Positions 1 to 61,988 are shown, numbered from the whole stretch's first letter. The stretch is 61,988 nt of DNA, filler included, from Nemertoderma westbladi (GCA_032718475.1; 4 parts of 4 records of this genome joined end to end with filler, not necessarily neighbours in it), one strand, 5' to 3'. Made by a program: numbers and translations. The notes: generated by a model not told the origin, from the letters alone.

Positions 1-598
1 AACAAATATTTACAATTAATAACTGACGGTAAAATAACAGTACAAACAGTATGATTAATGAGTTAGGTGATATTCGATTCGTTAGGTTAGTGAGTGATTT
101 AAGTCAGATTAGTTCGTTCGGTAACAGTTTATACTTTCGATAATTCAAGCAGTTTACGGTACAGCAGTATCTATCCAAAAATGCCGGTGTTTCTGGCTTA
201 GACAGCAATAACAACAAAGTAACAAGAAAAAACAGTAAGACTGAACACTCTCCTTATGATCGGCAGAAAAGCTACACGTCGACAGGAAAAACCGCCCTGA
301 TTGGCCCAAGCCAAACAAAGAACCACGCGGCCAATGGCTGTTTCCATGTCAGCAACCAGCTGCTAGATGTCGTAATATGAATCATCACGGCTAAGCTGTG
401 AAAGGTGGTTGGTGCATTACAAGTTTTTTGTCTTACCATGTCCGCTAAAACACGTATATAGCAGAATGATTTTTATGTCCGTTAAAACACCTGTAAAGGT
501 ACCTTGCGGGCGAGGGGAATATATATACAGTTAGAAAACCTTTTTTAGAGTATTCCAGCGCCTGGGGGGGAACTGGCCAGCAAAGGCAAACGTATCAG

Positions 599-3418
599 TT
601 ATCCCACAAAAGCTTTTACAACTGCATTGAAACGAATATGAATAAATTTCGGCAGATTAAGCTGTCCAAACATAAAAGACACACTACAGTCAAACCTGAA
701 ACCGAAAAGTTTTCTGGCTATATTATTGTAGCCTACTCGTAATTTATTGTAAACTGCTAAACTAAAATTACGTCTAGTCCAAAGAGCAGTACAGAAGAAT
801 TGAGTGCAAAAACTACGGAAAAGTATTTTCTTTACTGTTATGGAACAGAAAGAGAATTTTCTGATGAGAAGATTGCCTCTGCGATACAGGCTGTGTAGCT
901 GATTGACGATGTCAAAATCGTCGTCAGTAGTTTCATGAAGTATATGTCCAAGATATTTGAATTTTGAAACAATTTCTAATTTAGATCCAGCAACAAAAAT
1001 GTTATTATGTACAAAAGATGTGTTCCCTTTCGGTGTGTAGATCATGGCTTTAGATTTTTTAATATTAATTTTGATATCGTGCTCCAGAGCATAATTTTCA
1101 TAGATTCCAATTAATTTATTCAGACCAAAAATTGAGTTAGAACAGAGAGCTAAGTCATCTGCATAAAACACGTGGTTAGCGCGCGTATTTTTTATTGCAC
1201 AACCTACGTTAGAGTTATTAAAAAATATACTTAGGTCATCTACATAGATACAGTACAAACCAGGTGATAGTATGCCCCCCTGTTTGGTTCCGTTTGAAAC
1301 CGAAAAACTGGCGGACAGCACCCCACCCCACCTAACGGTTAGTGATTGAAATCGGTACCAGTATCTAAGGATACGTACAAAGTAAATTGGCAGCTTACGG
1401 TCAATTAATTTAGCAAACAGTTTATAATGATTAATTAGGTCGAAGGCCTTAGAAGAGTCATGATATACTATGTAAACAGGACTGTCGTTATCGAGATAAA
1501 ACTGAATAATTTCTTTCAGTGTGGCAACAGCAAGTTCAGTACCTACACCCTCTTTGAACCCAAACTGCGAATCAGTAGTTAGTAGTAAACTTTTAAAACG
1601 ATGTAGATATATGAGATATATTAACTCAAGTACTTTACTAGAAACATTAGCAATAGCAATAGCGCGATAATTATCGAAATCGGTAAGATCCCCGTTTTTA
1701 TCCTTTACTAACGGGATTAACTGACTCACAATAAAAGAGTGTGAGATAAAGCCATGGACATTAAATATGGTAAATAACTTAGAAAAATGTACTGCAAGAC
1801 TGCAAGGGCCGAACTTAAAATGTTCGGCAGCTAAACCATCCGGACCAGCTGTTTTGCCGGTTGACAGCTTGCTGAACACATCAACAACCTCATCTGCGGA
1901 TACAATCATCTCATCAGAAAATAGAACAGAATCAAACAATTTCTCAACATGATCTTTTAATTCATCATTATCTACAGAATTGTACAAACCAGAAAACTTT
2001 TCTTTGAAAAGGTCACAGATTTGCTGCTCACCTACAGCATCGCCCACCTTACTGGGCAGAGGCACAGTAGAACTGCAATTACTCTTAACATTACGCCAAA
2101 AATCATTCGCGTTGTTAGCATAGACAGAATGGGCCATTTTATCGGAACGAATCTGCTGTTCATTCCGTTTACAGTCCTTAAGTGACCGTTTGAATTCCAA
2201 TTTAGATTTAATGTAAATAGGAAACATAGGTCCAGATCTAGGGCAGCCATTTGACTTCCAAAGTCTAAAGAACATTTTAGATTCATCGTATTTAAATTTT
2301 AGAATATCATTCCAGCCGGGAATAACTTTCGGACCGTTATTATAGTTGCGATGTTTTTGGGGCAATGTTTTTACAGAGGCAGTACGCATTGCAGCAATAA
2401 CATTCTCATAATAATCGTTAATATCAGATTTGTGTACACTACAGTTGCACAACCCATTGGTACAATTTAACGCATCAAAGGGTATATTAACTGAATTTAA
2501 TAAAGAATTAAGAAGGGTGGAATACGATTCACGTTCACAATCAGACACTTTTACCCAATCAGTGTTATCTCGCACAGAATCACCATCCTCTCCAGACACA
2601 TTAGGTTCTGGGGAAGATAGATAACCCGGAGCAAAATTAATGTCGGTTACAACCGGCATATGATCGAAAGTGCATTGATCGTAATCAACAGATACATTTG
2701 TTATTAAATTGCTAGCACCCATAGAGCTGACCACGTGGTCCAGCCAGGAACAGGTTCCATGGGCGGCACTGACAAAGGTAAAAGTATCTGGAGGTAATAC
2801 ATTTATATCCGAGAATATAAATTTATTACTCAAGCACCATTGTTGTAAATAATTAAAGTATCTAGAGTCAAGGGATGCATTAAAGTCCCCTATTGCACAG
2901 CACAGTGAAGTATCAGCACAATCAAATATTGCTGCGATTTTTCCTAAACAATTAAGAAATTCATTGTCATTATCTGAGCACTGATATGGGAGGTAGGTGT
3001 TAACTAAAAGAATAGACTGGTTATTAACGCTGCTAATTTTAATACCAAAGAGTCTATTATCATCAAAATTTATGATGTCAACAGACCCGGCTAAACTAGA
3101 TTTGTAAAGGATACCGAGACCACCAGAGGGTCTCCCGTTAATTAAGTTTAAACTGAGGTCACAGGGAGATATACCCTGGGCGTAATAGCGACTATCAATG
3201 GACGACAAAGACCCTATGTCCTGTACAGGTAACATATGCTCCTGTAAGAATATAATGTCACAGGATAGATCACACAGGCCTCTAATTGCACTTAACGAAT
3301 GTGGTGTTCGCACAGAGTTGCAGTTGTAAGAGGCAACTTTAAGGTTGCCGATATTCTCAGTTATTCGACTTGTTGATGCCATTGATACAAATAATAAAAT
3401 GTACAAAAATATATTCAT
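599..3418 (-). CDS. LINE ORF2: AP endonuclease + reverse transcriptase
   Basis: APE motifs SYNCN, FLQEH, GRPSGG, GDFN, SWLDH, FDH; RT motifs NYRAIA, QFGFK, SKAFD, QGGILSP, YADD, KYLG. Start could instead be ATG at 3382 (MASTS). Confidence 0.95.
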   Translation of the reverse strand: MNIFLYILLFVSMASTSRITENIGNLKVASYNCNSVRTPHSLSAIRGLCDLSCDIIFLQEHMLPVQDIGSLSSIDSRYYAQGISPCDLSLNLINGRPSGGLGILYKSSLAGSVDIINFDDNRLFGIKISSVNNQSILLVNTYLPYQCSDNDNEFLNCLGKIAAIFDCADTSLCCAIGDFNASLDSRYFNYLQQWCLSNKFIFSDINVLPPDTFTFVSAAHGTCSWLDHVVSSMGASNLITNVSVDYDQCTFDHMPVVTDINFAPGYLSSPEPNVSGEDGDSVRDNTDWVKVSDCERESYSTLLNSLLNSVNIPFDALNCTNGLCNCSVHKSDINDYYENVIAAMRTASVKTLPQKHRNYNNGPKVIPGWNDILKFKYDESKMFFRLWKSNGCPRSGPMFPIYIKSKLEFKRSLKDCKRNEQQIRSDKMAHSVYANNANDFWRNVKSNCSSTVPLPSKVGDAVGEQQICDLFKEKFSGLYNSVDNDELKDHVEKLFDSVLFSDEMIVSADEVVDVFSKLSTGKTAGPDGLAAEHFKFGPCSLAVHFSKLFTIFNVHGFISHSFIVSQLIPLVKDKNGDLTDFDNYRAIAIANVSSKVLELIYLIYLHRFKSLLLTTDSQFGFKEGVGTELAVATLKEIIQFYLDNDSPVYIVYHDSSKAFDLINHYKLFAKLIDRKLPIYFVRILRYWYRFQSLTVRWGGVLSASFSVSNGTKQGGILSPGLYCIYVDDLSIFFNNSNVGCAIKNTRANHVFYADDLALCSNSIFGLNKLIGIYENYALEHDIKINIKKSKAMIYTPKGNTSFVHNNIFVAGSKLEIVSKFKYLGHILHETTDDDFDIVNQLHSLYRRGNLLIRKFSFCSITVKKILFRSFCTQFFCTALWTRRNFSLAVYNKLRVGYNNIARKLFGFRFDCSVSFMFGQLNLPKFIHIRFNAVVKAFVG

Positions 3419-3497
3419 AATTGGTTATTGCTTAAAAAGTATAAAAAATATTAAAACTGAAAATTGATTAAGATAAATTAATATATATATATTTAGG

Positions 3498-4892
3498 TTA
3501 TGAAGTATCGGGACCGGTACTAATGCTTTTCTCCGAAATAACGGCGTTACTTACATCAGTTACCGGTACCTGCTGATGGGTGCCCGGTTGGGAATCCGCT
3601 CTAGGTGGTAGTGGTGTCACTCCGACCGATGTAACCTGCTGCTGAGGTTGTGAGGAGCTACGGGCAGCCGAGAGGGAACCGGTAGGCCGCTGTTGGGAGA
3701 CGAAGTTACCGATACGACAGTAACGGGGCCAGATATCACCATCAAGAAGAATATCCACTTCTTCATCTTTACAGCTGATAATGAACGAACGGTACGATGG
3801 ATTTGGGTTGGAACCAATGGCCATACACTTGATATCCAGGTTAACGTTACACTTTACGAAAGCCGTAATCTCCTGAGCTTGAACCTCGGGGGCACAACCA
3901 GTTAAGAACAACTTGCGAAGTGGCTGAACAGTGGCAAACCCCAATGAGCTGGACTTACCATGAATGTATTTTGTTCGATGACCCGGTGGCTGCGAGCGAC
4001 GCCCGTCATCTCCAGATCCGTGAGCCGGTACTTTGCGAGCACTCTTTGGTTTCTTATCCTTAACTGGTTTGCCGGCACGCCCAACCTTGACGTATGGCAC
4101 CCCGCCATCCCCTCTGTGGGTCGGCCAGGAAGAGGTAGTTACATTCGACTGAATTGGACAAGGTATGACCTCTTCGATCGATGCGGTAGACTCGGAGTCG
4201 GAATCCAGCTGATCAGTACCGGTAAGGTCAGGTACCAAATAAATTGACTTAGGGATAGGTTTCTTCTTTCTCTGCCTCTTGGACTTGGACGAAGAATTAA
4301 CAGCCTCCGCGACATTCAGACCACCAGAGACCGAACTGAGGCCTGTACTAGTACAAGTGCCGGTAGCAGTATCGGGGGTTGCGGCAGAACAGCTGACAAC
4401 AGTCGGGGCATTTAGATTACTCTCCATTACCGCAATACGATCCTGGAGAGAGCTAACCATGTTTAGAAGGAACAGCATATCAGAGTCTGTGGACCCAAAC
4501 GGCGGGATAACAGATAGATCGCACGGAACGAAAATTGGCCTAGGTTCCAAGGACTGGAACCCTGGAAATTCGTACATCTCTAGGATATCCTTTACAATAA
4601 GTTTCCTCATATCCTCACCTTGTTTCCTGTTCTTCGCGAAGCTCTGTTTCGAAAGACCAGCTCTCCTCTCGTTCGAGCTACCCGAACCCGACGATAGCAA
4701 ATCTAAGAGAAGGGTCTTGGCCTCCTTCAGAAGCGCATCTGGAAACTTTGGCCACGGCCCAATGACAGCGGCAATTGAGTTGGGGTGCAACCCACGGGTG
4801 TGGGCAGTCCAGATGTAGGCTAAAATATCATTCCCTACATGACAGCAGGGACTAACAGCAACATCGGGTGGTATGTCCTCATCTAAGGTCAT
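3498..4892 (-). CDS. LINE ORF1 protein
   Basis: 464-aa ORF directly upstream of ORF2; short coiled coil and C-terminal LFLTG...SFIIS...WP...F motif typical of CR1/RTEX-type ORF1. Confidence 0.8.
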   Translation of the reverse strand: MTLDEDIPPDVAVSPCCHVGNDILAYIWTAHTRGLHPNSIAAVIGPWPKFPDALLKEAKTLLLDLLSSGSGSSNERRAGLSKQSFAKNRKQGEDMRKLIVKDILEMYEFPGFQSLEPRPIFVPCDLSVIPPFGSTDSDMLFLLNMVSSLQDRIAVMESNLNAPTVVSCSAATPDTATGTCTSTGLSSVSGGLNVAEAVNSSSKSKRQRKKKPIPKSIYLVPDLTGTDQLDSDSESTASIEEVIPCPIQSNVTTSSWPTHRGDGGVPYVKVGRAGKPVKDKKPKSARKVPAHGSGDDGRRSQPPGHRTKYIHGKSSSLGFATVQPLRKLFLTGCAPEVQAQEITAFVKCNVNLDIKCMAIGSNPNPSYRSFIISCKDEEVDILLDGDIWPRYCRIGNFVSQQRPTGSLSAARSSSQPQQQVTSVGVTPLPPRADSQPGTHQQVPVTDVSNAVISEKSISTGPDTS

Positions 4893-5035
4893 ACTCGCTG
4901 TGGTGCAGCAGTAGGTCAGTAGGTACCAGGGTCCGGGACCGGCGTAGGCAGGTAGGTGGTAGGTACTATCTGTAATATGGCTGAGTACACACGGTACAGT
5001 AGTACAGTACTGCAGTAGCAGGGTACTATGTACCC

Positions 5036-5290
5036 TGCTACTACTATGGTATGCTTACATACCATACCCTTTACTCTCTTACTACGTGGCGCTCTCAGTG
5101 CCCACAACCCCTCTATTACTATTTCTATGGTATACCTACATACCATACCATTTACTCTCTTACTACGGGGCGCTTTCGGTGCCCACAACCTCTACAGTAT
5201 TATGTACCTTACTACTCCTACTATGGTATACCTATATACCATAACCCTCTACTCTCTTACTACGTGGCGCTCTCGGTGCCCACAACTTCT
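5036..5290. repeat. Three diverged ~70-100-bp tandem repeats in the LINE 5' UTR
   Basis: ctatggtat..ataccatacc..tactctcttactacg.ggcgct.tc.gtgcccacaac recurs at ~5044, ~5125, ~5221. Confidence 0.8.
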
Positions 5291-5474
5291 ATCTCGCTAT
5301 GTACTATGTACCTTACTTAGTACTATGTACTACCTACTACTATGACTTTCTACTATCTTAGTACTTATTTTATTATTTGCTTGTTATTTATTTTTTATAT
5401 TTTTTATGTGTGAGAAGGGCGTCTCGCCCTCATTCCCACCCCCCTCATTCCAACATATTGGAAAGCTCAACAAC

Positions 5475-7741
5475 CTAAGGGCAATTCTTCCAGCAGGCAA
5501 CTCTCCCACTGCCCCCTATAGGTCCTCTTAATCTTTGTCCCACTCTTCTTCCCAATTCCAACTCTTTTGGAATTGAGCTTCCCTTCTCCTTCACCCTTAA
5601 GTCGGTTCTTTCCGTCATGTCACTGATCATCTTCTCATGGTCGTCCCCTGGCGGTAAAGTGCCACCCTTCATCTTGTCGTCATTCGGCGGTAGAATGCTG
5701 CCCCTCATGTCATCCTTAATGGTACATTCCACCTCTGCTGGCCTCCCCCTCAATACGTGCACTGGCGTTAACGCCCCTGATGACCTCCAGTCATCCTTCG
5801 GTACACGTAATGGCTTACCATTTAATGCCACTTCACACTCTGCCAGCCCCTTATGCGTGTACAACACACCCTCTCCCACTTTCCTGCCTCCTTTGTCACG
5901 TTTCATCATGGGCTTCTCTGCCCCTGGTCTAATCTTCCCACATCCTCTCCCTTTCCACCTTGTCTTCTTACTCGACCTCCTCCCCACCGGTATGCCTCTC
6001 AACTGGACCAGCATCTGTTCCAGACACCTCTCCGGACTTTTCGCCGTCCACTCTTCTCTATCCCCATACCGATACTCCCCATTCTCCTCCGCCCACTCTC
6101 TTGTTGTTGTTTTTCTTCCTGACTCATCTGTTGGGGGTATTTTTCTGACCTCAACCCTTTTACCACACTCCACCATGTGTGGTTCAAGATCCATAGCCAT
6201 CCCGGACTCCTGGTTTTCTTCCCCGGCCTGCTTCTCGTATGGGTCCTCCCCATCGCCCGTCTCTGGTTTCTCCTCTGTCCCTCCGTCCTCTATTTTTCTC
6301 ATTGTGCCTGTGAACATGTACCCTGAGAATTCTGACACGCTGAACGGAATTCTAGACTTGATTGGGCCGCTGAGTGTCCATCCAAATGGCGTGCAAATCG
6401 CCATCGCGCCTCTCCCCCCATCATCTCCAAGTCGGCAGGAAAGTCTCCTGTGTGCCGTCGGGCAGTCCATGCCGACTATGAGAGATACTTTCGGGACGTC
6501 CAGTTTGGGCACGGAGAAATCGATGTTGTCCAGGTACTGGTATTCTTCGACCTCGATCTTCGTGGGTCGCCTGGCATTAATATTAATCGATTCTATTATT
6601 TGAATGGGATAGATGGTCGCCCCATAATCGCACCCTGGCGTTATCGCTGATATTTTACAATGCCCCGTTCTCATCTTCAAGACCTCATCTTTACTCAAGA
6701 TAGTGGTTACCACCATCTTGCTTGGCCTCGTTCGTAACCTTATCTTTTCGGCCACCCAACCCTCCGTTAGTGTGAACGCTGCTCCACTATTGATCAACAT
6801 TAATGTTGTGACCGATAGCCCGTCCTCTCCTGTTATTCTCACTGGTACTATTTCGAGTAGTACCGTTCTCTTTCTCTTTGCTCCCGTCGTGCTCGTACCC
6901 ATAGTTTGGCCTCCAGTCTCATCAGTCTCGTCGTATTCTATCGATGTTTCCCTACACTCTCCGAATCTGTGTCCTTCTACCACGCATCAATGACATAGTC
7001 CATTTATATCCGCGTAGGCTACTCGATCTTGTTTAGGCAACGCTTGCCAATGCTTACAATTCATGGTGTTGTGGGTTCCATCTCTATGCAACTGACATTT
7101 GTATCCTGGATTGTAGTGTTCCTTGTATAGCCCTTCACATATCATGCGTAGGTTTATATATACCAGTTTAATGTTTTGTTTATTCGCACTCGGCCTACTG
7201 GGGGTGTTGGGATTATATTTGTTTGTGTTGTTGTTTTGTTTCTGTCCCTGCCACGGTGTGGCCCTACTTTCAGCTGCCTGTGGACTACAAGTCCCCTGCG
7301 TGGCCGCATGTGGTAGCGACTGTCTCACTCTAGGGAATGCATCTGCCGGATTATGTTTGGGTTTAGGCCTGTTGTATTCAGCTTTCGGTGCCCTCTCCAA
7401 ACTATCCTCACTGTAGACTGGGTCTGTAATCAACTCCGCCTCATAGTTAAGGAAGTTCAACATCTCCTCTAAGCCCAGCTCCGCACCCTTCTTCTCCCAG
7501 GTGGAGAAGGCGATCTTTCTAAACTTGTTTCTTAGCCAGATCGGTAGTGCCTGCGCTATTGTGGTGATGTTATTCGATGCGTTGAGTTCATAAGGCGCAT
7601 CTAATGTCTTTAGCACAATCAGCGCCTTTTCGACTTTATTTGCAAAAGTCTTTATACTGACAGGGTTATCCTGTAGTCCACCTGATGTTATTCCCCTTAA
7701 GGTTTGTCGGATGATCTTAGCAGGATGTCCGAATTCCCTGT
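5475..7741 (-). pseudogene. Outer BEL gag C-terminus + aspartic protease (DSG>NSG) + integrase remnant; RT/RNase H absent
   Basis: LP.WLRNKF, CQLH..H....C knuckle, LLEIVPV..LINSGA, CTPFGWTLSGP, ECEVALNGKPL..LTPVHVLRG; in-frame stop at 6987. Confidence 0.85.
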
Positions 7742-8651
7742 TGTTGCCGTTATTCCCGACACCAGGGGGGAAAACGCCGATGCTGGAGGCGGAATTTTCA
7801 GACCACTTTATTCCGGCCAGTCACCGGTTATTGGGAGTGGAGAAGGATGTTATCTGAGATGCAGAATTGCGGTTAGAGAAAAGTTTCATTGGTTGGATAT
7901 AATCTTTAATGTAACTTGAACTCTGATTGAGAATAATTTGGGCTTCCCCACACCAATATACCAAATATTCACAATAATACACAATATGAAATTCCTACAG
8001 TAAATTATTTAATTACCCACTGTTCGCTTAACCTAACTGACCTAACTAATATTCCCAAATTTCCCTTGGTCCTAGTCCCGGTACAGTAGTGTCAGTCCTT
8101 TTCAGGCTCGTAATTACGTTAGTAGTCGAGAACCCACTCCGAATAGTCGGTAGGCCAGTAAATTCCGGTCCTCTGTCTTTCGACCCTGTTGCATGTCCGT
8201 CCCACCCTTCCCAACCCCTAACGGGATCAGTCATCAGGAAAGTGGTACAGCTTAGCTAGGGGTCTGTCGGTCTGAGCGCATCGAGCAACGCCCAAGTCCT
8301 TTTCAGGCTCAGTCACCACTGATGGCCAGGGACCGCTAAGGGCAGTCCTTGTCCCCAGACCTAGCGGGTTACCAACTACCGAAGTAGAAGGAGGTTGTCT
8401 AGGCCTCTAGTAATTATCAGGCAACCTTGACAGTAATGCTTGATTTTACCTCCCACGCATGGCCCTTAAATATCTGAAATGGTTCCCGCGCCCCGTAAGT
8501 CGCCCCAAGTTTCACCCATAAATCGCCCCCAGTCTATCAAATGTGCCCAAATTTTGTGTTCCCACACCCACCACTGATATTGGCACATTCATAAAATATA
8601 AATCCAAAAAATATGTAACTTGCGTTATGCTATCGTAAAATACCGGGAACA
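7742..8651 (-). repeat. 3' LTR of inner BEL element (910 bp)
   Basis: Matches 18174-19045 on both flanks; TG...CA ends; sense AATAAA at 7807-7812. Confidence 0.93.
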
Positions 8652-8954
8652 GTCCCACCAAATGACCTTCATGAGGTCTATCGATAGATCGAGTTTGCGT
8701 AAGGTCATTTCCCCATATAAAAACCCAATTTTTATTATTGCATAGTCTATGATTAATTTGTCCTAGAGTTAGTTTACATACATATAAAAATAAATGTTCG
8801 AATAAGTGTCTATAAATGTGTTGGTCTTTCATCTCCTGCTTTGATATGCTTTCCTTTTCTTTGCCCGTCGACTTTCATCTATCGCCAATGCGGGTAGAGG
8901 GGCATCATTGGCCGACATGAGAAGTGCCGCTGCCTGCCTCCTGGCAGCCCTTTC

Positions 8955-9760
8955 TCAGGGAGGTATCGAGATGGGATCTGTTCTCCTTTCCAGCTCAGTG
9001 GTTTGAGCCACCTGGAACCATTCTCCATCTCCAAACGCTTCCATATACAAATATAGACGTCTAATCACTTCGAAGGGACTGAATAGATTGGCGCTAAGCA
9101 ATAAATCCACATAGTGGAAAGGCAAGGCCTTTACTGTATGAAGGCGTTCGGGGAATGAGAAATATCCACACGCCATCTCCTGTGCAATGTTTCGAGCGCT
9201 CAATTGCGCTCTGGTCTTTACATGAACAATGGCGTACATTTCAAACATTACCATGTTCCCGGTAGCCGTAACATCCTTGGTAGGAGATTCAATGTTGCAC
9301 TGAGGGCTCGCAGTATGCCCACAGAAACCGCACGTTGTACAGAAGTTGTAAAGTGTCGGGCAAACTGCTACTTCGTGGCCCAGGGTGGCGCAATACAGAC
9401 AATATATTATCCCAAGGATTTGGAAACACGGTTCGGTTACTCGTTGTTTCTTACCGCGAGGACACTGCTCCGAACCACAACTACTGCAAACATTGAGTTG
9501 CCTTTCCCGACCGAAAAAATCGGGATCTGGACGCCAGCGTAATATTCCAATCAACTATCCTTCTTGGGGATAATCGTTGTCATAGGAAGCCCGCGGAACG
9601 CCGCGCTGTCATGGAGTTGGGCCTCGCTGCGGTATCCCTCCTTATGGTACGCTGGACGCATTTCAGGTGCTCGTTTCTGATGGTGAATCCACTCCGTCTG
9701 TTCCGCGTACCATTGGATGAGTCTCATCGGGTCCTGTGGAACGGTGGGAGCCGGTCGCAA
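8955..9760 (-). pseudogene. Cargo ORF, C-terminal part: Cys/His-rich, tandem CCHC-like Zn knuckles
   Basis: CSSCGSEQC...CLYCATLGHEVAVC...CTTCGFCGHTASPQC; overlapping ORFs 9551-9760 and 8955-9554 are probably frameshifted pieces. Confidence 0.6.
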
Positions 9761-11276
9761 TAGTCGGTTGGCGAAGGGGTGCCAGAATATTCGCCGAAGG
9801 AATCCCGAGGAGGTCTCCGGGGGTTGGTGTTATACTAGGGCCCTTCGTAACTTGGATTGCCGATCGGGTCCGCTGAGTACTGGTACTTGGAGTTTCCATG
9901 GACCAATCCTCTCCTCCAGGAAACGGGTAAGGAGATAACCTCCTGCATGTATGATCAAAGTCACTGAGCGCGAGTGTGGTAACTAGTTCTCTCGCCGGAC
10001 TACCGGAGCCAAGCGGAGTAGTTACACCCGAGTCCATCGCAGGCTCAGTCACGGCAATTCGCTTAGCGGCTGATCCATAGGTAACTTCCAGTTCGTGTTG
10101 ACTTTTTGGTGTGGATAACAGAACACCTTTGTGTTTCCATAGCTCCTCTCCTTCCGACGACACTATAGGTTCCTCGGCGCTGAGGAGGTCGTTGATTGTT
10201 GGGATATCGGACGGTCCATTCAGATCCCAGGCCTTGATTATTTCAAGCGTCTTGGTATCTCCTGGTGGGATATTCTGTACCACCTTGAACGCGTGGTCGA
10301 TCACCTCGTTCCATTCGTTGTCTATGAAAGCATTGGGGACCGCGCTAATAAGCTTATCGAGGGTTTTACAGATAAACTTGGCAACCGTGTACGACTCCAT
10401 CATTATGTAGATGTAGTTTCGTCGCTCCGGATTATCCCAGCATTGGTGGATCATCCACTTCCTCTCTACATCCTTCCAACGGTTCTCCCGCTCATGATGT
10501 ATTGCTAAACCCGGATGTGCGCTGTAGATTTTATTGCAGTCCGGGAACTTCTGTGGTTTAAAATCTAAACCGCCGTTTAGCACCGCTAGGTAGCCGATAC
10601 CTGATTTGGTCCGTCTCACCTCTCTTTTGATAACATCAAAGTCAAACAGGATCTGTTGGATCACCGATGGTAGTAACCAGATCACTCTGGCTGTCCGTAT
10701 TTCCTGTTGTGGTGTTGGAAATATTCGACACACCAGTACCAATCCGTCTAGGGTTCTGAGGACGATGATTAGCGACTGACCTTCCTCTTTTGTCCCGTAT
10801 TTTTCTTTATAGTCGTCTCAGTTTTGGATGACCGTCATACGGTCCTCTCGCAGCGTCACCGTACATTCCACCAGATTTCCCCAGTGTGTGAGACATGTAC
10901 TCTTATCGTCGATGAAACTCTGACATTGCGCCATTGTAACCGCCTTCGGAGTTGGCGTCGCTTTGCCTTCGTTGTCGTATATTAAGCACCGGGATTTGTA
11001 AACGCTTTGCCAGAACATATCCCAGAATGACAACTCTCCTGCTCCGGTTGCCTCAGCGTTCCGAGTCCTTTTCAGGCTCGTACTAGCATCGGACAACCGG
11101 AGCGCCTGCAGGTTACGGGTATCTGGGGCCTCCTTCCCGGAGAAACGAATGACTCGCACATTCTTGCTCAACAGGGCGTTCCATTTCACATCAAAGCTAG
11201 GAGATCCAGGCTGTGGATAGTCAAATAAATTAATTGTTGTACGTAATTCGCCAAGAATCTGGCGATTCGGGTCCAT
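9663..11276 (-). pseudogene. Cargo ORF of unknown function (~537 codons, one in-frame TGA at 10818-10820)
   Basis: ORFs 10818-11276 and 9663-10742 share a frame; the gap reads IQN*DDYKEKYGTKEEGQSLIIVLRTLDGLVLVC. No signal peptide or TM segment evident. Confidence 0.7.
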
Positions 11277-11830
11277 ATTGTAAATTACGTCCGTTACAAA
11301 TTAATTCAGTTAATTATAAATCCAGAAAGTCTGATTCTATAGCGACTGCAGAATAGTTATTTTTAATGTAGTTAATATTATTGATATATAGGCATCTATC
11401 ATCTTATTGGTACTAAATTCAGTATTTACAGTTACTATAGCTATACATTATTATCCAACCAGTTTTTTGACTTTTTATGTCCGCTTCTTTTTTAAATTCT
11501 TTTTTCATTCTACAATTTATACCTTTTTTTTCTTTTTTATTTCTATAGTTTTTTCATTTCACATTTCATTATTTCTTTCACATTGCATCATTTATTCCAC
11601 ATTTCATCATTTATTCCACATTTCATCATTTATTTCACCATTTCATTGGGGTTATAGCCCCCCGGCAATCATCATTGGGTTATAAGCGCAAAACACCAGG
11701 AATGCGCATCATCACATTTTCATTATCATAATAGTACGCATCATCATTCAGTTTATAGTTGAATTATCTGTTTCTTTTCATCATTTCGTACTACATTCAA
11801 CCATCTTCTTGGGAAATTTTCGTTGTGGAA

Positions 11831-12189
11831 GGGTGTTACGCAACAGTCTGTGATCTACAGCTGGACTCATTACACCGCCTATGCCCCAAACTGCACACGT
11901 AACGGACGATGAATATAACGCTGGAAGTGAAGTCACATGGAATGCACCAGGGACCCACCAGAATAACACTCCCAGAAACATGAAGCTCAGCCGACGAAGT
12001 CACGTGGAATGCACCAGGGACCCACCAGAATAACGTGGCTGAGGAACATAAAGTCTTTATCGACAAAGTCATGTGGAATGCATCATGGACCCACCAGAAT
12101 AACGCGACAGAGGGGGTGTTACGCGGCAGTCTGGGATCTACAGCTGGACTCATTACACCGCCTACGCCCCAAACTGCACACGTAACGGA
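11831..12189. repeat. Internal repeats of inner BEL: two ~75-bp direct repeats flanking three ~68-bp diverged tandem units
   Basis: cagtctg.gatctacagctggactc... at 11845 and 12127; aagtca..tggaatgca.ca.ggacccaccagaataac at 11929, 11996, 12065. Confidence 0.85.
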
Positions 12190-12544
12190 AAACACAGGAC
12201 AAACATAATGGACACAATGAATTAAACTTCGAAACTTTCCCCTTTCCGATAATCCAAGGTAGTTGGTCCTGATGACCAAAATCAGGGTGAACAAAACAAA
12301 AACTACCCTGCGTCAGTCGAAACATCTGCAGGGTGACGCTGGGCTCTACATAACACACAAGGAAACACAAATACCATGCATGGTTACAGTTGGTTTAAGG
12401 GGGGTCCATAATGATTGTCGGTAAGTCACATTTAAAGAGTTTGTCAACAGGAAGGGAAGGGTTAAACGGGTTTGTTATTGTCACCAATGTCCGCAGCAGG
12501 CTCCGGAGTAGGGAACTTATTACCTCCCTTTGGAGTCACCGCTG

Positions 12545-13940
12545 TCATTGCCTTCGAGAAGGCAAAGCCTCTTGATAGGGCGTTGGTAGTGGCCCTTTGC
12601 CGTTCATATCGTCACCGTTCACCGTTCTTGCAAGTCCATCTTTGCTGGGGGTTATTTCCACGACACGCGCCACAGGCCAGTGGACGCAGTCTTTAAGGTC
12701 TTCCTTGACGAGAACCATGTCCCCAACTGCGACATTCGGGTACATATCATTCCATTTCCTCCTCATTCGAAGGGTTATAAGGTACTCCTGGGCCCAAATT
12801 CTCCACCAATGCGCCGCCAGCGCTTGGGCTTTCTTCCAGTTTGAGTGTTTCACGATGTCATTGGGATCCGGGAACATGGCCTCCGGAAGTATGTTGGTCT
12901 TAGGTCTACCAAGGAGATGGTTGGGTGTGAGGGGCTCCAGATCGGTTGGTTCGTCATGGATGGGAACAATTGGCCGGTTGTTTAAGGTAGCCGTGATTTC
13001 GCAGAATGTGGTGTGCAATGTATCATGAGTGACCCTAGTATCCCCTAACACGATCCGCATGGATCGTTTTACTAAATCAATGAGTTTCTCCCAAACCCCG
13101 TTTGTATGGGGTGCTAAGGGTGTCTGGAAGTGCCATTGGATGTGGTGTTCCTTCCAGATGTGTGATGCGGTTTCGTCTTCGATAGCCTCTCTTAGTTCCC
13201 TTTCTCCTCCCACAAAGTTCGTTCCGTTGTCCAAGTACATGTGCCGGCATGAACCGTTATTCGCTACGAACTGACGCAGGGCGTTGATGAATCGCGTTCA
13301 CTACAAGGTCCAGGTAGATCGCCCTCGACCGTAGGCATATAAAGATGGCTCCCCAACATTTAATGTTGGATCGTCGCTCTATAACTGTAAATGGTCCGAA
13401 GCAGTCTATAGAACTGTAGAACGGCGGCGAGTCAGACTTGACTGCCGGCAGCGTTGCCGGCAGATCGGCCATTCTTTGGGTGAGTGGTGGCCATAGATAT
13501 CTCCTACAAGGGGAACACCGTTTCAATGCTTTCCAAATTAGCGGCTGGATGTGGGTGATCCAGTATCGTTGACAGATATTGGCCATGATCCAGTTTTGGC
13601 CCGCGTGATGGTTTTCCTCATGACATTGTTGAACTAGCAGCTTAGCTAGTGTAGATGTTCCTGGCAGAAGTGCCAGATACTTAATTTCATACTCAACCAG
13701 GGCGTTCGCCATCCGAGTATTAAGGTGGATCAATCCATCCTCTCCCCTCATGGGTCTCAACTGGTAGACCAGCCTATCAGGTTTCAAAATCCTGCCTGCA
13801 TTGAGCTGCTCCCATTCGTTGGGGAATCTTTCTTTCTGAACATATCTTACAATACATTTCTCTGCGATAATGAGTTCTTGTACACTCCGCTGAACTATTG
13901 GTTTGTTATCCTTCCACCGCAGGAAATTACGGAGGGTCAT
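12545..13940 (-). pseudogene. BEL integrase (HHCC zinc finger, DDE core, DUF5641-like tail), frameshifted
   Basis: CHEENHHAG..CSPC, DCFGPF, DNGTNFVG, P.APH.NGVWEKL, LNNRPI, LTPNHLL, W..EYL, GD.VLV..WP.ARV. Confidence 0.92.
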
Positions 13941-14069
13941 AATGTGATGAATGAGTCATTTCATCGAGGAGGTCCGCTCTATGAGGAGTCGTAAGGATGC
14001 GGCTGGTTGTTCGGTGGTCGCAACATTATAGTGCCTGCCCGAGTCCTTTGCAGGCTCAGTCGGGCTACT

Positions 14070-14895
14070 TTAAATCTCCACGGTGGCACTCCCACAGACC
14101 TTGCGGATGCGGATCTCCTTATTGTCCTCCGAGTATTTCCTGCTATCTAATCCAGGATCAAACCGGGTGCTCCAGGACCGTTGCGGTTGCTTTAGGAACT
14201 TCGGGCCTGTAAGCCAGAGTTTACTCCCACCGAGATGTCGTGGGGTGGCGCCTCGGCTCGATAAGTCCGCCGGGTTCCCTTTCCCGTTTACATGATGCCA
14301 GTGTTCTCGATTGGTGCACTGTTTTATCTCCATGGCCCGGTTCGCCACGAACGTTGTGTGTCGTCGTGATGGTGAGTGGAGGTATTATAGCACTATGCTG
14401 GAATCGACCCAGAAATGTTGAGATTCAATGGGGATCCTCAGGTTTCGCATAATCATATGTGATTTTGTCTTACAGCCCAGACTGCGCCTTACAGTTCGAG
14501 CCTTGGGATAGTTGCCAATAAATTCCCCGAATACCATCTTCGCTTTGGAGAACAAGAAACTAATATCACCATTTCCATCTTGGCTTAACCTCCGGATGTA
14601 CGTAACCACCCCAATTCCGGTATTCAAGGCATCCGAGAAGGTATAGAGCTGGGATATGTCGGTGGGCAGCTTATCGAGAAAGAACGGTTGAGGAATCCGC
14701 ATGAGGTGGAGCTGTTCAAGCTGCTCCGTCCACTTTTTCCATTTGGCGCTTAGGTGTGGGGGGAGTTCCTCATCCCATCCCAGACCTTCGATCCACATTT
14801 CTTTAATCAGATTCATTCCGGCTAACATTACCAGAAATATGAAATTCAAAGGGTCGAAGATGGCGCTCTTCACGGATAGACATCCCCTCTTTGTT
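14070..14895 (-). pseudogene. BEL RNase H / Pao peptidase_A17 region, frameshifted
   Basis: TKR..LS..SAIFDPL, WDEELP, FSDA, FWVDS..VL, W.HV.G..NPADLSSRG, LW..GP.FL. Confidence 0.9.
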
Positions 14896-14896
14896 A

Positions 14897-15230
14897 TTAG
14901 TTTGTCATAAGGGGTGCATATTTGGAGGATTGTCGGAATCGCACTCTGAGATCGGTGTGTACCAGGGCGTTTTTAATAGTCAGTTTCACCCTTTCATAAC
15001 CCGCCATGACCCCTTCCACACTGAGTTGCACCTCTCCGTATTCCACTTCCTTGTGGTCCGTAATAGTTTGTATGGGTCGCTTGCAGGGTTCATATTCTAG
15101 GCCCAGCTGTTCCAGAAAGTCCCTGTCGATTATGGTCCCATCTGACCCATTATCCAATAACACAAGTGTGGTCAGGGATTTCCCAACGCCTTGGATTCTC
15201 AGGGTATCACCTTGGCGAAAACCATATACC
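14897..15230 (-). pseudogene. BEL aspartic protease, truncated by the deletion that removed RT
   Basis: LLDNGSDGT catalytic motif; followed directly by the RNase H-proximal sequence. Confidence 0.8.
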
Positions 15231-17890
15231 GCCGATTGATTAGGTTGACCATAGCCGATATACTGGTCACGTGTGCTACGTCAGCAGTAGCCTTGAACTG
15301 GTTCGTTTCTTTTCGCTGGATCATCCGAGAACCCTTTGAGATGTGGTTGGTTTCCCCTTTCCGCTTGGATTCAATACGGAATGTAATGTAGTAAAGTCGA
15401 AGTTTGCAGGAATGTGGAGGAGTGTGTGGTGTCGTAAATCATTACAAACCGCACAACAGGACCTCTGTTCGCAATCCCTTTACCTAGTGGCCTGTGCCAA
15501 GACACCGGAAGCATCGCATTTCATTATCGCTTCAAAGTGATGGACTAGTTCTGCAAACTGGAACTTCCTGCAGAATTCTACCTTGTGCTTTTCTCCGCAG
15601 AAGAGACACAGAAGGGAGGCCGTGGTGCCTTCCCTCTCGGGTGCCCAATTTGCCAGATAGCACGCCAATTCTTCCGCTGATGTCGGTTCCTCGTAATCCT
15701 CATCATCCGAATCCTCGGCCATGGTGATGGCCATCGTACTCACAGGGGGAGGGCGGAATCTCGGTTTTGGAGCGGGTGTCCTGCTCTGAGGAGTGCTCTC
15801 TATCCCATCCATTTTGGAGAGACTCTGTTTAGAGAACATGGAGTCGTTCATGGCCTCTGAGATATTGTCTAGGAATGCCGACATTTCGAGAAAGCTAGGA
15901 TCACAATCTGGGTGTCTTTGCCAGAGATCTACACATTTATATGCCCATTTACTCTGTAGCCATCCGGGAAATTTCCGGGCAATTTGTCGAAGGTTGAGGA
16001 TATTATTCTCCTGTTCTTCCTTGTTTAATGGTTTTAGAGTATAATAAGCATCCTTCATTGAGTCTGAGAACTCTTGAATATTCTGCGGATCTCCTAGAGA
16101 TCCAACATCTTGGATCAGTTTTTCAAGTGTCTTATTAATTATGGTTCCGACGTTGCCATATATTTTATCGAGCATTTTCCACGCATCGTGGTATGCCTCA
16201 TGGGATCCTCCTTCAAAACATCTCACAATACGGCGTGTTTTGCCACCCAGATACTGGGACAAAAATACCAGCTTTTGCGCGTCGGTGATGTCCGTCGATC
16301 CGATTTGAGCAAAAAACCGTTTTTTAAATCCAAGGTAGTCGATGGGGTCACCCTCGAAGGTACATATTTCCATCTTCGGCATAGCCAGATGGTTCTCCAA
16401 GGCTCGTATGATGCCAACGTCGTCTGAATTGGATTGACTAGGAGGTTCGTAATTACTAACACTCTCTCCCATACATGATGGATTGACAAGAGGTGGAGTT
16501 TTAATAACAATGCGGTTACGGATTTTCGGAGTAGACATAAATGGATTAGTGGATCGAGGGGTGGCGTCACGTTCCGAGTCCTTTTCAGGCTCGTACTTGT
16601 GAACGCTCAGTGCCTTAGGATTGGGAGTGAAATAAGCGTAACCAGTGGGGGGTGGAAAACCGGTGCTTGCGCCGAGAGTTTAGACTGCAAGATCGGCGGG
16701 AATTCGGGTTTCGGAGGGTTTACTGCCGGTGGTGTAAACGACTTCTCTAGCTCTGAAACCGGTACTGGTTCATAGTCCTGTTCTATACCCCTCTCCCAGT
16801 CCTCGTACAGTTGAAGGTCTCATTCGATTAGTGCGGCCTCATATTCAGCAAGTTTGGCAATATCTGCGTTCTTTTTGTGAATAAGAAGTCTGTGGGCCTT
16901 AGCATTTTGTTTACGCATTCCGGCCTCCTGTTTACGCATTTTGGCCTGTTGTTTGGCCTCCTGTTTATGCATTTCAGCCTCTTGTTTATGCATTTCGGCC
17001 TGTTGTTTGGCCTTTTGTTTACTCATTTCAGCATCTTGTTTACGCATTTCAGCCTGTTGTTCGGCCTCTTGTTTACGCATTTCAGCCTCTTGTTTACGCA
17101 TTTCGGCCTGTTGTTCGGCCTCTTGTTTACGCCTTTCTTCCGCTAATATATCCTGTTCGATCTGTAATTGAACAAATTCATTTTCCATCCGGGCTTTAAG
17201 GGTCCTTGCTCTCTGTTCCCGTAACTGGTCCCGGAGGGGCTTACCTCCTTGGGAACTACACGCTGAACCAGATACCTCGCTCCTGGCGCTGGAGTGCTGG
17301 TGCCTCGAAGACCCAGTCCTTTTTCTAGGAACCAATGTCCTGGTACCGGAGGTCCGCACTGACTCCACATCCGCCTTTTCAATCCTTTGATAGTATTGTT
17401 CTTCATAGCCTCTCACGAGGCTGAGGGTCCTTTGATGTTGTTTACGGAACTCTTCCAAGTGTGCGGTGTGTTCTTCCAACCTGGGGTAGTTCTCCTCGTT
17501 GGTTGCGGGAATGAGTTCCTGGTACGCTTGCAACATCCGTTCATATCGGTGGAGGATATTCCTGATCTTCTGGAGCTGAGTTTGTATATCGCTGACGGGG
17601 TTCTCGAATCCTCTTAGTTGTTTCTCGATGCGGTTATAGGCCCGAGTAACCCCGCCCTTGAGAGCGCCCAACCGACGTGCCATGTTTTTTACATTCGGGA
17701 CCTCGTCAGTTTCTGAGTCTGTATGAGGCTCTATTCCTTCGGTATCGTAGGCGTTGTCCTCCATTACTCTAGCACTTCGTTTATCGCCAGGTATGCAATG
17801 TCGTAAATAGTTCGTCGTATGTCTCGTATTCTGCCTGAACCACCCGGAAGGTGATTCTAAATCGTCCCACATTGGTTCCCTGTACCTCAA
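15230..17890 (-). pseudogene. Inner BEL gag (coiled-coil repeats, DUF1759-like domain, Zn knuckles), frameshifted
   Basis: KQEAEQQAEMR repeats (16900-17130); MPKMEICTFEGDPIDY..F...F, KL.FL.QYL.G; CLFCGEKHKVEFC. Confidence 0.9.
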
Positions 17891-18173
17891 ATTCGATCTG
17901 CCAGATTCCTGGTTCGACTTGTATTATATCAATGGATGTGATCGATACTTCCATTTCCTGTTAACGACTCTCTTTTAATGACTTGCCAACTACGAGTTCT
18001 AGACTGTTTGGGTTGAGTTTGTGATTTAATTAAACCACGACTTTTTCTCAAATCAAATACCAGAGTTTCCTCATAGTGGGTGCTGGTTAAGCATGGAGAG
18101 AGTTTGAAGAACACTTGGCCTTTTAATTCCCAACTTCCACCAGTTGAAGTTGACCGCGTATTATTCTCAATTT

Positions 18174-19045
18174 TGTTGCCGTTATTCCCGACACCAGGGG
18201 GGAAAACGTCGATGCTGGAGGCAAAATTTTCAGACCACTTTATTCGGGACAGTCACAGGTTATTGGGAGTGGAGAAGGCAGAATTGCGGTTAGAGAAAAG
18301 GTTCATTGGTTGGATATAATCTTTAATGTAACTTGAACTCTGATTGAGAATAATTTGGGCTTCCCCAAACCAATATACCAAATATTCACAACAATACACA
18401 ATATGAAATTCCTACAGTAAATTATTTAATTACCCACTGTTCACTTAAGTGAGCCCCAACTGTCGGAGCTTTCCGAGTCCTTTTCAGGCTCGTACTAATG
18501 CCAGTCGTGGAGCCCACGCCAGGAAGTCAGTCCTCATCGAACCCATCGTTTCCGTCCGGTCAGTCGATCCTTTGCAAGTCCCTAATGCGAAGACTCCGCC
18601 CGAGTCCTTTTCAGACGCAGTCGTAGCCAACGCACCAGGAACCGCTTAGGATCTGTCAGTCCCGTCGCAAATCACCAGTGCAGTCCTTTTCAGGCTCAGT
18701 CGCCACTGATGGCCAGGGACCGCTAAGGGCAGTCCTTGTCCCCAGACCTAGCGGGTTACCAACTACCGAAGTAGAAGGAGGTTGTCTAGGCCTCTAGTAA
18801 CTATCAGGCAACCCTGACAGCCGAGAGTATTGCTTGATTTTACCTCCCATCCATAGCCCTTAAATATCTGAAATGGTTCCCGCGCCCCGTAAGTCGCCCC
18901 AAGTTTTGCCCATAAATCGCCCCCAGTCTATCAAATGTGCCCAAATTTTGTGTTTCCGCACCCACCGCTGATATTGGCACATTCATAAAATATAAATCCA
19001 AAAAATATGTAACTCGCGTTATGCTAACCTAAAATACCGCGAACA
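18174..19045 (-). repeat. 5' LTR of inner BEL element (872 bp)
   Basis: Matches 7742-8651 except the central 18449-18681; TATA-like TATTTAA near 18860; sense AATAAA at 18239-18244. Confidence 0.93.
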
Positions 19046-19050
19046 CCTGT

Positions 19051-22000
19051 CTAGGGCCCGCCATGCAGTCGTGAATCCACTTTCGATACCTTGGTACTGC
19101 CTTACGATGTTGTATGCTGGCCCCCCTGTGTAAACTTGTAAGTATTTTAGGCACTCCGCCTGCGTCAGATTCTTTGTTAATATTTCGTTACTGTACATAC
19201 GTCGGAATTGCAGATATTCCTCTGGTTTGCTACCATCGAATTTGAACGGCTCCACTGGTGGTAACTCAATCCTGGTCTTAAGCGCATCGATGAGTGTTGC
19301 CATTCCCATCGCTTGTACTTCTAGCACGCTCGATGGTTGTTGTTCAGATTCCCCTGCTGTTGGGTGCAGTTCGCCCGTAGGGCCTGTCGACCTTCTCTGC
19401 GTTGGATATATCATTGGGGGTAACGGTCCCATCCATATCTCTGTGTCACATGACTTATTTGGTTCTGAGGGGTTTGGGGTTTTTGTTCTTGGTCGAGTGT
19501 ATAGCTGATATTGCAATGGGGGAATGTCACCCTGCCCCCCCCCCCCCCCCCCCCCAACTGGTGTTATATTTGGTACTGGGGTTGATGTCACCATGTTAGG
19601 GCCCATGCATCTATCGGCAATAACTCCCCCCGCCCCTGGGTATATATTATATCCCTGCATATTCTAGTCATACTGGTGTGCAGATACCAGTCTAGGCCTA
19701 TCCACTTCTTGCCTACCTACCGGTATGTATGCCGTGACTTCCTGGTCTAATCCCATTGTCCGCACTACCCTATCGCCTACACTATCTCTCCCAGCATGGC
19801 CTATAGTATGTGCAGTAAGGCCTGTAGTATGTCCTGCAGTCTGCCTGTGTCCTTCCGGACCGAAGTTTAATGTTCTCGAATATTCCAAGAATTCCTCCCC
19901 ACTACTACCGTACTCTCGATCGGCAGCTATGTTCCGTCGGAAAGTTTCTCTTCGATCCCCTCTCCTGTCCTCATCCTCACACTGGTACATCCTGTACCCT
20001 TCTCCCGGCGTGTGGTATATCTCACCAGGTTATGTCTCTCCGGGGCGACGGCAATCTCCCGGAGTTCGACCCCACCGACTCTCTAACTCCATCTGTACTA
20101 CCGACAGTTTACTGTCCGTCCTTCCTTTCAGGTTGCTCGTAGCAAAGCTTCTTCTATTCTCTTCACTTCGTCTCACTTCAGTGTAGTGATCCTCCTCGTG
20201 AGATCTTGCTTCGACCTCCTGGATAAACTCCACTGTTCTTCTTCCATCTTCCGACTGGGCTTGACATCTTTTCGCTCGCCCGCTCACGGCACCAATGTCT
20301 CTCTCTCTCTGCCCGGTTGGACGGTCCTGGAGATACTCGCAATCCCCCTACTATTCTCTGTCGTTGGGTGCCGCGATTCACCTAACTCGCCACGCGCATT
20401 GTCCGCCGACGCTTGTGGGACATTCTCTGCCCCCCCCCTCTCTAATCTAATCTCTAATCTCTCGTGGTGGGGTGCCCGTAGCCCCCCCCCCCCCCATTCG
20501 TCACCTCCTACCTCGCTTCTATGCCCCTCTCTAGACGATGCACTATCTCTACCCTCGCTGGGTCTATTCATCCCCTCTTCTCCCTGTGCGACTGCATGGC
20601 CTTGCAGGCTCCCATTGGGTTGACTCACCCCCGCTACTCTCTGTGCAACTGCGTGGCCTTGCAGGCTCCCATTGGGTTGACTCACCCCCGCAACTCTCTG
20701 TGCAACTGCGTGGCCTTGCAGGCTCTCATTGGCTGGACCACCTGTCTCCCCAACGTTCGTATTAATTGCACCATTATTGATAATATTATTTTGATTAATC
20801 TCCTCGGGGTTATTATTTAATGTAATATTGTTACCTAAATTATTATTTTAATTATTTAAATTATTTTGCTCAAAATTAGGGTTGTTATTTGGATTATTTT
20901 GCACATTTAAATTAGAATTATTATTTGGGTTATTTTGCACATTTCAATTAGAATTATTATTTGGATTATTTTGCCAATTCAAATTAGAATAATTATTACC
21001 GGGTAAAATATTATTTCCTGCAAGAAAGGTTTCATTAGGGTTGTCTATTACGGTACTAATAATATTAATCCCTTCCAACGTATTATTATTATTACCCCCC
21101 TTGCCTGTTCGGTTACACCAGTCCTGGGTCTGTCGTCCGGTAACTGTAAGTGGGGTATTAACAAAGGTTTCCATTACTTCTGGTTCCTCGTAAATACTAC
21201 CCGAACCAGCCTCACTCTCCAATAACCCCAACTTTGCCAGTTCTAACCGGTGCTTTTGCTTCGCTTGGTATTGCATAAGCCCCCTCAACCGGGTATGCAT
21301 ATCATCCCACATACGGTTTTCGGCCCTCTCTCTCTCTCTGTCTTCCCTCATACTTTGGTTGGCCAATTCTGCCTCCCTTGCCTTCCGCTCTCTATGCTCG
21401 TTCTCCACTTTTGCCTCCCGCTCCTTACGCTCACTCATCTCTCTCTCCTCCCGCTCCCTATAGTTTCTCACCACCCTCTCGGCTCTTTCTTTACACTCTC
21501 TCGCTAACTCTCTCTCCCTCTCCAATAGCGCAGTTCCCTCGTCTAACTGCCTCTCAAACTCCTTTTGATCCAGTGCCACAATGTCTAGTTGACATACCAG
21601 ATCTATCTCTAAAACCCTTCTTGCTTTCGTGGTGGATGTAGCGGACTTATCGGTCGCAATGGACTCCCGCGCCTCTCTGTCCTACTAACTTTCCCCCGTT
21701 TACTGGGGTTTTTGCTAACTGACGACACCGAATCCTTGGGGTTAACCTCGGATTCGCCGTCTTGCAGGTCTGCCCATCCCACTAACTTAATTCCCCTGGA
21801 TTCACTAAGTAAGGCCCTACGTACACTACGTCTGGCTCCATTACCTTGGACCGACACAGTTTAAACAGTTCCGTGGCGACCCCCCTCGCTCTCTCACTCG
21901 CCAGTTTTCCCTGTCCAAAACAGACTAAATAACGGAAATGTCTATTCGACTCACCTAGCCTCTGGTATAGTTTAGGCTGGTCTACCTTTCTCCCCTCCAT

Positions 22001-22409
22001 AGCCTCTTTGAGTAGTTTCTTTGTGGCGTTATTTGCCCGTCGTAGGCGATCACTTGTCCTGACGTCCTCTTCATCGACTCTACCTTCCCTCCTCGTCCAA
22101 TGTCGTACCAGCGGCCCCACCGCCGCTGTTCTGGTGGGTTGTCCGTCGCCCTCGGCCTGTGGCTGGCAGGCGATTTCGGTAACCCGACCGCCGTCGTCGT
22201 CGTGCGTCGACTCGTCTCTCTCTCTCTCTCCCTCGTAGTTGACAGCTGCCCTCCGCTTGGGTTGTCGGATCGTCCCTTGTTGGCTAATCCGGCATGGCAG
22301 GCCGATACCGTCTCGTCGTGGCCTCTCAGATTGTTTGGTTGGTGTCGTCCGGTGTCCGCGGCGGCGTTCTTTCTCCCTCTAACTGTCGGGGTGTTCCTCT
22401 TTCACTCAT
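19051..22409 (-). pseudogene. Outer BEL gag, N-terminal part (fragmented)
   Basis: LPPVEPFKFDG..EEY..F, LKYL..YT.GPA in 19019-19660; coiled coil 20944-21579; three 57-bp tandem repeats ~20565-20733; candidate ATG at 22409. Confidence 0.8.
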
Positions 22410-22432
22410 ATTTGTAAGTTGCGGTCACAGTT

Positions 22433-23124
22433 TGTTGGTAGGTGGCAGTTTTTGACTGTGACGTGATCGTAGATCCCGACCGGGTTAGATTTTGTACGCG
22501 TCACCTGACTGCTGGTCTGCTGGGCTAGTGTTCCTTTGGCTGAAAGCCGTTAGGGAAAATAACAGAGTTTGTGTTCCTCAATGTTAATGTTCCAAATGAT
22601 AATAGCACAGAATTAGTAATGTGATTGATATTGCAATACAGAATGACAGCAGTAAATCAGTAATAGATATTGGTTGGCGACAGTCGAAAACTATGACCGG
22701 TCTGCAACTCTGTGATTAATGGACTGACCGGTAAATCAGTAATACAGAATAATTATATGATTGATACATACAGATATTAGTTTCACCTCTTACTCTACTT
22801 GGCCTTCTGTACCCAGTGGATGCTTTCCTATCTCTGTTCACGTGCTCCCCTGCCTGCTATTGGCTTATATACTAATTGTCACTTTGGCACTCCCTGTGAG
22901 TGTTTCCCTCCGCCGCTAGCCTTTACTAGCTATGTTCTCCCTCCGACGAGGTTTGACCTATCACCCCTTTCTGTGGCTTTAGGGCTTGTGTCGCCCCCCC
23001 CCCCCCCCAAAGTTGGTTATGAGGCGAGATTATTATTGGTAATCTCGTATCGCCAACTATATTGGTAAAATGCCACTGTTCCCATTTTCGGGTGGATAAT
23101 GCAAGGGAATTGAATCCGCTTACA
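22433..23124 (-). repeat. Probable 5' LTR of outer BEL element
   Basis: TGTT...TACA boundaries between the gag start and the satellite; sense TATATAA at ~22864-22870; no partner LTR to confirm the ends. Confidence 0.5.
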
Positions 23125-25800
23125 ACAAACGTACACTTACACAACACAACCTACATTATTGAGGAAAACTTACACTTACACAACCTTACATTATTGAGGC
23201 AAACTTACACTTACACAACCTTACATTATTGAGGCAAAATGTACACTTACACAACATTACATTAATGAGGTAAACTTACATATACACAACCTACATTATT
23301 GTGGCAAACATACACTTAAACAACCTACTTTATTGTGACAAACGTACACTTACACAACCTTACATTATTGAGGCAAACTTACACCTACACAACATTACAT
23401 TATTGAGGCAAACTTACACCTACACAACATTACATTAATGGGGTAAACTTACACATGCACAACTGCATTATTGTGGCAAACGTACACTTACAAAACCTAC
23501 ATTATTGTGACAAACGTACACTTACACAACCTTACATTATTGAGGCAAACTTACACCTACACAACATTACATTAATGGTGTAAACTTACACATGCACAAC
23601 TGCATTATTGTGGCAAACGTACACTTACACAACCTACTTTATTGTGACAAACGTACACTTACACAACCTACTTTATTGTGACAAACGTACACTTACACAA
23701 CCTTACATTATTGAGGCAAACTTAAACTTACACAACATTACATTAATGAGGTAAACTTACACATGCACAACTGCATTATTGTGGCAAACGTACACTTACA
23801 AAACCTACATTATTGTGACAAACGTACACTTACACAACCTTACATTATTGAGGCAAACTTACACCTACACAACATTACATTAATGGTGTAAACTTACACA
23901 TGCACAACTGCATTATTGTGGCAAACGTACACTTACACAACCTACTTTATTGTGACAAACGTACACTTAAACAACCTACTTTATTGTGACAAACGTACAC
24001 TTACACAACCTTACATTATTGAGGCAAACTTACACCTACACAACATTACATTATTGAGGCAAACTTACACCTACACAACATTACATTAATGAGGTAAACT
24101 TACACATGCACAACTGCATTATTGTGGCAAACGTACACTTACAAAACCTACATTATTGTGACAAAAGTTCACTTACACAACCTTACATTATTGAGGCAAA
24201 CTTACACCTACACAACATTACATTAATGGTGTAAACTTACACCTACACAACCTTACATTAATGAGGCAAACTTAAACTTACCCAACATTACATTATTGAG
24301 GCAAACTTACCCTACACAACATTACATTATTGAGGCAAACTTACACCTACACAACCTACATTATTGTGGCAAACTTACACTTACACAAACTACATTATTG
24401 TGGCAAACGTACACTTACACAACCTTACATTATTGAGGCAAACTTACCCTACACTTACACAACCTACATTATTGTGGCAAACTTACACTTACACAACCTA
24501 CATTATTGTGGCAAACTTACACTTACACAAACTACATTATTGTGGCAAACGTACACTTACACAACCTTACATTATTGAGGCAAACTTACACCTACACAAC
24601 ATTACATTATTGAGGCAAACTTACACCTACACAACCTACATTATTGTGGCAAACTTACACTTACACAAACTACATTATTGTGGCAAACGTACACTTACAC
24701 AACCTTACATTATTGAGGCAAACTTACCCTACACTTACACAACCTACATTATTGTGGCAAACTTACAATTACACAACCTACATTATTGTGGCAAACTTAC
24801 ACTTACACAAACTACATTATTGTGGCAAACGTACACTTACACAACCTTACATTATTGAGGCAAACTTACCCTACACTTACACAACCTACATTATTGTGGC
24901 AAACTTACACTTACACAAACTACATTATTGTGGCAAACGTACACTTACACAACCTTACATTATTGAGGCAAACTTACCCTACACTTACACAACCTACATT
25001 ATTGTGGCAAATGTACACTTACACAACCTTACATTATTGAGGCAAACTTACCCTACACTTACACAACCTACATTATTGTGGCAAACGTACACTTACACAA
25101 CCTACATTATTGTGGCAAACGTACACTTACACAACCTTACATTATTGAGGCAAACTTACCCTACACTTACACAACCTACATTATTGTGGCAAATGTACAC
25201 TTACACAACCTTACATTATTGAGGCAAACTTACCCTACACTTACACAACCTACATTATTGTGGCAAACGTACACTTACACAACCTACATTATTGTGGCAA
25301 ACGTACACTTACACAACCTTACATTATTGAGGCAAACTTACCCTACACTTACACAACCTACATTATTGTGGCAAATGTACACTTACACAACCTTACATTA
25401 TTGAGGCAAACTTACCCTACACTTACACAACCTACATTATTGTGGCAAACGTACACTTACACAACCTTACATTATTGAGGCAAACTTACCCTACACTTAC
25501 ACAACCTACATTATTGTGGCAAACGTACACTTACACAACCTACATTATTGTGGCAAACGTACACTTACACAACCTTACATTATTGAGGCAAACTTACCCT
25601 ACACTTACACAACCTACATTATTGTGGCAAACGTACACTTACACAACCTACATTATTGTGGCAAACGTACACTTACACAACCTTACATTATTGAGGCAAA
25701 CTTACCCTACACTTACACAACCTACATTATTGTGGCAAATGTACACTTACACAACCTTACATTATTGTGACAAACTTATACATAGACAACCTTACATTAC
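23125..25800. repeat. Satellite, 34/35-bp monomer (aaac[g/t]tacacttacacaacc(t)tacattattg[t/a]ggc) with higher-order blocks
   Basis: Direct tandem repetition over ~2.7 kb. Confidence 0.97.
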
Positions 25801-25964
25801 TGAGATCGTCTCTAAATAGATCTACCCATGTACAAGGATCTATGAGCTAGAAATGATTGACAACTTCAAGATTGGGATAACAAAAAATCAACTCGAAGAT
25901 AGAGTTGTAACATCATCTCATTTTTATATCTCAAATTTTTATATAAGTTACTAATATTACCCAC

Positions 25965-26121
25965 CCGGTTATTGTTTTAGGGCCATTGAAATTGATCAAA
26001 AACCACGAACCCACAGCCACGCCATGCCACGTTACCCAATCAAGCTGATTATCCTTCAGTGCTTGATTACAGTCGTTTCCATAATATTCCGAGGATGCTG
26101 AACAAGTGGTGTAACCGATAA
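25965..26121 (-). CDS. Host exon encoding an F5/8 type C (discoidin)-like segment
   Basis: ttcatag| (V)IGYTTCSASSEYYGNDCNQALKDNQLDWVTWHGVAVGSWFLINFNGPKTITG |gtgggt; phase-1 start is compatible with the TSP1 exon. Confidence 0.6.
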
Positions 26122-27077
26122 CTATGAATAAATACGATAAATATACCTGCCGGGTACCATTTATACATATTAGGGAATATCAAATGCTACTGCTGATCAA
26201 AAGCAGAAGCTTATTGCTGAGTTTACCCTTAATTTCTCAAGGCGAAACGGACTTTCCAGGTTATAGCTGGCAGATCACAGTAATTAAATGTACTGAGAAT
26301 ATTATTACAAGAAAATATGAAAAGTGATGCGCATCCATATATACCAAGGTTTACAACAATTTTTCCAACCGAGTCGCTTAGAATTTGTTAAAACCCTAAG
26401 TAATCTCATTATTAAACTTCCAATACAATCTGAAAGTCATCCAATTAAGTATCTCACTGGGATGCCTAACTTCTAAATCAAATTTTAACTCGTCATTCAT
26501 CTCATTAACGTTTAATACACCAGGGTTGTATTTCAGACTGAAACACAATGTGATCCTACAATATACAACGTTAATTAAATTTGACTATTTTCTAGATGTA
26601 CTTTAGAATAAATGTTCTTGTTCATCGAAATCACTCTATTTGTCCTCTTATTTTGACTTTAAATCCGTGGATATTAATTATTTTATGTTACATACTACCT
26701 ACCGCATCTCTACTGCTGTTCTCTTAGACTATCAGTACCGCAATAGGTAGTGATACCGTGATATGAACTGTTGAAAACGACAAAAATAATTAGTAATTAA
26801 TTAAATAATTTCACAATTTTAGTACCGGCACTGTAGCGTACCTTTTAAATAGTTTGTCAATTTTTTATAATTGCTATCTGAATACGTATAAATGGATCAT
26901 TGCACCGAAATCATAAAATATTTCGCCCCATAGTTACCAATTACCCCCCCCCCCCCCCCCCCCCCCCCCCCTACACACACTCAGACACCTCCATCACGGC
27001 AGTAAAATGCTATTAGAGTTACGTACAAATTTATTCTTGAAAATAAAAGCATTATCACAATATATTTCTTGAATTAC

Positions 27078-27236
27078 CTGCTGATTGGCATCGGTTACTT
27101 TCCCCACTGCAAGGTTCTCCGTTTGGGGATGGTGTGGGGTTGTCACATAACCTTATTGATATTTGACTTCGGAGTCCAATACATTCATGTTCGGTATCAC
27201 TCGTCCAAGAAGACCATTCACCCCAACCGCCGTCAA
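27078..27236 (-). CDS. Host exon encoding a thrombospondin type-1 repeat
   Basis: tttttag| VDGGWGEWSSW..C...R.CDNPTP..NG.PC.G |gtaatt; 159 bp, symmetric phase 1-1. Confidence 0.85.
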
Positions 27237-27489
27237 CTAAAAAGTATTTTATAATTGATGCAATAGTAATAGTGTTGTTGTTTTGAAACAAAACTCAAAG
27301 AGATTCACACACTCCAACCAAGTCGCTTAGAATTTGGTATGTCCGTGGATAATAACGATATTATGTTCCAGACCCTCTACCCGGCATCTCTACTGCTGTT
27401 CTCTGACACTATCAGGACCGCACCGGTGGTACCAGTATAGAGTACTAGTATATTGTAGGTTTTAGTCTTTGCCTTAGAAATAATTATAC

Positions 27490-27589
27490 NNNNNNNNNNN
27501 NNNNNNNNNNNNNNNNNNNNNNNNNNNNNNNNNTTAATTAATTAANNNNNNNNNNNNNNNNNNNNNNNNNNNNNNNNNNNNNNNNNNNN
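27490..27589. other. Artificial contig spacer
   Basis: 44 N + TTAATTAATTAA + 44 N. Confidence 0.97.
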
Positions 27590-29627
27590 CGGCGCTGAAA
27601 AAAAGAATGATTATAAGGATATTGATACCCTCGTTGGGGGTGTGAGCGCTCAGATGAAGATGAAAACACCTAAAGCCATGAAAGAACAAGCGCTTAAGCG
27701 AAAAATTGATCTCATCGTGAATAAAACACCTAGCTATGAGTATGAAGATATCAGCGACTTCGAAGAGGACATCGTCAATGATACGGATGATGGTGAAGAC
27801 ATTTTCAATGAAATCGAGACTAATGGGCAACCTCAAATAAAGAAGAATAAACATTCAGTGTGAATCTTCGAGCGGTAGAAACTTTATTATATAAATAGAC
27901 CATGTTCGTAGGCGGTGTCACCGCAACGAGCCAGGCACGGTTAAATTATTATTATTATTTTGTGGTGGTAAATTATTTGTTGGTATAATGAATTATCGAT
28001 TGAAATAAATATTATATAAATTTATTTATAGTATTATACATTATTATACACATATTTATATATTTATTACTTTATTTTATTTATTATACACGGATATGTT
28101 GGGGGAAAATGAACTTGTGGTGGATGAAGTAGATATGGATGCGGAGGAAGAGGTGGAAGAGGTGGAAGATGTGGATGTGGCGGCTGAAATAGCGAAGGAG
28201 AATGAAGCAATATTGGTGGCTATGTATGCGAGGGAGAAAGAAGAAGCGCGGTTGGAGAGGTTGTTAAATCCAAGAAATGAGTGGGAGGAGATAGAGAAGA
28301 ACCATTATTTGGAGGAAGAGGCGAGAAAGAACAGCGCGTGGGGTGAAGATTGGGAGTTGGAGATGGAGGCTGAGGGGGTTAGGAGAGCGAGGGAGGCTGA
28401 GAGGTGTGCACAGGAGAAGGTGATGAAAGAAAGGATTGAGATGTTAGAAGGAATGATGGGGATGTTGGGTGATGGTGGTGGCAGTAATGGTAATAATGCG
28501 GTGGATGTAGATAGCGATGATAGTGGGATAAATGGGTGAGGTGGTGGAAGAAATTTTAAAATAGTAATGGTGATGGATTTAAGTATAATAATCAAATTTG
28601 TTGGTATAATGATAATATTATAAATACAATAACCTTACTTCGCCGTAGCTCGCCCCACAACTCATTAATGGTGCCCATATGCTAAGGCTTCACTCGCTTC
28701 ATGGCTCGCCCCATTTTTTCAATGTTGGAAAGGAATGAAGGGGATGTCGGGTGATGGTGGTAGTGGTAATGATGTTGTGGATGAGGAAGAAGATTGGGCA
28801 GATGGTGATAGCGGGATAAGCGGGTGGGGTGGTGGGAGAAATTTTTAAATAAAGCGGCGTCGGATTTAAGTAAATGATCAAATTAAAATAACCTTACTTC
28901 GATGCTATCACTCACTTCATGGCTCGCCCCATAGGTAGAATAATCAAATTAAAATAATATTATAAATACTATAACCTTATACTCACTTCGTGGCTCGCCC
29001 CACAACTTGTTGCGTAGTGATAAGTATAAATACAATAACATTACTTCGATGCTATCACTCACTTCATGGCTCGCCCCCATAGGTAGAATAATCAAATTAA
29101 AATAATATTATAAATACCTTATTCTCACTTCGCGGCTTGCCCCCACAACTTATTGCTTGACAATATTGGTAGCCGCCGTTAGTCTGTGTTTATTCACCTT
29201 TTTTAGTTGTTGCGTCTGTAATAGTCTATCATGTTAAAGACTTTTATAACAAACGTCTGCGACTCACTTACTATATTGGGTTTTACCTATTGCAGTTCAA
29301 GGTCAAACGCCAACCGGTAGACGCGAATTAATTAAATTACTTCCGTCTGCGAACTGGCCTTATACCACATATGTCACATATACACAGTGGTGACATATGT
29401 TACATATGCACAATGGTAACCATGGTAACCATAGTAAGTGGGTGGGGCAACAATGGTAATCATAGTAAGTAGGCGGGGTAAGAATGGTAACCACGGAAAC
29501 CATAGTAAGTGGGTGGAGCAACAATGGTAATTATAGTAAGTAGGCGGGGCAAGAGCCGTTCGGCAAATTCTTTAACATGGTAGACTATGGCAGACACTGT
29601 CTTAATCCAGGTGTTTACCATACTACT
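27590..29627. mobile_element. Probable Maverick/Polinton terminal region (TIR end)
   Basis: Ends ...TACTACT (5'-AGTAGTA on the minus strand); subterminal GGCGGGG and GTCAC/GGTAAC repeats (29365-29550); repeats 28620-29150; short acidic ORFs. No core gene in the window. Confidence 0.5.
28096..28539 (+). CDS. Glu-rich low-complexity ORF, unknown function
   Basis: 147-aa purine-rich ATG ORF set in AT-rich flanks. Confidence 0.35.
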   Translation: MLGENELVVDEVDMDAEEEVEEVEDVDVAAEIAKENEAILVAMYAREKEEARLERLLNPRNEWEEIEKNHYLEEEARKNSAWGEDWELEMEAEGVRRAREAERCAQEKVMKERIEMLEGMMGMLGDGGGSNGNNAVDVDSDDSGING

Positions 29628-29925
29628 TCCTTAGCTTCGTGGACTGTATTTTCTAATTAACCTCAAACGGCTTGGATATGGATCTTATATAGATGAGTTG
29701 CAAAACCCCAAGTTTATATACTATGAATACACCATCTCAGCTAAGGAAAATCTTTCTTAGTGAAAGTAGTTGATTTTCCTTAGCTTCGTGGATATTACAG
29801 TTTTGCTACAAATAGAGTTATCAATATAGATTTGAATGATATAGAGTTTAATAAACTACAGTTACAGTACCATGGTAAATAAATTTCTGGAATAATTTAA
29901 GTTTCACGAAAAGTTCCAACTAGTG

Positions 29926-30390
29926 CACAGTGGGGCTTAACTTGGTTTTTGGCAAAGGTTGGACCCCGTTCATGAAAATAAGTTTTTTGAGCTTAGTTGG
30001 TCCCCTAATGTAAAAATTGACAAAAATTAAAATATTTCATGGGTGGCTTTTTATATTAATACTATTTAAGTAATTATTTAATACTAATCATATTACTAAA
30101 TTTCATCACTTACTCCCCCAAACATATTGACAGGTTTATTTTGCTCCATTGGTGTCACATTGTACAAAAAATAAAAAAATTTAAAATTTCATGGGTGGCT
30201 TTTAATATAATGCTATTTAATTATTTATTTAATACTAAATATTATTACCTTTAACAAAGGATGTTACCCCATTCCTGAAAACACGTTTTTTTTTTGCTCT
30301 AATCATGTCTCGATGAATAAAATATAAAAAATTAGAAAGTTTCATGGGTGGCTTTTAATATAAATGCTATTTAATTATTTATTTAATACT
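29926..30390. mobile_element. Possible non-autonomous DNA transposon end (CACAGTGG) with three ~150-bp internal repeats
   Basis: cacagtgggg at 29926; tttcatgggtggctttt at ~30035, ~30187, ~30340; second TIR not seen. Confidence 0.35.
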
Positions 30391-30730
30391 AAATCAAATC
30401 ACAATCAAATGGTGTAATTCTGAAGTGTGCATTGTAAGAATGACCCGAGTTAGTAAAATGTCTGTTGATGGCAGTCGATGGTTTGTCATTAATTATATTT
30501 GTCTTGTAGTTGGCTATCCTAGGCTTTAAGTCCTCTGTTGAACCGATACCAAATAAGTTACATTTAATGCAAGTCACCACGTAAATAACATTTTTAGCAT
30601 TGCAAGATAAATTATTCTTTATATAAACCCTGTGGCTTTTGTTAGTTGTTGAGCTGACTTATTTTAAAGGTAATAATACTTTATAGGGGACACATGCCAC
30701 TCTGTCACATTTATGAACTCCTAGAAAATC
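30389..30730 (-). pseudogene. Penelope-like element GIY-YIG endonuclease fragment
   Basis: HKC...C...LSCNAKNVIYVVTCIKCNLFGIGST..LK.RI..Y...I......I.RHF...H. Confidence 0.8.
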
Positions 30731-30731
30731 A

Positions 30732-32738
30732 CTAGACGGTCAGGGCCCTAAACCGATTAGGTTCTCTGTTCGCAGAACACCGAACACTATTCCGGCCACG
30801 GAACTAGTCCAGCAGAATGCCTTTATAGAATCCTGGGATTTGGGGGACGAGAGGATCTCAGCAACTAAGCGAAAACGAACAATAGGATGTTCCTAGACCC
30901 CCCCCCCCCCAAATTTATCTAGAAGACTTTTTCCCATATACATTACGTTTCAAAAGTCTACGGTTCTCCGGCTAGGGCCAATTTGAGTCAAAAAGTCAGC
31001 TTCCCTATCAACCTCGTTGCTATGGAGATAAGTCCAGAACCGCTAATGCTACGGACTTGGGACTGGCGCCAAACTGTAGGCAGCATATGGGTTTACCTTC
31101 ACAACCTTTTTTTTGGAGCGATCAGATCATGATCTTGACCATGATCAGCAAAGATCAGTTTTGATCAGCAATCGGACACTCAAGGCTTGCTCCAATCGAA
31201 AAACTTAACATTACAAAAAGATTCAGCGACCCCACATTAGTCATGATTCCCGTTAAAAGATTTTCAAAAAAGTAAATTCTTCCTGGTCAAAACGCAAGAT
31301 CGTGATCGCGCAAAGATCGGATGTCGTAAAATCGTAACTAAGCATTTTGGATATAAACAATTACTGTAGGAAACGTTCAGAACACCGCCCTGAGTCGATT
31401 AAAAAACATTGGCTCGATCGGACAGCCGGTTCTCGAGATCTGATACCTGATCATTAAAGATCATATTTTTTGGTTATTTCCAATTTTCTCGAAAACTTTG
31501 TTTGAGACCCCCGATTTTTTTTTTACGAATCGACTTCTATGGTGAAGGGGCAACTTTTGAGCATTTCGAAATTTTCAAAAAGCGATTTGATCAGGCCGCG
31601 ATCAGAAAAGATCGTGTTTTTGGTTTTATTTCGAAGACCAAGTCCTGGGAGTTCACCGTATGGAAAAACTTAACATCACAAAAAGATTCCTCACCCTCGA
31701 ATTAGGGGGGGTAGCCAAAATTTTGGCATTAAAAAGTTCAAGTCTAGTGGGTCAAAACTCAAGATCATGATCGCGAAAAGATCAGTGTATTTAAAATCGA
31801 ATCTAAGCATTTTTTAAATAAACATTCATTGTAAGAAATGTTCAATGGTCTATTCTGAGTTGATTTAAAAAAAAATTGGCTCGATCGGTCAACCGGTTCT
31901 CGAGATCTGATACCTGATCATTAAAGATCATATTTTTCGGTTTTTTCCAATTTTCTCGAAAACTTTGTTTGAGACCGCCGATTTTTTTTTTACTAATCGA
32001 CTTCTATTAAGAAGGGGAAACTTTTAAGCATTTCGAAATTTTCAAAAAGCGATTTGATCAGGCCATGATCAGGAAAGATCATGTTTTCGGTTTTATTTCG
32101 AAGACCAAGTCCTGTGAGTTCACCGTATGAAAAAACTTAACATTCCAAAAAGATTCCCCACCCTCGAATTAGGGGGGGTAGCCAAAATTTGACCATAAAA
32201 AAGTTCAATTCTAGGGGGTCAAAAGATCATGATCGCGAAATGATCAGTTTTTTCGAAATTACTTCTGAGCATTTTGGGGCAAAACTTTCAAACTAAAAAA
32301 CATTCACTGGAGTGTTCTAAGTAGATTAAAAAAAATTTCGACTCAATAGGCCTACCGGTACCGGAGATATGGTCGTCCAAAGTCTGCTTCCGGTAATTCG
32401 AAAATATTTCGAAAACCCTAGATCGAATTTTTTTCTTGAAAAAATGTGAATGTACAGTTAGTAAACCCGCATCCAGCATCATATTTCGGATGACAGGTAC
32501 CGGTGAAATCAGACTTTACCGAAAAAAATTTAAATTTTAGGTACTCATGTCTGACTATCTCGAAAACTATAACAGGTATGGAAATACCTTCACTGCAAGA
32601 AATGTTCGCCTATCCAATGCGCTTCAAACTCTGTGCTCGGATTTTGCATAGTGTCAAAACCTACAACTTAACCCCCCCAGCGGAGGGAATGGAGTGACCG
32701 GAGCGCCAATACTATCTTTCATTATTATATAGTAATAA
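30732..32738 (-). mobile_element. Non-autonomous Helitron-like element with a ~467-bp internal tandem repeat
   Basis: Minus-strand 3' end: GC hairpin cggtttagggccctgaccg then tCTAG|T; 5' end tattactatataataat; repeat period ~467 bp over 31190-32280. Confidence 0.55.
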
Positions 32739-33514
32739 GGGTGGTGGGTGGGGTAGGTGGTGAATACTATTTATAGGGTGGAGGGAGGGTCTAGTATATT
32801 ACTTTAGGATATTTGATTTCTTTGCAATATAGTTTAGCTGCCTCAGTCTTATTTGTAATATGTTATACATTATACCAAATTATATCAAGTTTAACATATT
32901 ACATTGTCTACCTGTAGGAGAAATATACAATGTAGGGCTCATAATATATTTATAAATAGATTTAGTATATTTACATTGTATAACAGAGTGAATTGATACT
33001 ACGGTATTATAGTAAAGATTCCGCTTTGATATATCTGATCAAATGGCAATTTCTGGTAAATTATTTATTTCACTATCTTGGGTATATCATTCAATTTCTA
33101 AAACTATAATAATAAACATTTACTTCACTTCTTGTTTACTCGCATGGATATATTGATATAAAACACATCAGTATAATATCTTATAGGGCCAAACGCAGAT
33201 TAATCGGAATAATATGTTTAATTAATTATTATTACAATTGGCACATTGAAGTAAGTAGTACATGAGTTTGATAAAATAATTATGAATCCGTATCTTATTC
33301 TACTTTGTCTATATGGTTATGTTATATAATAATGTTACTTTATCACTTTGGTTTAAACTCATCTCCTTTATAACTACTTACTACCACTACTAACTACTAT
33401 TACTACTACTACTGACTACTGCAGAGTTAGGTGTATATTATAAGAGGATGGGGTTCGTGATTATTACTTATTATACTAGTGCCCCTCGGCTATAGAGAGT
33501 CCACCCTCGGTTAC

Positions 33515-34222
33515 TTACTGGATGAAGGTTCCCTTGTACACCTCAGTCTGGACTGGTGCAAGGATATTCTTTAAGGTTGGTGCGCGGCGAGTTACAACTT
33601 CCAATTTATGACTATTCCAAAAAGATTTTGTCATAGAATGTTCATCTAGAATTGTGGAATGTTTTGAAATAATAACCTCGGGGTTAGGTAATAGAGGGTC
33701 ATTATTGTGTACATAGAAAAGTTGTTTCTTTTTATTCTTTTTAAGCTTGTCTTTTTTTACTTTAAGTGCTTGAAACTGCTTACTGACTGCTGCAGAAGCA
33801 AATTGTTGAGCAACAGATATGAGCGACTCATCCCAGCCTCTCACGACAAATGCAGAACCATACTCTATGAGACTAGAAAAAAGATCTGAATCTAAACTAC
33901 AATTCCTGAGCAAGCATAAAGCTACACCATAAGGGAAGGGATGTTTTGAATCTGTGAACGAGGATGTGCGCTTAAAGGACACAAAATACTGATGTACGTC
34001 CATAGGCTTGTGATAATGTTTAGTTTGGATGTATCCACTGTCATCAATAAAAATAGTTAAATCCAGAAAATTTACTTCTTTACTAAATTGTTCTAACTTA
34101 AAGACTAACTTTCCGGGAAGTACTGTCTCATTTAAATGTGCGACTAAATTTGTAACAACATCTTCTGAAAAATGCCTGAAAAATTCGATTAAAAATTGAA
34201 CTGTCAATGCTTCGGCAATCAA
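33515..34222 (-). pseudogene. Penelope-like element RT C-terminal/thumb fragment
   Basis: F.LE....VNFLDLTI....IQTK.Y.KP.D..Y...HP..PYG.AL.L.RNCS...RG...RRAPTLKNIL. Confidence 0.85.
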
Positions 34223-34629
34223 TGTCTGAAGATGGTATTCATTTATTCCGTTTAGAATCTAAGGAAAATAAAGCAGATGTCCTCACAAAGGAGAGACCAG
34301 GATTTGATTTATTGAAATACATACAAGAGTAGAACTATACAGAGAGACAAAGATTCCATTTATTGAAATACAAAAACAGTAGAACCATACAGAAAATATT
34401 TATGTCCAGTGTTGGATGGATAATGATATTTAAAAAAAAATATATATATATATCATAGAAAGGATAAATTTTATATATCTACTGGTGGTATATCAAGCGT
34501 TTTGTTCGAGTTTGGGGCATCTGGAAACACAGTGACTAAGGTCTATGTAGATGCGATGCCCATGCATCAGTATGGTATGAAGATTATTATTGTGCAGGCA
34601 TTATTTTATGTCCTCGTAATAATACAATT

Positions 34630-34800
34630 TCTAGTCCAGACGAGATGTTGTTTATGAACAACTCGTCCATATGAGATGTTGTATGTGAACAACTCGTCTG
34701 GACGAGATGTAACAACAACTCATCCGGATGAGATGTTGTAGCAACACCTCGTCCAGACAAGATGTTATAGCAACAACTCGTTCAGACAAGATGTTTTATG
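34630..34800. repeat. Minisatellite of ~six self-complementary ~29-32-bp units
   Basis: aacaactcgtc(ca/tg)gacgagatgttg units. Confidence 0.75.
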
Positions 34801-34990
34801 CAAACATTTTATACTGTATGGTAGGGTATTTAATTGGAGTAGGCCTACTGTAGAAACTTATTAGCCCTACCACCATAGTAGAACCGGCAGTGGTACCATG
34901 GCCTTCATAGCAATGTCAGTGTCGTATTGCTCTACTGCTCTATATCATATTGCAGTATTGCCATTTTTTATTGTTCAGTTGTTGTTATGT

Positions 34991-36191
34991 GCTCTTACTG
35001 TGTAAGAGCCAAAACGGATTTCGACCAAGTAGATCAACAATAGCTCAGATACTTGCACTACGGAGACTGATTGAAGGAATTAAGTCAAAGAATCTCCCCG
35101 CAGTCATGACTTTTGTGGACTTCAAGAAGGCATTCGACTCCATCCATAGAGGTAAAATGCTTGAAATCCTAAGAGCTTATGGAATACCAGAAGTAATTGT
35201 TGCTGGCATTGGATTGCTATATTGTGACACAGAAGCGCAGGTACTCTCACCAGATGGTGAAACTGAGTTTTTCTCAATCCTGGCTGGCGTACTGCAAGGT
35301 GACACATTAGCACCATTACTATTTATAATTGTGCTTGATTACGCAATGAGGACGGCCACAAAGGGTGAAGATCTGGGATTCACACTTCAAGAACGCAGAA
35401 GTAGTAGATATCCGGCAACTACAGTCACAGACACCGACTTTGCGGATGACATCGCCCTGCTCTCTAATACGCTAGCAGATGCACAGCTTCTACTAAATAA
35501 AGTGGAGAGGGCTGCTAAGGAGGTTGGATTGCATATAAATGCTACCAAGACCGAATTCATGACCTTTAATGTTGATGGAAACTTGACAACCATTGATAAT
35601 AATCAACTAAGGCAGGTCGATGACTTCCAGTACCTTGGATCATGGATAGAGAGTAGCAAAAAGGACATAGAAGTTAGGAAAGCAAAGGCTTGGGTAGCTC
35701 TATCAAAAATGGATACCATCTGGAAATCAGATCTCTCCAGGCACCTGAAGACCAAGTTCTTTCGAGCCACAGTGGAAAGTGTATTTTTATACGGGGGTGA
35801 GACCTGGACACTGACTAAATCACTTGAACAACGAATTGATGGTTGCTACACAAGACTACTAAGGGCAGCCCTAAACATCAGCTGGAGACAACACATGACA
35901 AACGCCGATCTATATGGTACAATACCACCTGTATCAACCACCCTCCGTGAACGCAGATTAAGATTCAGTGGGCACTGCTGGCGAAGTAAAGACGAGGTCA
36001 TACCAGATCTACTTCTCTGGCAACCAACTCATGGAAAGCGTAGTCGTGGACGACCTGCCATAACATATATAGATCAACTTGAAAGGGATACTGAACTTGG
36101 GAGAAACGAAATTGCGACAACTATGGAGAATCGGGAAGCCTGGAAGGATCTCATTTCCACTGTCCGAGTTCGCTCGACCTAGTAGTAGTAG
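34991..36191 (+). mobile_element. 5'-truncated RTE-clade LINE with intact RT frame
   Basis: QNGFR, DFKKAFDS, GVLQGD.LAP, FADD, YLGS, GRP..TY; (TAG)n tail; 11-bp TSD TGTTGTTATGT at 34980-34990 and 36192-36202. Confidence 0.93.
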
Positions 36192-36544
36192 TGTTGTTAT
36201 GTTATATTAGTTTATTCTTATTGCTGTATTGTGGTAGTTTGTACCAGTCAGCTGGTCCTTCAAATTAAGTCATTAAACCCACTACGTGGCACTAGGTATA
36301 CTGCAGGACCGGTACTGGATTTACAAATCTTAGATAACCAGCTTACTACCGGTAGACAAGTGTACCGGTCTGCCAGTATTATAATAGGCGCTTGAAAAAG
36401 TATACCTGCATTAAAAGTCTCATCGTACAGGCAGAAAGTCTCAATCTAAACTATTAATTTCCTAATTACTAACTAACTAATTAATTTCCAATGAAGTACA
36501 TTAAGTAAGTTGTAATAATGTTAAATAAGTAAGTTGGAGATTCT

Positions 36545-37750
36545 TTGATTCCAACTCAGAATTTCATCGAAATATATGAGGATGAAATTAGAGAAACTCC
36601 TGTTGTGATTCTTGTAGATGTCTATAACCAACCAGTGCCAATAGACGAGCATGAGGGATATTTACTCCGTCCGTGTGATGGTGTTAAACCTCCATCACGA
36701 TTTCGTTTTGATGACAGCCTTGGATTGGTCGAGTCCCCTGAGTATATTGTCGATAATGAAGAACCGTTTCTTCTAAAAGAGGAGACCCTTAGTAACGTAT
36801 TGGCTGATATGATATATCAATAAAAATGGAGTTCATTGAAGAAATGGGCGCTGATATGGATGGTATTTCGAGGGAAGCATACTCAGCTTTCTGGGAAGCA
36901 TTTTTTAATGGTTCAGAGGACGGGGAGGTTTACCAGGTTCCAGCTTTAAGCTCCGAGTATGGCTTGGAGGAATGGCAGAGTATAGGGCTCATATTGATCT
37001 TAGATCTCTCTTAGATTGTAAATTCTTTCCGCTACAATTAGCCCCACCCTTTTTTATATGCTTAGTGCCTCTCTTAGATTGTAAATTCTTTCCGCTACAA
37101 TTAGCCCCACCCTTTTTTATATGCTTAGTGCCTCTCTTAGATTGTAAATTCTTTCCGCTACAATTAGCCCCACCCTTTTTTATATGCTTAGTGCATGGTG
37201 AAGAGGTGCTTAATGATTCCATTCTGCTACATTCCTTCTATTCATATTTATCCATCTCAGCTTGTGAAGTTGTCCAGAGGGCTCTGACTGGTGAATTAAG
37301 CGAGTTTGATAAAGATGATCTACTCGATTTATTGGATAGGTTTTATTATCATTCAATGATACCACCTCTAGAAAAGCTCAAGCCGATTACAGTAGCTACT
37401 ACTACTAGGATCGGCATGCTGCATTGCCGCTGCATTTTTAAGAATGCTGTGCCGGCTTATCGACAAAATTGCACCGCCACAACTCCCTATCACCCATGAC
37501 ATTTCCTATATCATCCGCATCTTCAAGGCCAGTGTCCTTTAAGATGCGTCTCAAGAAAGTCATGGGCTGTCCACCATGCTTATTCACTCCATGAGGCTGC
37601 CAAACAGTAGCTGCAGCTCATTAGCAGCTCATACAAGAATGCAACTATGCATTAGAGGTTATGGCTACACAATGTCATCCTTATTTTATTACCAAATTTC
37701 CAACAGTTGAGTCTTTTGAAATTTTATATGGACAGTGTTATGCAAAGTGT
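36545..37750 (+). pseudogene. Degraded HECT-type (G2E3-like) E3 ligase fragment with a 60-bp triplication
   Basis: FIEE.GAD.DG.SRE...AFW..F....G...VP.....EEW..IG.IL...FFPL.LAP.F; AAHT near 37626; three 60-bp units ~37006-37194. Confidence 0.6.
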
Positions 37751-38313
37751 GTTATGCCTTAAAAATACAAGAAAGTTAAGCCACAGTTTGGATTTGTGAA
37801 TAGTCAAAGAGTGTTAAACCACAGATAATTTTGCAAAAAAGATTTAATCCACATAATTGTGTGGCTTGACATCTTTTTGCAAAATTTACTTGAGGAAATA
37901 AATATGTAAGGGTTTACTATATTATTTGTTTGATTTGGCTAAAGGAGGTTATTGTTACTGTAAATGTCTGATGAAGAAATGCCACTCAGCCTGAAATATA
38001 TTACATTTATTTGAGACTTTTTATAGATAGACTTTGTTTGTAAAAATTTTGTTGATCTCACAGTAATGATTTATTCAAATTTTAATTATTGAATTATGGC
38101 TAAGAATTTATGAATATATTTATTCCATTTTAGTAATTTGGCAGTCAATAATTAATAGCTTAGTTGTTAGTTTCTGTTATTTAAGTCAGTATGAGATACG
38201 AATGAGTGAAAAATTAACAAGGAAGTTTAAGGAACGTGTACTTAAAATGAAGCAGTAAATCGATTATTTTATCCGGAAGACTACTCTGACGACAATGAGA
38301 GGATGTAGAAGAT

Positions 38314-38610
38314 TTAAATATCACAATACTGAGCCTGACGATAAGTGATAATTATTTTTCGGGAAAAACCATCTACAGCCCCATGGATGGGAAACCCATA
38401 AGGCTTCAGTTTGTCGTACCCATCCACATGTAAGCAATGATTCAGACCGTTTGAATAATAAAGACTCCATCGTCTATGTGATTTTCTGAGTCTGTAGAGG
38501 ACTCCTTTGGGGTCTAAGCAATTAAGTACAACTCGCATGGTTTCTTTGGGAATGTTAATACAATGACAACTCTACAATCTTTGTTGCATTGTCTATATCC
38601 ACATTGCATT
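38314..38610 (-). pseudogene. IS3EU-like DDE transposase/integrase core fragment
   Basis: LDP.GV..R....RR..Y.S.G.NH..HVDGYDKLKPYGF.IHG.VDGFSRKI. Confidence 0.75.
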
Positions 38611-40059
38611 AGTGAGGTAGGTATTTCTCTTTATCCTGCTGCTAAACTTTGTATAACACAATAGCTACCATTAAAATGAATAGGCAACATAATTCTGTAG
38701 TAATTATTACTGTTGTACATAATTCATCCATATCGTAATAATGTCATATTGGGTCTGCTTAAACAGAGCCATACAATTAATTGAGGTTTACCGAAATACT
38801 CTTCCCTAGCCAATAGCCAAGCACTGGCGGTATAGCTCCAAAATTCCAGATGTATGGTTTCTTTGAAAAAGGCCCAATTTATTTAAGTTATAGTAAAATA
38901 CTGATTAATAATTTTGATTTTCGCAGGAGTGACAGTATCCTCCTCCACAGTTAATATAGTGTACGTACGTACTGTACTTGTGTTAATTATAACTTTGCAC
39001 TTATTTCTATTTATTTTCGTTTATATGACAAGTTTTATATGGTTATATAATTATATGGTATTGTATGGTTTTTATGGCATTCATGCATGCCAGTTAATTA
39101 ATTGATATAATTAACGAATTAATTATGTAAATAAAAATTGTTATGATTAAATTAAATGAAACAAATCTTAGCTTCGGTTTCTAATTTACAAAGGCTCACC
39201 CTCACAATCACTTAAAATTGAGAGTTAAAGTGGTTGACTAAGGCATTGGTAAATTCCAACAAATTCCGATGGCGTCAAACAACTTCAGACAACTTCAAAC
39301 AGTTTCAGACAACTTCAAATAGTTTCAGATTGCTTCCAAAAACATCCAACATAAATTTCAAACACTTTCAGACGGATTTCAGACAGATTCAGATTGTCTC
39401 CAACAGACTAATCTTGTTGGAAATATTTTCTCCAACAGAATCAAACAGTACTAAATCTCCGTAGGTTAGCATTGTGCTTGTTTGAAGCTGTTAGTGCCTT
39501 GGATCTGATGGCACTCTGTTGGTGAGTGGAAATATAGCATAATTATTGTAATCATGATATTAGCATACTATAAAAATGGCAAAATAACACAATACTTTGA
39601 ATGCTAAAGATAAGAAACTTTAAATGTTAAAGGTAAATATTATGGGTGGGGGGGGGGGGGGGGGTATATCATTGATTGCCATATGTTTCATAGGCTATTG
39701 TGTATTCAATAACAAAACTTATAAATAAATAATGAACACCACTAAACCTACGCCAAAATACCAAGTACCAATCTAAGTCCGTGATTGCTTGGTACAAATT
39801 TATTTAAACAATGTCGCCAGCGAGAATTCCAGTGGGACTGATTATATAGACGAAAATTTATCAAATTATTCGTTCACTGGTCAGAAAGTTTGTATTCACT
39901 GTAATCTAACTTTCGAAAAGAATAAAAAAAAATGTACTGCCTGCTCAAAGACACTGACTACAGTTACCCAGCAGTTTTCATATGGTGATTTATTCTATAT
40001 GCATTACTTGGCTGATAGAATGAGGGACGAGTCTGTTTGAGTGTAATATATCGAATGTT

Positions 40060-40271
40060 GTTCAGGTGTATCCTCACGTGTCTGCTGGTTGTGGCTGTTT
40101 CCTATGTTCCCAATGGAAGGTCCCAGCTGCAAGCACGCAAGTGTCGGCGGAGGGGCGCAAGCTCAACTGTCTCGGTCGGCCATGGATAGCTGACTCAGAA
40201 CTGGTATGGACCGAGGGAATCCGACTGTTTAATTAAAACATAGCATTGTGATGGATGAAGTACGTTTGTTT

Positions 40272-40307
<36 letters not shown>

Positions 40308-40325
40308 CATTGAAGAAATTTATTG

Positions 40326-40360
<35 letters not shown>
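40060..40360 (+). rRNA. 28S rRNA gene fragment (dispersed, non-functional)
   Basis: Universal LSU core tcagaactgg..gggaatccgactgtttaattaaaaca.agcat..gtgatttctgcccagtgctctgaatgtc..aagcgcgggtaaacggcgggagtaactatgactct; left boundary (expansion segment) approximate. Confidence 0.92.
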
Positions 40361-41656
40361 GATGGCTAAAGCTGTTATTGAAAAGCGTAAATAATTTGTT
40401 TTGCCATGATCCGGTGTTCCAAATATTGAAACTTTTTGGCTGTAGCTAGGTGCGCAAAGGGTCCGGATATTCTCCTGGGATATCCACCCTCAGGCTGTTA
40501 TTAACATTAGGGAGCCTTCGAGCCGCCTTTGGTCTAATTTGCCGTGCCTGGGCACGAGCGTTGGATGCCACTTTCTTCCACGCTAACTTGTCAGTCGTTG
40601 CCTGGTCAGTCGTTGCCTGCGCAGCCGCTGTAACTCATGCTAATTCGTTGGCTGCTGCCTGTGCAGCCGCCTTTTGCGCTAAGTCCTCCTCCAGTCTCCA
40701 CATCTCTGATGCTTCAAATTCAGCTTGGGCCTGGAGTTGAGCAATATTCGCTTCAACTTCTCTATGTTGCCTCTCTCCCTCGACAGTAATCTGTGCCATC
40801 TGCCATTGCGCTTCTTCTTCGGCGACTTGTTGTCGGCGTGTGACCTCCTGTTGTTGTCGAGTATTTATGGACGCTGTCCTACTAACATCGCCAATGTCGC
40901 TCCGTACACTAATGAACGATCTATCCAGTGGTGGAATTTGGTAGGCTCGTGAGTCTTCGGTAGGTAGAACTTCCGTCGTCACTCTCGGCACAACTTCCGG
41001 TTCTTCGATTGGTACACCACATCTACGGAGAAAATTGATGAGACCCTCTAACCTCCCATCCAGGCAATATAGTTCTTCCTCTTCGGGTTGCAACAACGCA
41101 TTGGAACAGACTCACCCATCAGTTGATCGAGTTGCTCTCTCTGAGTCGATCCTAAAACCGACTTAAACTGAATGAGACTTTCCCTCGCACTTACCAGTTT
41201 ATCTATTATCTTTACCTGAGTAAAGTTATCAATACGCAACTCCGCGAGTTCGTGTAAACCTTTGAGTTTATCTACAGAGGCATGTACCCTACTTTCTACG
41301 TATCTAGACAATGGGGCGGTTAACTTGCGCACGATGCAAAAACCTTCTCCGATATTTCGAGTTATCTGAGCCATGTGTCCTCCTATACTCCTAATAATGT
41401 TCTCCTGGCTCCCAGTCGAACTTACCATGTCCGGTTCACGTGATCTGGTTTGCGGGATGGTAAGGAAGTCTTCGGTTCTACTGTTGCCACGCGCTACAGC
41501 TTCCGGTATTTCCGTTGGCGGTAACGGCGACGCACGCGGTGTGACATCAGTAGAATCACGAGTCCTCCTTCTTTGGTGGTCTACTGTCGATCTGGCTGCG
41601 TCACACAAGTCATAGTCAGTAGGTGGGTATCTAGTCGAGTGTGGTGTATCACTCAT
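40361..41656 (-). pseudogene. Gag N-terminal fragment of a third, probably BEL/Pao, element
   Basis: Frameshifted ORFs 41048-41656 and 40635-41096 with helical/coiled-coil character like the other two gags; no diagnostic domain. Confidence 0.5.
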
Positions 41657-42722
41657 ATCTGTATTATATACGTCAAATACGGGTAATAAATGTCAAAATA
41701 TCAGAATGTCGAAATGTCAAAAACTTACCTCGGTATATATATATACTATATATACAAATAATTACAAATAAAGTACAAATAAAATCAAAGGTATATAATA
41801 AAATAATAATAATTCAGCCTACCGGCTAAATCTGTACGAATATGTGAGATATCAGTATACGCTACCAAAATATAGATCAACAGGTACAAAATAATAGGCA
41901 AAACAGCAACATCAAGGGGAAAATATGTACCAACAAACACATAAATTAGACCGTGGAACCCACAAATTAACCCACAAAGTAATACTGTGCTCTAAGTTTA
42001 AACGACACGAGTCATAAAACTTATGTTCCTTTGATCTTCCTGTCATACAGATCCCCAGATACAAACCGGACGAGAACTGTTCCGTTTCCAACATCACGGA
42101 CGAATCATTTACCTCCCAAACTTGCTAAAAATGGCCTAATCCTTCGAGGCGGTCCAGAAATGAGTCCTTGAGTCCTGAAAAATCGAAGGTGAGAGTTTTA
42201 CAGACTACTCTACGAAAAAATTTTCCTAGGTACCAATACAAATTGGTCTTTAAACCTTGCGTACCTTTTCAAGTACCGAAAAAAGGTAACACCACACACA
42301 CGGCCTAAGACAAAATAATTACAAACTAACTAGCTATTTACAGCTCGCCAAATACAAAACTAGCTACCCTAATTTTATAGATAAAGACTATTCTACAACT
42401 TACCAATTCTACTAATGTTAAATTATAAAATATCTCCTACTGTAAAGTGCGCACGCACTTTACAGGGCATACAGATCTAAGCGATACTAAACTAATTTAT
42501 ATAGTATCTCCTACTGTAAAGTCCAGTAGTATACCGCCTACCGGATCCTAGTAACGAAGTACCTTACTCTAGAATCCAGCAGTGTATACACAGCAGCATC
42601 CAGTAGCAGCAGTGTCCAGCAGCATAAAATTTCAGATTCCCAACTGCGTTTGTTTCAGAATTATAATAAAAAAACCACGGGGGGTCATATTGACCCCCCC
42701 CCCCCCCCCGGGTTGAATAAGG

Positions 42723-42822
42723 NNNNNNNNNNNNNNNNNNNNNNNNNNNNNNNNNNNNNNNNNNNNTTAATTAATTAANNNNNNNNNNNNNNNNNNNNNN
42801 NNNNNNNNNNNNNNNNNNNNNN
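42723..42822. other. Artificial contig spacer
   Basis: 44 N + TTAATTAATTAA + 44 N. Confidence 0.97.
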
Positions 42823-44581
42823 ATAAAATGGAATGGCAAACTTGGAGATAAAGCTGATGATATCGACAAACCCACCGACGATGAATTTAAGGACCTTTTT
42901 GAGAGTCTTCTGTATAAGCAAGGGGATACCGTAGTCGATATTGACACCTCCCAGGCTCCAGTTATACCACTCCTGGATGACCCGATACAACCACAGGAAG
43001 TGGACGAGGCGATAAACTCAATAAAAGCGAACAAGGCAGCGCTAGGAATTTCATCACCTCTTTGGAAGGATCTAACAGTGAATATTGTGGTATTTATTAC
43101 ATTTATATTGAATGCGATATTCATATTCGGATGCTTGCGGCAGTTTGGGCATATAGCTTATTTAGTATTTTGTATAAAACAGGTGATCGTTTTTAGGAAT
43201 CACGATTAGGGACTCTCTAGCAAAGATTTATGACTACGTTTTAGCGAACAGACTAGTGAGATGGTACAAACAGCCAAGAGCTCAAGCGGGCGGTCAAAAT
43301 GGGAGATCATGTTATGAACAGATACTCGCTCTACGCTTGGTTGTCGATCATGCTTACACCAAGAACAAGAAACTATTCATCATCTTCATTGACTTCAGTA
43401 AAGCCTATGATAGAGTCTCTAGGTCCACTCTTATATCCAAGTTACTTTTTCTCGGTTGTGGATTTAATATGATTAACGCAATAAAGGCAATATATAGGAC
43501 GACGTTTTTAGTCCTTAGATCAATTGATATTGGTGTCGACAGCGGTTTGCGTCAAGGAGCGCCATCAAGTTTATTTCTATTCAGTCTTTACATTGATGTC
43601 CTAGTCGCCATGTTTGATTCACTAACAGTACCTAGGAGCCTTGCATCCCTCCTGTTCATGGACGATACTGCTATTTTAGCTGAGAACCGAGAGAGTTTTA
43701 TAGAAAAGCTAAATATTTTAGATAAATTCTGTAGGTCACATAATATGGTAATCAATGAAAAGAAGAGTAAGTTCATGGTCATAAATGGATTTATAGCTGA
43801 TAAGCAACCGTTGTTATGCGGAAGTGTACAAATAATAAATACAGATAAATACGTTTACCCGGGTGGTTTCTTCACACAGGATGGTAGAATAGAATCAGTG
43901 ATAAATATACACGCAGGTGGAAGTAAAAAACATGTAGCCAAGTTTGCAGCATTTTGTGCCAGCAATCCAAATATGCCTTTCTGTCTAAAGAAAAAGGTGC
44001 TTGACTGTGCTGTAACGGCAGCGACACTGTATTCCAGTGATACCTGGTTAGCAATACGGGGGGGAAAGGAAATTGAAAAGATATATAGTAAACTGATAAA
44101 AATACTTTTGGGCGTTAAAACAACAACACCGAATGTGCTGTGCTATACAGAGATTGGTATGGCCGAGGTAGGATCCGTCATCGACAATAATATTAGAAAC
44201 TCTATCCGAAGACTCAAGAAATCGTGGCACCGAGAAGATCCTGCACACATCGCGTATCATCTGGCAAAAACAGAGAACACCCGCGCTTTTAAATATCTAA
44301 ATAAGTTAGAACTGACGGAAGGATATAATAGCTAGAAATATTAATGGTTTGAAGAGTAGAATTAAAGATACTGCACATATCCAATCCACACTAAATTGAC
44401 AACTTACCTGGAAATAAACCCTAATCTAACTATCCACAAGGTATATAATCAGCAGATACCGTACATACACGAGCAGAACAGGATCGATTTTACAAGATTT
44501 CGTTTAAGCGCGCATCGCTTAAGGGTAGAGACAGGAGGGTGGTCACGTGTACCTAGAGAAGAACGAGTCTGCAAATGTGAT
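42823..44581 (+). mobile_element. LINE ORF2 fragment, copy 1 (RTEX-like), frameshifted
   Basis: FIDFSKAYDRV, GLRQG.PSS.LF, LLFMDD, C-terminal RFRLSAHRL.VETG. Confidence 0.85.
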
Positions 44582-45665
44582 CAGTTAACTCTTCTAAGAT
44601 GAAGGCTGGTGTTACCTTAACCAATCATTGTAGTGAAAATAACCGATGGGAAAACTTGTTGCTAACGAAGGATTCGAAATCTGTTTGGCGCGCCATAAAA
44701 TGGAATGGCAAACTTGGAGATAAAGCTGATGATATCGACAAACCCACCGACGATGAATTTAAGGACCTTTTTGAGAGTCTTCTGTATAAGCAAGGGGACA
44801 CCGTAGTCGATATTGACACCTCCCAGGCTCCAGTTATACCACTCCTGGATGACCCGATACAACCACAGGAAGTGGACGAGGCGATAAACTCAATAAAAGC
44901 GAACAAGGCAGCGCTAGGAATTTCATCACCTCTTTGGAAGGATCTACCAGTGAATATTATGGTATTTATTACATTTATATTGAATGCGATATTCATATTC
45001 GGATGCTTAGCGGCAGTTTGGGCATATAGCTTATTTAGTATTTTGTATAAAACAGGTGATCGTTTTTAGGAATCACGATTAGGGACTCTCTAGCAAAGAT
45101 TTATGACTACGTTTTAGCGAACAGACTAGTGAGATGGTACAAACACGTTCGTGGGGACTTCGCGCAGCACGTAGTCGGCAAGCCTTGGCATACGGTTCAT
45201 ATAGAGCAAATGGGGCATGTCTAGTTTGGACCCCATATCCCATGCTATAAATGTATTCATTCGATATACAATCATATGTTAATCCGCTAGGTGGTGTCAA
45301 ATTGTTATTCTGCAATTTCGTACTTACCAGTGCACCACTGTACAGCAGTACCGTACCGGTAGGCCTATGTCATTACTTCTGAGTCTCTAGCGGATCCCCA
45401 ATTAAATGTCTTAACTTTTCAATTTCGTAAAAGATAGACTTCATGATTCTCTACAGGCCATCAAAATTTCAGCTCAGGAAAATGAGGCCTTCCCGAGAAA
45501 TTTAACATTTTCTAAAAACCACATAATCTGTCGTAGCTGACGTCAGACTGCATGATTTTTCACCAAACTTTACAAACTTTCTAAACTTTCTCTCTACTAC
45601 TTACCTACTAAGTTTGGTTCAATTCCGAACGAGCGATGCCGAGAAATTCGCGTTCAAACATTTAC

Positions 45666-45698
<33 letters not shown>

Positions 45699-46560
45699 AG
45701 ACGGACAGACAGACGGACATGCCCCATTTGCCCTATATGAACCGTATGCAAAGGCTCGCCGACTACGTGTCTCGCCCCACAGCCAAGAGCTCAAGCGGGC
45801 GGTCAAAAGGGGAGATCATGTTATGAACAGATACTCGCTCTACGCTTGGTTGTCGATCATGCTTACACCAAGAACAAGAAACTATTCATCATCTTCATTG
45901 ACTTCAGTAAAGCCTATGATAGAGTCTCTAGGTCCACTCTTATATCCAAGTTACTGACGGAAGGATATAATAGCTAGAAATATTAATGGTTTGAAGAGTA
46001 GAATTAAAGATACTGCACATATCCAATCCACACTAAATTGGCAACTTACCTGGAAATAAACGCTAATCTAACTATCCACAAGGTATATAATCAGCAGAAA
46101 CCGTACATACACGAGCAGAACAGGATCGATTTTACCAGATTTCGTTTAAGCGCGCATCGCTTAAGGGTAGAGACAGGAAGGTGGACACGTTTACCTAGAG
46201 AAGAACGAGTCTGCAAATGTGATGGATCGTCGGTACAGAACGAATTACACGTGTTATCGGGTTGTACACTGACGAAAGATTTATTGGGGGGAAAATCCTT
46301 CTCCACGGTAGCAGAATTTATGTTAATAAACAACTGGGAAAGAATCATCAAAATAATTTCTGAAATTTTCAAAGAACTGCAAGGGCACTAACTCGAGAAA
46401 ATAACTGGGACATTTTCCAGTTACTAATTTGAAGGGACTAATTTTAGATCTAAAGTTATTTAGTTTCACTAAGTTTATATTTCATAATATGTAATTTCAA
46501 ACATTTAATGATAATAATGTCTTTTGTCGGATATTAGTCAATAAACATATGTATATATAT
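44582..46560 (+). mobile_element. LINE copy 2 (same family): RT core deleted, Helentron-type insertion, intact 3' end
   Basis: Near-identical to 42823-43446 and 44311-44581; CCHC tail REERVCKC..NELHVL..C; AATAAA followed by (TA)n at ~46540. Confidence 0.85.
45143..45778. mobile_element. Non-autonomous Helentron/DINE-1-like element
   Basis: Inserted between A|A with no TSD relative to copy 1 (ggtacaa|acagcc); 54-bp subterminal inverted repeats (45168-45221 / 45716-45769, 3 mismatches); (GACA/GACG)n microsatellite; same left end recurs at 52154-52183. Confidence 0.75.
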
Positions 46561-47089
46561 ATAATTTTTGTGGCGTTTCAACCACGTGTTCACTGAAAAA
46601 TGCGGTTTTGAAACTTAAAGTCCAATTTCACCGATTTCAACTCGTCGAGTATGCACCATCTTTTTTATTTGAGATATGCAGTAGTCATCTGGGCAACATA
46701 TATTAGCCTCAGAATCTTTTCTAATTTCGCCAAATAACGTCGTCAATAACAGAACATCGCCAAATTTTGTTAGTCCGACAAAAAAAAACGCCCAAATTCG
46801 TCTAAAAGAGTAAATTATTTAGTTGCGGAATAATATGATTCAACTAGAAAAGCCAGCAAGCTGGCTATAAGGAGACCGTCCATATAGACAAACGTAGTGT
46901 TAGATGGGTCCCTCATCATTCATTATCATCAACCTATAAATCAATTGAACGGTCCAGTGCTTACAATTCAATCAGCTGGCCTCCCACATAACATAGCAGT
47001 GAGTAACCTTATAGATATTCCCATAGGATTCACTGGGAAGAGCTATTCAGCTGGCGAGGTAATACAAACTAACAGTTTATGTTTGAGAA

Positions 47090-50000
47090 TATGGAACGAA
47101 ATGACTTTATATTAACAGTTCTCTATAGCCAATGGAACGAATATAGCCAATGGAACGAAATGACTTTATATGAACAGTTCTTTCTAGCCAATGGAACGAA
47201 AGGACGTTATATGAACAGTTCTCTATAGCCAATGGAACGAAAGTACTTTATTGTTCTCTATAGCCAATGGAACGAAAGGACCTCATATGAACAGTTTGTA
47301 AAAGCTTTTGCGGAATTGCCCGGTTATTTTTCCTTATTTTTCCCGTAAAATACTCTGTAGTTGGTTTAGTAGGCGTAAGAGGCCGTATTATTGCTGTATC
47401 GGTGTTTTTTAGAGGACCTAAGAGCTATTTCTTCCGTATGTGTACTTTGGGGGACATGGTTGGTGATTCTATGGCAATTCTATGACGCAAAATAGCTAGA
47501 TCCTCTTGAAACAGTAGTTACTATGACGACGGTTAACAGCTGAGCTGTATACCTGTCGATTTTCTTTGTTCTACGGTGCCTCTCAGTTCAGTCAACCAAT
47601 CAGAGCGTTTTTACTGTTCTTGTACAGAAATTTCCTAGAAATCACGCAATGCTTTATGGGCAGTGTTATCATTCAGTCCTGAGCCAAGAAAGAACGGCTT
47701 TTGGAATATTTGTGCTTTTCTGCTTTTAGCCTAACACTAGTAGGCTTAATTATAAGGACATATATCCGTTATCTGACATCACACTGGGTAACTCAATGGT
47801 TAACAACTTACTCAATGCTTGGCTGGTCTTGTCGTGCATACTTTTATAACGTTATACTGCTATTTACTGTCGGTTATTCATTATATGGTTGATGAAATAT
47901 TATATTTGGAATAATGAGAAATGACCCCGAAAACCCAATATTCTTGATATACCGAAGGTAAGAGAGACAGGTTACATATAACGATTGTGACTTATGTTAA
48001 AGTGGTTTGAAGTGAATCTAATGTTATCTGATAGACCCTACATGAGTCGGTCTGTGTTCCTTTTATATGTGACTAAAATCAGTGAAGATCGGCAGATCAG
48101 TGTGCAGTATTGTGCAGCATTGTGTATGAGTGAGACTGATAACGAAGCATTTCCTAAAGAATGCGCCATATATGTGAATTGTAACTAAGCCATATCGTTG
48201 CATGTAGTTTAAGTCATAGCTCTGTTTATATAGATAGAGCGCCACGTCCAAAAGGAACTGTTAATATTCCCCGAAGGTGAATAATATTGTCAGAGATTAT
48301 ATAATACTGTCAGTCGAATAATACATTAGGCTTACATAGCAATAAGATTAAGCCGTCGAAGTCAATCTCCCGGGTATATCCAGCGGGTGAATGATCGCGC
48401 ACAGATTGGTTTCAACTAGTGTAGTGAATCAAATACTTGTCAGAGGCTAAAAGCGATTTATTATCTAGAAGACATCCTAATTTGGCGGGTTAAACTGCCA
48501 AAGGTCTGAAAGCGCGAACACAGTTCTCTATAGCCAATGGAACGAAAGGACTTTATATGAACAGTTCTCTATAGCCAATGGAACGAAAGGACTTTATATA
48601 TTAACAGTTGTCTATATAGCCAATGGAACGAAAGGACTTTATATGAACAGTTCTCTATAGCCAATGGAACGAAAGTACTTTATATATTATCAGTTCTCTA
48701 TATAGCCAATGGAACGAAAGTACTTTATATGAACAGTTCTCTATAGCCAATGGAACGAAAGGACTTTATATGAACAGTTGTCTATAGCCAATGGAACGAA
48801 AGTACTTTATATATTAACAGTTCTCTATATAGCCAATGGAACGAAAGGACTTTATATGAACAGTTCTCTATAACCAATGGAACGAAAGTACTTTATATGA
48901 ACAGTTCTCTATAGCCAATGGAACGAAAGGACTTTATATATTAACAGTTCTCTATATAGCCAATGGAACGAAAGGACTTTATATGAACAGTTCTCTATAA
49001 CCAATGGAACGAAAGTACTTTATATATTAACAGTTCTCTATATAGCCAATGGAACGAAAGGACTTTATATGAACAGTTCTATATAACCAATGGAACGAAA
49101 GTACTTTATATGAACAGTTCTCTATAGCCAATGGAACGAAAGGACTTTATATGAACAGTTCTCTATAACCAATGGAACGAAAGGACTTTATATATTAACA
49201 GTTGTCTATATAGCCAATGGAACGAAAGGACTTTATATGAACAGTTCTCTATAGCCAATGGAACGAAAGGACTTTATATATTAACAGTTGTCTATATAGC
49301 CAATGGAACGAAAGGACTTTATATGAACAGTTCTCTATAGCCAATGGAACGAAAGTACTTTATATATTAACAGTTCTCTATATAGCCAATGGAACGAAAG
49401 GACTTTATATGAACAGTTCTCTATAACCAATGGAACGAAAGTACTTTATATGAACAGTTCTCTATAACCAATGGAACGAAAGTACTTTATATATTAACAG
49501 TTCTCTATATAGCCAATGGAACGAAAGGACTTTATATGAACAGTTCTCTATAGCCAATGGAACGAAAGGACTTTATATATTAACAGTTCTCTATATAGCC
49601 AATGGAACGAAAGGACCTCATATGAACAGTTCTCTATAGCCAATGGAACGAAAGGACTTTATATGAACAGTTCTCTATAGCCAATGGAACGAAAGGACTT
49701 TATATATTAACAGTTCTCTATATAGCCAATGGAACGAAAGGACTTTATATGAACAGTTCTCTATAGCCAATGGAACGAAAGTACTTTATATGAACAGTTC
49801 TCTATATAGCCAATGGAACGAAAGGACTTTATATGAACAGTTCTCTATAGCCAATGGAACGAAAGGACTTTATATATTAACAGTTCTCTATATAGCCAAT
49901 GGAACGAAAGGACTTTATATGAACAGTTCTCTATAACCAATGGAACGAAAGTACTTTATATGAACAGTTCTCTATAGCCAATGGAACGAAAGGACTTTAT

Positions 50001-50937
50001 ATATTAACAGTTGTCTATATAGCCAATGGAACGAAAGGAATTTATATGAACAGTTCTCTATAGCCAATGGAACGAAAGTACTTTATATGAACAGTTGTCT
50101 ATAGCCAATGGAACGAAAGGACTTTATATGAACAGTTCTCTATAACCAATGGAACGAAAGTACTTTATATGAACAGTTCTCTATAGCCAATGGAACGAAA
50201 GGACTTTATATATTAACAGTTGTCTATATAGCCAATGGAACGAAAGGACCTCATATGAACAGTTCTCTATAGCCAATGGAACGAAAGGACCTCATATGAA
50301 CAGTTCTCTATAGCCAATGGAACGAAAGTACTTTATATGAACAGTTGTCTATAGCCAATGGGACGAAAGGACTTTATATATTAACAGTTGTCTATATAGC
50401 CAATGGAACGAAAGTACTTTATATGAACAGTTCTCTATATAGCCAATGGAACGAAAGGACTTTATATGAACAGTTCTCTATAGCCAATGGAACGAAAGGA
50501 CTTTATATATTAACAGTTCTCTATATAGCCAATGGAACGAAAGTACTTTATATGAACAGTTCTCTATAGCCAATGAAACGAAAGTACTTTATATGAACAG
50601 TTGTCTATAGCCAGTGGAACGAAGGGACTTTATATATTAACAGTTCTCTATATAGCCAATGGAACGAAAGGACTTTATATATTAACAGTTCTCTATATAG
50701 CCAATGGAACGAAAGGACTTTATATGAACAGTTCTCTATAACCAATGGAACGAAAGGACTTTATATGAACAGTTCTCTATAGCCAATGGAACAAAAGGAC
50801 TTTATATATTAACAGTTCTCTATATAGCCAATGGAACGAAAGGACTTTATATGAACAGTTCTCTATAGCCAATGGAACGAAAGTACTTTATATGAACAGT
50901 TGTCTATAGCCAATGGGACGAAAGGACTTTATATGAA
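47090..50937. repeat. Satellite, 41/45-bp monomers (gccaatggaacgaaag[g/t]actttatat[g/att]aacagttctctata)
   Basis: Tandem array interrupted by a solo LTR at 47297-48520. Confidence 0.97.
47297..48520. mobile_element. Solo LTR (1224 bp) inserted in the satellite
   Basis: TGT...ACA ends, 5-bp TSD CAGTT (47292-47296, 48521-48525), no coding capacity. Confidence 0.85.
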
Positions 50938-51079
50938 TTTTCAAATGGTGATGGGTATCTGTGCAATTGTCCGTTTGTTAATATTGTTTGTATTTGTTTA
51001 TTTGTGATAGTAATTCTTTATATGAACAGTTCCTTCAGGCCAATGCAACGAAAGCATGCGCCAGAGGGGCCTCGCAAGT

Positions 51080-51144
51080 GTGCTGGGCGGAGTGAGTGAC
51101 GCCTTCAATTCGCCCTCCTCCGGTCCGGGCTCGAGCCCCAGTAT
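51080..51144 (+). other. tRNA-like degenerate sequence (SINE head or tRNA pseudogene)
   Basis: gtgctggg..cccagtat closing stem, A-box-like ggcggagtg, B-box-like gggctcgagccc; no credible anticodon arm. Confidence 0.3.
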
Positions 51145-52502
51145 GATTGGTTGTTATTTTTCGCTATGGAATGTGTTATCATAATATTATATATTTAAAA
51201 CGTGGAAAGATGATACTTGGAAGATATTTTCAGAGATAGTTTTTGCTATATTTTTTATTATCTATAACATGTTACCCTATTATTGTAAAAATGACTTCTA
51301 TAGTAAACATTTTTATTCTTAAATTGTTACTTTTTCTCTCGAATATACCACAAAATCGGGAGGAAAAGTTTCATTTTTTTTTCCTAGGGAAAAAAGTAAT
51401 CAATAGGAATGCATTGATTTTACTTTTTTTCCCGGCAAAAAAGTAAAGTAAAATATTTTTGGTGGAATTTCTTAAATTTCATTACATATATTGAGAGAGC
51501 ATCGACGTAGAAAAGGTTTGCAAGTAATTTGAGTAAAATCCATTCACATACTCAAAAGTTATTGCAACTTTAGTGTCTGCAAGGCGTACTCCAAAACGGA
51601 ACTCAGTATCCAATATTGGTTTATGTAGTTAAGCGGCTCTCTAGTTACGTAATAAGTATTCGAGAACACTAAATTATTTAACATTGAGTAAGGCAGCATC
51701 AGGAGTTGAAGAGTACAATAATATGAATCGCAGTAACTATGGAAGCAATATAGTAAAATACTGCAGTTCAATTTAATATTTGTAACACTACTGTACTGTA
51801 GTATATCGCTGTCTTATTAAAGAATTTAGCAACAAAAAAAGTACCAATTTAAGCATAAAATTACGTACTACATGGGGAAAAATAACGTAGAACATTTTTT
51901 TCTTCAATATCCTCTCGTCCCTTTATTAACCTCGCTGACGCTCGGTAAATATAATGCCTCGAGAATAAGGAAAAAAAATTTCTACTTTTTTTCCCATGTC
52001 ATAAATAATTATTTTATTCTTTTTTGTATATTTTTCTATATATTTTAATTTGGTCTACAACAAAACCATTTGTTCTAGAACCTTTTTTATCATATCACCG
52101 CATAGATGATAGACATACGTATATCATACTACAAAACCTTTATTAACAATCAGAACACGTTCGTGGGGCCTTCGCGCAGCACGAGGTACAGTTATGAGAT
52201 ACAAATTAAAATTAAGCGACTGTATCACAAAATCAGGTTTTGAGAAATTTACCCACACCACCAATCAATCAAAGAAAGGGGGACAGTACGTGTTCACCCC
52301 TTTTAATCCCCCCCCCCCCCCCACCCTTCTCAACCACCAATACATAACCGTGACATCTACCACCCACGGAAGGGTAGAACGAACTTATTTCCAATCGCAC
52401 GTTAAATATGCAAAGCCAGGTGGTGTATATGAATATAATCAACGCCGTACTCGTCTTAATTATTATAAGCGTCGTTCAATCGTTGCGCTCGTCCAGAGTA
52501 AG

Positions 52503-52602
52503 NNNNNNNNNNNNNNNNNNNNNNNNNNNNNNNNNNNNNNNNNNNNTTAATTAATTAANNNNNNNNNNNNNNNNNNNNNNNNNNNNNNNNNNNNNNNNNN
52601 NN
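52503..52602. other. Artificial contig spacer
   Basis: 44 N + TTAATTAATTAA + 44 N. Confidence 0.97.
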
Positions 52603-53315
52603 CTCAAACAGACCGTCCTTAGATTATGTCCTTACGATCAGACATTTCTTGAGGGATGTCTAAGTTGACTGTCATGATTTTGGTTTTCTTGGATTTTACA
52701 AAAAGACCAACACTAGAAGCAACCTGCTCCAATGAGCAGAGGAGCCTTTGGGCTCCCTCTAGTGATTCTGAGAGTACCCCTAAGTCATCAGCAAAGTTTA
52801 GATCAGTAAGGTTCTTTGCTGGATTCCATCTACTTCTTGTGCCAGTAGGCCAGGGGGTGTTACCATCACCCCATCTTTATTAAGATGGTCTAAAGACATG
52901 CGTAGAACATAGTCATCCATAATTACAAATAACAATGGTACGAGTGTATCACGATCACCCTGAATAACTCCCCATAAGACTTCGAATGGATGTGTCACCA
53001 TCAGCAGTAGAAAGAATTGTGGTGGAACTGATTAATGCAATAATTTCCGTATACTGCAAGTATGCTGAACATACTTGATCGGGAGATTGAGTCGAAAGCC
53101 TTAAAGAAGTTAAACAAAGATTAAATAGCCAGTTGTCTGTCTTTCTTTGTTGATAACTCTTTGATTATCCTTCTAAGTGCCAGAATAGTCTCCATGGTCC
53201 CACGACCTTTGCGGAACCCATTTTGGTTTCCACCTAACAGTCTCTCAACAGGATCCCTGATTCGATTTAATAAAATTATGTTGTATAGCTGTGCAGCAAT
53301 CGAGATTAACGAAAT
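52603..53315 (-). pseudogene. Degraded RTE-clade RT fragment
   Basis: Minus-strand QNGFRKGR.T...ILALRRI, FKAFDS, GVIQGD, LTDLNFADD, VGL...KTKIM across frameshifts. Confidence 0.8.
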
Positions 53316-53333
53316 TCAACGAAAAGATCCACG

Positions 53334-54551
53334 GGTTCTAGAACTGCGTTTTAAAATTGCTTCCAAAAATGCGTTCTAAAACCGCTTCCTGGAACTGCGT
53401 TCTAAAACTGCGGTTTTTTACTGCGTTCTAAACCTGTTAACTAAAACTGCGTTCTAAAACTGTGTTCTAAAACTGTGTTCTGGAAATAGTTACCTATTTA
53501 TTAAATTAAAATTACTGGTCTAGAACTGCGTTCTAAAACTGTGTTTTAGAGCTGCGTTCTAGAACTGTATTCTAGAATGCGTTCTAAAACTGTGTTCTAG
53601 AATGCGTTCTAAAACTGTGTTTTAGAGCTGCGTTCTAGAACTGTGTTCTAAACCTGTGTTCTAGAATGCGTTCTAAAACTGTGTTTTAGAGCTGCGTTCT
53701 AGAACTGTGGTCTAATACCTATTTATTAAATTAAAATTACTGGTCTAGAACTGCGTTCTAAAACTGTGTTTTAGAGCTGCGTTCTAGAACTGTGTTCTAG
53801 AATGCGTTCTAAAACTGTGTTCTAGAATGCGTTCTAAAACTGTGTTTTAGAGCTGCGTTCTAGAACTGTGTTCTAAACCTGTGTTCTAGAATGCGTTCTA
53901 AAACTGTGTTTTAGAGCTGCGTTCTAGAACTGTGGTCTAAACCTGTGTTCTAGAATGCGTTCTAAATCTGTGTTTTAGAGCTGCGTTCTAGAACTGTGGT
54001 CTAAACTTGTGTTCTAGAATGCGTTCTAAAACTGTGTTTTAGAGCTGCGTTCTAGAACTGTGGTCTAAACCTGTGTTCTAGAATGCGTTCTAAAACTGTG
54101 TTTTATAGCTGCGTTCTAGAACTGTTTTCTAAACCTGTGTTCTAGAATGCGTTCTAAAACTGTGTTTTAGAGCTGCGTTCTAGAACTGTGGTCTTAACCT
54201 GTGTTCTAGAATGCGTTCTAAATCTGTGTTTTAGAGCTGCGTTCTAGAACTGTGGTCTAAACCTGTGTTCTAGAATGCGTTCTAAAACTGTGTTTTAGAG
54301 CTGCGTTCTAGAACTGTGGTCTAAACCTGTGTTCTAGAATGCGTTCTAAAACTGTGTTTTAGAGCTGCGTTCTAGAACTGTGGTCTAAACCTGTGTTCTA
54401 GAATGCGTTCTAAAACTGTGTTTTAGAGCTGCGTTTTAGAACTGTGTTCTAGAATGCGTTCTAAAACTGTGTTCTAGAACTGCGTTCTAAAACTGTGTTC
54501 TAAATCTGCGTTCTAATACTGTGTTTTCAAACTGTGTTCAAAACTGTGTTG
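53334..54551. repeat. Satellite, 12-13-bp monomers forming a 64-bp five-unit higher-order repeat, rich in TTCTAGAA
   Basis: aacctgtgttcta-gaatgcgttcta-aaactgtgtttta-gagctgcgttcta-gaactgtggtcta. Confidence 0.95.
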
Positions 54552-55653
54552 GACAGTTTGCCTTGAAAAAAGACAGTTTTGCGGATTTCTGGACGTCCGG
54601 GCATCCAAGTTCCTTGACATCCGGACAACTTTGGAACGGACAAATAGGCAGACAGACAAGTTTACTGGACGCCCAGATTTGCAGACATTCAGGCAGCGAG
54701 AAAGTTTAGTGTGAATTGTATTTATTTAGAATTTTCACTAAAATAAGTAACAAATGAGTAACTGTAATGTATTGACTAAAATGAGTAACTAATCCCAGTT
54801 ACAGATCGGTTCTCCTACTCTTAGACTGTGGCTGTGATACTTGTTCTAGCGTGAAGTTATCCGCAGATTCCAAATGAAATATACTAACAGTTTTAAAATA
54901 TATTTTGTAGTTCTGGATATATTGGGTCTAAACACATCGTCTTTGACATAAATTGAGAAATGAATTGAAAAGATAAGAATTGATTAATTTATTGGCAATG
55001 TCAACTATCATTCGCGAGTCACCAGTACACATTGACATTTCAACATTGTAGAAACTCATCTCTATACAGTGTGTGTGGTATTAGCGGCGTCGGTAGAGCT
55101 TCTTCGTGGTAGTCTGTCCTAAAAATAGATCAAATAATTATTTAATAGTAGTAGTTACTAGTAATAGTGTATTAACTGATAGTGTTAGTGTTAAAACTTG
55201 AGTATAATTTACACAATATAATTTACAATTATCTCCCCAAAAAGCAGCACTAATAATAGTTGTTATCCGAATCTCTTCAACCGTTTTATTAAAACGCCGT
55301 CATCCAAACATTCTTACTCAGTAACAAATTATATTTGAATTTAATCCAGACCACCTAAATGAATCTCAATGACACAAAAATGTAATGTCAATGGCACAAA
55401 AAAACACAAAAATGAGTAATTGGCTAATTAAGTAAGAATGGAAGGCGGTGGGGGGGGGGGGGGGGGGGGTAGTTTAGTAGATAATTAATTTTAGTAAAAA
55501 AATAAAATTTATTGATTAAAAGATATTGTTCATTATAAAACAATACTTAACTCGCGTTTTTATTACAGAGTTTTTTAGCTCATTTGAAAGCCACACATTT
55601 CAGCATTATAAATATGTACTGTAAATAAATCTTAATAAAACTCAAGCGAAGTC

Positions 55654-58456
55654 AAACTGGTCTAATTGGATCTGGAAACTGGTCTAATTGAATCTGGAAA
55701 CTGGTCTAATTGAATCTGGAAACTGGTCTAATTAATCTGGAAACTGGTCTAATTAATCTGGAAACTGGTCTAATTGAATCTGGAAACTGGTCTAATTGAA
55801 TCTGGAAACTGGTCTAATTGAATCTGGAAACTGGTCTAATTAATCTGGAAACTGGTCTAATTAATCTGGAAACTGGTCTAATTGAATCTGGAAACTGGTC
55901 TGATTGAATCTGGAAACTGGTCTAATTGAATCTGGAAACTGGTCTAATTGAATCTGGAAACTGGTCTAATTGAATCTGTAAAATGGTCTAATTAAATCTG
56001 GAAACTGGTCTAATTAAATCTGGAAACTGGTCTAATTGAATCTGGAAACTGGTCTAATTGAATCTGGAAACTGGTCTAATTGAATCTGGAAACTGGTCTA
56101 ATTGAATCTGGAAACTGGTCCAATTGAATCTGGAAACTGGTCTAATTGAATCTGGAAACTGGTCTAATTGAATCTGGAAACTGGTCTAATTGAATCTGGA
56201 AACTGGTCTAATTGAATCTGGAAACTGGTCTAATTGAATATGGAAACTGGTCCAATTGAATCTGGAAACTGGTCTAATTGAATCTGGAAACTGGTCTAAT
56301 TGAATCTGGAAACTGGTCTAATTGAATCTGGAAACTGGTCTAATTGAATCTGGAAACTGGTCTAATTGAATCTGGAAACTGGTCTAATTGAATCTGGAAA
56401 CTGGTCTAATTTAATCTGGAAACTGGTCTAATTGAATCTGGAAACTGGTCTAATTGAATCTGGAAACTGGTCTAATTGAATCTGGAAACTGGTCTAATTG
56501 AATCTGGAAACTGGTCTAATTGAATCTGGAAACTGGTCTAATTGAATCTGGAAACTGGTCTAATTGAATCTGGAAACTGGTCTAATTGAATCTGGAAACT
56601 GGTCTAATTGAATCTGGAAACTGGTCTAATTGAATCTGGAAACTGGTCTAATTGAATCTGGAAACTGGTCTAATTGAATCTGGAAACTGGTCTAATTGAA
56701 TCTGGAAACTGGTCTAATTGAATCTGAAACTGGTCTAATTGAATCTGGAAACTGGTCTAATTGAATCTGAAACTGGTCTAATTGAATCTGGAAACTGGTC
56801 TAATTGAATCTGGAAACTGGTCTAATTGAATCTGGAAACTGGTCTAATTGAATCTGGAAACTGGTCTAATTGAATCTGGAAACTGGTCTAATTGAATCTG
56901 GAAACTGGTCTAATTGAATCTGGAAACTGGTCTAATTGAATCTGGAAACTGGTCTAATTGAATCTGGAAACTGGTCTAATTAATCTGGAAACTGGTCTAA
57001 TTGAATCTGGAAACTGGTCTGATTGAATCTGGAAACTGGTCTGATTGAATCTGGAAACTGGTCTGATTGAATCTGGAAACTGGTCTAATTGAATCTGTAA
57101 AATGGTCTAATTGAATCTGGAAACTGGTCTAATTGAATCTGGAAACTGGTCTAATTGAATCTGGAAACTGGTCTAATTGAATCTGGAAACTGGTCTAATT
57201 GAATCTGGAAACTGGTCTAATTGAATCTGGAAACTGGTCTAATTGAATCTGGAAACTGGTCTAATTGAATCTGGAAACTGGTCTAATTGAATCTGGAAAC
57301 TGGTCTAATTGAATCTGGAAACTGGTCTAATTGAATCTGGAAACTGGTCTAATTGAATCTGGAAACTGGTCTAATTGAATCTGGAAACTGGTCTAATTGA
57401 ATCTGGAAACTGGTCTAATTGAATCTGGAAACTGGTCTAATTGAATCTGGAAACTGGTCTAATTGAATCTGGAAACTGGTCTAATTGAATCTGGAAACTG
57501 GTCTAATTGAATCTGGAAACTGGTCTAATTGAATCTGGAAACTGGTCTAATTGAATCTGGAAACTGGTCTAATTGAATCTGGAAACTGGTCTAATTGAAT
57601 CTGGAAACTGGTCTAATTGAATCTGGAAACTGGTCTAATTGAATCTGGAAACTGGTCTAATTTAATCTGGAAACTGGTCTAATTGAATCTGGAAACTGGT
57701 CTAATTGAATCTGGAAACTGGTCTAATTGAATCTGGAAACTGGTCTAATTGAATCTGGAAACTGGTCTAATTGAATCTGGAAACTGGTCTAATTGAATCT
57801 GGAAACTGGTCTAATTGAATCTGGAAACTGGTCTAATTAAATCTGGAAACTGGTCTAATTAAATCTGGAAACTGGTCTAATTGAATCTGGAAACTGGTCT
57901 AATTGAATCTGGAAACTGGTCTAATTGAATCTGGAAACTGGTCTAATTAAATCTGGAAACTGGTCTAATTAAATCTGGAAACTGGTCTAATTGAATCTGG
58001 AAACTGGTCTAATTGAATCTGGAAACTGGTCTAATTGAATCTGGAAACTGGTCTAATTGAATCTGGAAACTGGTCTAATTGAATCTGGAAACTGGTCTAA
58101 TTGAATCTGGAAACTGGTCTAATTAAATCTGGAAACTGGTCTAATTGAATCTGGAAACTGGTCTAATTGAATCTGTAAAATGGTCTAATTGAATCTGGAA
58201 ACTGGTCTAATTGAATCTGGAAACTGGTCTAATTGAATCTGGAAACTGGTCTAATTGAATCTGGAAACTGGTCTAATTGAATCTGGAAACTGGTCTAATT
58301 GAATCTGGAAACTGGTCTAATTGAATCTGGAAACTGGTCTAATTGAATCTGGAAACTGGTCTAATTAAATCTGGAAACTGGTCTAATTGAATCTGGAAAC
58401 TGGTCTAATTAAATCTGGAAACTGGTCTAATTGAATCTGGAAACTGATGTAATTGA
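55654..58456. repeat. Highly homogeneous 22-bp minisatellite (ttgaatctggaaactggtctaa), roughly 125 copies
   Basis: Direct tandem repetition. Confidence 0.98.
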
Positions 58457-59198
58457 CACTGGGGATTATATAAAGTAACATTGTGTTGTTAATTACGTGA
58501 CGCCGCGCGTCACATTTACTATCAGTTTATGTGAATAGAAGGTCAATATATCATATCGATCTGGAATTTTTGTTATGAAGCAAGTGTAGTTATCATATTG
58601 CGACATTAACAACGATGTAACTGAGTTGTTAGCTGAACGGATTATAAACAACCGATATTTTAATCTTATAGATAAACAATTTCGATTTTCTAATTATTAT
58701 TGTTTAATAAATAAAATGTTTTACCAATTTATTGGCAACTATATCATTCCGCCTCGGTTCGCTAAATCTAAAGTAATAAAATAAAATCAGCAATAAGTTT
58801 GGCGTCTGTCTGTCTAGTGATTATCACATATTCGTTCGTTCGAGATTTTGTTGTCAAATTCTAAAAAACAAAACATAAATTTATTTTATCTGAATGGCCA
58901 GTTTATTTTTTTTTTTTTTTTAACAATATAGAAAGTTACAGTTACAGACTACAAATGATCAGCGTAAACAACAACAGCAGATTGGAAATACAATTTAAGT
59001 TTCAGTTCCAAATAACCAACATAAAGCGATCAATATTTAATAAAGTTCAATACAAGTAAATGTCCAATTATATTGAGTTTATGGCTTTAGTAGTTGAAAA
59101 CTTAATACAAAAATAACATAACCAACAAAGTAAACCAGGAATTTAACATAAAGTAGCACATATTCTAGAACATTGCAACCGAATGAGTTGGAGGTTTC

Positions 59199-61352
59199 TT
59201 AGTCAACTTCTTCCATCTTGGAAGCGTCGTCGTCTTCGCCTTCAAGAGGCGGAACGTCTCCGACAGGGACGTCGTCCATAACATCGGCTGCGGATTCATC
59301 GTCGTCGATACCGAGACCGAGCTTTATCATCCGGTAGATTCGAGCCGAGTGAACCTGGGGATCCTCGAGAGAGAACCCCGAACTCAGCAGCGCGGTCTCG
59401 TACAACAACAGAACCAAATCCTTAACGGATTTATCGTTCTTGTCGACGGCGACCTTGGCCCTGAGGGTGTCGATTACGGGATGGTCCGGGTTGATCTCGA
59501 GGTGTTTCTTGGCCGCCATGTAGCCCATAGTGGAGGAGTCGCGAAGGGCCTGGGCCTTCATGATCCTCTCCATGTTGGCGCTCCAGCCGTACTGCGAGGT
59601 CACTATGCAGCACGGGGAGGAAACCAAACGGTTGGAAACAACAACCTTCTCCACTTTCTTATCGAGGATATCCTTAATAACCTTACAGAGACTCTCGAAC
59701 TTCGCTTTATCTTCCTCTTTCTTCTTCTTCTCGGCGTCGTCTTCCGGTAACTCTAGACCTTCCTTAGTGACGCTGACTAACTTCTTACCATCGTAATCCT
59801 TCATCTGCTGAACGACGTACTCGTCGATGGGGTCTATCAGGTAGAGGACCTCGAAGCCGCGCTTCCTGACCCGCTCGACGAACGCGGAGTTGGCCACCTG
59901 CTCTTTGGTCTCCCCGGTAACGAAGTAAATATCCGTCTGGTTCTCCTTCATCCGACCGACGTAATCCTTTAACGACGTCATCTCGTCGCCGGAAGTCGAC
60001 GTGTAGTAGCGGAGTAAGTCGCTAATCTTCTTCCGGTTGGTGGAATCCTCGTGGATTCCGAGCTTGATGTTCTTAGAGAACTGCTCGTAGAACTTCTTAA
60101 ACATATCCTTATCCTCAGCGATCTCGCCCATCAACTCGAGACATTTCTTGACGAGGTTCTTCCGGATAACCTTTAGGATTTTGTTCTGTTGGAGTGTCTC
60201 CCGGCTGATGTTGAGCGGCAGATCCTCCGAGTCTACGACGCCCTTGACGAAGTTGAGGTAATCCGGGATGATCTCCTCGCAGTTGTCCATGATGAAGACG
60301 CGACGGACGTACAACTTAATGTTGTTCTTCGTCTTCCGGTTCTCGAACATATCGAAGGGCGCGCGTTTCGGGATAAAGAGAAGCGATTTGAACTCGAGTT
60401 GGCCTTCAACCGAGAAATGTTTAACGGCTAGATGTTCCTCCCAGTCGTTGGTTAAACTCTTGTAGAACTCTCCGTACTCCTCGGATGTTATGTCGTCCGC
60501 ATTCCTCGTCCAGATCGGTTTCGCTTTATTCAACTCCTCGTCCTCAGTATATTTCTCTTTAATCGTCTTCTTCTTCTTCTTCGCTACCTTCTTCTCTTCC
60601 TCGTCTTCATCGATCTCCTCAACCTTCGGTTTATCCTCATCGGAACCCTCGGCTTCCTCCTTCTTATCTTCTTCCTCCTCTCCTTCGTCGTCGCTTATCT
60701 CGCGATCTCTCTCCTTCTCAACCAGCAGTTTAATCGGATACCCAATAAACTGGCTGTGTTTCTTCACGATGTCTTTAATCTTCTTCTCCTCTAGGTAGTC
60801 GGTTTGGTCCTCCTTCATGTGGAGGACGATCCTCGTACCGCGAGCCAACGAGTCGTCGACAGCCGACCGGACCGTGAAGGAACCCCCCGCCGACGACTCC
60901 CAGATGTAGCCCTCGTCATCGTTGTGCTTCGAATAAACCACGACTTTATCGGCCACCAGATAGGCCGAATAGAAACCGACTCCGAACTGGCCGATCATGG
61001 ATATATCGGCCCCAGCCTGGAGGGCTTCCATGAACGCTTTGGTCCCGGACTTGGCTATGGTTCCCAAGTTATTGACGAGGTCAGCTTTAGTCATCCCGAA
61101 GCCGGTATCCTCTATAGTTAGCGTTTTGGCACTTTTATCAGGAATAAGTCGAATTCTAAGATCTTTTCCAGATTCGAGTTTCGTGGGATCTGTGAGACTT
61201 TCATAGCGAATCTTATCCAGAGCATCGGATGAGTTGGAAATGAGTTCGCGAATAAATATTTCCTTATTCGAGTAGAATGTGTTGATGATTAAACTCAGGA
61301 GCTGCGCAATTTCTGCTTGAAATGCGAAGGTTTCTACTTCCGAATCAGCCAT
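59199..61352 (-). CDS. hsp90: Cytosolic heat shock protein 90, coding region intronless
   Basis: [76 protein letters not shown]-terminal MEEVD. Start at ATG 61352 or 61367, not the TTG at 61442. Confidence 0.98.
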
Positions 61353-61501
61353 AATGTTTTCTTGCATTACCGTTAGTTGTTTAATTGAGTTTTTAATGAA
61401 CTGAAAGCCACAAATACAATGTAAAGTTAAAATTTCTAACAAAACGTAATAAACACACGGTCAATTCGATTTGAAGAATGAATAATACAATTTAGCTACT
61501 C

Positions 61502-61557
61502 TTTATATATCAGTACCGGTATTCGTTTGAATAGAACAATCTAGATTGTTCGAGATG
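61502..61557 (-). promoter_or_regulatory. hsp90 promoter: TATA box and heat-shock element
   Basis: TATATAAA (61502-61509); perfect 18-bp palindrome GAACAATCTAGATTGTTC (61534-61551) forming alternating nGAAn/nTTCn units. Confidence 0.85.
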
Positions 61558-61930
61558 CTAGCACACCTCATAGATAAGAACCAATTAGATTGCGAGTTGC
61601 ATGGGGTGATTACTATTCGCCATCTCGCGGAATTATCCGAACTAATTATCTATTTTACAAAACTAAAGTTTTAATTGTCCGACTTTTATGTAGTAAAGCG
61701 ACGTTTAATTGCATATTCTTACATGGTTACATGAACGGAATAGTCAGGAGCGGCGCTAGACCGAAACAAGAGGTGGGGTGTAAGTTATTTAGCACTGACT
61801 GAAAATTGAAATTGCACCGACTCAAATTGGAACGGTTCAAATGTGCATGTATTAGTAATAATTTATATAATAAAAAATAATGCGATGAGATATCGCACTG
61901 CTGCCTGTGGGTTTTCGTCTCTTCATTTAG

Positions 61931-61982
61931 AGTACTCTGCGTTGATACCACTGCTTAAGCAGTGGTATCAACGCAGAGTACT
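61931..61982. other. Back-to-back SMART-type amplification adapter (library artefact)
   Basis: AAGCAGTGGTATCAACGCAGAGTACT preceded by its reverse complement. Confidence 0.97.
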
Positions 61983-61988
61983 GCACTA

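Follow-up and report, generated by a model that had tools for sequence, protein, structure and literature searches.

The carrier element and its setting

The stretch of DNA analysed here (the window) comprises 61,988 nt from Nemertoderma westbladi (GCA_032718475.1), made up of four record parts joined end to end with filler. It contains a minus-strand BEL/Pao retrotransposon that bears a short repeated motif and sits nested inside another BEL element (the host BEL), from which the motif is absent. The carrier matches DUF1759 in gag, Peptidase_A17 and DUF5641, with gag, protease, RNase H region and integrase in the order typical of BEL/Pao, and has TG...CA ends and a short target-site duplication, ACAGG, on both sides (7737-7741 and 19046-19050). 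The 5′ LTR (18174..19045, 872 bp) has a TATA-like word at 18866 and AATAAA at 18244; the 3′ LTR (7742..8651, 910 bp) has the corresponding words at 8472 and 7812. Both gag (15480..17923; a coiled-coil part, DUF1759 and zinc-knuckle remnants) and pol (12545..15280; protease, Peptidase_A17, Integrase_H2C2 and DUF5641) are in pieces. No reverse transcriptase (RVT) match was found between protease and RNase H in this copy, where the gap between the protease and Peptidase_A17 matches leaves room for about 130 nt. The carrier is a decayed BEL/Pao copy without RT, and the loss is a deletion in this copy itself; no other family member was seen at full length. The first-pass annotation had tied the motif to the encapsidation of an RT-less RNA. 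That link is not supported: both the motif and its stem characterise the family, occurring in diverged relatives from three samples, and the carrier copy has simply decayed. A search of viral contigs for relatives of its integrase gave 0 loci. For HSP90, an exact look-up had no match, and a PDB search pointed to no more than an animal-type HSP90.

Between pol and the 3′ LTR lies a cargo ORF (8955..11276), interrupted by stops at 10818-10820 and within 9555-9665, whose last piece encodes two CCHC knuckle-like motifs. Protein searches with the cargo pieces and gag found nothing: two HMMER matches for the cargo were rejected as repeat-inflated FAINT proteins with weak pairwise scores, and the ESM Atlas held no usable match. 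A single-sequence fold of the cargo N-part reached a pLDDT of 29.7, which is not a usable model. Neither a recognisable relative nor an export signal was found for the cargo protein in these searches.

A near-invariant motif in nine copies

Scanning the window with GAGCCTGNRAAGGACT, allowing up to two mismatches, gave 10 matches: nine named beforehand in the first-pass annotation, all on the minus strand, which is the sense strand of the element, and one on the plus strand at 38488. Shuffled sequence gave a mean of 0.15 and a maximum of 1 match (100 shuffles). The nine copies, their coordinates and their single orientation are confirmed. The match at 38488 does not fold into the hairpin. A weight matrix built from the nine copies scored them at 28.7-38.9 and the next best at 15.8, and a covariance model built from them gave E ≤ 8e-7 against 0.093 for the next, although the nine match both by construction. 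Nothing else in the window rose above noise in either model, which agrees with the claim that no good copy lies outside the element, and no comparable dispersed 12-mer was present in the host BEL pieces or in the LINE. A degenerate copy proposed near 18566 was not borne out (no matrix or covariance-model match; fold z −0.67). A weak candidate for a degenerate unit, homologous to the place of the 18603 copy, lies at 8210..8232; it keeps the hairpin but has a GUUA loop and has lost the bulged A (z −1.66), and is missed by the covariance model.

Five copies are in the LTRs and four in coding regions, spaced every 1-3 kb along the predicted RNA. We distinguish class A copies, with AGUA/GAA around the core, from class B copies, with GACU before it. 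Following the sense strand, the 5′ LTR holds unit 1 (18682..18697, class B, with a G.G bottom pair and a long stem below), unit 2 (18603..18618, class B with two changes, in the most stable 61-nt window of the element, z −4.45) and a last, class A copy (18476..18491). Next come a class A copy in the gag linker upstream of DUF1759 (16577..16592) and a class B copy with a GCAA loop in pol, in the linker that leads from the Peptidase_A17 part to the integrase part (14042..14057). The cargo ORF contributes a 63-nt hairpin (11041..11103, z −6.38) with a class A core on top (11064-11079), and a class B copy with a GCGA loop and a U.U closing pair (10031..10046). In the 3′ LTR are a class B unit 1 (8295..8310) and a last copy with the 5′ half of class A only and no stem below (8094..8109).

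The gag, pol and second cargo copies are read in one phase, as EPEKDS, EPAKDS and EPAMDS, and the copy in the 63-nt hairpin in another, as TSLKRT. Together with the copies in the non-coding LTRs, this supports the original proposal that the constraint acts on nucleotides. The invariant 16-mer, its near-palindromic CCT-N4-AGG and the clustering in LTRs would suit a DNA-level site for a transcription or chromatin factor. We nonetheless consider such a site very unlikely, given the single orientation in nine of nine copies and the long, copy-specific stems whose G.U pairs favour sense RNA. Still more improbable, to our minds, are antisense splice acceptors, which had been offered as an alternative. 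All nine copies do read CAG|R on the plus strand behind a pyrimidine share of 0.59-0.76, and since GNRA becomes UYNC on the opposite strand, the loop variants suit an acceptor no less than they suit GNRA. Yet an invariant AG lies 10 nt upstream of the CAG in 9/9 copies, a branch-like word is found in 1/9, the supposedly exonic letters are conserved, and a stem would bury the site, on a strand that folds less well. An antisense histone 3′ stem-loop, whose consensus is an unbroken 6-bp stem with a UYUN loop, was also rejected: the plus strand is bulged in all copies, two have UUGC or UCGC loops, and there is no Rfam Histone3 match.

Predicted fold and variation among LTRs and relatives

The predicted fold is a GNRA loop on three base pairs, a bulged A and three to four further pairs, beneath which comes an AGUA/GAA loop in some copies and a lone A.G mismatch in others; in most copies this sits on top of a longer predicted stem. 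The 16-nt core is near-invariant, and the covariation check put forward for it came out negative (compensatory changes at 0/7 pairs and a score below that of shuffles), so that the core fold rests on energy models. Fully formed cores are predicted in four of the nine copies, at 11064, 14042, 16577 and 18476 (all six pairs ≥ 0.97); the other five are imperfect (in four cases) or weakly formed. The bottom G-C pair is absent at 8094 and 18682, the 18603 copy with its two changes prefers a shifted register, and at 10031 a U.U replaces the loop-closing U-A, leaving the hairpin mostly unformed by prediction (pair probabilities ≤ 0.06). A shifted register, in which a C.A pair forms and the loop has five bases, costs 4 kcal/mol in stability but accommodates the 10031 and 18603 variants and so may apply. 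Loops had been described as GNRA throughout; the variants GAAA, GCAA and GCGA are all present in sequence, but the GCGA loop lends GNRA little support, because it belongs to the poorly formed 10031 hairpin. The 26 identical nucleotides reported for three copies were found at 11064, 16577 and 18476, and with them AGUA opposite GAA in a putative internal loop between helices, the signature of a sarcin-ricin (loop E) motif.

The pairing of copy-specific flanks, part of the same claim, also held up. Own left and right flanks form duplexes averaging −17.9 kcal/mol against −13.6 ± 1.2 with swapped flanks (100,000 permutations; p 0.0004), a test with fewer than nine independent units because 8295 and 18682 have one left flank in common. 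Six of the nine flank duplexes fall within the lowest 3% of 1,493 background positions, and three (8094, 14042 and 16577) are unremarkable. The sense strand folds better than the antisense in 8/9 copies, mostly via G.U pairs. RNAalifold gave no useful long-range consensus for four LTR units.

The predicted bulge also coincides with the A of GGACU, a DRACH word intact in all nine copies, including two that are otherwise altered. This could make the motif an m6A platform, through which the RNA would acquire methylation at set positions before being read or switched, a possibility that we regard as unlikely. METTL3/14 is described as preferring single-stranded DRACH (PMC10629537), whereas both neighbours of the A are predicted to be paired in intact copies. 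Outside the motif, GGACU shows no enrichment in the internal region (7 versus 10.3 expected) or in the 3′ LTR; in the 5′ LTR the enrichment is mild (4 versus 1.2 expected, p 0.026). A family variant alters the C at about 1-2% of depth in three runs, among the differences listed, and methylation would leave the invariant 5′ arm and AGUA/GAA unexplained.

The two LTRs agree at 341/364 positions as far as the first motif reaches, at 111/190 between the motifs and at 262/272 in the final stretch; identity breaks directly after GGACU. Family contigs, in turn, connect motif flanks from different places. Both observations would be expected if the motif were an anchor for template switching or conversion, at which hairpins stall reverse transcriptase and the core permits a jump, so that recombination rather than a reader keeps the copies alike. 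We give this little credence: conserved anchors flanking a fast-changing region yield the same break points passively, an assembly mis-join could also produce unlike LTR middles, and neither the copy-specific stems nor the sarcin-ricin signature is explained. Nor would it account for an island of conservation whose borders coincide with the two stem ends in several contigs.

This island emerged from family contigs. Those of three samples are concentrated over 11057-11086, where the summed depth in X1 is about 160,000 compared with 200-500 at the ends; the class A motif is therefore present in many flanks. The match of one diverged contig coincides exactly with 11042-11102, running from one stem end to the other with 55/61 identical positions (6 differences), while 276 and 187 nt around it fall below the 80% cut. 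In its 30-nt loose ends, 17 and 19 positions agree with the window (36/60, counted by eye; p 1e-4 versus the island), a comparison in which the aligner set the island ends and the nearest loose letters are biased to mismatch. Loose ends at 11102/11103 are seen in each of the four runs, and those at 11042 in two of them. A second contig (X5) keeps the hairpin no better than its surroundings (64/74 versus 229/281, p 0.39), and its core differs at three positions. Among the differences listed (40 of 3,127 in a first comparison, and 5 in a second whose records hold 2-10 differences), the two most frequent variants of the core are C-to-U on the sense strand and retain a G.U pair.

A candidate docking hairpin and its known counterparts

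The explanation we favour, tentatively and as somewhat short of probable, is that the motif is a hairpin, present in many copies, on which a protein docks by sequence, with Gag or the cargo zinc-knuckle protein as the likely partner in particle assembly. The element's own zinc-knuckle protein, one or the other, would bind the core and gather the RNA into particles, and the stems below would only present the core to its reader. Because the core is kept letter for letter and the stems are free to change, one reader with many sites may be envisaged; that this reader is element-encoded and that the outcome is packaging are steps we infer. Several predicted stem-loops with a shared motif lie along the genomic strand, as expected of dispersed packaging signals, and stem-loops of this kind that bind capsid protein occur in RNA viruses (PMC6281560). 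The AGUA/GAA signature is that of the sarcin-ricin motif, which is an established site of recognition (PMC5737476). As a device for selecting full-length RNA the arrangement would seem poorly designed, because seven of the nine copies are in the LTRs or the cargo gene, so that most of the nine would also be present on a shorter cargo mRNA bearing both R ends. It also counts against this reading that the dispersed packaging signals already known show variation around a short motif, not repetition of 16 bases.

The LTR copies lie 165-390 nt past the TATA-like word and ahead of AATAAA, and from these words are predicted to fall in R and therefore at both ends of the RNA. This is the location of TAR, and it bears on a second reading, which we think possible though doubtful: a response element in many copies that would act in export, stability or elongation of the RNA (Rex/RexRE-, CTE- or TAR-like), with the cargo protein or a host factor as its reader on all transcripts of the element. 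A virus-encoded protein binds RexRE, itself a stem-loop in the LTR (PMC12789967). Here the motif co-occurs with an orphan knuckle-bearing ORF, the host BEL lacks it, and its copies would occur on full-length and cargo RNAs alike. However, known response elements are single regions rather than nine dispersed copies, and the cargo protein offers no relative or export signal in the searches made. A more far-reaching reading, again possible though doubtful, is a BEL/Pao lineage with a dedicated RNA tag and its own orphan zinc-knuckle reader, for packaging or export, the tag existing in two structural versions (with and without the sarcin-ricin loop) in both R regions and the linkers of all three genes. 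Such a tag-and-reader pair has not been described for invertebrate LTR retrotransposons in the literature searched.

RNA selection by LTR retrotransposons is still poorly defined; for Ty1 and Ty3, a review considers scattered packaging sites likely yet not clearly defined (PMC4974528). The candidate sites presented here are explicit, repeated and short, so binding and the identity of the reader are testable with small RNAs. Should an element-encoded protein read the motif, an invertebrate retrotransposon would have either a packaging code dispersed along its RNA or an accessory system resembling Rex, and the RNA and its protein might make a new tag pair.

Searches elsewhere yielded no relative of the motif. 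The Rfam scan suggested beforehand (Rfam 15 on 7000-20000, E ≤ 5) matched no family beyond one chance CRISPR-DR33 match at E 3. Twenty-two viral and 7 metagenome stretches, with one exact pattern match each, have no blastn similarity to the element (E ≤ 1e-3) and were taken as chance; three related viral loci among them look protein-coding, and 14 of the 22 viral loci gave no Rfam match. Prokaryote genomes had 0 pattern matches. Lambda boxB, the U6 internal stem-loop, BTE, hammerhead, hairpin and pistol ribozymes, kink-turns and the 11-nt GNRA receptor were considered and dropped for want of their defining letters or an Rfam match. No report of the motif was found in the literature, with coverage lying mostly outside subscription papers, Repbase and Dfam.

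Among known RNAs, the eukaryotic 5S rRNA loop E-helix IV-loop D arm resembles the layout of the motif but has its bulged A on the 5′ strand. The sarcin-ricin signature is carried by only 3/9 copies, which have no Rfam match to 5S or other rRNA. In those copies the likeness to the sarcin-ricin (bulged-G, loop E) motif lies in AGUA facing GAA, adjacent to a C-G pair, with a short GNRA-capped helix above (PMC5737476). HTLV-1 RexRE, HIV-1 TAR and MPMV CTE are likewise structured RNAs in or beside the LTR, with a virus-encoded or host reader; as described in PMC12789967, each is a single region with a known reader, with no copies scattered over gag, pol and an accessory ORF. Ty1 and Ty3 have cis-acting RNA structures partly inside gag, as proposed here for the BEL element, but the Ty1 signals are clustered in the first 580 nt, and the available excerpt of the review names no repeated motif (PMC4974528). 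The packaging signals of MS2, parechovirus and hepatitis B virus also consist of several stem-loops with a shared motif, found in coding regions too, and the MS2 signal combines a tetraloop with a bulged A, as is predicted for the BEL motif, in which the bulge is on the 3′ side and the host is an LTR retrotransposon (PMC6281560). Viral packaging motifs are, on that account, short and variable with binding shown, whereas the BEL motif, a putative binding site, is near-invariant over 16 bases, or 26 in three copies.

Distribution of the motif within one element

Scanning the window for GAGCCTGNRAAGGACT with up to two mismatches gave 10 matches, against at most one per shuffle in 100 shuffled sequences searched with the same pattern. 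Nine of these are the sense-strand copies listed by the first-pass annotation, all on the − strand and all within a single BEL/Pao element (the carrier). The remaining match, on the + strand at 38488, was rejected as a motif copy (covariance model E-value 0.093, different fold). Neither a weight matrix nor a covariance model found further copies anywhere in the window; a degenerate copy proposed near 18566 was missed by both and folds no better than shuffles, so that it is not retained here.

The carrier has a 5′ LTR at 19045–18174 and a 3′ LTR at 8651–7742 (both −), is flanked on both sides by a duplicated ACAGG and has inserted within the gag of a second BEL element, the host BEL. It yields Pfam matches to DUF1759, aspartyl protease, Peptidase_A17, Integrase_H2C2 and DUF5641, and every gene is broken. 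No reverse transcriptase (RT) match was found by Pfam in the carrier, where the matches to protease and Peptidase_A17 stand approximately 130 nt apart. The lack of RT in this copy is incidental, and the earlier link between the motif and an RT-less RNA is not supported. There is no TGG-starting tRNA-like primer site directly past the 5′ LTR (18150–18173, −), the purine tract ahead of the 3′ LTR (8652–8670, −) is only weak, and the gag coiled-coil region (16880–17140, −) carries tandem 7/11-codon repeats of AEMRKQE type. The host BEL (5475–7736 and 19051–22400, −), read by eye, likewise seems to be without RT, its protease-like sequence continuing into an integrase-end-like stretch. Elsewhere in the window, an HSP90 gene whose reading frame is unbroken (59199–61460, −) adjoins a 22-bp satellite that extends from 55731 onward.

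The four internal motif copies lie outside the Pfam matches and occupy two reading phases. The LTR copies have a TATA-like word on one side and AATAAA on the other, which by prediction places them in R and hence at both RNA ends. No comparable dispersed word was found in the host BEL pieces or the LINE of the window. The cargo ORF (8955–11276, −; approximately 770 codons) is situated between pol and the 3′ LTR. It contains a pair of CCHC knuckle-like motifs, and protein searches found no homologue. Contigs of the family span it in each of the four sequencing runs aligned to the element, so it is a family gene rather than a one-off capture. Short internal repeats between pol and this ORF (11800–12400), with aligned depth far above the rest of the element, are possibly a separate nested repeat.

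Sequence classes and predicted fold

Three copies (11064, 16577 and 18476; class A) have 26 identical bases in common, with AGUA 5′ and GAA 3′ of the stem, as first reported; the class A 5′ half is present in part at 8094. This AGUA/GAA pair matches the sarcin–ricin signature as PMC5737476 gives it, which supports the loop E-type assignment for these copies at the level of sequence. In the five class B copies (8295, 10031, 14042, 18603 and 18682), GACU precedes the core, and in four GGG follows it, giving a lower stem with one A·G mismatch. Rfam returned no match in the element.

The core is predicted to form three pairs closed by a GNRA loop, with a bulged A below them and then three or four further pairs. 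In this prediction it is fully formed in four of the nine copies, partly formed in 8094, 8295 and 18682, and in shifted register in 18603; in 10031 most of it stays unformed. Among the nine copies, none of seven core pairs shows a compensatory change, so the core is kept as sequence. The flanks vary, yet each pairs with its own partner: mean duplex energy is −17.9 kcal/mol for native partners versus −13.6 ± 1.2 for permuted ones (p = 0.0004; two copies have a left flank in common). Set against 1,493 background positions, six of the nine duplexes fall in the lowest 3%, those of 8094, 14042 and 16577 being unremarkable, and the element's two most stable 61-nt windows each hold a motif. The motif is very probably a selected RNA structure.

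In eight of nine copies the sense strand folds more stably than the antisense; where G·U pairs abound, the advantage reaches 24 kcal/mol. The antisense splice acceptors offered originally as an alternative fit poorly with this and are most improbable; a DNA-level site, also a poor fit, is very unlikely. The invariant GGACU in the copies would suit an m6A platform, but GGACU is not enriched elsewhere in the internal region and the writer, according to PMC10629537, prefers single-stranded RNA, which makes this reading unlikely.

Family contigs and LTR break points

Six runs were listed for family evidence, none recorded as RNA, and four (three samples) were aligned to the element; the window may derive from X1. 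In each run, 109 to 7,319 contigs fell on the element, many at 80–95% identity, indicating a large and diverged family. Across 11030–11115, summed depth, which is not copy number, rises from 200–500 at the ends to approximately 160,000 (X1), 75,000 (X2) and 68,000 (X3) at the core. Judged from these alignments, the class A motif is plainly present in many different flanks, and, among the 23 of 45 rows listed, most loose ends could be assigned by eye to the family LTR or cargo gene. Core variants listed are rare (approximately 2% of depth or less in X1–X3), and the two commonest retain a sense-strand G·U pair.

Every one of the four runs shows loose ends at 11102/11103. One contig from run X5 spans exactly 11042–11102, the predicted stem ends, and differs there at 6 of 61 positions; on either side of this island, 276 and 187 nt fall below the 80% cut. 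The contig's 30-nt ends match by eye at 17 and 19 places (p = 1e-4), although letters adjoining an aligned island are biased by the aligner. In a second X5 contig, whose core has three changes, the hairpin was no better kept than its surroundings (64/74 versus 229/281, p = 0.39).

The two LTRs belong to one insertion, with a matching target-site duplication, and their identity breaks at the motif: 341/364 positions agree before and through the first motif, 111/190 over the stretch separating it from the last motif, and 262/272 in the final segment. The motif therefore bounds a fast-changing middle. Middles approximately 58% identical (18445–18681 versus 8030–8294, −) lie between ends 94–96% identical; they are still homologous (score 103.5 versus 67 ± 7) and hairpin-rich (z = −3.16 and −2.63). 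On sequence comparison, this is two subfamily middles joined to common ends, which may reflect strand transfer between two RNAs, conversion or an assembler artefact. Homogenisation of the copies by template switching would account for the break points but leaves the stems unexplained, and we consider it improbable.

Candidate roles and known systems

The core is repeated letter-for-letter at nine sites, some coding, in two frames, and others non-coding, with stems free to change, as would be expected if a single protein reads it. Since the motif is absent from the neighbouring BEL and an orphan knuckle ORF is present, that reader may be encoded by the element itself. Our literature search, with Repbase, Dfam and most subscription papers outside its reach, found no report of the motif, nor of any BEL/Pao element with an invariant hairpin repeated in its coding regions. 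In its mode of action the motif would resemble a recognised type of cis element, and it is at most a candidate member of any such type. Because a cargo mRNA would also hold most copies, an element of the RexRE, CTE or TAR kind, which serve RNA export, stability or elongation (PMC12789967), is a possible close second. We tentatively rank RNA packaging or particle assembly first. For packaging, analogues are the dispersed packaging signals of RNA viruses, as described in PMC6281560, and the scattered packaging sites that, according to PMC4974528, are suspected in Ty1/Ty3.
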